A stretch of DNA of 64,000 bases from contig JBILFA010000003.1 of NCBI GenBank assembly GCA_044351795.1, positions 2,275 to 66,274 on the forward strand, read 5' to 3'. The DNA comes from Bdellovibrionota bacterium (GTDB lineage Bacteria > Bdellovibrionota_C > UBA2361 > OMII01). Positions 1-64,000 of this stretch are shown piece by piece (positions within the stretch are counted from its first letter, which is position 1; each line of letters starts with the position of its first letter). The notes beneath the pieces were generated by a model, which ran no database searches, was not told the DNA's origin, and worked only from the letters and a program-made list of their open reading frames with translations. A program made the position numbers and the translations under genes.

Positions 1-191
1 CGAAAACGGGGTTCAGACGTCCAAAGTTCACATTCGCAACGATGGGTATAGCTGCTTCCGGTCCGGCGAGCGGCAATTATCAGGCGTAAGTGAATTCTCC
101 CGCCGTGCGATCAGTATCCCTTGTGGATGGTGGGTTTCGCGATCGCAGCGTGAATGGATAATCGAGTTGATCGCAGCTTTTAAGTAATATC

Positions 192-1085
192 ATGGTGGAA
201 ATACGAACCATAGAGGAGTGCGGTGGAGCATATCTTCAGGGTTTTGTAGATCTTGTTGATCATGTTTTTATTCGAGACAGATGTCGTTCCGGCAGCATGC
301 TGAGACGCTATCCAAGTCTCTTCCGAGTGGAAAATTGGAGGAATCTTTTCACTGCATGGTGCGACGGACAGTTGATCGGCACCGCAGGCGTCAAGGAGCT
401 TGATGGGGTAATAGACGACTGTGCAGTTCGCGGCGCTATGGTGGGATTGGTAGCAGTGAGGTCTACGTTTCGTAGGCAAGGATTTGGGGCGACGTTGATC
501 GCCAGGGTTTCTGACGTTCTAGCTTCGCGTGGTCTCGATTTTTCTGTCTTGTGGACGACGACGCCTGGTTTCTACTCCTCCATCGGATGGTCCGCACGGG
601 ACAATGGTGTGTTTGCGCAACTCAGCAACTCGCATTGGTCGGGGCATTCGTTCGCCGATTCCAAGTTGTCAGAGTCTGTGCAAGAGATCGAGCGGGTGAG
701 GAGAATTTGGCAGCCCGTGCATTTTTCGCGTACGGCACTCGACTATTCTGCAGTACCTCCATCTGTAGATGCCGTAACTTGCCTTAGAGCAGGTAGCACT
801 TACGGTGACGGTGCCTATGCCATCGTTGGAATCAAAGGAAGCGCCGGGAGCGTTTATGAGTTCGTCGGAAGTCCTCAATGCTATCAAGAGCTTTGGGATA
901 AGCTTATTGCACGGTTTTCGGTCGTTTACATCAACGATTGTGAGGGCTCCGCGTCCTTTAAATGGATGTGTCAAAACACTGAGTTGGTTTGGAATCGACA
1001 GTCTCTTGCCATGTGGATGACTTCCGATCGCCCCTGTGAAACCAACACACGTTTCATGCATATTCCCTATTTTGATCGCATTTAG
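192..1085 (+). CDS. GNAT-family N-acetyltransferase (two-domain size)
   Basis: 297-aa ORF. Acetyl-CoA motif A 'VAVRSTFRRQGFGATLIARV' (R/Q-x-x-G-x-G/A) lies in the N-terminal half. The C-terminal half is unassigned. Confidence 0.7.
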   Translation: MVEIRTIEECGGAYLQGFVDLVDHVFIRDRCRSGSMLRRYPSLFRVENWRNLFTAWCDGQLIGTAGVKELDGVIDDCAVRGAMVGLVAVRSTFRRQGFGATLIARVSDVLASRGLDFSVLWTTTPGFYSSIGWSARDNGVFAQLSNSHWSGHSFADSKLSESVQEIERVRRIWQPVHFSRTALDYSAVPPSVDAVTCLRAGSTYGDGAYAIVGIKGSAGSVYEFVGSPQCYQELWDKLIARFSVVYINDCEGSASFKWMCQNTELVWNRQSLAMWMTSDRPCETNTRFMHIPYFDRI

Positions 1086-1198
1086 GCAGATGCCTCATTG
1101 ATATCCGCTGGTATCTAATTTGCACTGCTCTACACCTGATCTGACAGTCTTCCTTTTAAGAGAGCTGGCTTTCAAGCGTAACCGTCCACTGAGCGACG

Positions 1199-1516
1199 TT
1201 ATTGCGCCTCAAGATCAGACTTCAGGGGCTGTTGAGCGAAGATCTCCTTCCACCGAATTGGCGTGAGGTCAGCGACATGCGCGGCTTTGCCGGTGGAGCT
1301 CCTCTGGAGCACATCAACAAAATAGGAGTACGGATTGGTCCCGTGTAGCCTGCACGTAACAAGGAGCGACTGAATCTTCCCGACATACTTGGCGCCAACC
1401 TCACTCCAGCAGAAAAGCCAATTCTTGCGCCACATGGGAATCGGCCGTAGCGCCCTCTCGACGAATACGAAGGACTTCCGCTGACTCCGCCTCTCGAATC
1501 GACACCTCAATCTCAC
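1199..1516 (-). pseudogene. IS66-family transposase, C-terminal remnant only
   Basis: Translation 'FVERALRPIPMWRKNWLFCWSEVGAKYVGKIQSLLVTCRLHGTNPYSYFVDVLQR...DLTPIRW' matches the conserved C-terminal block of IS66 transposases (ERALR-x4-GRKNWLF...SL-x-TC-x3-G-x-P-x2-Y-x-DVL...LLP-x-W). Only about 100 of the roughly 500 aa expected are present. An in-frame stop lies just upstream at 1544-1546. No DDE core, accessory ORFs or terminal repeats were seen. Confidence 0.7.
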
Positions 1517-1656
1517 AACGAATCCTCGGGGCTGGTCTCTGGATCATCGATGATTGGGGCGTCGTCTCTATGCGTCGAGACATCGCCGAAGAGATCTTCG
1601 ACCTCCTCGGCAGCGTCGCCACTGCTCTGAAAATACCGGGAACTAGACTCTCTCGA

Positions 1657-2628
1657 TTACCAATGCGGGTCAGATTTTGTCAGATGCTGACAAACGTAGT
1701 CTTGGATCCCCTCTTCGAGCGAGTGGAAAGGTTTTGTAAAGCCCGCATGGGTGAGCTTCGACATCGGGGCTTCAGTGAAGTACTGATACTGATTCCGCAG
1801 ATGAGCCGGCATCTCGATGTATTCAATCTGAGGAGTGCGCTTTAATGACTGGAATACCGACCCTACGAGATCGTTCCACGAGCGAGCCTTGCCCGATCCT
1901 ATATTGAAGAGCCCGTTGGCTGCTCGATTGTTGAGGAGCCACCACATGACCTCACAGCAATCCTTCACATACACGAAGTCCCGCATCTGCTCGCCGTCTT
2001 TGTACTCAGGTCGATACGACTTGAAGAGAGAGAATGTCCCCACTTCCTGAATCTTGTTGAACGCCTTCCACACGACGCTCGCCATATCTTCCTTGTAGTA
2101 TTCATTGGGGCCGTACACGTTGAAGAATTTAAGCCCGGCAATGTGGGAAAAGAGCCCCTGTTTTCGAGCCCAGAGGTCAAGGAGGTGCTTGGAGTAACCA
2201 TATCCGTTCAGGGGGGCGAGCTCGCTCAATCGAGCCTCATCATCTTCGTATCCCAGGGCGCCGTCTCCGTAGGTTGCGGCGCTGCTTGCGTATATGAAAC
2301 GGATACTTCGACGAATCGAATACTCCGCCAGTGTTTTGGTATACTCGTAGTTGTTCTGAAGTAAGTACTCCATGTTGCGTTCGGTAGTGCTGGAGCAGGC
2401 ACCGAGGTGAATTACGGCCTCTACGGAAGCAGGTAAAGAATCACTCTTCACCATCTCCATGAAGCGGTCTTTGTGAACGTACTCTCGGAAGGATTTGCGA
2501 ACGAGGTTCTTCCATCGCGGAGAGCTTGCCAGCTCATCGACAATCAAGATGTCCTTGACGCCCTCAGAGTTGAGTTTTGCTACGAAAGCACTTCCTATAA
2601 AACCGGCACCGCCTGTAACTATGAACAT
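1657..2628 (-). CDS. hldD: ADP-L-glycero-D-manno-heptose 6-epimerase
   Basis: 323 aa. N-terminus 'MFIVTGGAGFIGSAFVAKLNSEGVKDILIVD' is a Rossmann GxxGxxG. SDR Y-x3-K is present ('YGYSKHLLD'). Length and order are collinear with E. coli HldD/RfaD. Confidence 0.9.
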   Translation of the reverse strand: MFIVTGGAGFIGSAFVAKLNSEGVKDILIVDELASSPRWKNLVRKSFREYVHKDRFMEMVKSDSLPASVEAVIHLGACSSTTERNMEYLLQNNYEYTKTLAEYSIRRSIRFIYASSAATYGDGALGYEDDEARLSELAPLNGYGYSKHLLDLWARKQGLFSHIAGLKFFNVYGPNEYYKEDMASVVWKAFNKIQEVGTFSLFKSYRPEYKDGEQMRDFVYVKDCCEVMWWLLNNRAANGLFNIGSGKARSWNDLVGSVFQSLKRTPQIEYIEMPAHLRNQYQYFTEAPMSKLTHAGFTKPFHSLEEGIQDYVCQHLTKSDPHW

Positions 2629-2721
2629 AGCTTCAAGAATACTCGCCCTTGGCTAGTGATGTCTAGAGCAGCATAGAAGTTGCATTTCGGGTTCTTAGTG
2701 GATTAGTTACAATGAAGACAT

Positions 2722-3444
2722 ATGGTTAAGTCGCAAAAATCTTTTCTGACCGCTGTGTGGAGAGACCTTGTCATGCTCAACTGGGAGGTCTCGGAGTCGC
2801 TGCTGCTACCCTATCTGCCGCGTGGCGTAGAGTTCGATGCGCTGCACTCTAAATTGTACGTAAGTATCGTCGCATTCCGTTTTCTCGAGACGAGGGTACT
2901 GGGTTGTCCTGTGCCGTGGCATCGTGATTTCGAAGAGGTCAATCTACGGTTTTATGTCCGTCGGAAGGTTGCGGGAGAGGTTCGTCGCGGCGTTGTTTTT
3001 ATACGTGAGTACGTGCCCCGCTTCTGGGTGGCGGCGCTTGCTCGAGCGCTCTACAACGAGCGCTATCGCGCTGTTTCAATGAGTCACGAAGTCGTTACTA
3101 CGCAGCAACGAATTCAAGCAACCTATAGCTGGAGGGATTCGGGTGCGCAGCATCATGTGCGCACACTGGCGGAAGGCGCGCCGAGCCTGGCAAGTCCCGA
3201 CTCGCGCGAGATGTTCATAGCGGAACACTATTGGGGGTACTCACGACTGCGAGACGGTTCAACCATAGAGTATCGTGTCGAGCATCCATCGTGGCGCATA
3301 TGGACTGATTGCCAGGTTGAAATTTCGAGCGGCGTTGGAGCTTCCTACGGTGCGGAGTGGTTGGAGGTGCTCGGCCGAGCACCTGACTTCTCCTTTATTG
3401 CGGAGGGCTCGCCGGTTTCGGTGTTTTGGGGAGCTCGCTTGTAG
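2722..3444 (+). CDS. DUF2071 (YqjF-like) family protein
   Basis: 240 aa. 'FLTAVWRDLVMLNWEVSESLLLPYLPRGVEFD...VSIVAFRFLETRVLGCPVPWHRDFEEVNLRFYV' matches the DUF2071 N-terminal pattern as I recall it. Confidence 0.6.
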   Translation: MVKSQKSFLTAVWRDLVMLNWEVSESLLLPYLPRGVEFDALHSKLYVSIVAFRFLETRVLGCPVPWHRDFEEVNLRFYVRRKVAGEVRRGVVFIREYVPRFWVAALARALYNERYRAVSMSHEVVTTQQRIQATYSWRDSGAQHHVRTLAEGAPSLASPDSREMFIAEHYWGYSRLRDGSTIEYRVEHPSWRIWTDCQVEISSGVGASYGAEWLEVLGRAPDFSFIAEGSPVSVFWGARL

Positions 3445-5374
3445 TAGCTCGTAAAGCAACCCCCAGTCGTCGTGAGTCGCTGCTCGTGCTCCGAGAAGCC
3501 GGAGAAGAAACCCGCTTCACCCTGATTAGCAAAGGAAGATCTTCCGGGCGTAGGTTTGAGGGCGCGTTGACCTCGAATGCCTTCCACTCGCCTGGAACTG
3601 GTAAGGCGAGAGTCGTCAGTGTGTCTCCACGACTTGTGGTAATTGAAAGTGTTTGATCGGCCCATGGGGTCATCGCTTCGAGGGTGAACTGGTGGGGTAG
3701 CGCCATCGTCGAGTCGAGCTCGAGGTTCGTGACGCGATTCGAAAGCCAGCAGTGTGACTCCCGCGAGTTTGTGCACGATGGGCTCACCGTAGAGCCGCTC
3801 ACAACAAACGAGAGCTTGGCAGGGGCTAGAAGTGCGAGTTCCTGGATCCTCTCGGCTGGTACACGGAATATCGTGATCGAAGGGTTCTCCGGCACTCGCT
3901 GAGGAGTCCTTACCCCGTCGATCGTTGATTCCTGGGGGAGTTTTTGGCGAAGATGCTCTGAAAAGCTGATGTTGCTCGGTGTCACGATGTAGTCGTAACC
4001 GCGTTGCGCTAGCTGTGCAGCGGTGGACTCTGCAGGATTGAAGGAGTCCACGCCGGAGAGAGCAAAGAGGTGAACCGGAATCTGGAGTGGTCCCGCTACG
4101 GCGATCTCGGAGTCTCGTAAGCGGTCCTCACTGAGCCAGTTGGCGAGCGTATCGCGTGAATCCGTGCGCTGTGTTGCTTCAACTATGGTGCTGATCGATA
4201 GGCGACCTATCTGGACGAGCGAGAGAGCCGCTACTGTGAGGTATAGTGCCACTCGAGATGTTGAGCGTGGGATGCGTGAGAGGACCGCGTGCAGTCCAAG
4301 AGCAGCTAAGATGGCAACGTAAGGAACTATTACGACCATGTTCCTAGTAAAATTCGCCTTTTGCATGATCATCAAACCGGCATAGGCCAAGGGAAATGAG
4401 AGCAGGACGAGAGCTTTTGGATCTTTGCGCACAACTAGAGCGATTAGTCCAAGCGAAGCGAGTAGTGCGGGCACAAGCCCGACTCCTTCATGGAGAAGCC
4501 AGCGGCCATAGAAGATCGCCTGTGGAACTCCTCGGGGGGCATTGTTTCCTTCGTGGCCTGCTACACCGTAGTGCCACAGCTCGAATGTCAGGTCTTTCCA
4601 AAATTCCGCAAATGAAACGAGTATGTACGGACTCCCAAGTAAGAGCCCGATAAGCGGAACGAGCAGCGGGATGATGACCGGGAGTCGCCCCCGACCCTTG
4701 AGGTACCACACCGCCAACGGCGCGAGAGCTATCGGCGCAGCATTGTATTTTGCGGATCCCGCAAGCCCTGCAAGCAGTGCGCACAAGGTGAGCTTCTTGA
4801 GGGAAAATCTTTGGTATGTCCAGATGCTAGCAGCGGTGCATGCTAAGCACAAAACCGCCATGATCATGTCTACGCCGATAATGTAAGAGTTTCGCAATAC
4901 TTCAGTCGATACGGCAGTCGTGCATGCCGCAAAGGCGCTGACTGCGATTGAAGAAGAGAGCTGATACGCGAGGATGAAGGTCAACGCTATCAGGATAAGG
5001 GCCGAGGCGACGCTACCAAACCTGCTCCATCGCAGAACGGTTTGGTGTGAGGCTGTGTAAGCGTATTTCGCAAGTCCGTAAGGATCTCTGGTCCTCACAT
5101 CTTTGATGCTCTGCAGCTCCCCGCGTCGCTTAGACCAGGCAACGCTAGCTAAGACGACCGGGATGCGCAGATAGAAGTGAAGGGACGGTTTCTTGAAGTA
5201 GTGCGGGTTGAGATCTCTGCTCTTGGCCATCTCAACGGTGCGGTTAAAGTGATGACCATCGTCCTCATGCCGAAAGTAGCGGGTGTTCGCTTCAACCAAA
5301 GGGCGATACAAAGCGAACGCCGCACCAACGATGATGACAAGGACGCAAACAGGGCCGAGAGAGCGCAAGCGCAT
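3395..5374 (-). CDS. GT-C fold glycosyltransferase-like membrane protein (family 39 / ArnT-PMT-like)
   Basis: 659 aa. About 10 predicted TM helices occupy the first 400 aa. The first loop 'HEDDGHHFNRTVEMAKSRDLNPHYFKKPSLHFYL' resembles the DE...hPPL loop of carrier-lipid-dependent glycosyltransferases. A soluble C-terminal domain follows. Confidence 0.55.
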   Translation of the reverse strand: MRLRSLGPVCVLVIIVGAAFALYRPLVEANTRYFRHEDDGHHFNRTVEMAKSRDLNPHYFKKPSLHFYLRIPVVLASVAWSKRRGELQSIKDVRTRDPYGLAKYAYTASHQTVLRWSRFGSVASALILIALTFILAYQLSSSIAVSAFAACTTAVSTEVLRNSYIIGVDMIMAVLCLACTAASIWTYQRFSLKKLTLCALLAGLAGSAKYNAAPIALAPLAVWYLKGRGRLPVIIPLLVPLIGLLLGSPYILVSFAEFWKDLTFELWHYGVAGHEGNNAPRGVPQAIFYGRWLLHEGVGLVPALLASLGLIALVVRKDPKALVLLSFPLAYAGLMIMQKANFTRNMVVIVPYVAILAALGLHAVLSRIPRSTSRVALYLTVAALSLVQIGRLSISTIVEATQRTDSRDTLANWLSEDRLRDSEIAVAGPLQIPVHLFALSGVDSFNPAESTAAQLAQRGYDYIVTPSNISFSEHLRQKLPQESTIDGVRTPQRVPENPSITIFRVPAERIQELALLAPAKLSFVVSGSTVSPSCTNSRESHCWLSNRVTNLELDSTMALPHQFTLEAMTPWADQTLSITTSRGDTLTTLALPVPGEWKAFEVNAPSNLRPEDLPLLIRVKRVSSPASRSTSSDSRRLGVALRATTSELPKTPKPASPPQ

Positions 5375-5399
5375 AACGTTAACCGTACGGCGTTGATGC

Positions 5400-6053
5400 T
5401 CAGCGACGCAAGAAGAGCTCTTCGCGAGGTATACGAACTTTCTTCAATGCCGCGGATTGATCCTGCTCCGCACGATATCCCAAAGCGCACGCTACTTTAG
5501 TTTTCAAGCCCAGCTCCTTGAGTCCCAAGATGTCGTCGTACGCGACCGGATCGATACCTTCCAGTGGGCATGCGTCTATATGGAGGATGGCGGCGGTGGA
5601 AAGTAGGAGTCCGAGGGCGAGATATGCTTGGTGGGTACACCAGGACTCTATGGATCCTCGTGCCTGAAGACCTTCAAGGAAGGATATGATCACTCCGCGA
5701 TAGGAGGTGAGGGTCTCTGCAGAGGTTTCCCGAATCTGACAGATGTGGCCCATGGCGTCATCGACCTCCGATTCCCCCATCGAAGCTTTGGACGCGAGCA
5801 CGATAAAGCGCGAGCTCTCGACAACTTGAGGTTGGTTCCAGGAGACGGCACGCAGCCTCTCTCGCACGCTGTCGTCCCTAACGGTGATCGCTCGCCACGG
5901 CTGTAGCCCAAACGAGGACGGTGCTTGGAGCAGCGCCTGCTCCAGAGTTTCCCAATCGCGATCCGAGATGGTCTTGGTTGAATCGAATTTTTTGGTCGCG
6001 TAACGCCACATGAGCTGGCGCTCGACGGTTTCGTTCATCACATGAGCAGTCAT
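5400..6053 (-). CDS. nitroreductase-family NAD(P)H oxidoreductase
   Basis: 'RYATKKFDSTKTISDRDWETLEQALLQAPSSFGLQPWRAITV' is the typical NfsB/oxygen-insensitive nitroreductase N-terminus. I chose the ATG at 6053, which is preceded by AAGGTGA. The ORF track start at 6101 would overlap the upstream gene. Confidence 0.8.
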   Translation of the reverse strand: MTAHVMNETVERQLMWRYATKKFDSTKTISDRDWETLEQALLQAPSSFGLQPWRAITVRDDSVRERLRAVSWNQPQVVESSRFIVLASKASMGESEVDDAMGHICQIRETSAETLTSYRGVIISFLEGLQARGSIESWCTHQAYLALGLLLSTAAILHIDACPLEGIDPVAYDDILGLKELGLKTKVACALGYRAEQDQSAALKKVRIPREELFLRR

Positions 6054-6078
6054 AGATTTCACCTTGTTCAAGTATACA

Positions 6079-6954
6079 TTAATCCCATCCTCCCTCGGCA
6101 TGCGAGAGGACTATCAAAGACCCGGCGGGAAGTCGTCGAGGGGTTTCGCTCTCTGCCAACGAAAGCGATTCGATCGAAGCTTGGACATCCCGGTCTTTAA
6201 AATGATCCAACATAATGTTTCGAGCAACGTCGGAGGTGCTGGCAGTCGAGTGATTCGTGAAGAAAACCACCCCTGCTGCAGGGTCTAGTACGCTGAGGCA
6301 CAGAGAAACTATCTCCGGAGCTTTCTCTTCGAGAGTCCACGAGTTGTTCTTGGAGACTCGACTAAATGACGGAGGGTCAATAATGATGATATCGTAACGG
6401 CTGCCCTTGCGAAACTCTCTCGCCATGAACCCGAGCGCGTCGTCGGTGATCCAACGAACCTTGTCTGTTGCTATATTGCTGCTCGTCGCGTTCTTTTTAG
6501 CCCACTCAATCGCACGTTTCGCGAGATCCACATGAGTGACGAATGCATGCGGATGCTTTGCGCAAAAGGCAGTCGCAAGTCCGGTATATGCGAAGAGGTT
6601 CAGGATCTTCAACGGGCGCTTCACCCTCTGGTATAACCTCTCGAGGAACTCATTGAGCATCGGTAAATATATAGCGTGTTCCGGAAAGATGCCTAGTTGC
6701 CCATTGGACATCAATTCGAGATTGAGATCTACGCCAGCGATGTTGGCATCCCAGGTCGTGAAGGGTTTTCCCCGAAACTCCCAACGATCGGGGGGAAGGT
6801 AGATCGCATCTGCTTGGTCCCACAGGGACGTCGGATGACGTCTTTCCCAGGCGCTTAGCGAAGAGGGGCGATTGATGATCTTGGAGCCGAACCGCTCCAG
6901 CTTCCGTTGATCACCGGAGTCTAGAAGGGCATAGCCGTGAATTTGCTCGGTCAT
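6079..6954 (-). CDS. class I SAM-dependent methyltransferase (RlmI/Methyltrans_SAM-like)
   Basis: 291 aa. 'YALLDSGDQRKLERFG' N-terminus, SAM motif I 'ILNLFAYTGLATAF' and motif IV 'DIIIIDPPSF'. Confidence 0.7.
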   Translation of the reverse strand: MTEQIHGYALLDSGDQRKLERFGSKIINRPSSLSAWERRHPTSLWDQADAIYLPPDRWEFRGKPFTTWDANIAGVDLNLELMSNGQLGIFPEHAIYLPMLNEFLERLYQRVKRPLKILNLFAYTGLATAFCAKHPHAFVTHVDLAKRAIEWAKKNATSSNIATDKVRWITDDALGFMAREFRKGSRYDIIIIDPPSFSRVSKNNSWTLEEKAPEIVSLCLSVLDPAAGVVFFTNHSTASTSDVARNIMLDHFKDRDVQASIESLSLAESETPRRLPAGSLIVLSHAEGGWD

Positions 6955-7304
6955 ATGAGGGAGTATGGCATGTGTGGTTTAGTATTTCATCCCCGCCTGG
7001 GAGATTATCGGGGCCGTGGGAGCGGAGTGCGGCCGGGTCCGGCAGGCTCGAGTGGGCTGCTGGAAAGAGTGGCCTCAAACTATATCGAGGCGAAAGCACA
7101 AAAACTCTCCCCTCGGAGTGCTAACGGATTCCTCGGGCAAAGTCATCCGGTCCGCGGCTCTCCAGCCACTCTATATCCGGAAACCCTAAAAACGTCAGGT
7201 CGATGAACTAGTTGCAATTCATCTTTTGTCCGAGCCCGTTTGAGCCGATAGATTTTATGTGTGAAGTGTCGCCGTAAATAGTTACGGATAGAAGTTCAAG
7301 AGGT

Positions 7305-7559
7305 GTGTCTGTGCAAAGTCGTTCCAAAGAACAAGAGGTGCAGTTTTACCTCGATCGAAGTCAAGAAGCTCTCATTACAGTTCTCAGAAGCATAATAGGA
7401 AACCCCCGTATGTCGGGCGAGGAGCAGTTCCGCATCCTACGTACGCTGGAGCAACATCATCGCCAAATAGCCGATCTGATAGGGCAGCGCCTCACCGATG
7501 GGGAGAGGCAAGGCTACGAGTTGGCAGGGGTGCCCATCCCTGCGCACTTGGCTCGCTAG
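7305..7559 (+). CDS. hypothetical small protein
   Basis: 84-aa ORF with a GTG start after AAGAGG. It sits in an otherwise empty intergenic region. No recognisable motif. Confidence 0.35.
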   Translation: MSVQSRSKEQEVQFYLDRSQEALITVLRSIIGNPRMSGEEQFRILRTLEQHHRQIADLIGQRLTDGERQGYELAGVPIPAHLAR

Positions 7560-7615
7560 CTCGGGCAGGGGGGGCAAATCTTTTGGATAGCAGCCGCCTT
7601 CGTGCGGCTCTTTTC

Positions 7616-8455
7616 TTAATCCTGCTGGCCCGACGTGGCTATAGCAACGGTGGGTTGGTGGAACGCTGCAAAGCTGTGTGGGGTGATGCCTCTGTGCATG
7701 ACTCTGAAGCGGAAGATATCTCTGAACATCGAAAGAGCGTCGGTAACGAGGTTTACCTTCGATCCAGCCACATTTGTCCAATTGATGGCTACTTCTGCTA
7801 TCTTCAAGTTCGCTTTGCGCGCGAGAAACAGGATTTCGACGTCGAAGCTGAATCGATCGGAGCGCTGATGCTTGAACAAGAACATAGCGCTTTCACGAGA
7901 AAACATCTTGAAGCCGCATTGCGTGTCGGCGATATCGGGAACAAGGATCCGATTGACACACCAGTTAAACACGCGGCCGAGGCACCGTCGATGAATAGAG
8001 GTTTGGACCTTCGTCTCCTTAGAGGCGAGAGCGCGAGATCCTATGGCAATATCAGCGCCGCTATCGAGCGCTGCTGAGAGTCGAGACACCTCTTGAATGG
8101 GTGTAGAACCGTCTGCGTCGGCGAAAAGGATCCTTTTGCCTCCGCTGTTGAGCACTCCCAAGCGCACCGCGTGTCCTTTGCCATAGTTTCGAGGCAATTG
8201 AATGAGCTTGACGCAGGAGCGTACTCTTTCGAATTTGCGTACCACCTCGGAGGTTCTGTCGGTGCTTCCGTCGTCGACTACAATTACTTCGTAATCCTTT
8301 CCGGCCCTATCGAAGTAATCTACGATATCGATCAGTGTGGGGGGAAGTCTACGTTCCTCGTTGAATGCAGGCACAACGATACTCAAATCAACCGGAGAGC
8401 CAGTCTCAGTTTGGCGCTCAATCCAGCTTGTGTAATGTTCCGGTGTTTGTGTCAT
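7616..8455 (-). CDS. family 2 glycosyltransferase (polyprenyl-phosphate sugar transferase-like)
   Basis: 279 aa. Motifs 'LSIVVPAFNEERRLPPTL', 'VIVVDDGSTDRT' and 'FADADGSTP' (DxD). Confidence 0.85.
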   Translation of the reverse strand: MTQTPEHYTSWIERQTETGSPVDLSIVVPAFNEERRLPPTLIDIVDYFDRAGKDYEVIVVDDGSTDRTSEVVRKFERVRSCVKLIQLPRNYGKGHAVRLGVLNSGGKRILFADADGSTPIQEVSRLSAALDSGADIAIGSRALASKETKVQTSIHRRCLGRVFNWCVNRILVPDIADTQCGFKMFSRESAMFLFKHQRSDRFSFDVEILFLARKANLKIAEVAINWTNVAGSKVNLVTDALSMFRDIFRFRVMHRGITPHSFAAFHQPTVAIATSGQQD

Positions 8456-8487
8456 GTGGTGGGCACAAGAAACTACTTGGTGATCTG

Positions 8488-9579
8488 TTAGTCTGTGTCG
8501 ACTGAAAGGATATCCTGAAGCAGCTTTTCCGACAAAGACTCTATCGCGTCGTTCGGAAGGGCCTCCTCGAGTTCCGGCGGCGGTGGTGCAAGGTCACTCG
8601 ATACTATTCTATCATTCACAGTTCTGGGCGGCCGATTAACGAAGATGTGCGGTGTCTGTTCCGGAGTAATGTCGTTCTTACTGCGGACAAGCCAAGTGAT
8701 AGGCCTTTCCTCGCTGCTTCCGGCTAGCCGCCGAAAAATACGGCCAAGTTCTTCGGGGCTGAGGTAAAATTGCGGAGGCAGCGGGCTAGAGGGTGTTTTT
8801 AGCTTGCCTGCGAGGCATCGATACCAGATATCCACCACTCGACACGATCGTTCAAACGGGTCATCTGGTAGTGTAGGGGAGCGGGTGCCGATCGCTTTCA
8901 TGAGCTTGCAGAGTCTCGCAGCACCCAGGCCTGCACGCTGAAGGATCATAAGTGCAACTTGCAGACTGTTGCACTGCCATCTATCGAATTCAAAGCTCCA
9001 ATCAAATGGGATTTCTCTTGCTCGTAGATGTCGGGTGTATTTCAAGAAGCCATCCGGATCGTGGCGGATGAACGAAAAAAACGCTAGAAATCGAAAGCCG
9101 CCGCAAAGCAGCCCGGTTCCCATGCCCACAGAGGGAAGCATCCCACCGATGATTGCTCCGATGTTGAGCCCCCTCTGTAGTAGGCTCGTTGCATTCTCGA
9201 AGAGCGGCCGATCGCAATACTTCGCGGCTTGTCGGTGATAAAAGATGAACGAGAGAAGATACGCATGCTCCTCCCCCGAAAAGGCGTGCAAAAGCTCAGG
9301 GGCTCCAAACGGTTCGTTGGAAGGAGGAAGCACCTCCGGCCTCAGACAATTACACACGTAGTAATAGCTTGCTTCAAGATTTTTGCTTTTAAGGAAGCGT
9401 GACATGAAAAAGCGGCCATAATCCGAGAGGGTAGAGGGCTCTGCTTCGAAATCGGACAGGAGTAACCGAACAACGCTTGTCACGGATGTGGGAAGCGTGC
9501 CGAGTGAAAGAGCAAACGCCGTAGCGTACTCCCAGCTCTCGCTCGTAAAACCGCCATCGAAGTGTAATTCATCGTCCAT
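8488..9579 (-). CDS. hypothetical protein
   Basis: 363-aa ORF with coding-like composition and no recognisable catalytic motif. A weak resemblance to HDOD-type helical domains is not supportable by eye. Confidence 0.5.
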   Translation of the reverse strand: MDDELHFDGGFTSESWEYATAFALSLGTLPTSVTSVVRLLLSDFEAEPSTLSDYGRFFMSRFLKSKNLEASYYYVCNCLRPEVLPPSNEPFGAPELLHAFSGEEHAYLLSFIFYHRQAAKYCDRPLFENATSLLQRGLNIGAIIGGMLPSVGMGTGLLCGGFRFLAFFSFIRHDPDGFLKYTRHLRAREIPFDWSFEFDRWQCNSLQVALMILQRAGLGAARLCKLMKAIGTRSPTLPDDPFERSCRVVDIWYRCLAGKLKTPSSPLPPQFYLSPEELGRIFRRLAGSSEERPITWLVRSKNDITPEQTPHIFVNRPPRTVNDRIVSSDLAPPPPELEEALPNDAIESLSEKLLQDILSVDTD

Positions 9580-10037
9580 GAAATATGCTTGTTTCAGTTA
9601 TAAAATGTATCGGCTAGATTCTTCTAAACCTGATACGTCATGTAGAAGTGGGTGCGCATAACTACCGCTCCGCTAGGCGAATAAGGCGTCAACTGCCTTA
9701 AAAGTATACCCCGCTTTGTCGTGTCTTAAAATGGGGATTCAGGACACACTTTGAAACCGGGTTCTGTTGGGGCGATATTCGTCGGCACCATGAGGAGAGC
9801 TGGACCATGAGGTTTTTTCGAGGGGCACGAGATATCCGTTACATGAGACAAATGGAGCGACTGATCGCGGGGGCTCTTGCGGCTGGCAAGCTTGCCGACG
9901 AGGGCGGCTCTGATTCGAGTCAAATCGAAGCGGCTACCGCACTCGCTCGCTTCTCGAATATAATGTACCAGTCTTCAACGCTGGCGAGCTGATCGAGCGA
10001 ATTGCGGAGATGGTAACGAGTACAGGAGGTGGGAGTG

Positions 10038-10559
10038 ATGCGGGTACTTAGTTCCGAGGTTCTGTACGAGGGCAAGCTTCGGGCGGTTCGTGATGTGATC
10101 GAAACTTCGGATGGCAAGCTTGTGAGGCACGAGACTATCGAGCACCCCGGTGCCGTGGTTGTGCTTCCTATTCTAGCGGATGGAAAATTCGTTTTCGTGG
10201 AGCAATATCGGCACTCTATTCGTGAAGTGTTGCTCGAGCTGCCCGCGGGAACCCTGGAGAAGGGCGAAGAGCCGAGTGTGTGCGCGCTTCGAGAGTTGAC
10301 TGAGGAGATCGGGATGACCTCCGATGATCTCGTCTCTCTTGGCGAGCTCCTTCCTGCTCCCGGTTTCTGTAATGAGCGGCAGTATCTTTTCTGTGGGCGA
10401 TCGCTGCGACCGGAGCGGGGCATCCCTGACGAAGATGAAAGCATCGTTACGGTACAGCTGTCGAAGGACGAGGCCCTTGACGCGGTTCGCACAGGCCGAC
10501 TCCGCGATGCGAAGTCCATAGCATTGCTTATGCGGGCGCTCCTGCAAGGGTATCTGTAA
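10038..10559 (+). CDS. NUDIX hydrolase (ADP-ribose pyrophosphatase-like)
   Basis: Nudix box 'GTLEKGEEPSVCALRELTEEIGM' (G-x5-E-x7-REUxEExGU). ATG at 10038 lies 8 nt after AGGAGG. Confidence 0.85.
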   Translation: MRVLSSEVLYEGKLRAVRDVIETSDGKLVRHETIEHPGAVVVLPILADGKFVFVEQYRHSIREVLLELPAGTLEKGEEPSVCALRELTEEIGMTSDDLVSLGELLPAPGFCNERQYLFCGRSLRPERGIPDEDESIVTVQLSKDEALDAVRTGRLRDAKSIALLMRALLQGYL

Positions 10560-10572
10560 AGGAAGATGGTAC

Positions 10573-11553
10573 GTGAAGAAGATTAAACAGCTTGGGAAGA
10601 AAACCAATTCAACGCTAGGCGCCCTCACCGTAGTCTGCGGGTTCGTGATGATGTGGGCAAGCAGCCTTGGCGGCTCGACGACGCAGTCTTCAATCACTGC
10701 AGCCTTGGACGGCGCTATTGACATCGATGCCGGTCGCCCGAGCCCTGCTAACAACGGAAGACTCGTAGTGGCGTCCGGCACCTTACGCGGTGACGTTTTG
10801 TTAGATGACGAGTTTTTGCTTCCTCAGCCGGTGGTGCGTCTCACGCGGCACGTTGAGATGTTTCAATGGGTAGAAAATAACGCTCAGCAGGAAGCTCCTT
10901 CGAATCCGCTTAGCTACTCGTTAGAATGGGTTACGAAGGAGGTCGATTTCTTCCAGTTTCGAGAGTCTGCGGGACACGAGAATCCGGTCATGAAAGTGCA
11001 ACCTCTCGACAAAAAGTCAGCCCTGATCTTTTTCGGCGGCTTCGACGGTTCTCGAATCGTTGATGCGATCGATGGTTCGTTTCCACTCGAGCTCACCCCC
11101 GATAAGCTCAAAGATTCGTCGCAGATCATCCAGAACAACAAGCTGCTCATCAAGAGAGATCCTGCCCTTAAAGAGGTCTCTTTAGGAGATATGAGGGTGT
11201 GGTACGATGTTCTTCCAGCGGGCGATTACACCGTTCTAGCAGAGCAGGTCGACGAGATGTCCTTGATAGGGGCCCGCCCCAAGGGGAAACTGCTCATTCA
11301 GCGCGGACGTTACACGGCGGACGAATTGTTCGAGTTGCTGTCCCAGGGTGCCAAACAAGCGTATACCGGCATGCTATTTCTGGGTGCACTCCTCATGGCG
11401 TTCGGGCTGGTATCGGTTTTGAAGCCCTACGCGGAACGAATCGACCTCAATCCCAAGCTTGATGTCAAGGGGATGCCAGCCGTAATGCTCATAAGCGTAG
11501 GTATCTCCACGGCGTTGATGGGGATCTTTATGGTGCTGGCGCTGATTGGATAG
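10573..11553 (+). CDS. TMEM43/DUF1625-family membrane protein
   Basis: 326 aa. N-terminal TM helix, 'RLTRHVEMFQWVE' motif, and two C-terminal TM helices. Confidence 0.65.
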   Translation: MKKIKQLGKKTNSTLGALTVVCGFVMMWASSLGGSTTQSSITAALDGAIDIDAGRPSPANNGRLVVASGTLRGDVLLDDEFLLPQPVVRLTRHVEMFQWVENNAQQEAPSNPLSYSLEWVTKEVDFFQFRESAGHENPVMKVQPLDKKSALIFFGGFDGSRIVDAIDGSFPLELTPDKLKDSSQIIQNNKLLIKRDPALKEVSLGDMRVWYDVLPAGDYTVLAEQVDEMSLIGARPKGKLLIQRGRYTADELFELLSQGAKQAYTGMLFLGALLMAFGLVSVLKPYAERIDLNPKLDVKGMPAVMLISVGISTALMGIFMVLALIG

Positions 11554-11578
11554 CGTCGTGGTTGTCGAAAGCCCTACT

Positions 11579-12319
11579 CTAATGGATGTGGGGCTCCGAA
11601 TCTTCATCCGTGCCGCCCCGCTTGCCTTTCACGAGCCGTAAGCCTTTCTTGGTCTTGAGACGCTTGAGCTTCCAGTTGTAGTAGGTGAGCTCTATTCGAC
11701 GCCGTATATCCGGAAACTCTCCTCTGTACATGAATGCATAGCACAGGCCTGCAGTGAAGAGCTCGGGAAGAACAGGTAGCAATCCGTTGAAAACTGCCCC
11801 TAGCAGGACAAAGCCGAGCCCGATCAGAGCAAAGGTATTACCCTTGAGCGGCGTGCCCCAAAAATTAAGGCGCTGTCCCTGAAAGTGTGACGTGAGACCG
11901 AATAGTATCCAGATGGTCGTAATAATCTGGCGTGCCCCGGCGTATGCTGCTGCTTTGAAAAGCGTAGGAAAAATAAGGGCAACGCCGAGAATGAGTAATT
12001 GAGCTGTGAGGGGAATTCCGAGCACTCTTCGGAGAAATCTCTTTCGTCCCCACCAGCTCTCTAGATTTCCTCCGACGCTATACACGATTAATCCGCCGAA
12101 TATGATCTCGAGCGGGTGAGGTGCAATGAACAGCGAGGTAAAAGGTCGCCACACCTGAAAGTCGTAAATGACCGCAAGTGGGACAAAGAGGAAGGTGTAT
12201 GCGCCCTGCTGCATCAAGAGCCCTTGCACGACCGAGAGCACGATTATCGCCACCGTCAAAACGTGTGCCGAGTGATGAAAGGAAAAAGTCGGTACTCTAA
12301 ATGCTCGTGCCATACTCAA
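11579..12319 (-). CDS. rhomboid-like membrane protein (catalytic GxSG not evident)
   Basis: 246 aa, about 6 TM helices. 'FQVWRPFTSLFIAPHPLEIIFGGLIVYSVGGNLESWWGRKRFL' follows the rhomboid WR...H...G..LE...G..RFL pattern. No GxSG serine motif was seen. The C-terminal tail is basic. Confidence 0.55.
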   Translation of the reverse strand: MSMARAFRVPTFSFHHSAHVLTVAIIVLSVVQGLLMQQGAYTFLFVPLAVIYDFQVWRPFTSLFIAPHPLEIIFGGLIVYSVGGNLESWWGRKRFLRRVLGIPLTAQLLILGVALIFPTLFKAAAYAGARQIITTIWILFGLTSHFQGQRLNFWGTPLKGNTFALIGLGFVLLGAVFNGLLPVLPELFTAGLCYAFMYRGEFPDIRRRIELTYYNWKLKRLKTKKGLRLVKGKRGGTDEDSEPHIH

Positions 12320-12382
12320 AGTCGTGTTGGGTTGTTACTGCTCTCCAGCATAGCAGTAGAGGGGGTGAGCGCACACCCTATC

Positions 12383-13123
12383 TCACCAATTCTCCCTAAG
12401 GAGTCTCATGTATTCACTCTGGATGTCTATGCCGGAGGTTTGGCGCAAGATGCCAGCCATAACGTTCAGGGTGGGGACTGCCTCGAACGGATCCTCCACC
12501 GCTCTCTTGTCGGATTCGGTAGTCATACGCATGCAGAGGGTGCCGGAGTGGCAGTCTATAAGTAGAGACTCTGTAATTTGAGGGTTGTACCCCAGAGACG
12601 CGAAGGTTCTTCTACTTCTGAAATGCTCCAGTCCGAATCGAAAGTAGCGGAGCTTAATCGGCGCGGCGCATCCGATCAGTCGCGGCGGAAGCCATACGGG
12701 TAGCGAGCCGGTTCGCTGGAGCTCCAAGGAGTGAATGATGTGATGGGCACCCTGGAAGCGCGCAAAAGGAGAGTAGCAACACAGATCAAAGTTGTCCCAT
12801 GCGAACCCGTCATCTAACTCTTCGATGGCGCATTCGCCCCCGACCCTGAAGAGTTCATCTTTTTGTGCTCGAGGGAGACCGGGCAGGAGTTCATCGAGGG
12901 GATTACGACCCTTGAAATCGATCAGCTCTGTCCCGATCTTCTGCGAATGAAGGCTCGGGAGGAGAGTTCTGAGGCATCCGTCTACGAGATCTGACAATCC
13001 TGCCTCAGAAAGAGGGGCTTTGGACTCAAAGACAGATGTGTATCCGCCCAATATCCAGTTTTTTCGAAGCTCTAGGGATCCCATGATTGCTCGGATTTTG
13101 CTCTGTATGTGTGCGGGGCGCAA
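12383..13123 (-). CDS. hypothetical protein
   Basis: 246-aa ORF divergent from the Tad locus. No recognisable motif. Confidence 0.5.
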   Translation of the reverse strand: MRPAHIQSKIRAIMGSLELRKNWILGGYTSVFESKAPLSEAGLSDLVDGCLRTLLPSLHSQKIGTELIDFKGRNPLDELLPGLPRAQKDELFRVGGECAIEELDDGFAWDNFDLCCYSPFARFQGAHHIIHSLELQRTGSLPVWLPPRLIGCAAPIKLRYFRFGLEHFRSRRTFASLGYNPQITESLLIDCHSGTLCMRMTTESDKRAVEDPFEAVPTLNVMAGILRQTSGIDIQSEYMRLLRENW

Positions 13124-13400
13124 TTGAGGGACTTTAAGCCTAAGCTTCCCTTGGGCTCTTGGAGGTGCGTAAGGCGAGTCAGGAGACCCAGAGCCGCCCG
13201 ACTAGTAGCCGCCCGCCCCATATAGTCGTCCCGCACGATGTTCTTTTCTGTAAACAGCTGAGCGTATTTAAGCTCATTGCAAAACAGATAAAAATATATG
13301 ACGTGATTTAGGGAGCAACGTGCTAAATTCCGCCGTCGTGTGGTCCAGAGGTGTTGAGGAGTGCCCTTATCATCTTTGAAGTGTCGCTAAATGGAGAGGA

Positions 13401-14762
13401 ATGATCGAGCTTGGATTGATCGACCTAAGTGCAGAGGGCCGGAGGCGTTTAGCTCAGCTAGTAGAGCGCTGGACCTGGTCTCAACCGGAAAGCCGACACT
13501 TCTCGCTTCCACGGGTCTCTCTTCATCTGCTCGCCCCCCAAGAAGTTCGTTTTCATGGAGCGCTCGACGTGTGCCTGATCGGCCCCGAGCTCATATCGGC
13601 TGATGCCGCCTACATAAATCATATTCGCGGGCAGTTACCTGGCAAGGTAATTTTGTGCGTCCTTGATTCAACCACCTTCTCCTTCGGAATGATTGAGCAG
13701 CTGGGGCGTCTCGGGGTTGACGACGTGCTCATGGATACCGCCTCCAGTGAGGAGTTCTTTCGGCGTTTGGTGCTGCTGAAACGGCGGGTCGCTTCTTCCG
13801 AAAAGGGGCAATTGGTCGTGATCGATGCTGCTCGGGGTGGTGTGGGAGCCACCCTGGTTGCAGCAGCTCTTGCGGAGGGCCAGCTGCAGGCAGGAAAGAG
13901 CGTTTGTGTGGTCGATGGTGATATCTTCTCTCAAGACTTGACCCGTTTTCTGCAAGTGCGCCCATATGTCAACGAGCCCTTGCGGCTCCTACTCGACTGC
14001 CAACGCGTGGTAACGGCAGAAACAGTTGCTGAGTGTGCTTTCCCGGTTTGGGGAGATGAGCCTCGCTTCAAGTGCGTACCGCCGCCGGTTGCTACAGATG
14101 AAGCGATACTTTCTTCTTCGCAGGCGTGCAGAACCTTTGTCGGCGTTTTAGAGGTGCTTCAATCTCAATATGAGATCGTAGTTGTCGATGCGGCACCGCT
14201 CATAGCAGGGTGTCGACAGGCACTTTATCAAATTGCAGATGAGGTTGTTTTGGTTGCCAATAGAGATCCGGCTGGTGCTTTTGCTACCAGGCAGTCGGTT
14301 TCGCTGATCGGAGGCTATCTTCGTCCTGACGCTCGCCTCACCTCGGTCATCAACCAAAATAGCAAAGTTCAAGCGCCCCTGTCGGTCGTTCGACAGCAGG
14401 TGTTGACGCTCAATGCTGGCGCGCCCCGCAGCTTCGTGATCCCCTATTCGCCGCAGGCGGCCCGATGGGCATGCAGTGGTCGCACAGCGTTTGCAGCGCT
14501 CAAACGCAGCATACGACCACTACTTGATGAAAGCGGTGCGACTGAGCAGAAACGTTTTGGTTCATCGCTAAAAGCGATGGTTGCAATCGCTCGGCGGAGA
14601 TTTTCGAAAAAGAGTAAGGCCGGACACGGAGAAGTTTTCTCCGATGCGCGAGGGGGCGACGCCGGTTCCGTGGCGCTACTTCCTGTCGGGTCCAGAGAGC
14701 ACATTTTAGACCAAACGACTGCCCATGATGCACCCGTATCGAAGGCAGTTGTAGGTAGCTGA
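13401..14762 (+). CDS. TadZ/CpaE-like pilus localisation protein (pseudo-receiver + ParA/MinD-like domain)
   Basis: 453 aa. N-terminal receiver-like fold, then a MinD/ParA-like region 'LVVIDAARGGVGATLVAAALA' and 'IVVVDAAP'. It is the first gene of the Tad cluster. Confidence 0.8.
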   Translation: MIELGLIDLSAEGRRRLAQLVERWTWSQPESRHFSLPRVSLHLLAPQEVRFHGALDVCLIGPELISADAAYINHIRGQLPGKVILCVLDSTTFSFGMIEQLGRLGVDDVLMDTASSEEFFRRLVLLKRRVASSEKGQLVVIDAARGGVGATLVAAALAEGQLQAGKSVCVVDGDIFSQDLTRFLQVRPYVNEPLRLLLDCQRVVTAETVAECAFPVWGDEPRFKCVPPPVATDEAILSSSQACRTFVGVLEVLQSQYEIVVVDAAPLIAGCRQALYQIADEVVLVANRDPAGAFATRQSVSLIGGYLRPDARLTSVINQNSKVQAPLSVVRQQVLTLNAGAPRSFVIPYSPQAARWACSGRTAFAALKRSIRPLLDESGATEQKRFGSSLKAMVAIARRRFSKKSKAGHGEVFSDARGGDAGSVALLPVGSREHILDQTTAHDAPVSKAVVGS

Positions 14763-14783
14763 CAAATGAAGTGGAGGAACAAG

Positions 14784-14963
14784 ATGAGCAAGAAAGACAA
14801 GAATGAAGAGAGTGGATATACCCTTTTGGAGTACTGCGCGGGGGCGGCTATAATCGCCGGAATACTCTGGACAGCACTGAATGCGCTCGGTGGAAACTTG
14901 AGCGACTTGCTTGAGGCTGTTGGACAGTGGGCTCAACGGCGGTCGGCAGGCATATCGGATTAG
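14784..14963 (+). CDS. flp: Flp-family type IVb pilin
   Basis: 59 aa from the ATG at 14784, which lies 5 nt after GGAGGA. Flp motif G/YTLLEY is followed by the hydrophobic stretch 'CAGAAIIAGILWTAL'. Confidence 0.8.
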   Translation: MSKKDKNEESGYTLLEYCAGAAIIAGILWTALNALGGNLSDLLEAVGQWAQRRSAGISD

Positions 14964-14973
14964 CGAGGGAGTA

Positions 14974-15888
14974 GTGGTTGTTCGATCATCTACTGCGAGG
15001 CCTCGGCGTGTGCCCGTCGCTGGACGTCTGCTTGGCCTGGCGTCCCTGTGTGTTGCGATGTCGCTTGCAGCGTATCAACTGGGACGGGGATACGTCTCGG
15101 CTCCAGTGGTGGAGCGGCAGCGCGCCTTCGTTCCGGAGTTCAACGTCGTTCAGATACCGGTTCCCCGTGGGCCGGTATCTGCCGGGACGAACGTGAGGGA
15201 TATTCCCGTTCGTATGGAGCGTTTTCCAGAGCATCAACTACCTGAGGCGGTGGTGCGGGAATTAGCCGGATTTAGGGACGCTGTCACGTTGGTGGCGCTG
15301 CCGGGAGGGCTTCCGATTGTGGCGTCTAACCTTGGAGCTCCGGATGAGATCTCGAACCCGATAGTCGGGAGGATTCCTCCGGGGATGCGAGCGATGACCG
15401 TCCGAGTCGATGCTACAGCCTCGGTCGAGGGCTGGGTTCGTAGCGGCTCGATCGTGGATGTTTTGCTCGTCGAGCCTTCTCGCACGACCGTCGTAGCCGA
15501 GCAGGTAAAGGTCATTTCGGCCGAGCGATCGCTTTCGCCCGGCGACGAATCGGCGCAAGCTCCCATTCCCAGCACCGTCACCTTGCTAGTTACGCAAGAT
15601 CAGTGTCTCGCCATAAACACGGCCGTTGCGCTGGGCAAGATAGCCTTTGCGCTACGTAGTGCCCGCGACCCTGAGTCCTGGAGAACGACTCAGTTCTCGG
15701 CAGACTCACTCTCGCATGACCGCAAGCCTGCTAATGAAGCGCGGGTAAGTGGGGTCGTTTCGATAGGTAGCGGCGCGGAACGGAAGAGATTTGCGCTCGT
15801 CGACGGAGCGTGGATTCCCACGGAAAATATTCCCTCGGGATTCTTATTGGGAGAGGGGGAGCATGGCCGAAGTGCCGATCAAAGATAA
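14974..15888 (+). CDS. CpaB/RcpC-family Flp pilus assembly protein
   Basis: N-terminal TM helix 'LLGLASLCVAMSLAAY'. SAF-like segment 'VQIPVPRGPVSAGTNV'. Later 'IPPGMRAMTVRVDATASVEGWVRSGSIVDVLL' is typical of CpaB. The start is uncertain: GTG at 14974, or the ORF track start at 14911. Confidence 0.75.
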   Translation: MVVRSSTARPRRVPVAGRLLGLASLCVAMSLAAYQLGRGYVSAPVVERQRAFVPEFNVVQIPVPRGPVSAGTNVRDIPVRMERFPEHQLPEAVVRELAGFRDAVTLVALPGGLPIVASNLGAPDEISNPIVGRIPPGMRAMTVRVDATASVEGWVRSGSIVDVLLVEPSRTTVVAEQVKVISAERSLSPGDESAQAPIPSTVTLLVTQDQCLAINTAVALGKIAFALRSARDPESWRTTQFSADSLSHDRKPANEARVSGVVSIGSGAERKRFALVDGAWIPTENIPSGFLLGEGEHGRSADQR

Positions 15889-17206
15889 AAATGCCCCGGC
15901 CCGCGAGACGCCGCTCTTGCCCCCCGTGCTTGCGCACGTGCTCGAGGAGGCTCGCCGTCAGAGCTCTAAAGCCTCTCAGCAACAAAACTTTTCGGGTGGG
16001 TACGGCGACGCCGCAACATTGGTGCAGGATGCTGCGATTCGCCTGGGTGTAGAGCTTTCGACCTTCGAGCGAGATGAGGTGCTGACTCATCTCGAGGGGG
16101 ATTGGTTCTCTTTCGGAGTTTTGCAGCCGCTCATCGATGATCCGCGAGTTTCCGATATCATTGTTTCGAGTTTCGGTAAGGTTTCGGTCCAGCAGGGAAG
16201 GCGAAATATTCGAACGCAGATTCGATTTGCTGACCAACGTTCGTACGAGGCGTTTGTGGAACGATTGCTTCACCGAGCCGGCACATCGTACTCCACCAAG
16301 CAGCCGATTGCTGACGGGATGATCGGTGCTCTTGTGCGAGTCCACGCCGTTAACAAGGTTTTATGCGACGAAGGTCCGTATTTGACTATTCGTATCAATC
16401 GTTACACCTCGGTTTCCCTTGATGATCTGGTGTCGGTGGGGTTGGCTCCCCGGCAGGTCTTCGAGTATCTGCGCGGCCTGGTTAGTATCGGCCGCACACT
16501 CCTCGTCGTAGGAGAGGTCGGTACGGGAAAGACCACCCTTGCGCGAGCCTTAGCCGGAGCTATTCCTCATGATGAATCGGTTTTAGTGATTGAAGACACG
16601 CCCGAAATCCGACTAGACCACCCTCATGTCCGTTATGTCACGACGCGTGAGGCTAATCTCGAAGGCGCGGGTCGCGTGTCTCCGGCTCAATGTATCCGTG
16701 CGGGAATGCGTATGGCCATGAACCGCATCATTTTCGGCGAAATTCGTGATGCGGAGGCAGCAGAAGCCTTTGTTGATGTGTGTGCATCGGGCCACCCCGG
16801 TCTCTCTACGTTACATGGAAGAAGTGCGCTCGATGCCGTCACTCGATTAGAGCTCTTTTTGGCTCGGGCGCAACGTAACGCCGATAAAAGCCTTCTCAGT
16901 GCTCAAGTGGTTACTGCGGTACAGGTCGTGGTGGTCGTAGATCTTTGCAAGGTCACCGGGCTGCGACGAATCATGGAAGTGCGGGAGCTCGGGCCCGTTG
17001 CAGACGGAGTTCTGCGTCAACGCGAGATATTTGCGTACAAGATAACTGGAGGAACACCTCAGTGGAGCGTGGTAAACCGCGTCAGCGCATTTCGTGAGAA
17101 GCTCGAGAAGGAGAGCTCAACCTTCTCGTTCTCCAAGATGCCTGACGTGCTAGAGCTTCCCCTAGAGGTATCATATCGTGAAGCAGCGCAGTCTCTGAGT
17201 AGGTAA
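15863..17206 (+). CDS. CpaF/TadA-family secretion ATPase
   Basis: Walker A 'GEVGTGKTT', Walker B 'VLVIEDTPEI', His box 'ASGHPGLSTLH'. ATG at 15863 follows GAGAGGGGGA. Confidence 0.9.
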   Translation: MAEVPIKDKNAPARETPLLPPVLAHVLEEARRQSSKASQQQNFSGGYGDAATLVQDAAIRLGVELSTFERDEVLTHLEGDWFSFGVLQPLIDDPRVSDIIVSSFGKVSVQQGRRNIRTQIRFADQRSYEAFVERLLHRAGTSYSTKQPIADGMIGALVRVHAVNKVLCDEGPYLTIRINRYTSVSLDDLVSVGLAPRQVFEYLRGLVSIGRTLLVVGEVGTGKTTLARALAGAIPHDESVLVIEDTPEIRLDHPHVRYVTTREANLEGAGRVSPAQCIRAGMRMAMNRIIFGEIRDAEAAEAFVDVCASGHPGLSTLHGRSALDAVTRLELFLARAQRNADKSLLSAQVVTAVQVVVVVDLCKVTGLRRIMEVRELGPVADGVLRQREIFAYKITGGTPQWSVVNRVSAFREKLEKESSTFSFSKMPDVLELPLEVSYREAAQSLSR

Positions 17207-17211
17207 GAAGC

Positions 17212-18045
17212 ATGCTCATTTCGTTGAGGAGAAGAGACCGAATCGTCGAGCAACTTGTTAAGTCAGTAGCTGACACAGAGGTTCGAGCTGGTTTGGGCGA
17301 GCCCAATGTCAGCGATAGTGTCACTGGAGGACAAAATCTTCCTCTTTTTATCCGTAAAGAGACAGGCGTATTAGCTGCGATAGTGTCAGTAAGTCTGTTG
17401 ATCGGCTTTATGCTCGGGGCTCTCAAAGGAGTGCTGGGTCTGATCCTCGGTACCGTTTTTCTCATTGTCCGCGAGAGAAGAGCTCAAAGACAGAGACAGC
17501 TTAGTGTAGATCGAGATCTGCCTGCTCTTTTGACCTCAGTAGCTTCTTCGGTTCGAGCCGGAATAGATCCTCTCGTGGCACTCTCGGAGGCACGCGAGTT
17601 TCTTCCGTCTGATTCGGTGCTTGCGGCGGAGCTCGAGCAGTACCATCGCAGCCTTACAGCAGGCGGTGACGAAGACGAGATAGTAGATCGGCTGTTTCGA
17701 TCCGTAACAACGCCGGATATCGAATTGTTCAAGGGATGTCTGCGGCTGTCGCGTAAACATGGAAGTTCGCTTGCTGAGCCGCTACATCGAGTAACGCGCG
17801 TCGTACGCCAACGGCAGTCATTTCGACGCAAGACCAGAGCAGCGCTCGCCATGCATCGCATGTCAGCGGTCGGAATATCGCTGTGTGCGGCGTTAATCGC
17901 AGTCATGCAGGCTGTCATGAACCCTAACGGAATTCAGTTGGCTATTTCGCACTCCGTAGGGAGCAAGCTTCTGATCTGCGGCGGCGCTCTGATCGCAGTG
18001 GGCGTGGTATGGATGATGTCTCTTGGGCGGGACACTTCGGTGTAG
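17212..18045 (+). CDS. TadB-like inner-membrane platform protein (T2SS F family)
   Basis: 277 aa. One N-terminal TM helix, a cytoplasmic T2SSF-like helical domain, and two C-terminal TM helices. It lies directly after cpaF. Confidence 0.75.
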   Translation: MLISLRRRDRIVEQLVKSVADTEVRAGLGEPNVSDSVTGGQNLPLFIRKETGVLAAIVSVSLLIGFMLGALKGVLGLILGTVFLIVRERRAQRQRQLSVDRDLPALLTSVASSVRAGIDPLVALSEAREFLPSDSVLAAELEQYHRSLTAGGDEDEIVDRLFRSVTTPDIELFKGCLRLSRKHGSSLAEPLHRVTRVVRQRQSFRRKTRAALAMHRMSAVGISLCAALIAVMQAVMNPNGIQLAISHSVGSKLLICGGALIAVGVVWMMSLGRDTSV

Positions 18046-18052
18046 GGTGCAT

Positions 18053-18847
18053 ATGGTGTGGAGCATTCTCATAGCGGCATGCGGCTTGTTCCTTACGCAC
18101 CTGATGTTCGAGAGATCTCGGTCGAGCGAGATGATCGAGACACTGCTCTCGAATGCAGAAGAAGAGGATCAACCCCGAACGCGAGAGGTTTCAGGTCCAA
18201 GGCGCTATCAGCGAGCGAGGGTCGCAGCATGGATCATCGGCGCAGTGCTCATGGCTTGCATGCGCTTGCTTCTGGGCGTTTCGGGAGGACTTCAAGAGCT
18301 GCCGTTTGCCCTATTAGGAGGGATAGCAGGCGAGTTGTGGTATCGACGAGACAAGGAGCGCAAAGCTGCTCGAAAGCTCAAAAGCATGGAATTGAACCTA
18401 CCTATGACGATGGAGCGAATCGTCATGGCCGTTGGATCCGGGCTCGATATCGTGCCCGCGTTGCGCGAGGCCTCTTCTCGGGCAGATGATTCTGTTTCGG
18501 CGCTTTTAGCAGAAGTCGTTGACTTGGCGGAGGCAGGGCTGCCGGTAGCAGCTTCTCTTCGTTCGGTATCTCAGGGGGTACCCTGCCCGGCAGTCAAGCA
18601 CTGCTTCGTTCATCTTGCGTTAGCTTATCAACAGGGTGGTGAGCTCGTGCGTCCACTCAAGGAACTCAGCGACGCGACCCAAGCATATTATCAAGAGAGT
18701 GTGGAGGAAGAGATAGCAAAGCTCCCTGTGAAGGCAGTGCTGCCGCTGGTGCTCACCTTTGCAGGGTTAATTGTATGCTTTCTGACGGTGCCGCTGATCC
18801 AAGTCGGTTCTCTAACATCAAAGGTGTCTCATGCCACGATGGAATAG
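18053..18847 (+). CDS. TadC-like inner-membrane platform protein (T2SS F family)
   Basis: Same architecture as the preceding gene. 'LNLPMTMERIVMAVGSGLDIVPALREA' is T2SSF-like. Confidence 0.75.
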   Translation: MVWSILIAACGLFLTHLMFERSRSSEMIETLLSNAEEEDQPRTREVSGPRRYQRARVAAWIIGAVLMACMRLLLGVSGGLQELPFALLGGIAGELWYRRDKERKAARKLKSMELNLPMTMERIVMAVGSGLDIVPALREASSRADDSVSALLAEVVDLAEAGLPVAASLRSVSQGVPCPAVKHCFVHLALAYQQGGELVRPLKELSDATQAYYQESVEEEIAKLPVKAVLPLVLTFAGLIVCFLTVPLIQVGSLTSKVSHATME

Positions 18848-19901
18848 AAGAGATTCTCAGCGAGAGCGACGGGGCGCTATTCTTCGCGATGAGTTTGAAC
18901 GCGGGGCTGCCTCTTTGGTATTTGTGGTCTTGATCTTGCCGCTACTTCTCGTGTTGTTGGTGATAACTATTGATATAGCAACGTTTTTCAGCGTTCGTGA
19001 AGAAGTGCGGACATTACTTGACGAGGAGGCGCAGGGCGCTCTTGCGCGCAGGTCGACGACTGCCCAACTTCAGGCGTCCATCAAGCGGAGACTCGAAAGG
19101 CTCAACCCCTTTTTGAACCAACCAGCCATAGCTACCACTGTCTTACGTGATTCGAGTGTTCTCTCTATGAGGGCCGGTTATCACAGTGTCCTGATTGATT
19201 TGTGTGGGGGGCTACTTCTCAAGCAGCTACCGAGTATTCCCTTAGAGGTCGAAGTGCGGTCTCGGAAGTTCTCGTCTATGGGCCTTATAGTGTTCGACAG
19301 GACAGTGAGCCGTTCCGGCATCGAGTGTTCAGACGCTGAGCTGAGGGAGGTCACCAATTTCGCCAGCCGTATGGTAGCAGCTTTCGAGGAGTCAGGCGTT
19401 CGTTCGGTGAAGGTAGCGTTTACCCCAGGCATTCGGAATTCCCTCGATGTGCTGGGCGATATTGAGGGTTTTCAAGGGTGTAACGGCGTATCGGTTGTCT
19501 CTCCACGTCAGGTGGGGTTCGTTCCCGGCGCGGCGCGCTCTTTGCCTTCCTCGCTGGATCTCGGAGCCGAGATCGAGCGGATTATTCTTTCGCAACGCGG
19601 CCATGCTCCCACAGAACGCCTCGGTCTCGTAACGATCGTGCGGGGGGCGCAAGCCGGTAACGGGTACATTCACTCGACCGTCGACCAACTCGATGCCATG
19701 ACTCAGAGAAACGAGATCTTTCTGAGCATGGTTCATTTCGGCGTCAATCCCGTCGGAGCGTATAGGAGACCATCGTATCGACCGAGCTACTATGGTGTTC
19801 GTTGGAGAGAGGTGCTGCTCGAATCGAGACAGATGACTGATCCGAGATTGCTCACGGCATCTCTTGGGCATCTTGGTAATGATGTGCACATATCGAGGTA
19901 G
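18831..19901 (+). CDS. TadG-like pseudopilin with vWA-like domain
   Basis: TadE/Tad_N-type N-terminus 'RGAASLVFVVLILPLLLVLLVITIDIATFF'. A MIDAS-like 'VFDRTVSRSG' (D-x-T-x-S) lies in the body. Confidence 0.6.
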   Translation: MPRWNRRDSQRERRGAILRDEFERGAASLVFVVLILPLLLVLLVITIDIATFFSVREEVRTLLDEEAQGALARRSTTAQLQASIKRRLERLNPFLNQPAIATTVLRDSSVLSMRAGYHSVLIDLCGGLLLKQLPSIPLEVEVRSRKFSSMGLIVFDRTVSRSGIECSDAELREVTNFASRMVAAFEESGVRSVKVAFTPGIRNSLDVLGDIEGFQGCNGVSVVSPRQVGFVPGAARSLPSSLDLGAEIERIILSQRGHAPTERLGLVTIVRGAQAGNGYIHSTVDQLDAMTQRNEIFLSMVHFGVNPVGAYRRPSYRPSYYGVRWREVLLESRQMTDPRLLTASLGHLGNDVHISR

Positions 19902-20545
19902 TGATGGCGAAACCGGATGCTGTGTGTCAGGAAGGTACAGGTGATCGAGGGCTCGCTTACTTGGAGATGGCAGTGTGGTGCACAGTCATGGTTCCCGTAG
20001 CGTTGCTCGCTGCCGGGATAGTTGGAGTCGTCCATGATCGTATCCGAATGCAGCAGATACCTGTGTCTGCCGTGCGAGAGTATTCCGCTCCAGCGCTTCG
20101 CTTGCGGATGGACGGAGCGAGTGGAGGACTGGAGATCAACAGCGGGGCACTGCAGACAGTGGTGCGTTCTATTCGAGATCGGATGGTTGCAGATAGTCAA
20201 AGAAGCTTAATCGGCGGTATTACCGAGATCTCAGCGGTCGCGTGCTTCTGGGTTTTTCGAGTCGACGAGACGACGGGAAGGCTCACCTCGCGCGAACGAG
20301 AGGTTTGTGAGCGCACGGGGAATCTATCTCACGCTATATCCTTTGCGCGAGATCTTGCAGAGTATCAGGAAGGTGCTTCCGGATATCCCCTCTTTGTCCC
20401 CGGTAGTGCTCCCCGCTACATGGAGTACACAGTGCTTATCGGGGGAGCAGTAGGCGGGAAAGTACGCGCCCTTTCTTCCATCGAAGAGGGTGAGCTGCTT
20501 CAGTTTGTTCATATCTCTCTACCGAGAGAGGAGGTGTCGTTATGA
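19901..20545 (+). CDS. TadE/TadF-like pseudopilin
   Basis: N-terminus 'GLAYLEMAVWCTVMVPVALLAAG' is a TadE-like hydrophobic segment. The start overlaps the upstream stop. Confidence 0.55.
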   Translation: MMAKPDAVCQEGTGDRGLAYLEMAVWCTVMVPVALLAAGIVGVVHDRIRMQQIPVSAVREYSAPALRLRMDGASGGLEINSGALQTVVRSIRDRMVADSQRSLIGGITEISAVACFWVFRVDETTGRLTSREREVCERTGNLSHAISFARDLAEYQEGASGYPLFVPGSAPRYMEYTVLIGGAVGGKVRALSSIEEGELLQFVHISLPREEVSL

Positions 20546-21912
20546 TGGCTATCAAGAGATGGATGTTGAAACTAAGGGGATTATTTCGAGGGAGGAATGG
20601 ACCGACGTCATTGCCATCCCTGGTCAGAGCCATGGACCGCTTGGTGCCGCGCTCTGTGCTTCGCGAGGTCGTTGCATCAAGCAACGACAGGCGTCAGTGG
20701 GGAGTGCTTGCAGCGGCCTGGGTCGGGGTGAGTGAACGTGAATTTACGGTTGCAGCGGCGCAGGAGCTAAAAGTGAATTTCCACGAGCGTGTTCCAGTGC
20801 CTGAGCTTTCTCAGGAACCGGGGGAAGCTCGTTCTTTGCTGGCGTCGCTTCGTAAGGTCGGTGCGATTCCTGTCATGGAGAGCGGCTCCGTCCTGAGTTT
20901 TATAGCGGTAGATCCGGCCGAAGTCCGGTCGCTTCCGATCTACGATGGACGAGCACCGATTGGGTTGGGCACATGGACGGATATCGCCCGAGCACTCGAC
21001 ATAGCAGAGCGACGCCTGGCGGAAGACGAAGCTCTACACGATAAAGACGCGCTCGAGCACCGAGCCAAGTTAAGCGAGTCTCTTGTGGAAACGATTATGT
21101 ATGAAGCTGCTGCTCACGGAGCACGTAGCGTCGAGATCGTTTCGTCGGAGGACCGATGTCGATATCAGTTCACAACGAGGGATGGCCGGTGTGGAATCGG
21201 AAATATCCGTCGCGATGTTATAGGAGAAATAACCTCATTTTTGGGTCGCTTTCAGGGATCCGGTTATACGTCTCCCAAAAGAGGAGAAGTCTTGGTTCGC
21301 TCTCTTGGAGCGATTGGTAACGTAAGACTGTCATGGGGAGAGCTCGAGTCGATCCCATATGCGTCATCCTCAGCAGACTCTGCGCGGCCCACTACCCAGC
21401 CGGTGTTGGAAGAGTCGTCAAAAGTGGGATCTGAAAATGCTTGGCCCGTCCCGGTGAACAGCAGAGACGAAGATGTCAGTCCCCTGGGAGATAAGGCTGG
21501 TGCGATTGTCGGTGTACGGTTACCGATTTTAGTAGTCGACGATAATCCCATGTTTTGTCGGGTGCTCGAGCGACTTCTCGAGCGCGACGGCTTTGAGCCC
21601 CACTTCGCCCCGAATGGAGGTGCTGCCTGGGAGCGGCTTTCGAGCGCAAACGCGTTTCAACCTCGGGCCATCGTGTGTGACCTTCACATGCCTGTTATGA
21701 ACGGGCAGGAGCTTCTCGATAGAGTCAGAGGAGACTCACGATTGAGCGCTGTGCCGTTCATTATGCTGACCTCGGATGACGACGTTAATGCGGAGCTCTC
21801 GTTGCTGGCGCGCGGCGCGGATGCGTTCGTCTCAAAGTCAAAGGATCCGCGTGTTCTGTGTGCGCATATTCGGCGACTGAGTCAACGAATAGCTCTACAA
21901 GAGGCAGCATGA
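20542..21912 (+). CDS. response regulator with GspE/PilB N-terminal-half-like domains fused to a C-terminal receiver
   Basis: Receiver: 'ILVVDDNPMFCRVLERLL...IVCDLHMPVMNGQELL...FVSKS'. The N-terminal region 'AIPVMESGSVLSFIAVDPAEV' is T2SSE_N-like. The middle 'ESLVETIMYEAAAHGARSVEIVSSEDRCRYQFTTRDG' resembles the N2 domain of GspE/PilB ATPases. No Walker A. Confidence 0.7.
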   Translation: MMAIKRWMLKLRGLFRGRNGPTSLPSLVRAMDRLVPRSVLREVVASSNDRRQWGVLAAAWVGVSEREFTVAAAQELKVNFHERVPVPELSQEPGEARSLLASLRKVGAIPVMESGSVLSFIAVDPAEVRSLPIYDGRAPIGLGTWTDIARALDIAERRLAEDEALHDKDALEHRAKLSESLVETIMYEAAAHGARSVEIVSSEDRCRYQFTTRDGRCGIGNIRRDVIGEITSFLGRFQGSGYTSPKRGEVLVRSLGAIGNVRLSWGELESIPYASSSADSARPTTQPVLEESSKVGSENAWPVPVNSRDEDVSPLGDKAGAIVGVRLPILVVDDNPMFCRVLERLLERDGFEPHFAPNGGAAWERLSSANAFQPRAIVCDLHMPVMNGQELLDRVRGDSRLSAVPFIMLTSDDDVNAELSLLARGADAFVSKSKDPRVLCAHIRRLSQRIALQEAA

Positions 21913-23516
21913 GCAACGGATATGCTGCAGCGTGCGCGCGAGCGTTGACCTTCTTCGGCACACAACGGGAGCCTTCGGTCTTGCTGCTTTTGCGGAGAAT
22001 CGCTTGGGAACTGTTGTATCTTGCTCCCGAAGGCACAGCGGATTTAGCGCTGGTTGTTCGAGCTCCGGAGGGGCGATTGATTGTTGGAAACGCTCGTGAG
22101 CATATGGCTCTGCCTTCGGACATACTCAAGGGGCTTGTATTCGAGCATGAGCGTCGTGAAAGTGTTCTGTTGGTCAAAGACCATGCGCTCGATGGGGCAA
22201 GCTTCGTAGATGCAGCTCCTCGAAGCTCTGTGCTGTGCCGATTGAGCGCCCCTGTCGGCATCTCCTCACGGCGGGAATGTTTTCTGTGGTTGGGGTTGTA
22301 CGCAGTCGCGCATGCTCGGCTCGTTGAAGAGGCTCGAAAAATAGCACAAGAGCTCGGAACGTGGTTTGAGGAATATGAAGGTGTCGTATCTGCCATTATT
22401 CAGAACGCCTCTCGAGTGTCTGATTTAGAAGAGAAGGAACGCGAATTAGCTGCGGTTCTGCATGACGTTCGTGCGCCTGTCGGGGGCCTCAAGTATCTTC
22501 TTACCGAGCTTTCTTCGGGAAATGTGCAAGACAGCACTATTGTGTCCAGCGTCTCTCAAGAGCTTTCCTATATGGAGAGCCTTCTCGCATCTCTCTCGCC
22601 TGCACAGGTAGAGAGATCTCGATTCCATCTCGGCCTCTGTAATGCCGACGAGGTAGTTCGTAGGGTTGCCAATCGATGCAGAGCGGAAGGGAAGCGGGAG
22701 GGCGTTTCTGTTGTCATAGATAGCGCGGCTAGAGGGATCAGCGCGCGCATCCCAGATATTGAGTTCGAGCGAATCTTATCCAATATCCTCGGCAATGCAG
22801 TTCGGTATGCAAGAGGAGGAGATGTACGTGTCTCGATGCGGGGCGACCGAACTCGAGTGGTTGTAGTGGTTAGTGACACAGGTCCGGGAATAGATCCACG
22901 GATCTTGGCCGAACTGCGGGAGTCTCACACCAAGACAGTTTCGAGTTCTTCGGGGTGGGGGATGGGGTTGATCTCCAGCAAGCGTCGCATTGAGAGATAC
23001 GCCGGAGAGTTGTGTATCGCCTCATCGACTCCTCAGGGAACAACTATTGAGATAATCGTACCGAGAGGTCCTGATATAGTAGAGGCACAGACCAACTTGG
23101 CAGGGCCTAGCTGGAATGGCCCATCAACTGAATCTATCGACTTGATTATCGTGGACGATGACGAGCAGCAGGTATCATCGCTCCAAAGACTGCTCGGAAG
23201 CAGTGGTCTGGCGGTTAGGGGAGCTACGTCAATTGCTGAGGCTGCTGAGGTGGTGGCCTCCGGGGCAGTCAGGGCCGTGTTGTGCGATGCAACAATGCCG
23301 GATGGGGGCGCTTTGCAGCTTATTGAGATCTTCAAAGATCGCGGGATCCAGGCGCGAGTCGCCGTTGCCAGCGGAGATGGCTCCGAGGAGCTCCTCTATC
23401 GTTGCGCCGCCCATGGCGCACGCGAGTTCTTTTGTAAGCCAGTCGAGATTGAGCCGCTGCTCTCCTGGGTTCGATCTGATGGGCCGGATGAAGAGCGCTC
23501 TAAACAGGCCGTGTGA
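21909..23516 (+). CDS. hybrid sensor histidine kinase (HisKA-HATPase-receiver)
   Basis: H box 'AAVLHDVRAPVGGL', N box 'ILSNILGNAVRYA', G1 'VSDTGPGID', G2 'GWGMGLISS'. C-terminal receiver 'LIIVDDDEQQ...LCDATMPDG...FFCKP'. An ATGA overlap joins it to the upstream gene. Confidence 0.85.
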   Translation: MSNGYAAACARALTFFGTQREPSVLLLLRRIAWELLYLAPEGTADLALVVRAPEGRLIVGNAREHMALPSDILKGLVFEHERRESVLLVKDHALDGASFVDAAPRSSVLCRLSAPVGISSRRECFLWLGLYAVAHARLVEEARKIAQELGTWFEEYEGVVSAIIQNASRVSDLEEKERELAAVLHDVRAPVGGLKYLLTELSSGNVQDSTIVSSVSQELSYMESLLASLSPAQVERSRFHLGLCNADEVVRRVANRCRAEGKREGVSVVIDSAARGISARIPDIEFERILSNILGNAVRYARGGDVRVSMRGDRTRVVVVVSDTGPGIDPRILAELRESHTKTVSSSSGWGMGLISSKRRIERYAGELCIASSTPQGTTIEIIVPRGPDIVEAQTNLAGPSWNGPSTESIDLIIVDDDEQQVSSLQRLLGSSGLAVRGATSIAEAAEVVASGAVRAVLCDATMPDGGALQLIEIFKDRGIQARVAVASGDGSEELLYRCAAHGAREFFCKPVEIEPLLSWVRSDGPDEERSKQAV

Positions 23517-24054
23517 GTCTGGTATCGATCGGCTCGCCAAGCAGCGGGGGTAAGTCTGGATGGTGCTGTTTCCCCCCTTGTGAAGGGACCATCTGTTGTC
23601 GTGAGCGCTGGATGTCGCTTTGCAGCCTCATCAGTGCGTCCAGCACAGTTTCAGGGCGTGGCGGGCACCCTGGAATGTACATATCAACCGGAATTATTTT
23701 GTCGACACCCGCAACGGTCGTGTAGTTATCATAAAAGCCGCCAGAGGACGCACAGGCACCGAAGGCTATAACCCACTTGGGTTCGGCCATCTGTTCGTAT
23801 ACACGCAGAAGCACTGGTGCAAGCTTGTGATTGACCGTTCCTACTACCCACAAAACGTCTGATTGCCGGGGCGTGAATCGCGGGAGCGCTGCTCCGAAGC
23901 GGTCGGTGTCGTAATGGGAACAGTTCACCGACATGAACTCCATACCGCAACAGGCAGTAACGAAGGGGTAGGAGAAAAGGGAGTATTTACGAGCCCACGC
24001 CAGGGCGCTCTCAAGCTTAGTAGTGAAAAAGCCGGACTGATCGGGACTTTGCAT
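23500..24054 (-). CDS. nuoB: NADH-quinone oxidoreductase subunit B (complex I N2 Fe-S subunit)
   Basis: 'YPFVTACCGMEFM', 'QSDVLWVVGTV', 'AFGACASSGGFY' and 'YIPGCPPRPE'. All four N2 cluster cysteine positions are present. Confidence 0.9.
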   Translation of the reverse strand: MQSPDQSGFFTTKLESALAWARKYSLFSYPFVTACCGMEFMSVNCSHYDTDRFGAALPRFTPRQSDVLWVVGTVNHKLAPVLLRVYEQMAEPKWVIAFGACASSGGFYDNYTTVAGVDKIIPVDMYIPGCPPRPETVLDALMRLQSDIQRSRQQMVPSQGGKQHHPDLPPLLGEPIDTRLTRPV

Positions 24055-24508
24055 GTTACAAACCTCAACTCGTTACTTAACCACTATGATAGCTCGTTGT
24101 CTCAAAAATGACCATTAGGTTACATCACTCGTGGTCTATATGAGAAGGATGGGCACCTCGAACTTTTGCATCGGTGTCTTCATTCCGGTGTGGCTACCGA
24201 ACGCAATCATGAGCCACTGAAAAGTAGCGCGCTGTCCAAGGATAGGCTAGGTAAGTTATTGGATTTGGATGAAAACATCCCCCTCGAAGGCACGACCTTT
24301 GAGCCTGACTTGTTCGTCTGTTTTGGAGAGTTGAACAATAACCCCGTACGCGAGACTATGCGAGGCGCTGCCTCTCGTACAGCGCAGGCGGAGATATTCC
24401 GAAGAGTGCGCGACGAAGATGTCCCTCTGCAGTGGCTGGAAGCAAGCGCTGGCTACCTACGAGGCTTATGTCGTTACGCACTCTAAAAGTAGAAAAGGAA
24501 GAGAAGAT

Positions 24509-24961
24509 ATGAAGCGATACATTGCAACAATGGTAGCGGTTGGGCTCGTTTTGGGAGCTCCCGTTATCGGACAAGGAGAAGAAAAGAAAATGGAAAATGC
24601 ACAAGCTGAGATCGTTACGACCGCCTCGGGTCTAAAGTATCGCGATGACAAGGTGGGTACCGGCGTCGAAGCGAAGGCTGGAAAGAGTGTCAGCGTTCAT
24701 TACACCGGGTGGCTCGATGAAAATGGAAAGCCGGGTTCGAAATTCGATAGTTCGAAGGATCGCGGAGAGCCGTTCGAGTTCGATCTCGGTGCTCAACAGG
24801 TGATACGAGGATGGGATGAAGGTGTAGCAGGTATGAAAGTCGGTGGTGTACGTACTCTCATGATTCCACCGGATCTCGGCTACGGCGCTCGTGGTGCGGG
24901 AGGAGTGATTCCTCCGAATGCCAAGCTAATCTTCGAGGTTGAGTTGCTCGGAGTCGAGTAA
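24509..24961 (+). CDS. FKBP-type peptidyl-prolyl cis-trans isomerase, secreted
   Basis: Signal-like 'MKRYIATMVAVGLVLGAPVIG'. FKBP core 'VSVHYTGWL...GSKFDSS..RGEPFEFDLGAQQVIRGWDEGVAGMKVGGVRTLMIPPDLGYG'. ATG at 24509 follows AAAGGAAGAG. Confidence 0.9.
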   Translation: MKRYIATMVAVGLVLGAPVIGQGEEKKMENAQAEIVTTASGLKYRDDKVGTGVEAKAGKSVSVHYTGWLDENGKPGSKFDSSKDRGEPFEFDLGAQQVIRGWDEGVAGMKVGGVRTLMIPPDLGYGARGAGGVIPPNAKLIFEVELLGVE

Positions 24962-24970
24962 TCGGCACAA

Positions 24971-24997
24971 CCCGGCTCCGCGCCCTGCGGAGCCGGG
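24971..24997. terminator. GC-rich hairpin between convergent genes (putative bidirectional terminator)
   Basis: Perfect 11-bp stem cccggctccgc / gcggagccggg with a 5-nt loop, between the FKBP stop (24961) and the TonB-dependent receptor stop (25019). No clear U-tract. Confidence 0.55.
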
Positions 24998-25018
24998 GAA
25001 ATACCTGAACCATTCTCT

Positions 25019-27073
25019 CTAAAATCGAATGCGCACGCCGAGTAGGGCCGAGGCTCCCGGTAGTGGTGCCACATCCTTGATGAGCGAGACGTGGTTGCGC
25101 GCCTTGTCGTTGAGCAGGTTGCTGCCTCGTAGGAATACCTCGAACACCTGCTTGCCTATAGGGATCTCCTTGCTGAGGTACGCATTGGCCATGGTGTAGC
25201 CGTCGGTTGACGTTTCGAACGCGGCTATCTCCCTTTGTGCAAAAACCTGTTGCACCTCAAAGCGAGCTCGAAAGAGATCTTCGTGAAAGTACGTCACTCC
25301 TGTCTTGAGTCGAAAGGGGGGGATTCGAGGTAGGTTAGTGTCGTTATCCCGGTCTTTCGCCCGAACATAATCCGGTTGAATGTCGAAGGAGAGCTCCTCA
25401 CCCGCTCTATCTATCGCATAGAAGGCAACCTGTGACTCGAATCCAATAAAATCGGCATTCACAGCTTCGTACGCATATACAGGTAGATCATCTTCTTCAC
25501 CGCCGGTCGGGTTGAGAGCGATGTAGTCCCAAAAATTGTTGTAGAAGCCCCCGATTGAGCCGCGAACTACCCCGCTCGTCTTTCGCAGTGTAAGGTCGGT
25601 GCCGATAGAGCGCTCCGTGTCCAGATTCGAATCTCCGACCTCGAAGGCGCCGGTCGCAATGTGCGGGCCGTTTGTGAAAAGTTCCTGTCCGTTTGGAGCG
25701 CGCTCTGAATGGGCGACTGAGAGCGCCATGGAGTACTGGCTCGTGAGATCCCAGACTGCGCCAGCCGATTGACTGAAGGTCGTGAAGAAGCGACTGCGGT
25801 CGTCTTCCGCACTCGTGTCGAAGCCTGAACTGTCTAGGTCCGCCCAGTCGACGCGGCCGCCGAGCTGTAAGGTTACGGAATCTGACAGTGGAGCCTCTTC
25901 CAAAGCGAAAAGAGAGTAGGTTTTCGTATCTGTCGGCGGTTGATATGCCTCTTCTCCCTCAGCTTGAAACTCGTTGGTTTGAAGTTGAAGACCCCAGGTG
26001 CCCGTTATCGACGCAACGGCTGCATGTTTCATATCTAGGCGGCCTTCGAAAGCATTTTGATCGAAGCGTGTTCCCACCTCAGGGCCTTCGAACTCAGTGT
26101 GGTTGTAGTCGGTGATACCGATGCGGGTAGTGATCGAATCGATTAAAGTACCCGTCTCTCGGATCGCTCCGCGCACATCGGCCCTTCGGCGTTTGGCGTC
26201 GATGCTAATATCGTTCTCTCCGTTGGGTACTCCATAGTTAGTGTTGAATTCGCTGACGGAGGCTCCGATGAAGCCTTTGTCGAAAATGTAGGAGGTTCCC
26301 AAGGTGAGGCTATCCGCCTCACTGTCGCTGAACGGGATCTTTCCTCGGGGCTCGGGATAATCGATGTCTACTGATTCCTGAACCGACTCCGTACGAGCGA
26401 ACCCTGGGATGCGGATATCATCGGCTCGTCGCTTGAATCCATCTACATGTACGGCGAACGGTCCGACTGGAGCCGTCACATTCATTAGCCCGGTTCTCCC
26501 CGAGTTTACGCTTTCTCCGCGTAGTTCAAGGCTGCCGGTGAGTGGGGAATCGGGCAGCGTTTCGGGGATTCGATTGTCGAAGACATTGACGATGCCTCCT
26601 ACAGCGCTGGTTCCATACAAAAGTGAAGCAGGCCCACGAATGACTTCGATCTTTTCAACCAGCGAGGATTCGATAGTTACGGCATGATCGGGGCTACTAT
26701 TCGACACATCTTGAGTGCCGACCCCGTTTTCGAGAATGCGGATGCGATCGCCGCCAAGTCCGCGGATAACAGGACGACCGGCTCCGGGTCCAAACGAGGA
26801 CGACGATACGCCTGGTTCCGATGCCAGCGTATCGCCCAAGGAGGTCTGGGCTTTGAGATCAAGATCGCTCCCGGTGAGTACGGAGATCGGTTGAGCCGAT
26901 TCGAATAGCGTTTGCTCGAGCGGCGATGACTCAATCACCAACTCCTCGAGCTTGTATTCAGTGCTTGCGGGAGTCTGTTCAGACGTATCCTCGGCGAGAG
27001 CGTGCTGAATCGGTGCGAGCGAGATCGTAATCAGTAGTGTAACAATGCGCGTTAGTTGTTTCGTAGTGTTCAT
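25019..27073 (-). CDS. TonB-dependent outer-membrane receptor
   Basis: Signal peptide 'MNTTKQLTRIVTLLITISLAPIQHALA'. Plug motifs 'DTLASEPGVSSS...GRPVIRGLGGDRIRILENG'. Long beta-barrel region ending '...LLGVRIRF' with a terminal aromatic. Confidence 0.85.
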   Translation of the reverse strand: MNTTKQLTRIVTLLITISLAPIQHALAEDTSEQTPASTEYKLEELVIESSPLEQTLFESAQPISVLTGSDLDLKAQTSLGDTLASEPGVSSSSFGPGAGRPVIRGLGGDRIRILENGVGTQDVSNSSPDHAVTIESSLVEKIEVIRGPASLLYGTSAVGGIVNVFDNRIPETLPDSPLTGSLELRGESVNSGRTGLMNVTAPVGPFAVHVDGFKRRADDIRIPGFARTESVQESVDIDYPEPRGKIPFSDSEADSLTLGTSYIFDKGFIGASVSEFNTNYGVPNGENDISIDAKRRRADVRGAIRETGTLIDSITTRIGITDYNHTEFEGPEVGTRFDQNAFEGRLDMKHAAVASITGTWGLQLQTNEFQAEGEEAYQPPTDTKTYSLFALEEAPLSDSVTLQLGGRVDWADLDSSGFDTSAEDDRSRFFTTFSQSAGAVWDLTSQYSMALSVAHSERAPNGQELFTNGPHIATGAFEVGDSNLDTERSIGTDLTLRKTSGVVRGSIGGFYNNFWDYIALNPTGGEEDDLPVYAYEAVNADFIGFESQVAFYAIDRAGEELSFDIQPDYVRAKDRDNDTNLPRIPPFRLKTGVTYFHEDLFRARFEVQQVFAQREIAAFETSTDGYTMANAYLSKEIPIGKQVFEVFLRGSNLLNDKARNHVSLIKDVAPLPGASALLGVRIRF

Positions 27074-27096
27074 GGGAGCCTCGGTAGGTACTTGTT

Positions 27097-27480
27097 CTAG
27101 ATCGGGGATGTACATTCACGGCACGCTCCGTAGAGAACCACTTCGTGTCTCTTCACGGAGAAACCGGATGGAAGATGGACGTCGGCGTGTAACCCACACC
27201 CCGGGACGTCGAACACGCGTCCGCATCCGTCGCAGTGAAAATGGTGGTGGTGATGGTCCGCGCATCCACGCGTCTCATACCTGTCGGGGAGACCGGGAAG
27301 CGACACCGGCACTAGCGCTCCGTCATCAACCAAGGTTTTGAGCGTCCGATAGATCGTCGCGAGGCTTATCGCTCCCAGCTCGCTGCGTGCCTGATCAAAG
27401 ACCTCCACAGGGCTGAGTGGCCGCTTTGCTTGTTCAAACAGCCTCTGGACTACTGATCGCTGTTTTGTCTGCCTTTTCAT
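27097..27480 (-). CDS. Fur-family metalloregulator (Zur-like)
   Basis: 127 aa from the ATG at 27480. Winged-helix 'SLATIYRTLKTLVDDG'. Metal sites 'CADHHHHHFHCDGCG' and 'CRECT'. It lies 23 nt upstream of the receptor gene on the same strand. Confidence 0.85.
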   Translation of the reverse strand: MKRQTKQRSVVQRLFEQAKRPLSPVEVFDQARSELGAISLATIYRTLKTLVDDGALVPVSLPGLPDRYETRGCADHHHHHFHCDGCGRVFDVPGCGLHADVHLPSGFSVKRHEVVLYGACRECTSPI

Positions 27481-27891
27481 ATTCTTATATCTTAAGAGCT
27501 TGTAAAAAAGCATAAATTCGCTTGGTTAAGGCGCTATTGATATTGCATGTGCATTAAAAAGGCAAGCTCAATCATTTGAGAAATGTACATGACCTGAGTT
27601 GAGGAGGGTCAACGACGATCGGTTCCGGTGGCCCATCGTCTATAGAAATAAGGAGGCTTTTCGAGGGGCTTGTAGGATAAACCGTACGAATTACGAGAGG
27701 GTCTAATGCAAAGGTAAAGCTATGGGAGGTATGTATTAAATTTATAAACGAGCAATAAGGCTTTCGCGCCTATACTATTGGAGAGCAAGCTCCCGTGAGG
27801 CGCGGCGGATGCTGGGCTACCTTTTTTAGGTTATACAGAGGTCGACAAAGGCGCTCTTGGAACAGTGGATTTCATCAACAAGGTTTATTTC
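27481..27891. promoter_or_regulatory. divergent promoter/leader region (fur-TBDR vs sulP-can)
   Basis: 411-bp AT-richer spacer between divergent operons. It contains a 9-bp imperfect hairpin (27613-27640) and a GC-rich segment ending in TTTTTT (about 27815-27828). No operator could be called confidently. Confidence 0.35.
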
Positions 27892-29475
27892 ATGAGCAGC
27901 CGTTTATTTAGATTTGATTTCATCAAACAAGACGTCGCGGCTGGATTCGTTGTTTTTCTCGTTGCGCTTCCCCTATGTCTCGGTATCTCACTTGCTTCAG
28001 AGGCCCCGCTTTTGTCCGGAATTATAACGGGTATCGTAGCAGGCGTGGTCGTGTCGCTCCTCTCCGGTAGCGAGCTGAGTGTGAGCGGTCCTGCCGCAGG
28101 GCTCACGATGACGGTGATTATGGGACAACGCGCAATAGGATCCTTCGAAGGGTTCTTGGTTGCAGTCGTCCTATCCGGCCTCATCCAGGTTGTTATGGGG
28201 CTTGCTCGCACGGGAACTTTGGCGGCGCTTTTCCCGACCAGCGTGATCAAGGGGATGCTGGCCGGGATCGGTATCATCATCATCATCAAGCAGATACCAC
28301 ACGCGTTGGGATGGAACGAACGGTTTGATGTTGCGGAGAGCCTTTTCAGTGCGGTCAATTCAAGTGAGACCTTTATCTCCTGGGTGTTCTCCGCGCGGCA
28401 CTTCGTAAGTTTTGGAGCTGTAATCGTTTCGGCTTTTTCGGTAGCTCTTCTCTTGGGTTGGGAGGTGCTTGCGGGACGAGGTATCAAGTTCTTCAAGCTT
28501 GTTCCCGGGCCTTTGATGGCCGTCGTAATGGCGGTAGGTATCAACGAGCTTTTCAAGGCGTTTGTCCCTGAGTTTGCCCTCACTGCGACCGCAGGCCAAC
28601 TTGTCTCGTTGCCCGACATCTCCGGAGTGAAAGACCTTTTCGCGGCGACCTCTCGGCCCGATTGGGGATTGCTGACCAACCCTGCGGTTTGGACAACGGC
28701 TGGAGTCGTCGCACTAATTGGTAGCATTGAGACCCTTCTATGTCTCGAGGCTACCGATAAGCTCGATCCCCTGCGGCGCGTCTCTCATCCGAACCGCGAG
28801 CTTGTGGCGCAAGGCCTCGGAAATATGATTGCAGGTGCTCTCGGAGGGGTGCCGATGACCTCCGTTATCGTGCGCAGTAGCGCAAACGTGTATTCAGGCG
28901 GTCGCACTCGACTGTCTTCATTTGTTCACGGTGTCCTGCTCCTTGTGTCAGTGGTAGTGATTCCAATGATCCTCAATCTCATCCCGCTAGCAGCATTGGC
29001 TGCCATCCTCATATTGGTGGGGTACAAACTGGCAAACGCACAGCTTTTTAGGAAGATGTTCAAGATAGGCTCAGATCAGTTTCTTCCGTTCATCGTCACT
29101 GTCGTAGCTGTCGTAGGCACGGATCTCCTAACGGGTGTATTGATAGGAACCGCAGTGGGCCTCATGGTCGTGCTGCGCATGAACTACCATGCGGCGTACA
29201 CTTTGGTGCACGAGGATAATAATTACCTCATCCGCTTCGCAAAAGACGTGACGTTCGTCCAAAAGATGAAGTTGAAGCGAGAGCTGGCTCGGGTGCCGGA
29301 TGGTGCCTCTATACTGATCGACGGAGGAGGGGCGATGTTCATCGACTTCGATATTCTCGAGATCCTGAATGACTTCAAGGCTTCCGCAGAAGATCGAAAT
29401 TTAACCATCCAGGTGCGAAATTTTCGTCCCTCACAGTTCAGATTGTTCCCGTTAACCGATGCAGGAGGTGTTTAG
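27892..29475 (+). CDS. SulP-family anion (bicarbonate/sulfate) transporter with STAS domain
   Basis: 'FIKQDVAAGFVVFLVALPLCLGISLAS' is the SulP N-terminus. About 11 TM helices. The C-terminal STAS-like region is 'YLIRFAKDVTFVQKMKLKREL...ILIDGGGAMFIDFDILEIL'. Confidence 0.9.
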   Translation: MSSRLFRFDFIKQDVAAGFVVFLVALPLCLGISLASEAPLLSGIITGIVAGVVVSLLSGSELSVSGPAAGLTMTVIMGQRAIGSFEGFLVAVVLSGLIQVVMGLARTGTLAALFPTSVIKGMLAGIGIIIIIKQIPHALGWNERFDVAESLFSAVNSSETFISWVFSARHFVSFGAVIVSAFSVALLLGWEVLAGRGIKFFKLVPGPLMAVVMAVGINELFKAFVPEFALTATAGQLVSLPDISGVKDLFAATSRPDWGLLTNPAVWTTAGVVALIGSIETLLCLEATDKLDPLRRVSHPNRELVAQGLGNMIAGALGGVPMTSVIVRSSANVYSGGRTRLSSFVHGVLLLVSVVVIPMILNLIPLAALAAILILVGYKLANAQLFRKMFKIGSDQFLPFIVTVVAVVGTDLLTGVLIGTAVGLMVVLRMNYHAAYTLVHEDNNYLIRFAKDVTFVQKMKLKRELARVPDGASILIDGGGAMFIDFDILEILNDFKASAEDRNLTIQVRNFRPSQFRLFPLTDAGGV

Positions 29476-30104
29476 TGGATTCATACAAGAGACTACTCTT
29501 GGCCAATAAAGCTTGGGTCAAAGAGAAGCTGAGCCTGGACTCCGACTACTTCGAGGATCTTGCGCGAGAACAGAAGCCGGAGTTTTTGTGGATCGGATGC
29601 TCGGATAGTCGAGTGCCTGCGGAGGAGATCACCGGAACCCAACCGGGAGAGATATTCGCGCATCGCAACATCGCCAATCTCGTGAACCCTACGGACATCA
29701 ATCTACATAGCGTGCTTTCCTTCGCCGTGGAGTTTCTCAAGGTAAAGCACGTTATAGTGTGTGGGCATTACGGGTGTGGAGGTGTAAAGGCGGCGATGTC
29801 ACGGCAGCGCTTCGGAATCCTCGACGAGTGGCTGCGTCAAATCAAGGACGTCTACTACACTCATAGACACGAACTCGACGATGTTGGAGATATCAACTCT
29901 CGAGCGGACCGATTGGTTGAGCTGAATATTCATGAGCAGGTGCGCAACCTCATGAAGACCAAGGTCATCCAAAAGGCGTGGCACGAGGAGCAGAGGCCGA
30001 TTGTTCATGGCTGGGTCTACAGTATGAGCGATGGGATCATCAAAAATCTGCACAAGGTTGAGCCTGGTGCTCAAATGCACGAGATATTTCAGTTTGATTT
30101 TTAA
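29475..30104 (+). CDS. can: beta-class carbonic anhydrase
   Basis: 'GCSDSRVPAEEI', 'FAHRNIANLV' and 'VCGHYGCGGVKAA' (Zn ligands C, H, C). The GTG start overlaps the sulP stop by 1 nt. Confidence 0.9.
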   Translation: MDSYKRLLLANKAWVKEKLSLDSDYFEDLAREQKPEFLWIGCSDSRVPAEEITGTQPGEIFAHRNIANLVNPTDINLHSVLSFAVEFLKVKHVIVCGHYGCGGVKAAMSRQRFGILDEWLRQIKDVYYTHRHELDDVGDINSRADRLVELNIHEQVRNLMKTKVIQKAWHEEQRPIVHGWVYSMSDGIIKNLHKVEPGAQMHEIFQFDF

Positions 30105-30158
30105 CGCCGAGAGTGGGTTCCATTTGCCGTACACGATGGGGGTTAGTACACTTCCGAC

Positions 30159-31118
30159 ATGCGGCGAGTAGTCCTCTCAGTTTTGGCGATTTCGATCGTG
30201 GCGGTAGTTTCGGTCGGATACCTCTTCTTGCGTGATATGTCCCGGTCGTTTCCCGATCTGCGAGAAGGTATCTATGTGGGGATGATCCACTTCCAGGCGC
30301 AGGAGAGTGGTATCCCCTTGTATGTGCAACGAGTATCGAACTCTCCGGTTTTGATCGTCGCCCTCGGCGACCAACAGGTCCCGGCTCAGCACGCACCGGT
30401 TCACGATCCCTCAGGTAGGAGCCGGTTGCCCCTCATCGTCAGCGGCGCTGACGCCCGTTTTAGGCTTACTGGTGCTCCGAAGGAAGATGGGCGCTACGAA
30501 GGTGAGTGCCTTGACCCGATACACAATAGGACAGGATCCTGGATTCTTCAGAAAGTAGAGATGAATGGAGAGATCGATCGGGAGGACGGCGACCTGCACA
30601 CGTGGATCGCAATGGTACAGGAGCTGCACAAACTAGAAGGCTCAATTGAGGCAGTAAAGCATAGGTACGATTCCCAAAAGGTTCAGATGGAGAATCTTAG
30701 TCCTTATCTTGTCGACGATGGGTCGCTCAGACAGAAAGCAACGTCTCGGCTCAGTAACACATCGAGCGCTCTGGACGAGGCTCGCGCAGATGTGGAGAAG
30801 GTGCAAGCAGAGCTCGACGCCACGATTCGAAACGTCGAACTTTCACAGCGAATTTCGCCAAAGGGGAGATTGGCGATCCTGAGTCGAGAGAGCTTACAAC
30901 GAGAGTCGCGTTGGATAGAGATTACCTTGAAATTGTTGGCTCCAGAGACAACCCCTGGTTTCGAGGAACAGCTCGAGCGCGCCTACCGCATAAAGGCAGT
31001 GCAGGATCAAATTGAAGCTGAACGTCGTCGTATGGAGGAGCTCGATACGTTGGATCGATACCGTGGTGTGGGAGCTGAGACTCCGAATGAGGAGGAGTTT
31101 TACCGTGGCTTGCAGTAG
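30159..31118 (+). CDS. membrane-anchored coiled-coil protein, unknown function
   Basis: N-terminal TM helix 'VVLSVLAISIVAVVSVGYLFL'. The C-terminal half is rich in heptad-like E/K/Q/L segments. Confidence 0.5.
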   Translation: MRRVVLSVLAISIVAVVSVGYLFLRDMSRSFPDLREGIYVGMIHFQAQESGIPLYVQRVSNSPVLIVALGDQQVPAQHAPVHDPSGRSRLPLIVSGADARFRLTGAPKEDGRYEGECLDPIHNRTGSWILQKVEMNGEIDREDGDLHTWIAMVQELHKLEGSIEAVKHRYDSQKVQMENLSPYLVDDGSLRQKATSRLSNTSSALDEARADVEKVQAELDATIRNVELSQRISPKGRLAILSRESLQRESRWIEITLKLLAPETTPGFEEQLERAYRIKAVQDQIEAERRRMEELDTLDRYRGVGAETPNEEEFYRGLQ

Positions 31119-31950
31119 ATCGCTCTTCTCTGTGTTGGTGCTCAGCGTAGGGCTCGCCTCGTCTGCGACAGGACAAGTGCGTTTGGCGACCCTCAATCAA
31201 TCGGTTCGTGTGGTAGGAGAAGCAGCTTCCGCATCGCTCGTTGTTTCGGACGATAGCGGCATAATCGGCGTCACCCCGGCGATTGTGGTAGGGACGGCAA
31301 CTAGGGATAAGGATGAGGTGCTGGTTGTCGGTAGACTGGCGCTTCCGGTTGCTGCCGAGCGACTTTCGTCCCTGGCGATTGTGATCTCTAAAAGCGGAGA
31401 GGTTGCTTCAAGCCTTCGTCAGATTCCATCCCTCAGCGCGGAGCCCGTGTTGCTGCTCGATAAGAGCTCAGTCGAGGCTCGCTTGCTCGAGCAACGCGAG
31501 ACACTCAAAAAATGGGAGACTCAGCTTCGCGCCCAAGAAGCAACATTCAATCGCCTTCAGGCTGACGCTGATGTGATCGCTAATGTGAGCAAGATCGTGA
31601 ATGTAGAGGACGATCTTGATGCTGCAAAAATCGATTCCCAGAGGCTCAAGAGTTCGCTCGAATTGGCTTCTAGACGCCTGGAGTCTCTCAAGATGCAGCC
31701 TGCTCCAACTAACTTCAAGCGCAGGGAGGCCGAGCTTTCTGAGCAGCTCAATGAGCTCTCTACAGCGCTCAAGACAACAGAGGCGAGCGCTCTTGGGCGT
31801 GTAGCGGCTGCCTCGGCTGAATTGAAGCAAAAGCTGGCCTTGATTGAGGCAACCAAGGGCAAGCAGATGGACGTGTTGAACGCTGAACTGGCCCGTGTTC
31901 GTCGAGAACGAGAACAGCTCGAGCGGGATCTTAGCGGTAGAGGTCGTTAG
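31087..31950 (+). CDS. secreted coiled-coil protein, unknown function
   Basis: Signal-like 'SLFSVLVLSVGLASSATGQ'. The C-terminal 170 aa are coiled-coil-like. The start (ATG 31087 or GTG 31105) overlaps the upstream gene. Confidence 0.5.
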   Translation: MRRSFTVACSRSLFSVLVLSVGLASSATGQVRLATLNQSVRVVGEAASASLVVSDDSGIIGVTPAIVVGTATRDKDEVLVVGRLALPVAAERLSSLAIVISKSGEVASSLRQIPSLSAEPVLLLDKSSVEARLLEQRETLKKWETQLRAQEATFNRLQADADVIANVSKIVNVEDDLDAAKIDSQRLKSSLELASRRLESLKMQPAPTNFKRREAELSEQLNELSTALKTTEASALGRVAAASAELKQKLALIEATKGKQMDVLNAELARVRREREQLERDLSGRGR

Positions 31951-31965
31951 GGAAACAAGACAAAG

Positions 31966-31985
31966 CAACGCATTCGCGTTGTTTT
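31966..31985 (+). terminator. putative Rho-independent terminator
   Basis: caacgc-attc-gcgttg hairpin (6-bp stem) followed by TTTT, 16 nt after the stop at 31950. Confidence 0.45.
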
Positions 31986-32165
31986 GCTGGGGGCGCTGCT
32001 GAATTTTAGTCGGAAAGATGTTGGAATAGGGACTTTTGTTCCTGAATTTCGTGGGGAGCCCCCCAAGAAAGGGGCTGGGTAGATACACTACCCCGAGTCT
32101 GCTTTATCGACAGCTCGCGCAACAGATCCTTTCCCGAGTTGCGTTTTTCTAATACCTTCAACACT

Positions 32166-32429
32166 ATGCACGTGGAGGCCGAGTCCGACTTCGAATCTTT
32201 AGTCCAGGCGGTCCGAGCTCGGAAGCTTGTCGAGCCCGCTATCTTCATGCTCGAGATGTGCAAGCCCCTAACCGGGTGTGCCCGGGAGTTTTACAAGGTG
32301 AGTGAGCCGCTGATACAGCTCTTTTTTAAACACACCCTTGGCCCAGCGATAGATCGGGTTTTGTCGTCCTCCCAGAACGTAGAGCTCTTGATTAGGCGAC
32401 TGGAAGATACGAGAGGGAGAGGAGCGTAG
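32166..32429 (+). CDS. small hypothetical protein (first gene of seven-gene cassette)
   Basis: 87 aa from the ATG at 32166. Its stop lies 2 nt before the next start. Confidence 0.4.
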   Translation: MHVEAESDFESLVQAVRARKLVEPAIFMLEMCKPLTGCAREFYKVSEPLIQLFFKHTLGPAIDRVLSSSQNVELLIRRLEDTRGRGA

Positions 32430-32431
32430 TC

Positions 32432-33277
32432 ATGGGTGGTCTCGAGCACGCAACTCCCGGCGTTCTGGTTCTGCTCGCGTTCGCGGTGTGGATGCTCTTT
32501 CGGCAATTGTCCCGGGCGACGAATGGTCATCGACACTTTATTCGTCGTATTCCCGGCGTGGATGCGATCGAGAGCGCTGTGGGTCGTTGTGCCGAACTAG
32601 GCCGGCCCGTTGTGTTTACGACAGCCCTTACGGATGTTGGACCGGTTCTTTTTGCCTGTCTCGGTGTCCTTCATTCGATAGCCAAGCGGACTGCGCAGTA
32701 CAAGTTAAAGCTGCTCATTCCTCAATACTCTCCCGAGGCGATGGCGATTGTAGAGGACACGGTGCGAGAGGCGTATACGTCGGTCGGTCGAGCAAACGCC
32801 TTCGATCCTCAGAGTGTGGTGTTCCTCTCAAGTGAGCAGTTCGCCTTCGCTTCGGGCTACATGGGGCTCGTTCATCGAGAGCGCGCAGGGGCAGCTTTCA
32901 TGTTTGGGGTGTTTGCAGGAGAAGCCTTGGTGTTGGCAGAGGCGGGTCAACAGGTAGGCGCTCGTCAAGTGGCAGCAAGTGTCAGTCCAGAGCAGGTCGC
33001 TTTCTTCATCTGTACCTGTGATTATACCCTCATAGGGGAAGAGCTCTTCAGTGCATCGGCCTATATGAGCAGAGAGTCGGTTCAAGTTGCTGCCTTGGCG
33101 GCCCAAGACAGAGTAAAGCTCCTCTTCGGTATCTTAATTCTTGTTGGCGTCCTGTGTGCTACAGCGGCACAATTTAAGCCTGTGTTTCAATCGTTGATGC
33201 CTCACCACCTTTTGGTCGCCGATTGGGCTACATGGAAGACATGGCTGGAGTTGCTCCTGACTAGTGTGAGGATGTAA
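32432..33277 (+). CDS. membrane protein, unknown function (N- and C-terminal TM helices flanking a soluble domain)
   Basis: 281 aa. TM helix 'GVLVLLAFAVWMLF' then 'IRRIPGVDAIESAVGRCAELGRPVVFTT'. C-terminal TM helix 'LLFGILILVGVLCATAA'. Confidence 0.55.
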   Translation: MGGLEHATPGVLVLLAFAVWMLFRQLSRATNGHRHFIRRIPGVDAIESAVGRCAELGRPVVFTTALTDVGPVLFACLGVLHSIAKRTAQYKLKLLIPQYSPEAMAIVEDTVREAYTSVGRANAFDPQSVVFLSSEQFAFASGYMGLVHRERAGAAFMFGVFAGEALVLAEAGQQVGARQVAASVSPEQVAFFICTCDYTLIGEELFSASAYMSRESVQVAALAAQDRVKLLFGILILVGVLCATAAQFKPVFQSLMPHHLLVADWATWKTWLELLLTSVRM

Positions 33278-33288
33278 GGACCAGACAC

Positions 33289-34383
33289 ATGGCCGGAAAC
33301 ATTGATCGACGAGCTGCTCTGATTCGTATCGCCACATTTTTGGGAGGACTATACTTTTTCCTGTATTTCCTCCTGCCGGAAGCAGTACTGAGCGAGCTTG
33401 GCATCCAGGAACGGCATGAATCGATCTCCAATGGATTTATCGTCGTTGGTGCAATGGCGATCGGCTTGGGATTGATCAATCTCGTAATGGGCCACGGAGG
33501 AAAAGTGGCTTTCAAGCGACCTGGCTGGGGTAACAGCCTGATACTTCTCGTCGCCTTGGTAGCGATGCTGGTCATTACCTGCGGTCAGTGGATGAATGGC
33601 CTGACTACTTCATACGATATTCGAGAAGTGCAGCTCATCGGTGAGTTCGCCAATCGAATCATTGAGGATGACGGTGACGCCGCGAGGCGCGAACGTGTTC
33701 TGCCGCTGCCTAAACGAATCTCTGCGTTGACGCAGTATACTGAAGCAAAGCTCCAGACTGTGACGGCATCGTTATCCGTCATTAACGCTTCCCCGCCGGA
33801 TGAATCGCGCAAGGCATTAATCGAGGAGTTGCAGAGTGCGGCTCGTGCGCTTCAGGGTCCCTTGGAACGGGTGAGCTCCGCAAACTTTTCCGGTTTTAAT
33901 GAAGCTAATCAGGCTGCGTTGAAGGAGTTCATCGAAGGAGCAAACCGACTCGGCGGTGCATATTCTGCACTGCGGCGATCGGATCAGTCTCTGACTCTCT
34001 TCTCCCGGTTATACGATGTGCTCTACAACGGGCTCTTTGTTCAACTCGGCGCAGCGATGTTCGCGCTTTTGGGGGTCTACATTGCAGCCGCCGCATACCG
34101 AGCTTTCCGAGTAAAGACACTCGAGTCAGCACTCATGATGACAGCCGCGGTTGTTGTCATGCTTGGGCAGATATCCGCTGTCTTTCTGATGCTCAATCTT
34201 GGGAGTTTCGGCGAAGATGCCTACCGAATCCTCCCAAAGGCTCGACAGTGGTTGCTTGAGGTTCCCAACAGCGCGGCCTTTCGAGCGATCCGACTTGGTG
34301 CCGGTGTTGCAGGGCTCATGTTGGCCATTCGGATGTGGCTATCGATAGAGTCCAAATCTTTCGGAGTTGGGAAGAAAGGATGA
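33289..34383 (+). CDS. polytopic membrane protein, unknown function
   Basis: 364 aa. Three N-terminal and about three C-terminal TM helices flank a helical soluble insert of roughly 130 aa. Confidence 0.55.
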   Translation: MAGNIDRRAALIRIATFLGGLYFFLYFLLPEAVLSELGIQERHESISNGFIVVGAMAIGLGLINLVMGHGGKVAFKRPGWGNSLILLVALVAMLVITCGQWMNGLTTSYDIREVQLIGEFANRIIEDDGDAARRERVLPLPKRISALTQYTEAKLQTVTASLSVINASPPDESRKALIEELQSAARALQGPLERVSSANFSGFNEANQAALKEFIEGANRLGGAYSALRRSDQSLTLFSRLYDVLYNGLFVQLGAAMFALLGVYIAAAAYRAFRVKTLESALMMTAAVVVMLGQISAVFLMLNLGSFGEDAYRILPKARQWLLEVPNSAAFRAIRLGAGVAGLMLAIRMWLSIESKSFGVGKKG

Positions 34384-35240
34384 TGGAACGGCGCCTTATA
34401 TATTTCATCATGATCGTCGCGGTAACCATACCGGTGATCTTTGAATTCTCATGGTCTCCCTCACGCCTCGTTTCTGCTGAGCGGATGTACGAAGTTGTCG
34501 AGAATGTGCCAGTGAACCAAGGAGAGGTTTCGTTGGTGTGGTTGGACTTTGGGCCCGGCACGATTGCAGAGAATCAGCCGCAAGCTGAAGTGATTCTTGA
34601 GCACCTTTTCCGTCGTCGTGTTCCTGTCGTTGTGCTCTCGCAATATCAGCTCGCTGAAGCTGTGCTGACCTCTATCCCTCGGGAGATAGCTTCCCGGCTC
34701 GAAAAAGAGATGCCTGGTGAGTCCTGGCGCTACGGGGATGCCTGGATAAATGCAGGATACCAGCCTGGCGGAGCTCAAATGATGCAGAATCTGGCGGCTG
34801 CGAAGGATCTTTCGAAATACTTCGGAAGGGACGTAAACGGTATGCCCTTCACGCACTACCCTAAGTTTGCTTCCATCGGTGGCATAGAACGTGTGAAGCT
34901 CGTTGCACAGGTTACCGGGCTTGTGGGTGTATTCGACACGATTATTCAATTCTTCCAAAAGAGCGGCTACCAGCCAACCATCGTCCATGGTTGTACATCT
35001 ATCACTATTCCAGAAGCTTACATCTTTCTCGATTCGAAGCAGCTTCACGGATTACTCGAAGGGGTGGCGGGCGCTGCATGGTACTCAGAGGTGCTCAAGC
35101 AACATAATCCCAAAAGCCGGAACGAGCGGCTGCTGGTGCGAAACACAGCGCTCATTATTGCTCACGTTGTTTTGATCCTGCTCATTGTGATCGGAAATGT
35201 AGTCGGCTTTGTTCGAGCCAGGAGGGGAAGCGATGGTTGA
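34380..35240 (+). CDS. bitopic membrane protein, unknown function
   Basis: ATGA overlap with the upstream stop. TM helix 'LIYFIMIVAVTIPVIF', a soluble domain of about 230 aa, then C-terminal TM helix 'ALIIAHVVLILLIVIGNVVGFV'. Confidence 0.55.
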   Translation: MMERRLIYFIMIVAVTIPVIFEFSWSPSRLVSAERMYEVVENVPVNQGEVSLVWLDFGPGTIAENQPQAEVILEHLFRRRVPVVVLSQYQLAEAVLTSIPREIASRLEKEMPGESWRYGDAWINAGYQPGGAQMMQNLAAAKDLSKYFGRDVNGMPFTHYPKFASIGGIERVKLVAQVTGLVGVFDTIIQFFQKSGYQPTIVHGCTSITIPEAYIFLDSKQLHGLLEGVAGAAWYSEVLKQHNPKSRNERLLVRNTALIIAHVVLILLIVIGNVVGFVRARRGSDG

Positions 35241-35952
35241 TGCTTCCATGTGGTCTTTGATTTCGGTCCTTCTTGGAGGTGTTGCCACTCTTGCGATCTT
35301 TAGTTTTCTCGTTCGCGAGAACGCGTTCTATCGGGCCTTCGAGCACACATTTATCGGTCTGGCTGCCGCGGTTTTGCCGGTGCTGACTATTCGCGATTTC
35401 TTGTGGCCCAAGATTCTGGAGCCGATGTTAGGCTTGAACGGTGTGGTGTATCCGGATGGAACGGTCTCGGAACCGTACCAGCCGCTCTATCTCCTCTACC
35501 TTGTTCCGATGGCGTTCGGCTCTCTCTACTATTTCCTATACTCCAAGCGCCATGCTTGGCTCGCCCGATTGGTGATCGGATTCTCACTCGGCTTGTCCGG
35601 GGCGCTTGCGATTCGAGGCTTCTTTGCTGAGGCGTTGCCGCAGATAGTGGGCAGTTTCAAGCCGCTCATTGTGATCTCGGAGGGCGAGTTCTCAGCTTTA
35701 GCGAGCATCAACAACATGATCTTCGTGGCGACGTTGCTGTTGGTGTTCAACTACTTTTTCTTCACCTTCGGTAAGGAGGGATCGCTTCAGGGTAAGATTG
35801 CACCTCTTGGTAGACCGCTCTTGATGGTGTGCTTTGGTGCCTTTTTCGGATCGACTGTGATGGCCCGTCTTGCTCTCTTGGTCGAGCGCGTTCAGTTCAT
35901 CGTTCGGGATTGGTTTTCGGCCATACTCCAAATAGTTGGGTACGGATCATGA
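35233..35952 (+). CDS. polytopic membrane protein, unknown function
   Basis: 239 aa from the ATG at 35233, after GGAGGGG. 8-nt overlap with the upstream gene. About 6 TM helices. Confidence 0.55.
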   Translation: MVDASMWSLISVLLGGVATLAIFSFLVRENAFYRAFEHTFIGLAAAVLPVLTIRDFLWPKILEPMLGLNGVVYPDGTVSEPYQPLYLLYLVPMAFGSLYYFLYSKRHAWLARLVIGFSLGLSGALAIRGFFAEALPQIVGSFKPLIVISEGEFSALASINNMIFVATLLLVFNYFFFTFGKEGSLQGKIAPLGRPLLMVCFGAFFGSTVMARLALLVERVQFIVRDWFSAILQIVGYGS

Positions 35953-37760
35953 TGAGAACGAAGCCTGACGATCTCAAAACGGTTCTGGTGACGGATTGTG
36001 GGTCTACGACGACCAAGGCACTTCTGTTTGAGAGACGAGAAGATCGCTGGCATCAGACATTTCGTGGTGAAGCCCCAACAACGGTAGAAGAGCCGGTTGC
36101 TGATGTGACGGTCGGAGCGCTCAACGCATTTAGCGAGGTGCAGGAGTTGAGTGGTAGGCAGATCCTAGGGGATGGCGAGCCGCCTTTTCTCGTGACCGAG
36201 CGAAATGCGGCAGACGGGATTGATCTCTACCTATCGACTAGTTCGGCCGGTGGCGGATTACAGATGCTCGTCGCCGGTGTCGTAGGTAACATCACGACTG
36301 AATCAGCCGAGCGAGCAGCGCTCGGCGCAGGGGCGATCGTCATGGATGCTGTATCGGCCGATGATGCGCGCGAGGATCACGAGCGTATCGAGCGTATCCG
36401 GCACATCAAGCCGGACATTGTGCTCCTGACCGGTGGGGTAGATGGAGGCTCTACGCAACACGTTGTCGAGATGGCCGAGATTCTGGTTGCCGCTGCGCCG
36501 CGCCCCCGATTTGGTAATACGCTCAAGCTTCCTGTTATCTACGCCGGTAACAAGGAGGCGGCTGCAGAAGTTGAGAAGATCCTCTCTCAATTTGCTCAGC
36601 TCGTCGTCGTGCCCAACGTACGGCCGATCGTTGAACGCGAGAATCTTGCACCGGCCCGAGAAGCGATACACGAGTTCTTTCTTTCGCACGTCATGAGCCA
36701 CTCTCCCGGCTATGGAAGGCTTATGTCCTGGAGCCCAGTTCCGATTATGCCTACGCCGGCAGCGGTCGGAGATGTCGTCGAGCGCTACAGTGCGACGAGT
36801 GGGTTTAATGTTCTGTGCGTCGATATCGGAGGAGCGACCACGGATGTGTTCTCGGTCTTTCGAGACAAAGTGGGCACCCCGACCTTCAATCGCACAGTGA
36901 GCGCTAATCTCGGCATGAGTTATTCGGTTGCAAACGTATTACTCGAGGCCGGTACCGAATCCATCAAGAGGTGGCTCCCATTCGAGATAGGCGATTCGGA
37001 GCTACGAGATCGCCTTCTCAACAAGATGATTCGTCCGACCTCCATTCCGCAGACAATCGAAGATCTCTTCGTGGAGCAAGCAGTGTGTCGCGAGGCGCTC
37101 CGATTGTCTCTCAAGCATCATCGCTCCCTTGCGGTAGGGTTGGAAGCTCCCCGAGAGAGGGGCATAGCGGACGTATTTCGCCAGTCGTCAGAGCGCTATG
37201 AATTGGTTGATCTCATGAAGCTCGATATCGTCATAGGGTCAGGCGGAGTCTTGAGCCATGCTCCGGATCGCATGCAAGCTGCTCTCATGATGCTCGAAGG
37301 TTTTGGTCTCGAAGGGGTGACGCAGCTATCCGTAGACTCCATCTTCATGATGCCGCACCTCGGCGTACTCTCTTCCGTTCATCCGGTAGCGGCCCAGCAG
37401 ATATTCGAGAACGATTGCCTCGTGCACCTCGGCTGCGGCGTTGTTCCGGTGTATCCGGCTAAATTGTCTGAATCATCCGTGCTGGCTGAGATCTTTCTCG
37501 ACTCGCAGCGAGTCGGTGAGGTTCGCACTAACGAGGTCGTGCGTATCCCAACACCGACACGCGGCACAGCTACGATTCGAGTGGTTCCCACGCGGCGTTT
37601 TATAGACGTCGGAGCCGGAGCGGGCGCTGAGATCGAGCGACGTATTGAGCTTGGTGAGTGCGGCATCCTGTGTGATGGGCGAAATCGGCCGATTGTACTA
37701 CCGCGTGAAGCGTTTCGTTCTCAAAACCAAGTGTATCGTAATCTAGGGTTGATTTCATAA
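35949..37760 (+). CDS. GlmL/MutL-family ASKHA-fold ATPase (glutamate mutase accessory protein-like)
   Basis: 603 aa from the ATG at 35949 (ATGA overlap). 'VLVTDCGSTTTKALLF', 'SSAGGGLQMLVAGVV', 'ERAALGAGA', 'PDIVLLTGGVDGG', 'MPTPAAV' and 'VLCVDIGGATTDVFSV' are collinear with clostridial GlmL as I recall it. Confidence 0.8.
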   Translation: MMRTKPDDLKTVLVTDCGSTTTKALLFERREDRWHQTFRGEAPTTVEEPVADVTVGALNAFSEVQELSGRQILGDGEPPFLVTERNAADGIDLYLSTSSAGGGLQMLVAGVVGNITTESAERAALGAGAIVMDAVSADDAREDHERIERIRHIKPDIVLLTGGVDGGSTQHVVEMAEILVAAAPRPRFGNTLKLPVIYAGNKEAAAEVEKILSQFAQLVVVPNVRPIVERENLAPAREAIHEFFLSHVMSHSPGYGRLMSWSPVPIMPTPAAVGDVVERYSATSGFNVLCVDIGGATTDVFSVFRDKVGTPTFNRTVSANLGMSYSVANVLLEAGTESIKRWLPFEIGDSELRDRLLNKMIRPTSIPQTIEDLFVEQAVCREALRLSLKHHRSLAVGLEAPRERGIADVFRQSSERYELVDLMKLDIVIGSGGVLSHAPDRMQAALMMLEGFGLEGVTQLSVDSIFMMPHLGVLSSVHPVAAQQIFENDCLVHLGCGVVPVYPAKLSESSVLAEIFLDSQRVGEVRTNEVVRIPTPTRGTATIRVVPTRRFIDVGAGAGAEIERRIELGECGILCDGRNRPIVLPREAFRSQNQVYRNLGLIS

Positions 37761-37764
37761 CGTT

Positions 37765-38883
37765 ATGGCGCAGGCATTCACCCCAGGTCTTACCGTTTCC
37801 TCGCGCCACACCGTGCAGCGTCGTCGTGAATTGCCGATAACAGGTGAGATATTGGTTTCACAGGGAGATATCGTCTCTCAAGAGCAGATAGTGGCCCGAG
37901 CGTATCTCGAGGGCGAGCTGCGTCTGGTACGAGTCGCCGAGAATCTGGGAATAGCACCTCAGGAGGTTGCTGGCGCCCTTCGAGTCTCTGTTGGGGCTCA
38001 GGTTCATGAGGGCGATGTGCTCGCGGAGGTCAAGGGATTGTGGGGATTGCTGAGGAGCACTGTTGCGGCTCCTATCTCCGGCGCTGTGGAGTTCGTTACG
38101 GATTCTACCGGTCACGTTGGTATACGAGCGGCGCCGCGTAAGCTAGAGCTATCGGCCTATCTCGCTGGTCAGGTAGTCGCAATAGAGGGTGCACGCTCGG
38201 TGGTAATTGAATCGGAGTCAGCTTTTGTCCAGGGGATCTTTGGCGTCGGAGGTGAGAAGATCGGTACGGTGAGGCTGCTCGAAGTGGAGCCAAGGACGGA
38301 GGTCTTGGCGTCTCATGTGCCTGCGACGGCTTCAGGAGCTATTTTGATCGGTGGCCACAGTCCGACCATAGATGCAATTCGTAAGGCGCGTGATGCGGGA
38401 GCGGTCGGGTTTGTTACCGGTTCGATAGATGACCGTACTTTGCGAGAGTATGTCGGCCGTGACATCGGAGTTGCTGTGACTGGCGATGAGAACATTTCAA
38501 TGACCCTCATCGTCACTGAGGGGTTCGGGCCTTTGCCGATGGGGCAGCGTGTGTGGGAGACCCTGCGAGCTATGAATGGGGCTCGCGCATCGCTCAATGG
38601 GGCAACGCAGGTGAGAGCAGGAGCCGTGCGACCTGAGATCTTGTCAGCGGCGAATGAACAGCAAGCCTCAAATGACGGGTCTTCTATCAGGCCTGGTGGA
38701 CTCGAGCGAGGCTCTAGGGTGCGCTTGATCCGCGTTCCTTTTTTTGGGCAGGTCGGAACAGTAGAAGAGTTGCCACACGATTTACAGCAGATCGAAACCG
38801 GTGCTTGGTCCCGAGTTCTCAAGGCGAAACTCGATGACGGGCGCTCTGTCGTGGTTCCTCGAGCAAACGTGGAGTTGCTGTAA
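37765..38883 (+). CDS. hypothetical protein with barrel-sandwich-hybrid-like N-terminus and KOW-like C-terminus
   Basis: 372 aa. 'GEILVSQGDIVSQEQIVA ... VSVGAQVHEGDVLAEV ... APISGAVEF' resembles lipoyl/biotinyl-type hybrid barrels. The C-terminal 'GSRVRLIRVPFFGQVGTVEEL' is KOW-like. Confidence 0.5.
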   Translation: MAQAFTPGLTVSSRHTVQRRRELPITGEILVSQGDIVSQEQIVARAYLEGELRLVRVAENLGIAPQEVAGALRVSVGAQVHEGDVLAEVKGLWGLLRSTVAAPISGAVEFVTDSTGHVGIRAAPRKLELSAYLAGQVVAIEGARSVVIESESAFVQGIFGVGGEKIGTVRLLEVEPRTEVLASHVPATASGAILIGGHSPTIDAIRKARDAGAVGFVTGSIDDRTLREYVGRDIGVAVTGDENISMTLIVTEGFGPLPMGQRVWETLRAMNGARASLNGATQVRAGAVRPEILSAANEQQASNDGSSIRPGGLERGSRVRLIRVPFFGQVGTVEELPHDLQQIETGAWSRVLKAKLDDGRSVVVPRANVELL

Positions 38884-39240
38884 GCTGCTGGCTTGCCGGT
38901 TCGGAGGTTTTACTGCAGAGAACAGGGAGAAATAAGCATCGTGGCAGATAGAAGTTTCACTCGAAGGGATAAAGTATTCTGTCGATCTATTGTGTGAATG
39001 TGGCATACGAGTAAATAAAATACGGCGAAGATAGTCGGACACGGAAGAACTTAGTTGTTTGCCAAACGAGTAGCTAAGGAGCACCTCGATTTGGTGTGTA
39101 AGTTCTTTGTGGGCTTTACAATTGAAGCGATGACACCAGACTTAGCAGAATACGAACGGCCGTAATGCAGAGAGCAGAAAGCTATTCACTTAACATGGTA
39201 GGCAGAAGTGCAGCCTAACGCTCGCCTACCCATCTTGTCG

Positions 39241-40602
39241 CTATCGAAAAAACTCTTCGTGCAAGGCTCTCACGCTCGGCTCACACGCGGCATCGTCGAC
39301 AATAATACTCAAGTTGATCTTGAGGTCCCCGAACGAGATCAGGTTTACCTTGATCCCTGCGCGGTGGAGTGCCGCAAACGTGCGTGGCAGCAGATCGTCG
39401 CAAGCGGCGATCTCGGTACCGACCACGCTTACAATCGCCTGTGAGGAGGATACTGAGACATCCCCGAGAATCGCGAGGTCCTCTTTAAGCGCAGGCGAAT
39501 ACTTCGAGCCGTCGTCCATAGTGAACGAAATACTAACCTCGGATGTTGCGATGAGATCGATGCTTACATGGTGTCGAGCCAGGATCTCTCCGAGTTGCCC
39601 TAGGAATCCGTGCGACATGAGCATGCGCGGCGTCGTAAGGCGCACTACGGTGATATCCTTCTTATAGGCGATTGATTTAAAGGGGTTTTCAGAGGAGGAG
39701 TGTCCTACCTCGATGAGAGTGCCTTTGCAGTCGGGGTTGAAGGTGTTGAGGATCCGCATAGGGATCTTCGAGTTGACGGCTGGGCGAACGCTAAAAGGAT
39801 GGAGCACCTTCGCGCCGAACTGCGAAAGCTCTGCCATCTCGTCATAAGAGATCCGCTCCAAAATGAAAGCTTTCGAAACGACCTTGGGATTAGCAGAAAG
39901 CACACCATCGACATCGGTCCAGATCTGAACTTCCGACGCACCGAGTGCACTGCCGATAAGGCTAGCGGAGTAATCCGAGTATCCGCGACCAACGGACTTG
40001 ATGATGCCAAGAGCTGTGTCACCGAAGTATCCAGGCACTATCGGCACATGTCCATGGTTTACCTGTTGTAGTTTCTCTCGGAAGAGGACCTCTATCTTGT
40101 CCCAATATTCGTCCGAGTCGTAGCGTAGGCTCGAGGGAACCATGTGCGCGGTATCGACGTACTCAGCGGGCAAGCCGAGCGAGTTGAGGGCAGCCACGAG
40201 CAGGTGTGCAGATAGGATCTCTCCTACCGCTATGATGGCGTCCTGGGAGCGTATCGGCAGATCCTGGATGATCCCGATGGCTGAGAGCAGGTTGGCAAGC
40301 TGCTGTAATTCCCTGTCGAGAGCCACTTCAAATTTGCTGCGCGCGGCGGTTGCGATGGCAGGCGAGTTGATGACCGCCAGATGTTTCTCACGAATTGCTT
40401 TTAGCATCTCATGGTCAACGATTTGCTCGGATGCAGCGCGGCTTGCAGCTTCCAGGAGCAGGCTCGTAACGCCGCTCATCGCACTCACCACCACAACAGG
40501 ATGAGAGTTGTCAGTCAGGGCGCTTCGTACGACAGGACACACCTGCTCGAGAATACTCTTGGCCGAGCCCATCGAGGTTCCGCCGAATTTCTGAATAATC
40601 AT
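39241..40602 (-). CDS. lysC: aspartate kinase
   Basis: 453 aa from the ATG at 40602. 'MIIQKFGGTSMGS' (KFGGTS). The kinase core contains 'VVVVSAMSGVT'. The C-terminal region has the length and position of tandem ACT domains. Confidence 0.9.
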   Translation of the reverse strand: MIIQKFGGTSMGSAKSILEQVCPVVRSALTDNSHPVVVVSAMSGVTSLLLEAASRAASEQIVDHEMLKAIREKHLAVINSPAIATAARSKFEVALDRELQQLANLLSAIGIIQDLPIRSQDAIIAVGEILSAHLLVAALNSLGLPAEYVDTAHMVPSSLRYDSDEYWDKIEVLFREKLQQVNHGHVPIVPGYFGDTALGIIKSVGRGYSDYSASLIGSALGASEVQIWTDVDGVLSANPKVVSKAFILERISYDEMAELSQFGAKVLHPFSVRPAVNSKIPMRILNTFNPDCKGTLIEVGHSSSENPFKSIAYKKDITVVRLTTPRMLMSHGFLGQLGEILARHHVSIDLIATSEVSISFTMDDGSKYSPALKEDLAILGDVSVSSSQAIVSVVGTEIAACDDLLPRTFAALHRAGIKVNLISFGDLKINLSIIVDDAACEPSVRALHEEFFR

Positions 40603-40725
40603 ACAACTTGCTCCGTAATAGTTGTTGTATAGCATGAAAAAGGGGCATGATTGGAAGGGGACAGGAGCATAGAGCCTTCGTTTTCCCGGAATCGCTTCAG
40701 AAAAGGCCACAGACATCTTATAAAT

Positions 40726-41715
40726 ATGCACAGTGTCGAGCCGAAAAGTTCCCTCCCTTCGAATTGGAAGATCCTATCCTTCATTGGAGTCGCGTTAGCG
40801 CTTGCAACGATGCTTGCCATCAGGGACCTGTCTCGGGAAGAGCTCCCGCTAGTAGAGCTGCCGCCTGAAGTGCTCAGGCTTCAGGGGATGAACGGTAATG
40901 CGGCCGGCGTGCTCGAGGTTCCTCTGATTAGATACGAAGGGATCGATGGTGGCGGAGCGCCGGGCGTAAAGCTCGATTTCATCGGAGCGGTACATATTGG
41001 AGACGAGTCGTACTACCGCGAGCTGAACCGTCGCTTCGAGGGTTATGAGGGTGTGCTCTATGAGCTCGTGGCAGAGCCAGCACGCATCAGAGAGCTAAAC
41101 AAGCAGGACGCATCGTCTGGATTAGGATGGGTTCAAAAACGGCTATCTGATCTGATGGGCTTGTCGTTTCAGTTGGAATTAATCGACTACCACGCTCCTA
41201 ATCTGGTTCATGCCGACCTCTCCCCCACGCAGCTCCACGCAGCTATGAAAGCGCGAGGAGAGAGCGTTTTTGAGTTGCTCTGGAAGATGCTGACTGTGCC
41301 GATGGATCCGAAGTTTAAGCAGAGAGCTAAGGAGATTGAAGGCTCATCGGAGTCGCTCAAGGGGCTCAACCCGCTCGTGGTGCTGCTACGCGGACCGACG
41401 GACCGCGAGAAGCTCCTGATAAAGCGCTTCATGGCTCGCGGTATGCTCGGGTCGGAATCGTTCATCAAAACGATGGAGGGAGACCACGGGATCGCATTGA
41501 TCCAAGATAGAAATAAGGCCGTTGTCGAGGCTGTACATCGCGAGGTTGGAGCCGGCAAGAGACACCTGGCGATCTTTTACGGTGCAGGGCATCTTACCGA
41601 CCTGCACGAGCGATTGAGTAAGGATCTCGGGTTTCGAATCGTTGCCGTGGAGTGGCTTCCAGCCTGGAGAATACCGGCGCTCGATCATCCTGCGAGTTCC
41701 GATTCCAACCGATAG
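40726..41715 (+). CDS. TraB/GumN-family protein
   Basis: N-terminal TM/signal 'ILSFIGVALALATMLAI'. 'LDFIGAVHIGDESYY' and the C-terminal 'QDRNKAVVEAV...AIFYGAGHLTDL' match the TraB/GumN GxxH...RN...GxxH pattern. Confidence 0.6.
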   Translation: MHSVEPKSSLPSNWKILSFIGVALALATMLAIRDLSREELPLVELPPEVLRLQGMNGNAAGVLEVPLIRYEGIDGGGAPGVKLDFIGAVHIGDESYYRELNRRFEGYEGVLYELVAEPARIRELNKQDASSGLGWVQKRLSDLMGLSFQLELIDYHAPNLVHADLSPTQLHAAMKARGESVFELLWKMLTVPMDPKFKQRAKEIEGSSESLKGLNPLVVLLRGPTDREKLLIKRFMARGMLGSESFIKTMEGDHGIALIQDRNKAVVEAVHREVGAGKRHLAIFYGAGHLTDLHERLSKDLGFRIVAVEWLPAWRIPALDHPASSDSNR

Positions 41716-41798
41716 TTTCGACCTTCTTCAGAGCGGAGAGAAGGAAAGTGCAAGGGCAGTGATTGAAATCGACCAAGGGGCGCGCTAGAACACGGGTT

Positions 41799-42599
41799 AT
41801 GGGAACGGCTATCAAAGGGTCTATTGGGTTGTTTGACAGTGGATTGGGAGGCTTGACTGTACTGCGGGAGCTTCACCGTAGCCTTCCTTCCCAGAGCTAT
41901 GTCTATCTTGGAGATAGCGCGCGCACTCCTTACGGCACTAAGGGTAAAGAAACAATTATCCGTTATGCTCGTGAATGTGCCGGTTTTCTGTTGGAGCAGC
42001 AGATCGGCATCCTCGTTGTCGCATGCAACACCGCGTCGGCCGCAGCGCTCTCTGTGCTCGAAGCCGAACTCCCTATTCCTGTCATCGGTACGATTGAACC
42101 GGCGGTTCGAGCCGCGCTCGAGTCGACCCGTGGCGGAAGGATCGGCGTTGTAGGGACCAACTCTACGGTGTCCAGCGGGGTGTATGAGCAGGCGCTCTTG
42201 CGGCACGACAGCGATTTGACAGTTGTGTCGCAGCCTTGTCCGCTCTTCGTTCCTCTTGTCGAAGCAGGGATGGTGTCAGGAGAGATAGTCGATAAATTCG
42301 TAGAGATGTACTTCGCGCCGTTCAAGGAGAGCGGGGTCGACACCGTGATTTTGGGGTGCACCCACTATCCGCTGCTACTTGAGTCGATTCAAGCATACCT
42401 CGGCCCTAAAGTCGCCGTAGTAGAGTGCTCGCGGGCGATAGCTCGTGACGTAGAGGATCTCCTTGGCAAGCAGAGTGAGGGAGTAGTCTCTCTCGAAACT
42501 AAGTATTTCGTGACCGACGAGGTAAGTAAGTTCAACTACCTTGCGACAGCTTTTCTTGGGAAACGAGAGGTTCAGGCCGTACGTATCGAAAGCTTGTAA
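41799..42599 (+). CDS. murI: glutamate racemase
   Basis: 'IGLFDSGLGGLTVL', 'YLGDSARTPYG', 'VVACNTASA' and 'ILGCTHYPLL'. Both catalytic Cys contexts are present. Confidence 0.9.
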   Translation: MGTAIKGSIGLFDSGLGGLTVLRELHRSLPSQSYVYLGDSARTPYGTKGKETIIRYARECAGFLLEQQIGILVVACNTASAAALSVLEAELPIPVIGTIEPAVRAALESTRGGRIGVVGTNSTVSSGVYEQALLRHDSDLTVVSQPCPLFVPLVEAGMVSGEIVDKFVEMYFAPFKESGVDTVILGCTHYPLLLESIQAYLGPKVAVVECSRAIARDVEDLLGKQSEGVVSLETKYFVTDEVSKFNYLATAFLGKREVQAVRIESL

Positions 42600-42620
42600 G
42601 GCACCGAATTAGGGCTTTGT

Positions 42621-44897
42621 ATGGTTGTTCGCGTCTATCGCATTCTCAAGTATCTCATCTTAACTCTCGTAGTGCTCATCCTTGGAGCCGTTATGGTCTT
42701 GTGGCTTCAAGGAGATGCACTCGTTCGGCGTTACACCCCTGAGGTAGAAGCTGAATTGGGCAGACACCTACGGGCGCATGTGCGCATATCGGATCTCAAA
42801 ATTGATCTGCTCCCGAGCTTAGGGGCTATTGCCAATGGAGTGACTATAGTGCCCTTGGGCAGTTGCAGTGAAGTAACAGCGAACTCAGCTGAGTTACGCG
42901 TCGATCCACGAGCGCTCTTGTCCGGTCGATACGTCATCAACTCTCTGGCATTTTCGGGCATCACGGCAGACATGGCCTTGATTGACGGAGTGTTGAGCTT
43001 GCGGACCGATCCTGGTGCGGAATGTATCAAGCAAGGAGCTGAGTCTGCACAAGCGTCTCGGCAGACACAAAACGAGGAATCGCGTTCTGCGAAAGAGGAG
43101 CAGGACGCGGAAACATTCTCATTGGAATTAAAGGATTTCGCTGTGCGCGATGCACAGATCGTCCTACGAACTTCCCGACTGCATCACGTGCACGTTTCTC
43201 GGCTTGTCGGAGCTGCAGCGCTCGCGGAGGGTGTGCTGCTGCTGCAGCAGCCTGATGTAAGGGCCGAGGTAGACGGGTTCCCTATCAACCTCTTGGCTCG
43301 ATCTATTCGTGCTGATTTTGTTCAATCTATTCTCGAGGTGAGCGAGGCGGGACTTTCGGTTAATGGTCAAAGTGCCGCCTTTTCCGGACGATATGGACCG
43401 GGATCTCAGCTAAGCGATGGAAAGCTCAAAACCTCCTCGTTTTATATGCATAAGCTCGTAGGTGTGGCGCGAGCGATCGGGTTCGATCTTTCGATGATTC
43501 GCTCGGGTGAGGTGAGTTTGTCGAGTGAGGTCTCCTACTCGAGCTCTGGTGAGCTTTCCATCCGCACTGCTGATCTGCAAGTAAAAAATTTGAGTATTGT
43601 AGGTCAGGAGAGCTCGTATCAAGCTTCTTTGATTCGTGGCCCGGTGCAGTGTGTCATCACTAAACAGCGGACAGACTGCAGCGCTGATCTAATGCTTGGC
43701 GGATTCGGCTTTATGAGCGGCGATGTCGAGGTTTCGAACGTCTCGGCGCATCTCGAGAGATTCAAGACAACGATTCCGTCGCGAGGAGACGTCAAGGCAT
43801 CAGGACTACTGACGGGCTCATCTCTTCACCTCAAGAGCCCCACGGTTGAAGTTAAACGCATAGGATCTGTGTCGGCACCTTTGGAGGTTTCAATCCCTGC
43901 GAAAGGGGGATACTCCGTGCAGGGTGACGTGACCGGCAGGGGTGTAGAGCTACAGGTTCAGGATAGAGAGTTTTCGGAAGTCGGCGGGGTGGTGAAGATG
44001 TCACTCACTGCGGCAGGAGATTCTTTCAAGACGTCTGCTCTCTCTGCGAACGTCACGGGACATCCGGTGTCACTTGAAGGCTTGGTTACGATATCGCCGA
44101 GCAGCTATTCGTTCCGAGATATGAAGGCGAACGTTGCAGGCGGGGAGATTGCGCTTGCAGGCGATGTTCAACGAACAGCAGATCGTCCTTTCTCTGCTCG
44201 GTTAACAGTGAACAACGCCGTGGTTTCTACCTTAGCGACGCTCATACTGGCGCGACAGGAAAATCCTTTCGATGGTCAGATCCGTAGTTTGAACGTCTCC
44301 CTCAAGGGCCTAATAAGATCGCTGCCGCGCTCCTTGAGCGGAGAGGGGGATTTCAAACTGATGTCGACGCGCATTCGAGGGTTTGATCTCACGCGTGCGC
44401 TTGCCGATGCTCTCAGCTCGATACCGATAGCAAATCTGACGTTGTCGAAGGAGAAGCTTACAGATGACGGCCTCGATAAAATGGCAGAGGGGATCTTCAC
44501 CATCACCGAAGAGAAGCTCAACTTCTCCTCCCTTACGTTTTATCGACAGCAGTATACTTTACAGGCAATCGGCTCGTATTCATTCTCCAAGGTGGTAGAC
44601 CTGAGGGGATCTGTCACTTTTATGAAGCAAACGTTGAGTGGACTCGGGGGCGGATTTGAGCAGCTCGGTTCGCTACTAGGGAGGGTCGGAAAGGTGGAGA
44701 TTCCGATTTTCATACGGGGGCAGGTGCCGAATCTCTCCGTTGTTCCTGACGTAGTCAACCTGGTAAAGGACAATTCAGGAGTGACCTTGGCGGGAGAAGT
44801 TCTGGGAACCACTCTCAATGCCGGGCGTTCCGTCGCTGACTTCGTGTTGAGCCCCTTCGAATCCCGTCGAAATAAACAGGATTCTCCCAAGGAATGA
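42621..44897 (+). CDS. AsmA-family outer-membrane biogenesis protein
   Basis: 758 aa. A single N-terminal TM helix is followed by a long beta-rich repetitive body. The N-terminal 'EAELGRHLRAHVRISDLKIDLLPSLGAI' is AsmA-like. Confidence 0.65.
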   Translation: MVVRVYRILKYLILTLVVLILGAVMVLWLQGDALVRRYTPEVEAELGRHLRAHVRISDLKIDLLPSLGAIANGVTIVPLGSCSEVTANSAELRVDPRALLSGRYVINSLAFSGITADMALIDGVLSLRTDPGAECIKQGAESAQASRQTQNEESRSAKEEQDAETFSLELKDFAVRDAQIVLRTSRLHHVHVSRLVGAAALAEGVLLLQQPDVRAEVDGFPINLLARSIRADFVQSILEVSEAGLSVNGQSAAFSGRYGPGSQLSDGKLKTSSFYMHKLVGVARAIGFDLSMIRSGEVSLSSEVSYSSSGELSIRTADLQVKNLSIVGQESSYQASLIRGPVQCVITKQRTDCSADLMLGGFGFMSGDVEVSNVSAHLERFKTTIPSRGDVKASGLLTGSSLHLKSPTVEVKRIGSVSAPLEVSIPAKGGYSVQGDVTGRGVELQVQDREFSEVGGVVKMSLTAAGDSFKTSALSANVTGHPVSLEGLVTISPSSYSFRDMKANVAGGEIALAGDVQRTADRPFSARLTVNNAVVSTLATLILARQENPFDGQIRSLNVSLKGLIRSLPRSLSGEGDFKLMSTRIRGFDLTRALADALSSIPIANLTLSKEKLTDDGLDKMAEGIFTITEEKLNFSSLTFYRQQYTLQAIGSYSFSKVVDLRGSVTFMKQTLSGLGGGFEQLGSLLGRVGKVEIPIFIRGQVPNLSVVPDVVNLVKDNSGVTLAGEVLGTTLNAGRSVADFVLSPFESRRNKQDSPKE

Positions 44898-44974
44898 ACT
44901 CGAGAACCCCTATTTCCCTTATGCACGCGGCCCAACTGCTCTTAAGGAGCCCGCAACGATAGTCGCTCTAAGCT

Positions 44975-46165
44975 TCAAGCCTTCTGTTTGTGGAGTGCGC
45001 TTATGAGTAGCATCCAGAGTCTGATACATATAACCCAAACGCAGGCGGCCAGAAGCACTTCGAGCGCTGAGGTAATATCTCCCCCGGATACCGGACACAG
45101 GAAGTCGAGCTTTCGATATCCGCCGGGCCCGATGCAATTCGACAGCTTCAGAGGTTCCCATATTAGCGAGAGGTTGAGTGCAGAGAGTGAGATGACCAAC
45201 GCCAAGGCATACGGCCAGGCTCGCCGGGGCATGAACGGCAGCAGAGGAACGATCCACGAGTAGTACTGAATACCGAATCCCTCGCCAGCGAACAGAACCG
45301 GCAAGGTAGCGCCGAGGATCACGACTGGTGCGTTCGGCTGAGCTACGCGACGAGCGTGCAGTACTGCAAAGATCGCCGTAATTCCTACGAACACCAAAGG
45401 AAGCACTGTGGGTAATCCCGGCACATGCAACGATGGTGGCAATATCCCCCACAAGCCGTAAGAATCCTGTATCCCGCGATACCGAAAAAATAGAACTGAG
45501 AAATAGTTAGAGATAAAAAACCCGGGCGCGAGAAGAGCGAGTGCAGGCACAGCTGCCCCTGCACAGAACAACACCGCTTTTTTGAGATCGTGCGCTACAT
45601 GGCATACCCCCAAGACCCCAAGGGGAAGCAGAGCTGGAATCTTCACGCATGCTGCCAATGCGAGGGCTGCTCCCGAGAGCATCATATTATGGGAAGCCGA
45701 TAAGCCGGCAGACACAAACAGAAACCCAACCACTGGATCCAAGTTACCGTGAAACGATGACTGGATAATGATATAAGGCATCAGACACCACAGTATCCCA
45801 ACCACTAGTGCGCGGGAGGGCTCTTTTCTTGCAAGCCCTCTCCAGATGACAAAAAGAGTCATTATATCAATACAGGTGGTGAACAGCCTGAAAATGAATC
45901 CGAAAGAAGCCTCGCTGCCTCCCAGCCAAACAAAGAGGGCCATCAAGAGAAATCCACCTGGAGCATGAGAAGGGTGGGGGGATATCGTGGCATATGCGCT
46001 CTCAAGGCCGCGCTCACAGACAGTGGCGCCCCAGAAAAATATCTGCGCAATATCAAACGAGCCGCATGGATGGACACACAGCATCACCCGGATCAGCACA
46101 CCGATAACGAGCGCGCAGATGAGGACAGGTTGCAAAAATGACCTCAATTGTCGACCCCCGCTCAT
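44975..46165 (-). CDS. polytopic membrane protein, GT-C/DUF2029-like (tentative)
   Basis: About 11 TM helices. The ATG at 46165 lies 7 nt after AGGAG. It is the last gene of the MoxR operon. The glycosyltransferase assignment rests on topology only. Confidence 0.4.
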   Translation of the reverse strand: MSGGRQLRSFLQPVLICALVIGVLIRVMLCVHPCGSFDIAQIFFWGATVCERGLESAYATISPHPSHAPGGFLLMALFVWLGGSEASFGFIFRLFTTCIDIMTLFVIWRGLARKEPSRALVVGILWCLMPYIIIQSSFHGNLDPVVGFLFVSAGLSASHNMMLSGAALALAACVKIPALLPLGVLGVCHVAHDLKKAVLFCAGAAVPALALLAPGFFISNYFSVLFFRYRGIQDSYGLWGILPPSLHVPGLPTVLPLVFVGITAIFAVLHARRVAQPNAPVVILGATLPVLFAGEGFGIQYYSWIVPLLPFMPRRAWPYALALVISLSALNLSLIWEPLKLSNCIGPGGYRKLDFLCPVSGGDITSALEVLLAACVWVICIRLWMLLISALHKQKA

Positions 46166-46175
46166 CAAGGTTCTC

Positions 46176-47192
46176 CTATCGTAAGCCCTTGCGCACAAGC
46201 GTCTCGATATGAGGCTGCATCAAGAGTTCGAGCGCTTGACGAGCCTCGCCAGCTCCAGCGTGGAACCTTAGCCTGTGAAGGAGCACGAAAGGCGCCATCG
46301 CTCGGAGGTCGTCTTCGTTCGCGAAGTCCCGCCCGCTCACTAATGCCCACGCTTTGACGGCCGTTTGGAGCATCAGGGCGGCACGAGTGGAAGCTCCAAA
46401 CTGGATCAGCGGATTTCCACGGGTTGCTTGAACGATATTGACCATCGCCTCGCGAAGGTTTTGGCTCACATGCACGGCATCGCAGGCCTGCCGTGCTGCG
46501 AGTACGTCGCTACGGGTGCAGACAGGATCGATTGAGACGGATCCCTCTCGAATTGCGGAGTGCTGCTCGAGGATTTCGCATTCGGTCTTTGAATCGACGT
46601 ACGACATCGGTATTTTGAGCAAGAATCGATCGAGTTGGACTTGGGGCAGGGGATATGTTCCCGCAATGTCGAGCGGGTTTTGGGTTCCTAAAACAAAGAA
46701 GAGGTCGTCGAGGGGCCGAGTCTCGTTGTCCATCGTGACCTGCTTCTCGGCCATGCACTCGAGAAAAGCGGCTTGAACTTTAGGTCCGGTGCGATTGATC
46801 TCGTCAGCCAGTACTATGTGGGCAAACACCGGGCCGTGCATGAAGTGAAATTGTCCCGTCTTTGGGTCAAAGATATTAACGCCCAACACATCTCCCGGTA
46901 GCATATCCGGGGTGAATTGAATACGCCGAAAGGGGACGATCGGGTCGCTGCCGCGCGAAGGAAACCGCGATCTTCCTACCTGATCGGGGGCAATGAGGCG
47001 ACCGAGGGTCTTCGAGAGGGTGGTTTTGCCCGAGCCGGGGTAGTCTTCGAGCAGTACGTGCCCGTCTGCGACGAGAGCAGACACCACTAATTTTATCGTG
47101 TCGTTTCTGCCGCGAATGACTCGCTGCAATGAGGTGCATAAAGCATTAACCGTTTCACAAGCTGCTTTGAAGTCTTCAGGTGCCACTGCCAT
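46176..47192 (-). CDS. MoxR-family AAA+ ATPase
   Basis: Walker A 'YPGSGKTT', 'RIQFTPDMLPGDVLG' and Walker B 'IVLADEINRTGPKVQAAFLECMAE'. Confidence 0.9.
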   Translation of the reverse strand: MAVAPEDFKAACETVNALCTSLQRVIRGRNDTIKLVVSALVADGHVLLEDYPGSGKTTLSKTLGRLIAPDQVGRSRFPSRGSDPIVPFRRIQFTPDMLPGDVLGVNIFDPKTGQFHFMHGPVFAHIVLADEINRTGPKVQAAFLECMAEKQVTMDNETRPLDDLFFVLGTQNPLDIAGTYPLPQVQLDRFLLKIPMSYVDSKTECEILEQHSAIREGSVSIDPVCTRSDVLAARQACDAVHVSQNLREAMVNIVQATRGNPLIQFGASTRAALMLQTAVKAWALVSGRDFANEDDLRAMAPFVLLHRLRFHAGAGEARQALELLMQPHIETLVRKGLR

Positions 47193-49152
47193 TCTTTATC
47201 TCCTCTCTAAATAGAGCGTCTGAAAGTTTATTCACTACCTCGTTATAATCGCTTGCTTCGACTGATCGATTTTTGGCTGTGTTGCTCGGGCATACGAGTC
47301 GTAATGTGTAGCCGCTGTTGTCGGTTTTCAATCCACCCTTGAGAACACACACGTTACTCTGCCCGGAAGCATCGAGAAAGGGTCCGCTTACGATAGAGCT
47401 TCTGAGGGCACTGTTTGCCTCACTCGTATCGATAGCAACCGGCAACTTGAATCCGTAATTACGCAGCTCTGCCGGTGCAGTGTAAAAAATTCGGTAAGCC
47501 ATGTCTCGATAGGTGTCCGATGATGTGCTCAGGGAGCGCATGCGTCGCAAGGATACATGCGTTCGCAAGAGATCGTCGGCTTTCGGGCGCGCTCTCTGTA
47601 TCACAGAGTCCAGCAAGGCGTTGGCTTCCTTCTTGGAGAACCATCCGAGCTTCGCCTCTGCTTCGTATGCGTCGTAGTATGTCGTGGAAGGAGAACGCTT
47701 ATCGGTTTCACGCTGATGCCGTAGGCGACGATTGAGGCTCCCTGCAGAGTAGTCGGCCAAGACCTCTCCTAGTGTCGGATACTCGAGAAGGCTGTCTGTA
47801 TTACGAATTATCAGGTCTTCAATGTCGTTGAGTTCGCTGACGAGCATCTGTCGAGCACGCCGCATCATCCACCACGAGTGTATGTCGTTGGATGCGATCT
47901 CTTTCTTGATGGAAAGCCATTCCAACCAGGAGAGGGGGCGGTGGCTCCGCAGTATGTTGTTTTTCCGGTCAAGGGCCTGCGCTAGTGAGATCGTCACTCC
48001 GACCATGAGATCGTTTTGGTTGGTGCCTATCTTACCGAACCACTGTGTACCCTCGAGCGCGCTCTGAAAGCGCTGGATTGCGCGGTCGACGTTGCCGGTA
48101 TGAAGATCGATACGCCCGCGGGCAAGGCTGACCAGCGCTGCGTGCTCTTCGTTGTTTCGGAGCGGGAATTGCGCAACGCAGCGTGCGAAGCCATCCATCG
48201 CAGACATCGCGGCTTCGTAGCGCATCTGCTCGATATACAACAGGGTCAGATTGAGGGCAGGAAGCACATGCTCACAACCATCTTTGAGGCTTGTTGCTCG
48301 TAGGAATGACGACTCTGCGGTGTCTTCTTGGAATAGTTCGCGGTAGACCTCTCCGACGTTGTTGAGTGGGGTAGCCGGTTGACCGGAGGAACCCAAAGAG
48401 AACTCGGCCGCAATTGCCTTCTTGAAGACATCAATCGACTCTTGAGGCTGGTCGTTCATGGAGAGGAGGATTCCTAGCATGTTGAGTGTGCGGCCCGGCT
48501 CGGCGCCGGAAAGAATGCCGAGTCGAGCGACGCGGATCGCTTCCTTGATGTTCCCCAACTTCATCAGGATCCACGCGCGTGAACCGGGATACCAATCACT
48601 GTAGTACCCTAGCGAGCTGTATCGATCTAACGCGTCGAGTGCGCCTTTGTAGTTGTCGAGGTTGAGCCGAATTTGGCTGATGGAGTAGAGGATGTTGCCG
48701 TGCTGAAACTGCAGATCGGCTCTGCGGTAAGGCGGCTGTCCGTACTTCTTCTCAAAAAGCTCCTCGGCTCTTTTGATATACTTCATCGCCAAACGGTAGT
48801 GGCCTACGTGCACGAGGTAGTAGCTGGAGAGCATGAGGTGGACGCGGTGATCTTCAGGGTCTTTCTTGAGCGCCTTGAGAAGCTTGGTGCGAGCGTCGAG
48901 GAGGTGTTCCGTTTCGAGAAGGGAGGTTCCCTCCCTGAGAAGCTCCTCGGCGGATTTATTGCTGTCGTCCTGTGATCCCAGAAGCTCCTCTGCTCCCCAG
49001 ATGTCGAATGGATCGAAGGGGTCGAGGATCTGCCCGTCTGCCGCAGGTTTTGGTGCCTGCGCTTGGAGAGGCGCTGTCAGGGAGATCGAAACTCCTACTA
49101 CGGCCACGAGCGCGCAACGCCGCAGAAGGTTACCAAGAGCGTTTGTTACCAT
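47176..49152 (-). CDS. secreted TPR-repeat protein
   Basis: Signal peptide 'ALVAVVGVSISLTAPLQAQA'. Multiple TPR-like A/Y/G-spaced helical repeats. Confidence 0.7.
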   Translation of the reverse strand: MVTNALGNLLRRCALVAVVGVSISLTAPLQAQAPKPAADGQILDPFDPFDIWGAEELLGSQDDSNKSAEELLREGTSLLETEHLLDARTKLLKALKKDPEDHRVHLMLSSYYLVHVGHYRLAMKYIKRAEELFEKKYGQPPYRRADLQFQHGNILYSISQIRLNLDNYKGALDALDRYSSLGYYSDWYPGSRAWILMKLGNIKEAIRVARLGILSGAEPGRTLNMLGILLSMNDQPQESIDVFKKAIAAEFSLGSSGQPATPLNNVGEVYRELFQEDTAESSFLRATSLKDGCEHVLPALNLTLLYIEQMRYEAAMSAMDGFARCVAQFPLRNNEEHAALVSLARGRIDLHTGNVDRAIQRFQSALEGTQWFGKIGTNQNDLMVGVTISLAQALDRKNNILRSHRPLSWLEWLSIKKEIASNDIHSWWMMRRARQMLVSELNDIEDLIIRNTDSLLEYPTLGEVLADYSAGSLNRRLRHQRETDKRSPSTTYYDAYEAEAKLGWFSKKEANALLDSVIQRARPKADDLLRTHVSLRRMRSLSTSSDTYRDMAYRIFYTAPAELRNYGFKLPVAIDTSEANSALRSSIVSGPFLDASGQSNVCVLKGGLKTDNSGYTLRLVCPSNTAKNRSVEASDYNEVVNKLSDALFREEIKNGSGT

Positions 49153-51335
49153 GTGCGCTCCCCTAGGAACTTGACGACCGATGCGGGGTTCAGGAGAGCC
49201 AAGAATCGTTTCCAGCGCGGAACTGTCTTGATAGCGGAGAGCCCTTTCGACATGGCGATACTCACTTTTTCGCTCGAGACTTTCTCACGTGAGTCTTTGG
49301 CATAGGCAGACGAGAGGAGTAGGCTGGTGATCTCGTCAAGTCCGCGGAGCGGGGAGCGGGCTGCGAATTCCGAGCGAGTCTCTCCAAAAGATCGCGACAT
49401 GCCGAGATCGTGAAATCGAGAGGCAAGGGCCACGTATCCCCAGCGCAATTTCGTGTTGGGTTTTACAGGAAGGGTCCAGCCGAAGAGCAAAAGGACTTTG
49501 AGCAGCACAAAGGCACCCACTATCGAGTAGAGTGCTCGTGAGAGGTGTTTGATATCGGGCATCCAGAAATCCTCGGGATCAATCATGCCGGCCTCGTCTT
49601 TGACCGAATCCGAGGGGAGGATCTCTTCCCCGGGCTCCAGGATGCCCATCAGCTCTTCGAGTAGCTTGGCATCCACTTGAGTGTCCGCATGGCTTTCGAC
49701 TTGGTCGGGTTGCACGTCGAATGGTATCCATCCGATGCTCTCGACGTAGGTTTCCGCCCACGCATGGCGGTCGCTCATGCGCAGAAGGATGTGTCCGTCC
49801 TTAGCTTGACTGAGGTCGGTAAGATAGCCGGTTGCGATACGAGCCGGTATTCCGAGAGAGCGGGCCATGTAGACGATGGCGTGGGCGAAGTGTACGCAGT
49901 ATCCACGATGATCCCCGAACAGAAACGGCGCCACAGGGTCTTCATCCTGCTGAATGGTGTGATTCGGGGTCAGCGTATAGATCGCTGTTCGGGAGAGGTA
50001 ATTGGTGATGGCGCGCATCTTCTCCACCTGCGATTCAGAGCCCTTGGTAATCTCAGCCGCAAGGTCCGCGTATCGTTTATCGGGATGCTGTACGAGGTAG
50101 TGTTGTCTAACTTCCGAAGACCAGCGCCGATCTCCGACTGCCAGAGGAGATATCTCACTCGGTTTGAACGCCGGTCCAACTGAGTAAGCTCGGTACGTGC
50201 TTCGAAAGCGGCCGGGTTTCGGGTTCTTCAGTTGCACGATTGAAAGCGGGTAATCGAGCGCAAATGCGTTGTCGTGATCGGCTAGAAGGTAGAACGACTG
50301 TACAACGGGAGTTCGAGATTGAAGCTCAGCGTCCTCCTTGCCGGTGAACGACTCCTGCGGCTTGATGACCGGCAGATCCGTGTCGTATGCGCGGCCTGCG
50401 AACACCATTTCGCGACCATTGAATGCCGAGAGGGCGCTCTCTCGCAGATAGAGCATCGGGGAGAAGGGGTTGTCGGTGTAGTCGCCTTCGAGGCGCACGA
50501 TGCCTGCCGGTTGGTTCGTACTTCCGAGGGCTGATTGGAAGCTCAAGGGACTGACTCCTTGTTCGCTACCCATACCGACACCATTTGCTACCCGAGCAAG
50601 CATGATCCGATTGAAGTGGTTATAGACTGCCTTCTGGATCAAGAATACCAGCCCACCTTGGAACGCAAGAGCGACTAGGGTCAGCAGCCATGCGCTCTTC
50701 GATGCTGCCCTTTGCACCTGCATGGTATCAACTCGTGGTCGCGTCGCTCGCGAGGCTACGAACAGATAACTGACGGCAGCCATGAGGAGTATCGAGCCGA
50801 TTATCAGAAGCATGGTGAGGTGGTTCACATGCAGCCGCCAAGCAAGCGAATTGATGATTTTCGGACGATCGAGGTGAAAGTTTCGATGTGCAGCGAAGAT
50901 TAACACCGCTGTTCCCATGAACATCAACATCTCGAGGGTTACGGCGAAGCGTACGCGCCAAAAGAGCCACGTTGCTATTGAGGTAAATGAGAGTACGAGC
51001 AGGCAGGTCGTCACGTGGAGCTCTACTGCGTCGTTGAGAAAGAACCGACTGGAAAATCCGGACAGGGTGTGGTCGATCACCCAAAACAGAGATCCCACAA
51101 CGAGCCACAGAAGGCTCACCGAGCCCAAGAAGCCCCATGAATTGAGACGAGTGCGGGCTAGTGCAGAAGCCGCGACAACTCCTAGAACCGCAGCGACAGC
51201 GGTGTATATCAGAGGAGTTCCTAGCGGCACTATCGTATTGAGGCCCACTAAACAGAGGATGAACCAAAACGCACGAAACAGTACGACGGTAGTGAAGAAG
51301 GGGATGGCTTGACGAGCCTCGGCCTTGACGCTCAT
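49146..51335 (-). CDS. transglutaminase-domain membrane protein (TgpA-like)
   Basis: N-terminal multi-TM region, then the Cys-His-Asp core: 'GYCVHFAHAIVYMARSLGIPARIATGY', 'DRHAWAETYV' and 'GWIPFDVQPD'. ATGA overlap with the upstream DUF58 gene. Confidence 0.85.
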   Translation of the reverse strand: MSVKAEARQAIPFFTTVVLFRAFWFILCLVGLNTIVPLGTPLIYTAVAAVLGVVAASALARTRLNSWGFLGSVSLLWLVVGSLFWVIDHTLSGFSSRFFLNDAVELHVTTCLLVLSFTSIATWLFWRVRFAVTLEMLMFMGTAVLIFAAHRNFHLDRPKIINSLAWRLHVNHLTMLLIIGSILLMAAVSYLFVASRATRPRVDTMQVQRAASKSAWLLTLVALAFQGGLVFLIQKAVYNHFNRIMLARVANGVGMGSEQGVSPLSFQSALGSTNQPAGIVRLEGDYTDNPFSPMLYLRESALSAFNGREMVFAGRAYDTDLPVIKPQESFTGKEDAELQSRTPVVQSFYLLADHDNAFALDYPLSIVQLKNPKPGRFRSTYRAYSVGPAFKPSEISPLAVGDRRWSSEVRQHYLVQHPDKRYADLAAEITKGSESQVEKMRAITNYLSRTAIYTLTPNHTIQQDEDPVAPFLFGDHRGYCVHFAHAIVYMARSLGIPARIATGYLTDLSQAKDGHILLRMSDRHAWAETYVESIGWIPFDVQPDQVESHADTQVDAKLLEELMGILEPGEEILPSDSVKDEAGMIDPEDFWMPDIKHLSRALYSIVGAFVLLKVLLLFGWTLPVKPNTKLRWGYVALASRFHDLGMSRSFGETRSEFAARSPLRGLDEITSLLLSSAYAKDSREKVSSEKVSIAMSKGLSAIKTVPRWKRFLALLNPASVVKFLGERTW

Positions 51336-52660
51336 ACGAAGACCTCCCATTGCTTGTGGAGGCATCCGGAGAGAAAATCGTGGTAGGCGCTCGGAGAATT
51401 GGAATTTGTGTCAGTCGTATCCTGCAGCATAAACCAGCGTGCTGCGAGCGATGCTCGTTGCCGAGCGTTCGTTGCCCGTAAAGCAGGGGGAGGCGTCAGA
51501 CAAAAGACGGGCGCGATGCCCTGGGTGTCCAGCCACGCTGCGATTTCAGAGATCTTTCGCGCTTCTGCTTGATCACTCAAACGATTCCCCGAACAAAAGA
51601 TGAGGATCTTGCTGACTTTTATGCCCAGCGTCGTTTTATGACAGTAGTCTAAGAGCGCCGTAGTGTCCGCGACGAGCTCTTCTTGCGAATCGCGCGCAGA
51701 TTCCCACACGGCGTCTATGAGGAGCGTCTCAGCAGCTCCCGGTGTCGATGCCGGGATCTCCCCACGACCTCCTTGGCACCCCACAACGATGTCTAACTTG
51801 AGTTCATCGAGTGAGCGCACGTACGCTAGTGCACGCGAACACACCTCGTCATCGGAAGGTCCGGCGAGTACGAGGATCACCACGTATCCTTCGGGGGTCA
51901 TAGAGGCCTCGGGATGACGCGACAGGAGCTCCCCGCGTTTGGCAAACGCTTTCCAAACTATCTTTTTGACGCCATCGGATGGGTGGTAGGCCTTGATCTC
52001 GAACGGGTCTCCTTGTCGATTGACATTGTCAATAACGAGATCTCCAGGCCGCTGTGTAGAGCTCAGGATGGGAAGATGTGCTTCGCTCGTCATCGGCGGC
52101 GCAACCACAACCGAAGTTTCCTGAGCGCAATGCCACGAATGGTGCGCAAGTCCGGCGATATCTTCAAGCTTGCATCGTACGCCGCGGATGAGCCATGAGC
52201 CGCGATGAGGAAAGGTCACATCGAGGTGCACACGTCGTGTGCCGCGAGACATCCCGGTGACACGTACCACCTTCGGTACAGGCAGAGGGTGCTCGAAGTC
52301 TACCAAGAGGTCCAGATGTGTGAGTGGTAGGATTCTCAACTCCGGCAGGTGCAGCACGATTCGCGCCGAGGTTTGCGAGACAACGTGTATCTCGGGAGGA
52401 AGAACGTGCACAGAAGTGCCACGCTGCAAAATGATACCGTGGATGACCACTAATGATACCAGGGTTGCAATAACGGTCAGGCCTCCGTAGGCAAGCCCGG
52501 CCGATACGATATCAGAGCTGTTATTGATTGGACCAACGAGCAGATACAGCAAGGTAAGCAATATAATCACCGAGCGAGGGGAAAGGGGCCCTAGGCCCTG
52601 AAATCGAGCGATCCTGTGGATAACGCCCGTGACTTTGCTCGTGTAGAGCTGGTAGTTCAT
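51332..52660 (-). CDS. DUF58-domain protein
   Basis: Two N-terminal TM helices. 'GDPFEIKAYHPSDGVKKIVWKAFAKRGELLSRHPE' matches the DUF58 signature (R.Y..GD..R.I.WKA.AR...L). Confidence 0.75.
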   Translation of the reverse strand: MNYQLYTSKVTGVIHRIARFQGLGPLSPRSVIILLTLLYLLVGPINNSSDIVSAGLAYGGLTVIATLVSLVVIHGIILQRGTSVHVLPPEIHVVSQTSARIVLHLPELRILPLTHLDLLVDFEHPLPVPKVVRVTGMSRGTRRVHLDVTFPHRGSWLIRGVRCKLEDIAGLAHHSWHCAQETSVVVAPPMTSEAHLPILSSTQRPGDLVIDNVNRQGDPFEIKAYHPSDGVKKIVWKAFAKRGELLSRHPEASMTPEGYVVILVLAGPSDDEVCSRALAYVRSLDELKLDIVVGCQGGRGEIPASTPGAAETLLIDAVWESARDSQEELVADTTALLDYCHKTTLGIKVSKILIFCSGNRLSDQAEARKISEIAAWLDTQGIAPVFCLTPPPALRATNARQRASLAARWFMLQDTTDTNSNSPSAYHDFLSGCLHKQWEVFV

Positions 52661-52893
52661 GAATATAGCCTAGGCATTACAATGTGTTGGCCCTGTTATC
52701 AACATTTGTCGCAAGGTGTTGGTAAATGTGGATAACGCCCCTCTCTTCATATGCTAGAAAGCGCCAAGAACACTCAACGGGTAAGTAGGATGGAGTTTCT
52801 GCCGAGGAGGCTTCTGCCCTATACTGCTTTTCCCTGTTCCGAGTGTGATCTCTTGGTCTCCTCGAACCGTAGACAGGGAGCGTAGCAATCACT

Positions 52894-55023
52894 ATGGGCG
52901 AGCGAAAGGAGCAAGACGAAATCAAGAGCATCTTCCTACAGGCCGGGCCGTCGCGCGTGCTCTCGGACGAGGAGTACATAGGCCTCGGGTGGGCACTCAG
53001 CCGAGCAGATGACGAGCTCTCCACACCTGCTTACGGGGAAGTTGTTGGGCTTCCCGCGACGCGCAGCCCCCGAGAAACTCTCGTTACGGCATGGTCACTC
53101 CTAGGACGACTCCCGAAAAGTCTGATGCATGCGCTCGGTCTCGAAAAGCGACTTGTTCCGATCGTAATCCGTAACTTGAGGCCCCGCTGCCCTACTTGTA
53201 AGGCGATTGCTCAAAGACCCATCGACCTCTCTTTTTGTGAGATCCCGGAGGAAGGATTTGTTGCCCTGGTCATTCGAGATGGAGCACAGGAAGCGTCGCT
53301 CGAGGAACGGTGTGAGTTGTTGGGTGTGGAGCGTGCTTATGTCGACGGTAAGCTCGTTCGAGGCGAGGAGGTTTCCGGTCGTAACGGAGAGCCTGTACTG
53401 CGGTTGTTTTCGGCCGCGCGAGCTGCTGAAGAGCGCGGAGCTATAGATGAGTGGTTCGCTCGGGGAGGGGGCCCGTTGGTAGTGATGCATGTGCCGAGTC
53501 GTGAAGCGCAGGGGCGAGAACTCGGGGTTCTTTCGGGTGGTTGGCGCTGCCCAACATGCAACCAAGGAATGGCGGCCCCATCTGTGAGCGATCTGTACGA
53601 GCCTGAGCCCTGTGGTCGCTGCAGGGGAGAGGGCTGGTTGCTTGTCGAGAACGCGCGCCTCTGTGCATGCGAAGAGTGTGATGGTTTCGGCTCAACTGCT
53701 CCGATAGGTGAGGCACAGCTTGGTCCTGTCATGCTCCGGCACGGCGCTGTTCTCACGACTGAGGATCTTCTTCGCGAAGATTTCGAGCTCTCTTGTGAGG
53801 AGTCTCAGATGCTCCACCTATTACAAACGGCCGGGCTCGGCCGATACCCCCTGGGAGCTCCACTGGCCTTGCTCTCGTCTGCCGAGAGGGTGTTGGTGGC
53901 CACAGTAAGTGCACGTCTCTCCGCGATCAAAGGGTTGATATGTGCCGTCGACGCTCCTGCTGTTGGTCTCATGAATGGATTGCCGGGGCGCGATGCGTGG
54001 GCTCAAGTGAGCGATCCAACGGTCTTTTTGTATGAGCCGGCTGAGCAGGCTTCCCCCAGAGAGCTGCCTCAGGAGTCTACTTGTGAGTGTATCGAGTTAC
54101 GGGATGTGTGTGCAGGACCGATTGCGGCTGAGAGGCTCTCCTTCCCGATTAGAGCAGCATCGCTTGTACAGACAACGGCACAGGCTGGAATCCCTCTCCT
54201 GTTCGAGGAGATAGAGCGCCGCTTTTCACAGCGTAGGAAGCGCAGCCAAGTTTGCAGCTTCGGCGACATCAAACGGTGCTGTCGAGTGGATTGTCATCAG
54301 ACCGACTGTGACTCTGTACTTGGATTGCTCGGATTGGAGCAGGAGCTTGCGCAGGAGATCGCACGTTCTCAAGTGGCGCGTCAGCTTGGGTTTTCAGTTG
54401 AGGATCTCGATCTATCGAAGGGGCGATACCGATGTCGTGAGTGTCTCGCTTCTGAGAGCAGGACAGAAAGAGAGTCGTGTGACGTGTGTCGTGGAACGCT
54501 CTATGATTGGCGAGTGTCGCATCTACCGATCGGCAAGCGTTCCTTGGGTGAGGTCATGCGAGGATCCTTGGAGGAAGCGCGCAACGCCCTGTGGGCGCAC
54601 GATGTTGCAGAGGCCGTACTGTCCAGAGTTCCCGGCGATTTGAGGACTCGACTATCACTTGCTACGGATCCTGCAGAGATCGCCCCAGCCGAGCGGCGCT
54701 TTCTCGTGGCGTGCGGTGCCTTGGCACATATTCCTTTCAATAGGGCACGAGCGTCGAAAAGAGGCTCCCTGGATACGATTTCGACGCTGGTGCTTCTCGA
54801 GGGTGCCTTTGCAACAAGCCGCAGCTATCAAGAGCTCGTATTAGACCTGATCGAAGAGGCCCTTGGCGCAGGTGCTACGGTTCTGTGTTCTGAAGCTCCC
54901 CAAGCTCTCGAATCTTGTTTCCGCTCTGTGGTAAGGTTGTCGGAGTGTCAGGTCAGGTCGATTGAAAGGCTGCAAAGTCGCTTTATGGATAGACGGCTCA
55001 CTCGCTGGTTGAGGATCGTCTGA
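52894..55023 (+). CDS. UvrA-like protein with degenerate ABC ATPase motifs
   Basis: 709 aa, collinear with E. coli UvrA modules. Zinc modules are retained: 'RCPTCKA', 'WRCPTCNQG...CGRCRGEGW' and 'CRECL...CDVCRG'. Signature-equivalent segments are 'LALLSSAERVLVATVSARL' and 'EIAPAERRFLVACGAL'. Walker B equivalents are 'ICAVDAP' and 'LVLLEGA'. There is no G-x4-GK[ST] anywhere. Confidence 0.6.
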   Translation: MGERKEQDEIKSIFLQAGPSRVLSDEEYIGLGWALSRADDELSTPAYGEVVGLPATRSPRETLVTAWSLLGRLPKSLMHALGLEKRLVPIVIRNLRPRCPTCKAIAQRPIDLSFCEIPEEGFVALVIRDGAQEASLEERCELLGVERAYVDGKLVRGEEVSGRNGEPVLRLFSAARAAEERGAIDEWFARGGGPLVVMHVPSREAQGRELGVLSGGWRCPTCNQGMAAPSVSDLYEPEPCGRCRGEGWLLVENARLCACEECDGFGSTAPIGEAQLGPVMLRHGAVLTTEDLLREDFELSCEESQMLHLLQTAGLGRYPLGAPLALLSSAERVLVATVSARLSAIKGLICAVDAPAVGLMNGLPGRDAWAQVSDPTVFLYEPAEQASPRELPQESTCECIELRDVCAGPIAAERLSFPIRAASLVQTTAQAGIPLLFEEIERRFSQRRKRSQVCSFGDIKRCCRVDCHQTDCDSVLGLLGLEQELAQEIARSQVARQLGFSVEDLDLSKGRYRCRECLASESRTERESCDVCRGTLYDWRVSHLPIGKRSLGEVMRGSLEEARNALWAHDVAEAVLSRVPGDLRTRLSLATDPAEIAPAERRFLVACGALAHIPFNRARASKRGSLDTISTLVLLEGAFATSRSYQELVLDLIEEALGAGATVLCSEAPQALESCFRSVVRLSECQVRSIERLQSRFMDRRLTRWLRIV

Positions 55024-55088
55024 GGCTTTGTGCAGTAAGGATAAGGAGCGGCAGTGCTGCCGATCCTCTCCTAAGGTATGGTGGCGTA

Positions 55089-55856
55089 ATGAAAATGAAG
55101 CTCGAAAGCAAGATGAGTCGGCAAGAGTTAAAGGAGCTTTTGTATCGTAGGCGTTATGTCGTGCCTAATGCCGTCACAGTGGGAAACATGTTTTGCGGTT
55201 TTTTGGCGATTATGTACGCGGCGGCTGATCGCTTCGACAAGGCAGTGGTCGCTGTTCTGATAGCGATCCTACTCGATGGGCTCGATGGAAGGGTTGCGCG
55301 CCGACTCAATGCGACCTCCAAATTCGGTATCGAGTTCGATTCCTTCTCGGATGTCGTTTCCTTCGGCCTTGCTCCAGCCGTTATGATGTATCATTGGGCT
55401 TTTCGCTCCGTTGCGGATGAGTTCGGTATCTTGATCACCTTCTTTTATGCTCTGTGTGCGGCGAGCCGTCTCGCACGCTTCAATATCTCGGCGGAAAACC
55501 TGAAGAGCTTTTCGGGATTGCCGACCCCTGGAGCAGCGGTCTTTGTTGTTGCCGTCATAAATGCCGCGCCGTATCAGCAAGGGTCGTATCTTGCAGCGGT
55601 CGCGGGTTCCATCGCGATGGCGGCGATTGGGTATCTCATGGTCTCAACGATCGAATTCGCCAGTATCAAGCAGTTTAAGCTTGCAGGAGTGAAGTTTCGA
55701 GCGCGAATAGTCTTGGGGTTGTTGATAGCCCTGATGTGGTACCACCCTAAGCTCGGACTGCTTGTTCTGGCCGCGTCGTATGCCGCCAGTGGCCCTTATT
55801 CGAATGTTCGACACCGCTTGCCTGTCTGGCTTGGAGGTAGGGTTCCTGTTCGGTGA
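55089..55856 (+). CDS. pssA: CDP-diacylglycerol--serine O-phosphatidyltransferase
   Basis: CDP-alcohol phosphatidyltransferase motif 'DGLDGRVARRLNATSKFGIEFDSFSDVVSFG' (D-G-x2-A-R-x8-G-x3-D-x3-D). 'PNAVTVGNMFCGFLAI' N-terminus. Confidence 0.85.
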   Translation: MKMKLESKMSRQELKELLYRRRYVVPNAVTVGNMFCGFLAIMYAAADRFDKAVVAVLIAILLDGLDGRVARRLNATSKFGIEFDSFSDVVSFGLAPAVMMYHWAFRSVADEFGILITFFYALCAASRLARFNISAENLKSFSGLPTPGAAVFVVAVINAAPYQQGSYLAAVAGSIAMAAIGYLMVSTIEFASIKQFKLAGVKFRARIVLGLLIALMWYHPKLGLLVLAASYAASGPYSNVRHRLPVWLGGRVPVR

Positions 55857-55993
55857 GCGTGGAGGCAAACGAAGACTCCAAAAAGTTCATGATCGCTTCG
55901 ATACGATGAGGAATGTTCACAAAGAGACCGTGGAGAGCAACGAGGGGAGAGGTACAGGTAAAACCGGTGCTGTGTCCCTCGACGCCGTCGCGG

Positions 55994-56632
55994 TTACGCC
56001 GCCGGTTTGACCGTATAGATGTTTATCGGCAACAGATTCAACCACACCCGTTCGCGGTGGAGATGACTGAGGCTGCCTGAGTCCTTCATGAAACCGTTTA
56101 CTTTGGCGACACGGTCGCGCTGCTCACGGGAGGAGATCTTCTCGTTCAGTTTTCGCATCCCCATGTATTCGTAGTAGGTCATCAGGGTTTCAGCCGTGCT
56201 GATCTTCCTGAGCTTATCGAAGATCGATTGGACCGTCTCGAGGTCGAAATTAACGAAGGGAAGTGCACACACGATAATGTCGAATATCGTGGACTCAGGA
56301 AGATCCTGGGCCGCTCCCTCGAAGAAGAATACCTGATGTCGTCTGCGCTGATAATCGGGACAGGTCTCCAACTTCTCTTTGAGCGCCTTCATGAACCGCG
56401 GGTTGATTTCGCAGATTGTGAGGGAATCCCCCTCCTTGAGCTCTCTTATGATAGGTGTAGTGACGGAACCCGTCCCGGGCCCGAGCTCGAGGATTTTTTT
56501 CGGAGTCCTACCAGGTTTTCGTAGCGGATTGATAAGGGCCTGAGCGGCCCATTTGGAAGTGGGGAAACAAGCACCCGTGGTTTTGAATTCCAGTAAAAAT
56601 TCGCGCAGAAAAACGAGGTTTTCCTTCAACAT
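55994..56632 (-). CDS. class I SAM-dependent methyltransferase, PmtA/COG3963-like (phospholipid N-methyltransferase-like)
   Basis: 'FLREFLLEFKTTGACFPTSKWAAQAL' plus 'ILELGPGTGSVTTPII' plus 'FDIIVCALPFVNF' is collinear with rhizobial-type PmtA as I recall it. I chose the ATG at 56632. Confidence 0.6.
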   Translation of the reverse strand: MLKENLVFLREFLLEFKTTGACFPTSKWAAQALINPLRKPGRTPKKILELGPGTGSVTTPIIRELKEGDSLTICEINPRFMKALKEKLETCPDYQRRRHQVFFFEGAAQDLPESTIFDIIVCALPFVNFDLETVQSIFDKLRKISTAETLMTYYEYMGMRKLNEKISSREQRDRVAKVNGFMKDSGSLSHLHRERVWLNLLPINIYTVKPAA

Positions 56633-57199
56633 ACCAACAATCCTGTCCCCAAATCCGGGGCTAACACAGTTGTTATACACAACTACTTTATCCCACCATA
56701 GCGGCGTAGCTTAAGCAGTTATGAGGAATATGCAACCATCGGTGCCTGAATCGCCGCAACTTTTATTTGTTTCGGCAGGCCGATGCTGAGGCGTGGTACT
56801 TTAATGATCTCGTAACAGTTAATCCAGCCTCTGTTGCCACCTCTTTTAATCCCCGTTCATATTATCGCCCTGCCTGCAGGACGACCCTTCCTCTAGAGTC
56901 TAGGTAAGTAGTATCAAGGCGATACGGGATAAGCATGTGAGCCGTCACGTCCGTAGCAAGGAGTAGTAGACGCAGGGGGGCACCCCTTCTACCCCTATCA
57001 CTGCAGTAGGTCGGTAGGGTATCGAAAACACTGGACAGTTGGGCGCGTATCTGTTCTGTCGTAGGCTGCACCTAAGTGTCGATATGATAACAGGTGTTGT
57101 GACGATTACTTGTTACCTATTAATAAGTTAAATCTGTATATCTTACCCCGGAAGAACGTGCGCGTTCGAGCGGTCGCACAATAAATAAGAGGATTTCGT

Positions 57200-58825
57200 A
57201 TGGCAGAGCAGTCTTTGTGGGAACGGTACAAAAGCCGCCTGATTTTCGATAGTAAGAGCGGCTTTGCTCTTGATATGAGCCGCCTCAACTACGACGACGA
57301 CTACATGCAGCGCATGGAGCCTAAGGTACACGGCGCGCTTGAGGAAATGGTGCGCCTAGAGTCTGGTGCTCTAGCCAACCCGGACGAAGGGCGGATGGTA
57401 GGACATTATTGGCTACGCAGCCCCGAACGCGCCCCCAGCACCGACATATCGGCTGAAATCGTTTCTACTGTCGAGAGGATAAAAAGGTTTGCGGCGCAGG
57501 TGCACTCGGGGGCTGTCAAGTCGCCCAAAGGGACTCTCTTTAACCACGTGCTCGTAGTCGGGATCGGGGGCTCTGCTCTTGGGCCTCAGTTTGTGAATCA
57601 GGCGCTTGGTTCTGCTCTGGATCCCATGAGTATATCGTTCTTCGACAATACCGATCCCGACGGAATGGCAAAGGTGCTCTACGCTCTCGGGAGCCTCGAC
57701 ACGACGCTGGTAGTGGTAATCTCAAAATCCGGCGGAACCAAGGAAACTCGTAACGGTCAACTATCGGCGCGCGCAGCATTCGAAGGTGCCGGGCTCGACT
57801 TCCGGGGGCATTTCATTGCGGTTACAGGTGAGGGGAGCGAATTGGACAAGACCGCCATCGCCGAGGGATGGCTGGCTCGGTTCCCTATGTGGGACTGGGT
57901 GGGCGGGAGGACGAGCGAATTTAGTGCCGTTGGACTACTTCCTTTGGCGCTTCAAGGCTTCGACCTCAACGCTATTCTCAAAGGCGCTGCCGCAATGGAT
58001 GAACTCACCCGCAGTATCGATATCAAGCGCAATCCTGCCGCGATGATGGCGCTTGGGTGGTATCATTGCGGGTGCGGTAAGGGTCTCAAAGACATGGTGG
58101 TGCTGCCGTACAAGGATAGACTGGAGCTGTTCAGTCGATATCTTCAGCAGCTTGTCATGGAGAGCCTCGGGAAAGAGCTTGATCTCGCCGGTAACGTGGT
58201 GAATCAGGGAATAGCTGTGTACGGCAACAAAGGTTCTACCGATCAGCACGCCTATGTGCAGCAACTTCGTGACGGCTTGAACAACTTTTTTGCCGTGTTC
58301 ATAGAGGTGCTCAAGGATCTCTCGCCGCGGACTCGAGCATCAGAGCATCGAGAAGCTCTGCGTCTCGATGAGCTCGAAGTAGAGAAAGGTTGCCGGTCGG
58401 GCGATTATTTGACCGGTTTCTATCTCGGTACGCGCCAAGCGTTGTACGAAAAAAATAGGGAGAGCATCACAGTAACGATCCCTGAAGTGAGCGAATTCTA
58501 TGTGGGAATGCTCATCGCCCTGTTCGAGCGCGCTGTTGGAGTCTACGCATCCTTAATTGATGTTAATGCTTACCATCAGCCTGGAGTCGAAGCGGGAAAG
58601 AAGGCAGCTGCCTCGGTTCTCGATCTCCAGTCTAAGGTTGTAGGCGTTTTGGCAGAGACAGACGAGCTGCTTTCCTTGGATGCCATAACCGAAGCGATTG
58701 GGCAGCCGGAGATGATCGAGACGGTATTCAAGATATTGCGGCACCTCGGAGCGAACGGACGAGTCAGTGTGCAGGCCGGGCCGTCCCTCTTCGAAGATCG
58801 TTACAGCCGTCTACAGGGAGGATAG
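57200..58825 (+). CDS. pgi: glucose-6-phosphate isomerase
   Basis: 541 aa. '[15 protein letters not shown]', '[12 protein letters not shown]' and '[14 protein letters not shown]'. Confidence 0.9.
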
Positions 58826-58832
58826 GTTCCGC

Positions 58833-61229
58833 ATGATCCCCGAGCTACTCGGCACAGCACCGCAAGCCCTTGGGCTCTTTATCGTAATTGTCGTGATGGC
58901 GATCGTTTTCGTCACGGAGCGCTTGCCGGTCGATGTAACGGCGATGGGCGTGTTATTGCTCCTGATACTGGGAGGGTACGTTTCAGCTAACGAAGCGTTT
59001 GCGGGATTCTCATCGCCGGTTGTGGTCGTAATGGTGTGTACCCTCTTCGTGGCGACTGCACTGAGGGTGACCGGTGTGAGTGATGCCGCGGCCCGTTGGA
59101 TGCAGAGGTACGCGGGTTCCCACGAGCGTAGAGCGATAGCGGTAGTAATGATCATCTCGGCTTTACTATCGGGATTCATGAATAACGTCTCAGCTGCAGC
59201 TTTGTTGATGCCGGCTGTGGCGGTCTTGTCACATGAGACGGAGATACCCCCCTCCCGGCTTTTCATTCCTTTGGCGTTTTCGGTAAGTCTTGGCGGGATG
59301 ATGACGTTGATCGGCACTCCGCCGAACATCCTTGCGGCCGAGCTCTTGACGAGAAGCGGCATGGGCCCCGTGTCGTTTTTCCATTTTATGCCGTATGCGC
59401 TAGTCGGTCTGATTCTTGGTGTGATCTTCATGTCCCTGCACGGATACACGCTTCTACCGGTACGCAAGACACAACGGCGCACACGTAGAATCAGCGACCT
59501 CCGTTCTCTCTACCGTCTTCAAGAGCGTCTGTTTTCCGTGCGTGTGCCCGAACACGCCGCATGTGACGGACGTTCCCTCTCTGATCTTCGTTTCGGATCC
59601 CTTGTAGGGGGTGTTGTAGTTACGATAATTCGGGGTGGTCGGAAGGTGCTTTCTCCAAGAGCTGAAGAGCACCTTCATGAGCGAGACGTGCTCCTCGTGC
59701 GGGGAAGTCCAGAGCGTTTCAGCGAAATTCAGGCGCTCCAGGGGCTTCGAATCGAAGAGGTATCGGAGGATATCGCTTCGAGTATTGAAAGCTCCGCCGA
59801 GATTGTGAAATTCAACATCCGTGAGGTTCACACCGAGACACGTTTGTTGTTGCTGCGCGAGATCCTCCGTTCAACCGGTATCATACCGCTTGCAGTTCAA
59901 CGTCCCGTTGAAGCCCATCCCTGGGAGACTCATCCGCCATCGTGGTTCCTCGATTCCGTCGTTCACAAGGGAGATACGGTGCTCGGATGTATCGCCGTAC
60001 GCTTTTACGAAGATTCCCCTCTGCTGGATCTCGACTTAGAGGAAGCTGAGAGCGTCCGGTCGGTACTCAAGAGTACGGTGTTTACCATAACGATTGACCC
60101 GGGAGGCTGGAGCGGTGCACCGCTCCACCGTCTCGCGCATGAGACAAAACTATCTATTCTCGGGTTGGTGACGCCTACAAACTCCATCGAGTGGCTTGAC
60201 GTGCCGGTTTTGCTGCCAAGTGGGGAGTCCGGTCCGTCACGCTTGAGCGCTGACCACGTATTACGAGAGGGAGAGCGGTACCTCGTGAGCGGTTCGTTGG
60301 CAGAAGCTCGAAGGAAGGAGGTAATCAGCGGTCTTACATTCGAAGCAGAGGCTGCACCCTCCGAGCTGGAGTCGGAGGAGGTGGGGATGGTCGAGTTAAT
60401 CTTGACACCACGTTCGGAGTTTATCGGTAAGACCCTCGCAGACCTTCATTTTCGTGAGAAGTACGATTGTCAGGTTCTTGCTCTGTGGAGAGATGGAAAG
60501 CCGCACCTTTCCCTGTCATCGTCGCTACCTCTCCTCTATGGCGATGCGCTCCTGGTCCAGGGGCCGTTGAAGAATATGCCGCTCTTGGCGAAAGACCCTG
60601 ACTTTCTGTTGCTCTCCGAGCACCGAAAAGCTCCACCGCTATCGGCTAAATCTTTCTTTTCCATCTTAGCGCTTTTGATGCTCATGTTCATCCCGCTCTT
60701 TACCGGAATACCGGTGCACGAAGCGGCGTTTATGTCGGCATGCCTCGTTATCTTCTCGGGTGCGATCGGAATGGAGCAGGTCTATCGCGAGATCGATTGG
60801 AGAGTAGTCTTTCTGCTCGCCCTGATGATTCCACTCGGACATGCCGTGGAGCGCATGATTGCGGCAGATTCGGTGGTTCCGATGCTTGCACAGCTTTCGC
60901 AGGCCGTCCCGCCGCTCGGAATGGCAGCTCTCTTCATGATTGTCGGTAGCATCGTGAGTCAGACAATCGATAGCTCCGTTGCAGTGATATTTCTAGGGCC
61001 GATTGCTATCGCTTTGGGCCAACGCTACGGCACATCACCGCACCTTCTTCTGTTAGCGGTTACCTTCGGTAGTTCGCTGGCCTTTATGCTACCAACCAGC
61101 TCTCGGAGCAATTTGTTAGTATCCGGTGCTGGCGGGTATCGTGCTGCTGATTTTTTTCGAGTGGGCTTACCGTTTACTATCGTAGTTGGGATCGGCGTAC
61201 TGGGAATGCTGGCCCTGCTCGCGACATAG
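58833..61229 (+). CDS. SLC13/DASS-type permease with internal TrkA-C domains
   Basis: N- and C-terminal multi-TM permease halves ('FVTERLPVDVTAMGVLLLL', 'FMNNVSAAALLMP'). They flank a cytoplasmic region of about 330 aa with repeated TrkA_C-like segments ('SLSDLRFGSLVGGVVVTIIRGG', 'TLADLHFREKYDCQVLALWRDG'). ATG at 58833 follows GGGAGGA. Confidence 0.8.
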   Translation: MIPELLGTAPQALGLFIVIVVMAIVFVTERLPVDVTAMGVLLLLILGGYVSANEAFAGFSSPVVVVMVCTLFVATALRVTGVSDAAARWMQRYAGSHERRAIAVVMIISALLSGFMNNVSAAALLMPAVAVLSHETEIPPSRLFIPLAFSVSLGGMMTLIGTPPNILAAELLTRSGMGPVSFFHFMPYALVGLILGVIFMSLHGYTLLPVRKTQRRTRRISDLRSLYRLQERLFSVRVPEHAACDGRSLSDLRFGSLVGGVVVTIIRGGRKVLSPRAEEHLHERDVLLVRGSPERFSEIQALQGLRIEEVSEDIASSIESSAEIVKFNIREVHTETRLLLLREILRSTGIIPLAVQRPVEAHPWETHPPSWFLDSVVHKGDTVLGCIAVRFYEDSPLLDLDLEEAESVRSVLKSTVFTITIDPGGWSGAPLHRLAHETKLSILGLVTPTNSIEWLDVPVLLPSGESGPSRLSADHVLREGERYLVSGSLAEARRKEVISGLTFEAEAAPSELESEEVGMVELILTPRSEFIGKTLADLHFREKYDCQVLALWRDGKPHLSLSSSLPLLYGDALLVQGPLKNMPLLAKDPDFLLLSEHRKAPPLSAKSFFSILALLMLMFIPLFTGIPVHEAAFMSACLVIFSGAIGMEQVYREIDWRVVFLLALMIPLGHAVERMIAADSVVPMLAQLSQAVPPLGMAALFMIVGSIVSQTIDSSVAVIFLGPIAIALGQRYGTSPHLLLLAVTFGSSLAFMLPTSSRSNLLVSGAGGYRAADFFRVGLPFTIVVGIGVLGMLALLAT

Positions 61230-61317
61230 TGCGAGGGGGCCCATCTTTTGCCTCTTCCCGGGAATGAGTGTGTGGTAGGGCGCAGCGACACCCTCTATGC
61301 TCCGGGAACTTGTGGAT

Positions 61318-61506
61318 ACTAGAACCCATCTCAAAAGTCCCTTCTGCTGCGGGCGGCGATATAGGGGCTGCGACGGCGTCAGCCTTCACAAAAAAATCCT
61401 CAATGTATCCCAGAGGATACATCTCCGGTTTGTTTGTTCGTCTTCCTTGTCTCGCTCCCTATCTCGCCGCCCTCGCGACGAAGAGACTTTTGAGATGGGT
61501 TCTAGT
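61318..61506. repeat. 189-bp element bounded by perfect 22-bp inverted repeats
   Basis: actagaacccatctcaaaagtc (61318-61339) is the exact reverse complement of gacttttgagatgggttctagt (61485-61506). Pairing continues imperfectly inward (cttc, gggcggcga, ataggg blocks). An inner 7-bp hairpin tgtatcc-caga-ggataca lies at 61404-61421. Confidence 0.75.
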
Positions 61507-61532
61507 GAGTGCTCGCCAAAAAGCCGCAAAGC

Positions 61533-62270
61533 CTAGGTACTCAGGCGGCGCTTCAACTGCCTGTGGAGTGATTCCGGAAAAGCAAAGATGAACTCGTATC
61601 GACCGAAGGCAACTAAGTCCCTGTCCTCCAGAATTCGGCCCGATTCGGGAACCTTGGAGCCGTTCACGAAGGTGCCGTTTGTCGATTTCAGATCGAACAA
61701 GACATATCTCTCGTTTCGGTATGAGATTCGGGCGTGATGGGTGGATACGGCAAAGTCCGGTAAGGTAATAGAACTCTCTGCGCTACTTCCGATCGTGTGC
61801 TCACCAAATTCTCCTAACCCCGTTCCTGTTGAGGAAACGAGTGCGTAGACGATCTTTCGAATCGCCTCCATCTCCTGCATCTCTTCGAATATGCGCTGAG
61901 GTCTAAAGAGCATCGTAGAGCGCTTGGTTGCCGAGCGCGAAAACGCCTCCTTTGGAACGACCTCTCCCTCTCGAACTCCCCAGCCCAAAAGAAAGGGGTA
62001 TCCTACCAACTCTTTGAATGCTTCGGGGGTGGTTTGTGCTACGAGTTGAAGTAACGAATCGTAGGAGACCTTGCCGGTCGAAGAGACCATAGCGCGAAAA
62101 CTAGCAGGAGACACCGTTGCGGCGAGATCTTTTCGCCCGAGGTCCGTAGTGACGAACTTGATGAAATTTTCGAGCGCTCTCCACATAAGTACCCAAGGGG
62201 TTTGTTCAGAATACTTCTCTGGGGAAAGGTTTAGGGCAAGGGATATTTTTTCAAAGGGGTATACTCGCAC
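61533..62270 (-). CDS. FHA domain-containing protein
   Basis: 245 aa. The C-terminal FHA domain is 'HTIGSSAESSITLPDFAVSTHHARISYRNERYVLFDLKSTNGTFVNGSKV...LEDRDLVAFGRYEFIF' (G-R...S..H...N..NGT..NG pattern). Confidence 0.75.
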   Translation of the reverse strand: MRVYPFEKISLALNLSPEKYSEQTPWVLMWRALENFIKFVTTDLGRKDLAATVSPASFRAMVSSTGKVSYDSLLQLVAQTTPEAFKELVGYPFLLGWGVREGEVVPKEAFSRSATKRSTMLFRPQRIFEEMQEMEAIRKIVYALVSSTGTGLGEFGEHTIGSSAESSITLPDFAVSTHHARISYRNERYVLFDLKSTNGTFVNGSKVPESGRILEDRDLVAFGRYEFIFAFPESLHRQLKRRLST

Positions 62271-62308
62271 AGCGAGCCGGATTACAACTTTCTAGCTCGT
62301 ACCTACCT

Positions 62309-62608
62309 TCATCGTGGTGTCCCCACGGTTTCGTACGACACAACATCGAGATGTGTTTGGATCGCTCGAACCACCTCGTCGGTCAGAAAGCCATCGTTTA
62401 CCTTGATGAGATCCTGCATAGCGGCAAGACACAGGTTAGCGCTGTTCCAGTCAGGCCACCGCTCGGAGCCGATTTTGAGCTCCACGACAAGCTTGCGCCA
62501 TTCAGCTTTCTTCCCGAGCTTGAGACGCACTAAGTTCGCCTTCTCACTTCGACCGGCAGGGCCCATGAGAGTTATTCTGCACAGATTGGGATCGTGGCTC
62601 TCAGTCAT
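62309..62608 (-). CDS. hypothetical small protein
   Basis: 99-aa ORF, 38 nt upstream of the FHA gene on the same strand. No motif. Confidence 0.4.
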   Translation of the reverse strand: MTESHDPNLCRITLMGPAGRSEKANLVRLKLGKKAEWRKLVVELKIGSERWPDWNSANLCLAAMQDLIKVNDGFLTDEVVRAIQTHLDVVSYETVGTPR

Positions 62609-62616
62609 GACACCTC

Positions 62617-62874
62617 TTATGTGGCAAGGCTCAATGCCTGAACTTGAATGCGGAGGCCGGTATCAAACTCGCGAGTGCCGCGTGCAACTACGTAAGCAGG
62701 TGTGATAGCGGGCGTAGCTGTTCCATGGCCCAACTGCATCTCCATCAAAGACGGCATCTCGAGGCTCAGCTCTGTCGATGGCCGATTGCTCGCCTGATGC
62801 GTTGAGCGCGTGGCGGAGAGATCAGGAGTGGAGTCAGGACCCGGGGCTTGGTCGCGTCCATCGTGCTGTATCAT
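62617..62874 (-). CDS. hypothetical small protein (low-complexity N-terminus)
   Basis: 85-aa ORF, 8 nt upstream of the 99-aa ORF. The N-terminal half is rich in P/S/T. Confidence 0.3.
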   Translation of the reverse strand: MIQHDGRDQAPGPDSTPDLSATRSTHQASNRPSTELSLEMPSLMEMQLGHGTATPAITPAYVVARGTREFDTGLRIQVQALSLAT

Positions 62875-63186
62875 GGCGGCTACCCTCCTTAGAGTGGCTG
62901 AAACTTTAGCGAACTATACGTTGACAGTCGGGCGGAGAGGCTAAAACCGTTAGGCAAATACACAAAAACCCTCAATAGTTAGGATGCACAAACGGGGGCG
63001 AGCGACTCAGCTTTCAACCCGTGTTTGTCTAAGCGGCTGGTTTTACTAAGGCACTGTCCTTCCCTGGTCGGGAAAGAGCGCGGATAAACCGGGTCACCCG
63101 TGGTTGTGGGGGCTCATTTCCCATAGTACAACGGTCGGCAACGATACGCCGATGAATTAACTCTCTTGTATGAGGAGACGGAGAAA

Positions 63187-63702
63187 ATGGCCAAAAGCAA
63201 CGAAGTAATCACGATGAAGGGTAATCCCTTGAAGGTTGAGGGACATTGCATAGAAGAGGGGGCTCAACTTCCCCAGTTCACCCTGACCGGACTCGATATG
63301 TCCGATGTAACAAACGCAACCTACGCTGGAAAGGTCGTGGTGTTGGTATCAGTGCCGAGCCTCGACACCCCTGTGTGCGCGATTGAGACCAAGCGCTTCA
63401 ACCAAGAGGCTACCGCTCTTTCCAAGGATGTGGTGATTGCAGCAGTGAGCCGAGACCTTCCCTTCGCGCAGAAGAGATGGTGTGGGGCGGAGGGGGTAGA
63501 GAACGTTGTCCCTTTGAGCGACTACAAACACCGCAGCTTCGGAAAAGCTTTCGGTGTAGAGCTTCCTGATCTGGCGCTCCTTGCTCGCGCTGTATTCGTT
63601 GCCGACAAGACCGGCACGATAGTACACGTCGACTACGTCACCGAAGTGGCAGATGAGCCTGATTACGGCGCAGCACTTGATGCCGTAAAGAAGTGCCTAT
63701 AA
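63187..63702 (+). CDS. tpx: thiol peroxidase (atypical 2-Cys peroxiredoxin)
   Basis: 'VVVLVSVPSLDTPVCAIET' (peroxidatic Cys) and 'LPFAQKRWCGAEG' (resolving Cys). ATG at 63187 follows GAGGAGACGGAG. Confidence 0.9.
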   Translation: MAKSNEVITMKGNPLKVEGHCIEEGAQLPQFTLTGLDMSDVTNATYAGKVVVLVSVPSLDTPVCAIETKRFNQEATALSKDVVIAAVSRDLPFAQKRWCGAEGVENVVPLSDYKHRSFGKAFGVELPDLALLARAVFVADKTGTIVHVDYVTEVADEPDYGAALDAVKKCL

Positions 63703-63711
63703 TCCCTGCTG

Positions 63712-63739
63712 GGCCCGATACGTATGACCGTATCGGGCC
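63712..63739 (+). terminator. putative terminator hairpin after tpx
   Basis: Perfect 11-bp stem ggcccgatacg / cgtatcgggcc with a 6-nt loop, 10 nt after the tpx stop. The downstream tract is only moderately T-rich. Confidence 0.55.
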
Positions 63740-63764
63740 ACTATCTCTTATTCCCACTGCGTTC

Positions 63765-64000
63765 ATGAAGCTCCGCCACATCTGTGCACTCTTCCTCATA
63801 GTTACTGTTATCTTGAGCACCCTGGCTGGCTGTGGCAAACGACCGGTGGTTCAAGTGATTAAAGCCAGCCGATCGCCGATCGAAGCTGCAGTCTCAGGTG
63901 TAACCTCTGGAACGGTTCGTGCGGAGAAGATTGCAGAGCTCGCCTTCGGCACCGTAGGACGTGTTCAGGAGCTGAACGTCGAGCTCGGAGATCGAGTGAA
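63765..64000 (+). CDS. efflux RND/ABC periplasmic adaptor (HlyD/MFP family) lipoprotein, 5' partial at window edge
   Basis: My translation from the ATG at 63765 is 'MKLRHICALFLIVTVILSTLAGCGKRP...VSGVTSGTVRAEKIAELAFGTVGRVQELNVELGDRV'. It has the lipobox LAGC and the typical adaptor barrel-sandwich start. The ORF runs off the window. Confidence 0.65.
   Translation, partial: MKLRHICALFLIVTVILSTLAGCGKRPVVQVIKASRSPIEAAVSGVTSGTVRAEKIAELAFGTVGRVQELNVELGDRV

Follow-up and report, generated by a model that had tools for sequence, protein, structure and literature searches.

A conserved seven-gene operon that pairs uncharacterised membrane proteins, including a DUF6754 protein, with a predicted ASKHA-fold ATPase in a Bdellovibrionota bacterium

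Seven closely packed genes in a 64,000-nucleotide stretch of DNA from a Bdellovibrionota bacterium (the window) had been put forward, from the sequence alone, as a candidate undescribed system. This raises the questions of whether the genes form one unit and what this unit might do. Seven consecutive open reading frames (p1 to p7) were found on the + strand at 32166-38883, separated by 2-11 nt or overlapping by 4-8 nt. The junctions from p1/p2 to p6/p7 are, in order, +2, +11, -4, -8, -4 and +4 nt, and the sequence itself shows ATGA overlaps at 34380 and 35949 and a ATGGTTGA overlap at 35233. Independent public gene calls for an identical contig gave proteins of 87, 281, 364, 286, 239, 602 and 372 aa. 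A TTG at 32139 is a possible start for p1, for which other gene callers take the ATG at 32166. Between the preceding gene, up4, and p1 lies a palindromic, terminator-like hairpin on the + strand (31966-31989), in which CAACGC-ATTC-GCGTTG is followed by TTTTGCTG; it was read in the sequence, and a scan gave the same stem on the - strand. Downstream of p7, a 357 bp spacer (38884-39240) precedes a convergent aspartate-kinase gene. The sequence-only reading had described the frames, their spacing and both borders, and all of these were recovered here. Across 37-55 other loci per junction, the median projected gap between orthologous neighbours was -8 to +8 nt at all six junctions, and this tight spacing is far beyond chance. 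The stretch 32166-38883 is one real seven-gene operon.

Genomes that carry the labels of six phyla share the seven-gene set, which is arranged in one of three orders: p1-p2-p3-p4-p5-p6-p7, p1-p6-p7-p2-p3-p4-p5 and p2-p3-p4-p5-p1-p6-p7. The position of p1 is always directly 5' of p2 or of p6. When genome loci were anchored on p2, both p6 and p7 were present at 30 of the 34 with enough flank, and at least three of p2-p5 were present at 19 of the 25 metagenome loci anchored on p7. Identity between lineages was ~47-68% for p2, p5 and p6 in most loci, which, together with the invariant polar residues of p3 and p5, indicates strong constraint. Natural p4-p5 fusion proteins exist as well. The recurrence of the set, its three orders, the tight spacing and the fusions indicate one system, in which p1-p5 make up the membrane module and p6-p7 the soluble one. 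It could be argued that two or more unrelated gene clusters merely lie side by side in this genome, since a minority of loci show the membrane module or p6-p7 alone. However, the co-occurrence in both anchoring directions, the linkage kept through three gene orders and the p5/p6 junction (a 4-nt overlap here, with a median projected gap of -3.5 nt across 42 loci) effectively refute chance neighbourhood. Synteny confined to this genome, named beforehand as a finding that would speak against the proposal, was not what we observed, as the set is kept across phyla and survives rearrangement.

To place the individual proteins, p2 and p7 were covered by structure models and p3-p6 were compared by sequence alone. 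The 87-aa p1 (32166-32429, + strand) carries the conserved motif PAIFxLExxKPL...P...lfG...nvExLI, is present at 47 loci and has zero predicted transmembrane (TM) segments. p2 (32432-33277, + strand) is a DUF6754 protein (PF20539, 3e-75; 253 bits, cut-off 27), which settles the earlier question of whether the 281-aa protein would match a DUF family, and the domain is present in all listed p2 homologues. It has an N-terminal TM helix, a highly conserved core and C-terminal TM helices, and 45 of its positions are at least 93% identical among 90 orthologues. Its AlphaFold model, of moderate confidence (pLDDT 74), has a Rossmann-like core, for which Foldseek returned generic Rossmann-like matches only; residues 169-201, the most conserved stretch, are unresolved in the model. 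Elsewhere, p2 has PKD/Ig-like C-terminal extensions in some lineages and a 158-aa N-terminal extension in one lineage.

TM prediction and orthologue comparison showed p3 (33289-34383, + strand) to be a polytopic membrane protein with ~6 TM segments and a helical insert between TM3 and TM4. Conservation is high in the C-terminal half and low in the insert. Orthologues from other lineages span 222 to 645 aa in total length, and a profile search of the PDB gave weak helical-bundle matches confined to the insert. By the same approach, p4 (34380-35240, + strand) consists of an N-terminal TM segment, a ~230-aa α/β-looking domain and a C-terminal TM segment, with an HGC motif (203-205) conserved inside the cassette clade. 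Its family counts 1431 representatives at 50% identity, and the p4 part carried a Pfam domain in none of those scanned. Likewise, p5 (35233-35952, + strand) is a compact membrane protein with ~six predicted hydrophobic segments, whose invariant polar residues include N30, E37, Q137, R212 and R219; no PDB relative was found by profile search. In both p3 and p5, invariant polar residues lie in or near predicted membrane segments. The only Cys and His residues conserved at 93% or more are C196 of p2, H69 of p3, and H75 and C205 of p4. To assign topology, we used charge bias and the additional domains seen in other lineages. On this basis the p4 domain appears to be extracytoplasmic, and the same probably holds for both termini of p2 and for the insert of p3. 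Distant p4 homologues have zinc-ribbon extensions N-terminal to the first TM segment, and the N-terminus of p4 is therefore placed in the cytoplasm.

No Pfam or NCBIfam family scored above its cut-off for p1, p3, p4 or p5, Pfam scans with 26 orthologues per protein gave no recurrent family for p3, p4 or p5, and sequence profile searches with p2-p7 found no credible PDB relative. The sequence-only reading had been unable to place the four membrane proteins in any named family. This held in that no characterised complex was matched by Pfam, NCBIfam, PDB profiles or Foldseek with the p2 model, but p2 does belong to a named, if uncharacterised, Pfam family. A large non-membrane insert, which that reading ascribed to each of the four, was seen in p2, p3 and p4 but not in the compact p5.

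The putative motor is p6 (35949-37760, + strand), a predicted cytoplasmic ASKHA-fold ATPase of ~603 aa in the PF13941 (MutL/GlmL) superfamily (4e-120, residues 12-490). TDCGSTTTK, DIGGATTD and GSGGV, the phosphate-1, phosphate-2 and adenosine motifs, are invariant; with these nucleotide-binding motifs intact, p6 is a predicted ATPase. Neither p6 nor p7 has a predicted TM segment, and both are therefore taken as cytoplasmic. The GlmL-type assignment made earlier stands at the level of the Pfam superfamily but does not extend to GlmL proper. The NCBIfam scores were 222 bits for GlmL (cut-off 475), 211 for Or-4 (cut-off 600) and 174 for TIGR01319 (cut-off 204), and p6 has an extra C-terminal domain of ~110 aa (about 490-603) past the end of the matched GlmL models (~460 positions). 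A true GlmL was ruled out on these grounds, and judged by sequence p6 is outside both the GlmL and the Or-4 subfamilies. It resembles GlmL/MutL (glutamate mutase) and Or-4 (ornithine degradation; PF13941, NF040745, NF040744) in the PF13941 match and the ASKHA motifs. In contrast to them, it is longer, has no B12 mutase genes nearby and has p7 as a constant partner, usually alongside the four membrane proteins. A match to MreB-like_C was sub-threshold only.

In its AlphaFold model (pLDDT 84.7), p7 (37765-38883, + strand) consists of N-terminal barrel-sandwich hybrid domains, a central α/β domain and a C-terminal KOW/SH3-like domain, with Foldseek matches at domain level only. The model and these matches confirm the barrel-sandwich/KOW protein read from the sequence. 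The α/β-domain motifs QGIFGxGGE, TEGFG and GATQVRAGAxRPE are universally conserved. Residues 52-134 align with residues 34-111 of E. coli RsxC, the RnfC_N domain (hhalign E 2e-4, probability 44%, ~75 residues), and the match to Pfam RnfC_N is weak. As in RnfC and NqrA, a barrel-sandwich domain of RnfC_N type would thus lie close to the N-terminal end of a cytoplasmic subunit beside polytopic membrane subunits. The cassette might accordingly be a redox-driven or ion-translocating complex resembling Rnf or Nqr, with p7 in the role of a cofactor-less NqrA/RnfC peripheral subunit, and in one clade p6-p7 adjoins the electron-transfer flavoprotein genes EtfBA. However, p7 lacks the NADH, FMN, SLBB and Fe-S domains, its full-length similarity to RnfC has no Foldseek support (probability just 0.10-0.12), and no conserved Fe-S or haem-type Cys/His pattern was seen. 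The cassette membrane proteins are unrelated to RnfD, RnfG, RnfE and RnfA, with p3, p4 and p5 likewise unrelated to RsxD, RsxG and RsxE, and there was no Rnf-Nqr Pfam match. We regard this kinship as highly improbable.

Each module is also found without the other nearby, so the ATPase module may act in its own right. No p1-p5 genes were detected within 10 kb of p6-p7 on five high-GC metagenome contigs (L132-L134, L139-L140). In four of these (L133, L134, L139 and L140; Pfam-confirmed in L133 and L139) the pair lies directly 3' of EtfB-EtfA. L139 and L140 also hold an ECF S-component-like gene, and ABC exporter genes follow p6-p7 in L133 and probably in L132. Conversely, a few genomes have the membrane module with no p6-p7 next to it. 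Accordingly, p6-p7 could be a self-contained soluble ATP-dependent unit, either chaperone- or reactivase-like or a hydantoinase-A-type enzyme, for which the membrane complex would be a client, a scaffold or a supplier of substrate (e.g. a channel with cytoplasmic trapping) and would not be powered by it. Residues of p7 that are conserved both with and without the membrane module are concentrated in the α/β domain, a pattern that an intrinsic activity would be expected to leave. The closest named relatives of p6, GlmL and Or-4, serve B12 mutases as accessory proteins. Foldseek matches of the central p7 domain were of RraA, PA-domain and isatin-hydrolase type, which we read as similar to the swivelling domain in the reactivase of diol dehydratase. 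The B12-enzyme reactivases DdrA/DdrB and EutA presumably offer a similar pairing of a ~600 aa ASKHA ATPase with a small α/β partner. However, profile searches did not connect the pair at sequence level with any reactivase in the PDB, and none of the genes nearby encodes a mutase, a hydantoinase-B or another enzyme that could be the client. Elsewhere among the sampled lineages, moreover, p6-p7 is membrane-linked: it stays with p1-p5 through two independent rearrangements, and p1 travels with p6. On balance, we consider a free-standing soluble unit somewhat unlikely.

Two accessory genes precede the operon. up3 (30159-31118, + strand) encodes a membrane-anchored protein with one N-terminal TM segment (residues 4-22) and no Pfam match; read by eye, its C-terminal half is coiled-coil-looking. 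up4 (31087-31950, + strand) has a signal-peptide-like N-terminus followed by a coiled-coil-looking region, and its start is uncertain: the ATG at 31087 gives a 32 nt overlap with up3, and the frame opens at 31012. They are kept upstream in 29 (up3) and 26 (up4) of 57 genome loci. The gap between up4 and p1 is variable (median 186 nt), and up4 is therefore probably a separate transcription unit. The wider flanks hold housekeeping genes. This chromosomal, non-mobile setting and the lack of plasmid matches ruled out a plasmid, and zero PADLOC matches ruled out a defence system. PTS-like and biotin-carrier readings of the cassette were also tried and rejected.

The conservation of up3 and up4 directly upstream, both membrane-anchored or secreted, would suit an envelope-spanning structural or mechanotransduction system akin to FtsEX, Tol-Pal or PilMNO, in which movements of the ATPase would reach periplasmic domains as well as up3 and up4, and would remodel or tether the envelope without transport. 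Such a system would also agree with the predicted location of the p4 domain and both p2 termini, and probably of the p3 insert, outside the cytoplasm, and the named host phyla are usually described as diderm. The concept, a cytoplasmic actin/Hsp70-fold protein with bitopic membrane proteins that have periplasmic domains, is presumably shared with PilM-PilN/O, FtsA and GspL. However, up3 and up4 occur in certain lineages only and lie at varying distances from p1, zero matches to Tol, Fts, Pil, Mla or Lol families were found, and the membrane partners did not match the PilN, PilO or FtsQ families. Furthermore, p6 belongs to the hydantoinase/GlmL branch, not to that of actin, FtsA or PilM, and is about twice the size of PilM, FtsA and GspL. 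We find an envelope system of this kind unlikely.

The data fit best with an ATP-dependent membrane-associated machine, and we infer that the cassette encodes one. More specifically, and tentatively, we propose an ATP-driven inner-membrane translocator or transducer with an ASKHA ATPase, not a P-loop ATPase, as its motor, and give this a little less than an even chance. In the proposed translocator or transducer, p2-p5 would form a hetero-oligomeric inner-membrane complex, and p6-p7 would dock on its cytoplasmic face, probably via the RnfC_N-like barrel-sandwich domain of p7 and via p1. By binding and hydrolysing ATP, p6 would power a cycle of conformational changes, and through this cycle a solute or a component of the envelope would be either transported through the inner membrane or acted on at the membrane. 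The p4-p5 fusions speak for physical coupling, and the p7/RsxC alignment offers an analogy for docking. In two unrelated lineages, SBP_bac_5 genes adjoin the cassette, with overlapping reading frames in one; this is a hint of transport that could be chance, because the family is very common. To our knowledge, no ASKHA-driven transporter has been described, and the mechanism would be without precedent.

DUF6754 (PF20539) is a family without a described function and was not mentioned in the literature searched. As far as we found, its constant partnership with p3, p4, p5 (usually also p1) and p6-p7 has not previously been described. The lack of a match to any characterised complex and the synteny conserved across phyla support the original interpretation of an undescribed system. 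On the comparisons made here, the cassette is a predicted two-module, seven-protein system covered by no described family. No described system matches this combination of an actin/Hsp70-fold ATPase with four membrane proteins that are uncharacterised.

The cassette occupies 32166-38883 of the window and comprises seven consecutive plus-strand genes, named p1 to p7 in window order: p1 (32166-32429, 87 aa, with an alternative TTG start at 32139), p2 (32432-33277, 281 aa), p3 (33289-34383, 364 aa), p4 (34380-35240, 286 aa), p5 (35233-35952, 239 aa), p6 (35949-37760, 603 aa) and p7 (37765-38883, 372 aa). All seven open reading frames were recovered at the positions previously read from the sequence, and the tight coupling claimed for them was borne out by the measured junctions, which are +2, +11, -4, -8, -4 and +4 nt from p1 to p7. 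Both ATGA overlaps, at 34380 and 35949, are present, and direct reading of the sequence gave the p4/p5 overlap at 35233 as ATGGTTGA. The predicted hairpin before the cassette corresponds to a palindrome with a T-rich tail at 31966-31989, and the convergent 357-bp spacer lies between p7 and an aspartate-kinase gene. A promoter and terminator scan gave a site count not above that of shuffled sequence, and a search for riboswitches or leader RNAs returned 0 Rfam matches within 29400-39400. GC content is uniform over the cassette region. Independent gene calls on an identical public contig are 87, 281, 364, 286, 239, 602 and 372 aa, and public sources give all seven products as "hypothetical protein" or leave them unnamed.

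The sequence-only reading could not place the four membrane proteins p2 to p5 in any named family. This stands for p3, p4 and p5, but p2, the 281-aa protein for which a DUF check had been proposed, belongs to a named family, Pfam DUF6754 (PF20539; 3e-75, 253 bits with the cut-off at 27, 15-250 of the 257 model positions covered), whose function is undescribed. No Pfam family was matched above cut-off by p1, p3, p4 or p5, and no weak family recurred among 26 orthologues each of p3, p4 and p5. Sequence profiles of p2 to p7 found no credible relatives in the PDB. One apparent match, of p4 to "P22" in PDB 8h2i (E 9e-13), contained no stretch that matched and was lost when a second p4 profile was used, so it was treated as a composition artefact. 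ABC, P-type and other known primary transporter domains were absent from all seven proteins in Pfam and NCBIfam. The expectation that the membrane proteins would match no described complex was thus upheld across the family libraries, the PDB profiles of p2 to p7 and the Foldseek searches with p2 and p7. Internal paralogy was also rejected, hhalign being blank for p2 against p4, p3 against p5 and p6 against p7.

The AlphaFold model of p2 (pLDDT 74) consists of an N-terminal transmembrane helix, a Rossmann-like α/β core and C-terminal transmembrane helices, with the most conserved stretch, 169-201, not resolved; Foldseek returned generic Rossmann-like matches only, none of them reaching E up to 1e-3. 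Homologues of p2 carry C-terminal Ig-like extensions (PKD or He_PIG) in two loci (L047:9911-12502 and L052:9809-13054) and, in a third (L112, 11119-12369), 158 additional N-terminal residues with a signal-like start. These extensions make it probable that both p2 termini lie outside and that the conserved core is inside or in the membrane. For p4, hydropathy and charge bias predict that both termini are cytoplasmic and that an α/β domain lies outside; zinc-ribbon domains ahead of the first transmembrane segment in distant homologues support a cytoplasmic N-terminus. A p4 profile search of 1.84 billion representative proteins yielded 1,431 relatives at E up to 1e-3, and no Pfam domain covered the p4 part in ten relatives scanned. 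Among the matches listed are four natural p4-p5 fusions (P0432, P0476, P0496 and P0508; 522-642 aa), and such joining into single polypeptides suggests that p4 and p5 act within one complex. Several distant members of the p4 family are elaborated in other ways: P0493, P0507 and P0511 have single or double N-terminal zinc ribbons, P0493 and the ribbon-less P0455 have long acidic tracts and repeated "PDWL" motifs, and these ribbon/PDWL members have AGV or AGI where the cassette clade has its HGC motif. In p3 the helical insert shows little conservation, and the full length of the protein varies from 222 aa to 645 aa across lineages.

The remaining two proteins, p6 and p7, have no predicted transmembrane segment. 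The earlier assignment of p6 to the GlmL/MutL-family ATPases holds at the level of the superfamily, with a match to Pfam PF13941 "MutL" of 4e-120 and 402 bits (cut-off 27) over residues 12-490, but not at that of the GlmL subfamily, where p6 scores 222 bits against the NCBIfam GlmL equivalog cut-off of 475 (NF040745). It also falls short of Or-4 (211 bits, cut-off 600) and of the TIGR01319 subfamily (174 bits, cut-off 204). Since p6 lies below every curated GlmL-type cut-off, it is, judged by its profile scores, a distinct PF13941 clade apart from GlmL and Or-4. The phosphate-1, phosphate-2 and adenosine motifs are intact (TDCGSTTTK, DIGGATTD and GSGGV) and invariant in 24 orthologues, and the protein is extended at its C-terminus by a further domain of about 110 aa. 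GlmL genes sit between or beside the glutamate mutase genes glmS and glmE, whereas the neighbours of p6 are p5 and p7, and the wider flanks of the window cassette hold SulP, carbonic anhydrase, aspartate kinase and MurI. A true GlmL or Or-4 protein was ruled out by the sub-cut-off scores together with the absence of mutase genes nearby.

The p7 protein matched barrel-sandwich families in Pfam below cut-off only (RnfC_N, E 0.0019; Biotin_lipoyl_2). In its AlphaFold model (pLDDT 84.7), the N-terminal half is all β, an α/β domain lies in the middle and a β-barrel forms the C-terminal part; Foldseek gave domain-level matches only, to Thermotoga maritima NusG (barrel-sandwich insert and KOW) and Spt5/NusG KOW domains, and for the middle domain to RraA, PA-domain and isatin-hydrolase-type folds. 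The NusG hits to the predicted structure agree with the barrel-sandwich/KOW architecture first proposed for this protein. A biotin or lipoyl carrier was ruled out, as the barrel-sandwich hairpin tip has no conserved modifiable lysine; the consensus has R where the window protein has K90, and other orthologues have A, V or R there. A PTS-like phosphorelay, with p7 as the EIIA-like, the swivel domain as the EI-like and p2 as the EIIB-like component, was rejected because H117 of p7 is conserved in one clade only. This histidine is invariant only in 24 close orthologues (at least 51% identical) and is replaced in L054, L106 and homologues found beside electron-transfer flavoprotein (ETF) genes; no EIIA chain was present among the 50 Foldseek matches listed for p7.

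Residues 52-134 of p7 align with the RnfC_N domain of Escherichia coli RsxC (hhalign, E 2e-4), with RnfC appearing among the Foldseek matches at a probability of only 0.10-0.12. No other RnfC domain was found in p7, although RnfC itself combines RnfC_N with NADH/FMN and Fe-S domains and NqrA has a four-domain fold; no Rnf/Nqr Pfam family was found in the cassette membrane proteins, and profiles of p3, p4 and p5 compared with E. coli RsxD, RsxG and RsxE gave hhalign probabilities <1%. An Rnf/Nqr homologue is unlikely, the RnfC_N-like segment alone matching and the membrane subunits being unrelated. A redox or Rnf-like reading has little support, because a conserved cofactor-binding Cys/His pattern is lacking; a search for conserved Cys/His clusters of the redox-cofactor type found none.

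The distribution of the cassette was surveyed with a p2 alignment in one genome per GTDB species, a scan that used peptide patterns from the type-A clade and was biased towards it, and reciprocally in metagenome contigs anchored on p7. The genome scan gave 57 loci, every one in a metagenome-assembled genome, under seven taxon labels representing six NCBI phyla (Bdellovibrionota, Binatia, Dadabacteria, Thermodesulfobacteriota, Planctomycetota, Victivallales and Chthonomonadales). The nearest genome locus, L001, is from a Bdellovibrionota metagenome-assembled genome, and freshwater lakes are the source of close relatives. In nearly all loci extending far enough, p2-p3-p4-p5-p6-p7 occur on one strand in the same order. 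Recurrence across phyla had been proposed earlier as a test, and the gene set does recur in genomes labelled as six phyla. ORF clustering placed p2 in 58 loci, p3 in 57, p4 in 53, p5 in 52, p1 in 47, p6 in 43 and p7 in 42, and the projected gaps have medians of -8 to +8 nt at each of the six junctions. In most loci outside the window's own lineage, identity is ~47-68% for p2, p5 and p6; such strong conservation is the usual mark of a core cellular machine. The set is also abundant in environmental data, where there are >3,700 p2 clusters at 90% identity and 1,431 p4 clusters at 50% identity.

Most long p7-anchored loci have the window order. Two rearranged orders retain all seven genes: p1-p6-p7-p2-p3-p4-p5, confirmed in L102, L111, L112, L119 and L128 and consistent with incomplete loci such as L105, L113 and L121, and p2-p3-p4-p5-p1-p6-p7, found in L123, L125 and L129. 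Both p6 and p7 are present in 30 of the 34 p2-anchored loci with enough flank, and at least three of p2 to p5 in 19/25 p7-anchored loci with enough flank. In a few genomes, p1-p5 are not accompanied by a neighbouring p6-p7 pair. A plasmid-borne location was ruled out, p2 and p7 giving no tblastn match, and so was a defence system, the seven proteins yielding 0 matches in PADLOC-DB at E up to 0.1. The context of the cassette is neither mobile nor defence-related, and the data establish a single, ancient, chromosomal system made of three blocks, [p1], [p2-p5] and [p6-p7].

On five high-GC contigs of 45-650 kb, p6-p7 are represented by homologues but p1-p5 are absent within 10 kb (L132:7902-11146, L133:7743-10978, L139:7749-10966, and also L134 and L140). 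Here p7 is longer, at 454-481 aa, and includes an additional barrel-sandwich insert (about 80 aa). EtfB-EtfA lies directly upstream of the pair in L133, L134, L139 and L140, an ECF S-component-like gene is also present in L139 and L140, and two ABC exporter genes follow it in L133 and probably L132. The ETF-context loci favour the main rival explanation, namely that p6-p7 have a soluble function of their own, whether chaperone-like, reactivase-like or enzymatic, with the membrane complex as no more than a partner. The conservation of p7 residues in both the cassette and the ETF contexts (QGIFGxGGE, TEGFG and GATQVRAGAxRPE) points the same way.

An ATP-driven mechanism joining p2-p5 with p6-p7 is the reading that we infer to be the most economical. 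In it, p2-p5 would form a hetero-oligomeric inner-membrane complex with domains on both membrane faces, to which p6, as a competent ASKHA ATPase, would be attached via p7 and via p1. The docking part of p7 would be the barrel-sandwich domain resembling the N-terminus of RnfC, and the whole would act as an ATP-driven translocator or transducer. Tentatively, such an assembly would represent an unrecognised class of machine, in which an ASKHA ATPase energises, via a barrel-sandwich/KOW adaptor, a four-subunit inner-membrane complex made wholly of families without described function. With similar reserve, it is conceivable that this class is a primary active transporter or trans-envelope transducer whose motor is not of the P-loop, P-type or rotary kind. 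We give this reading less than even weight.

Genes next to the cassette give weak hints of solute handling, if the adjacency of SBP_bac_5 genes is taken at face value; it could be chance or a substrate clue. These genes abut the cassette in two unrelated lineages, with neighbourhoods at L112:5595-7899, L111:5528-7896 and 15690-18039, and L023:17067-20680. The type-B lineage shows a chain of overlaps, from the SBP gene to a membrane ORF of 142-165 aa and from this ORF to p1. Downstream of p5 in L111 are OppB- and OppC-like permeases, as read from the sequence, without an intervening ABC ATPase gene, and in Binatia an SBP gene and a BPD_transp_1 permease gene are located downstream of p7. An SBP_bac_5 gene also abuts EtfB in L139 and L140.

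Upstream of p1, at a variable distance (median 186 nt), are two genes at 30159-31118 and about 31087-31950; by ORF clustering, the first is conserved in 29 loci and the second in 26. The two overlap (30159-31950) and encode a membrane-anchored and a secreted-looking protein, both without a Pfam family and each apparently with a β-rich domain followed by a coiled coil. Within 27865-30104, the end of a SulP-family permease gene coincides exactly with the start of a β-carbonic anhydrase gene (29475), a layout as expected for a bicarbonate transporter/carbonic anhydrase pair. At 20542-23516 are genes for a response-regulator protein and for a hybrid histidine kinase/receiver protein; upstream of the cassette, 17 related loci have a homologue of the former and 8 of the latter, and in L060 this pair of domains likewise lies upstream. 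Downstream of the glutamate racemase gene (41763-42599), a 758-aa protein (42621-44897) matches YhdP/AsmA/DUF748 weakly and below threshold, and may be a lipid-transport protein of the AsmA type. A minus-strand cluster at 44975-52660 encodes a MoxR-type AAA ATPase (46176-47192), a TPR protein (47176-49152), a transglutaminase-like protein (49146-51365) and two ORFs without a Pfam match (44975-46198 and 51332-52660), most neighbours overlapping.

No papers on "DUF6754" or "PF13941" were found in the searchable library, and searches there for GlmL and for ASKHA, glutamate mutase and MutL returned nothing relevant. As no family library or structure database linked the components to a described system either, we rate the cassette outside every known kind of system. 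That all genomic hits are metagenome-assembled genomes may explain the absence of an earlier description; given the bias of the genome survey to type-A sequences, hosts in culture may exist. Family models are lacking altogether for five of the seven proteins; of the other two, one is a DUF and one, p6, is an outlier of PF13941, itself a poorly understood ATPase family. The compact operon could be cloned for tests of complex formation. If an ASKHA ATPase does power the complex, this would be a new energy-coupling principle beside the ABC, P-type, rotary and secretion-type ATPases. Should this prove otherwise, DUF6754 still gains a functional context and four or five new protein families are defined.
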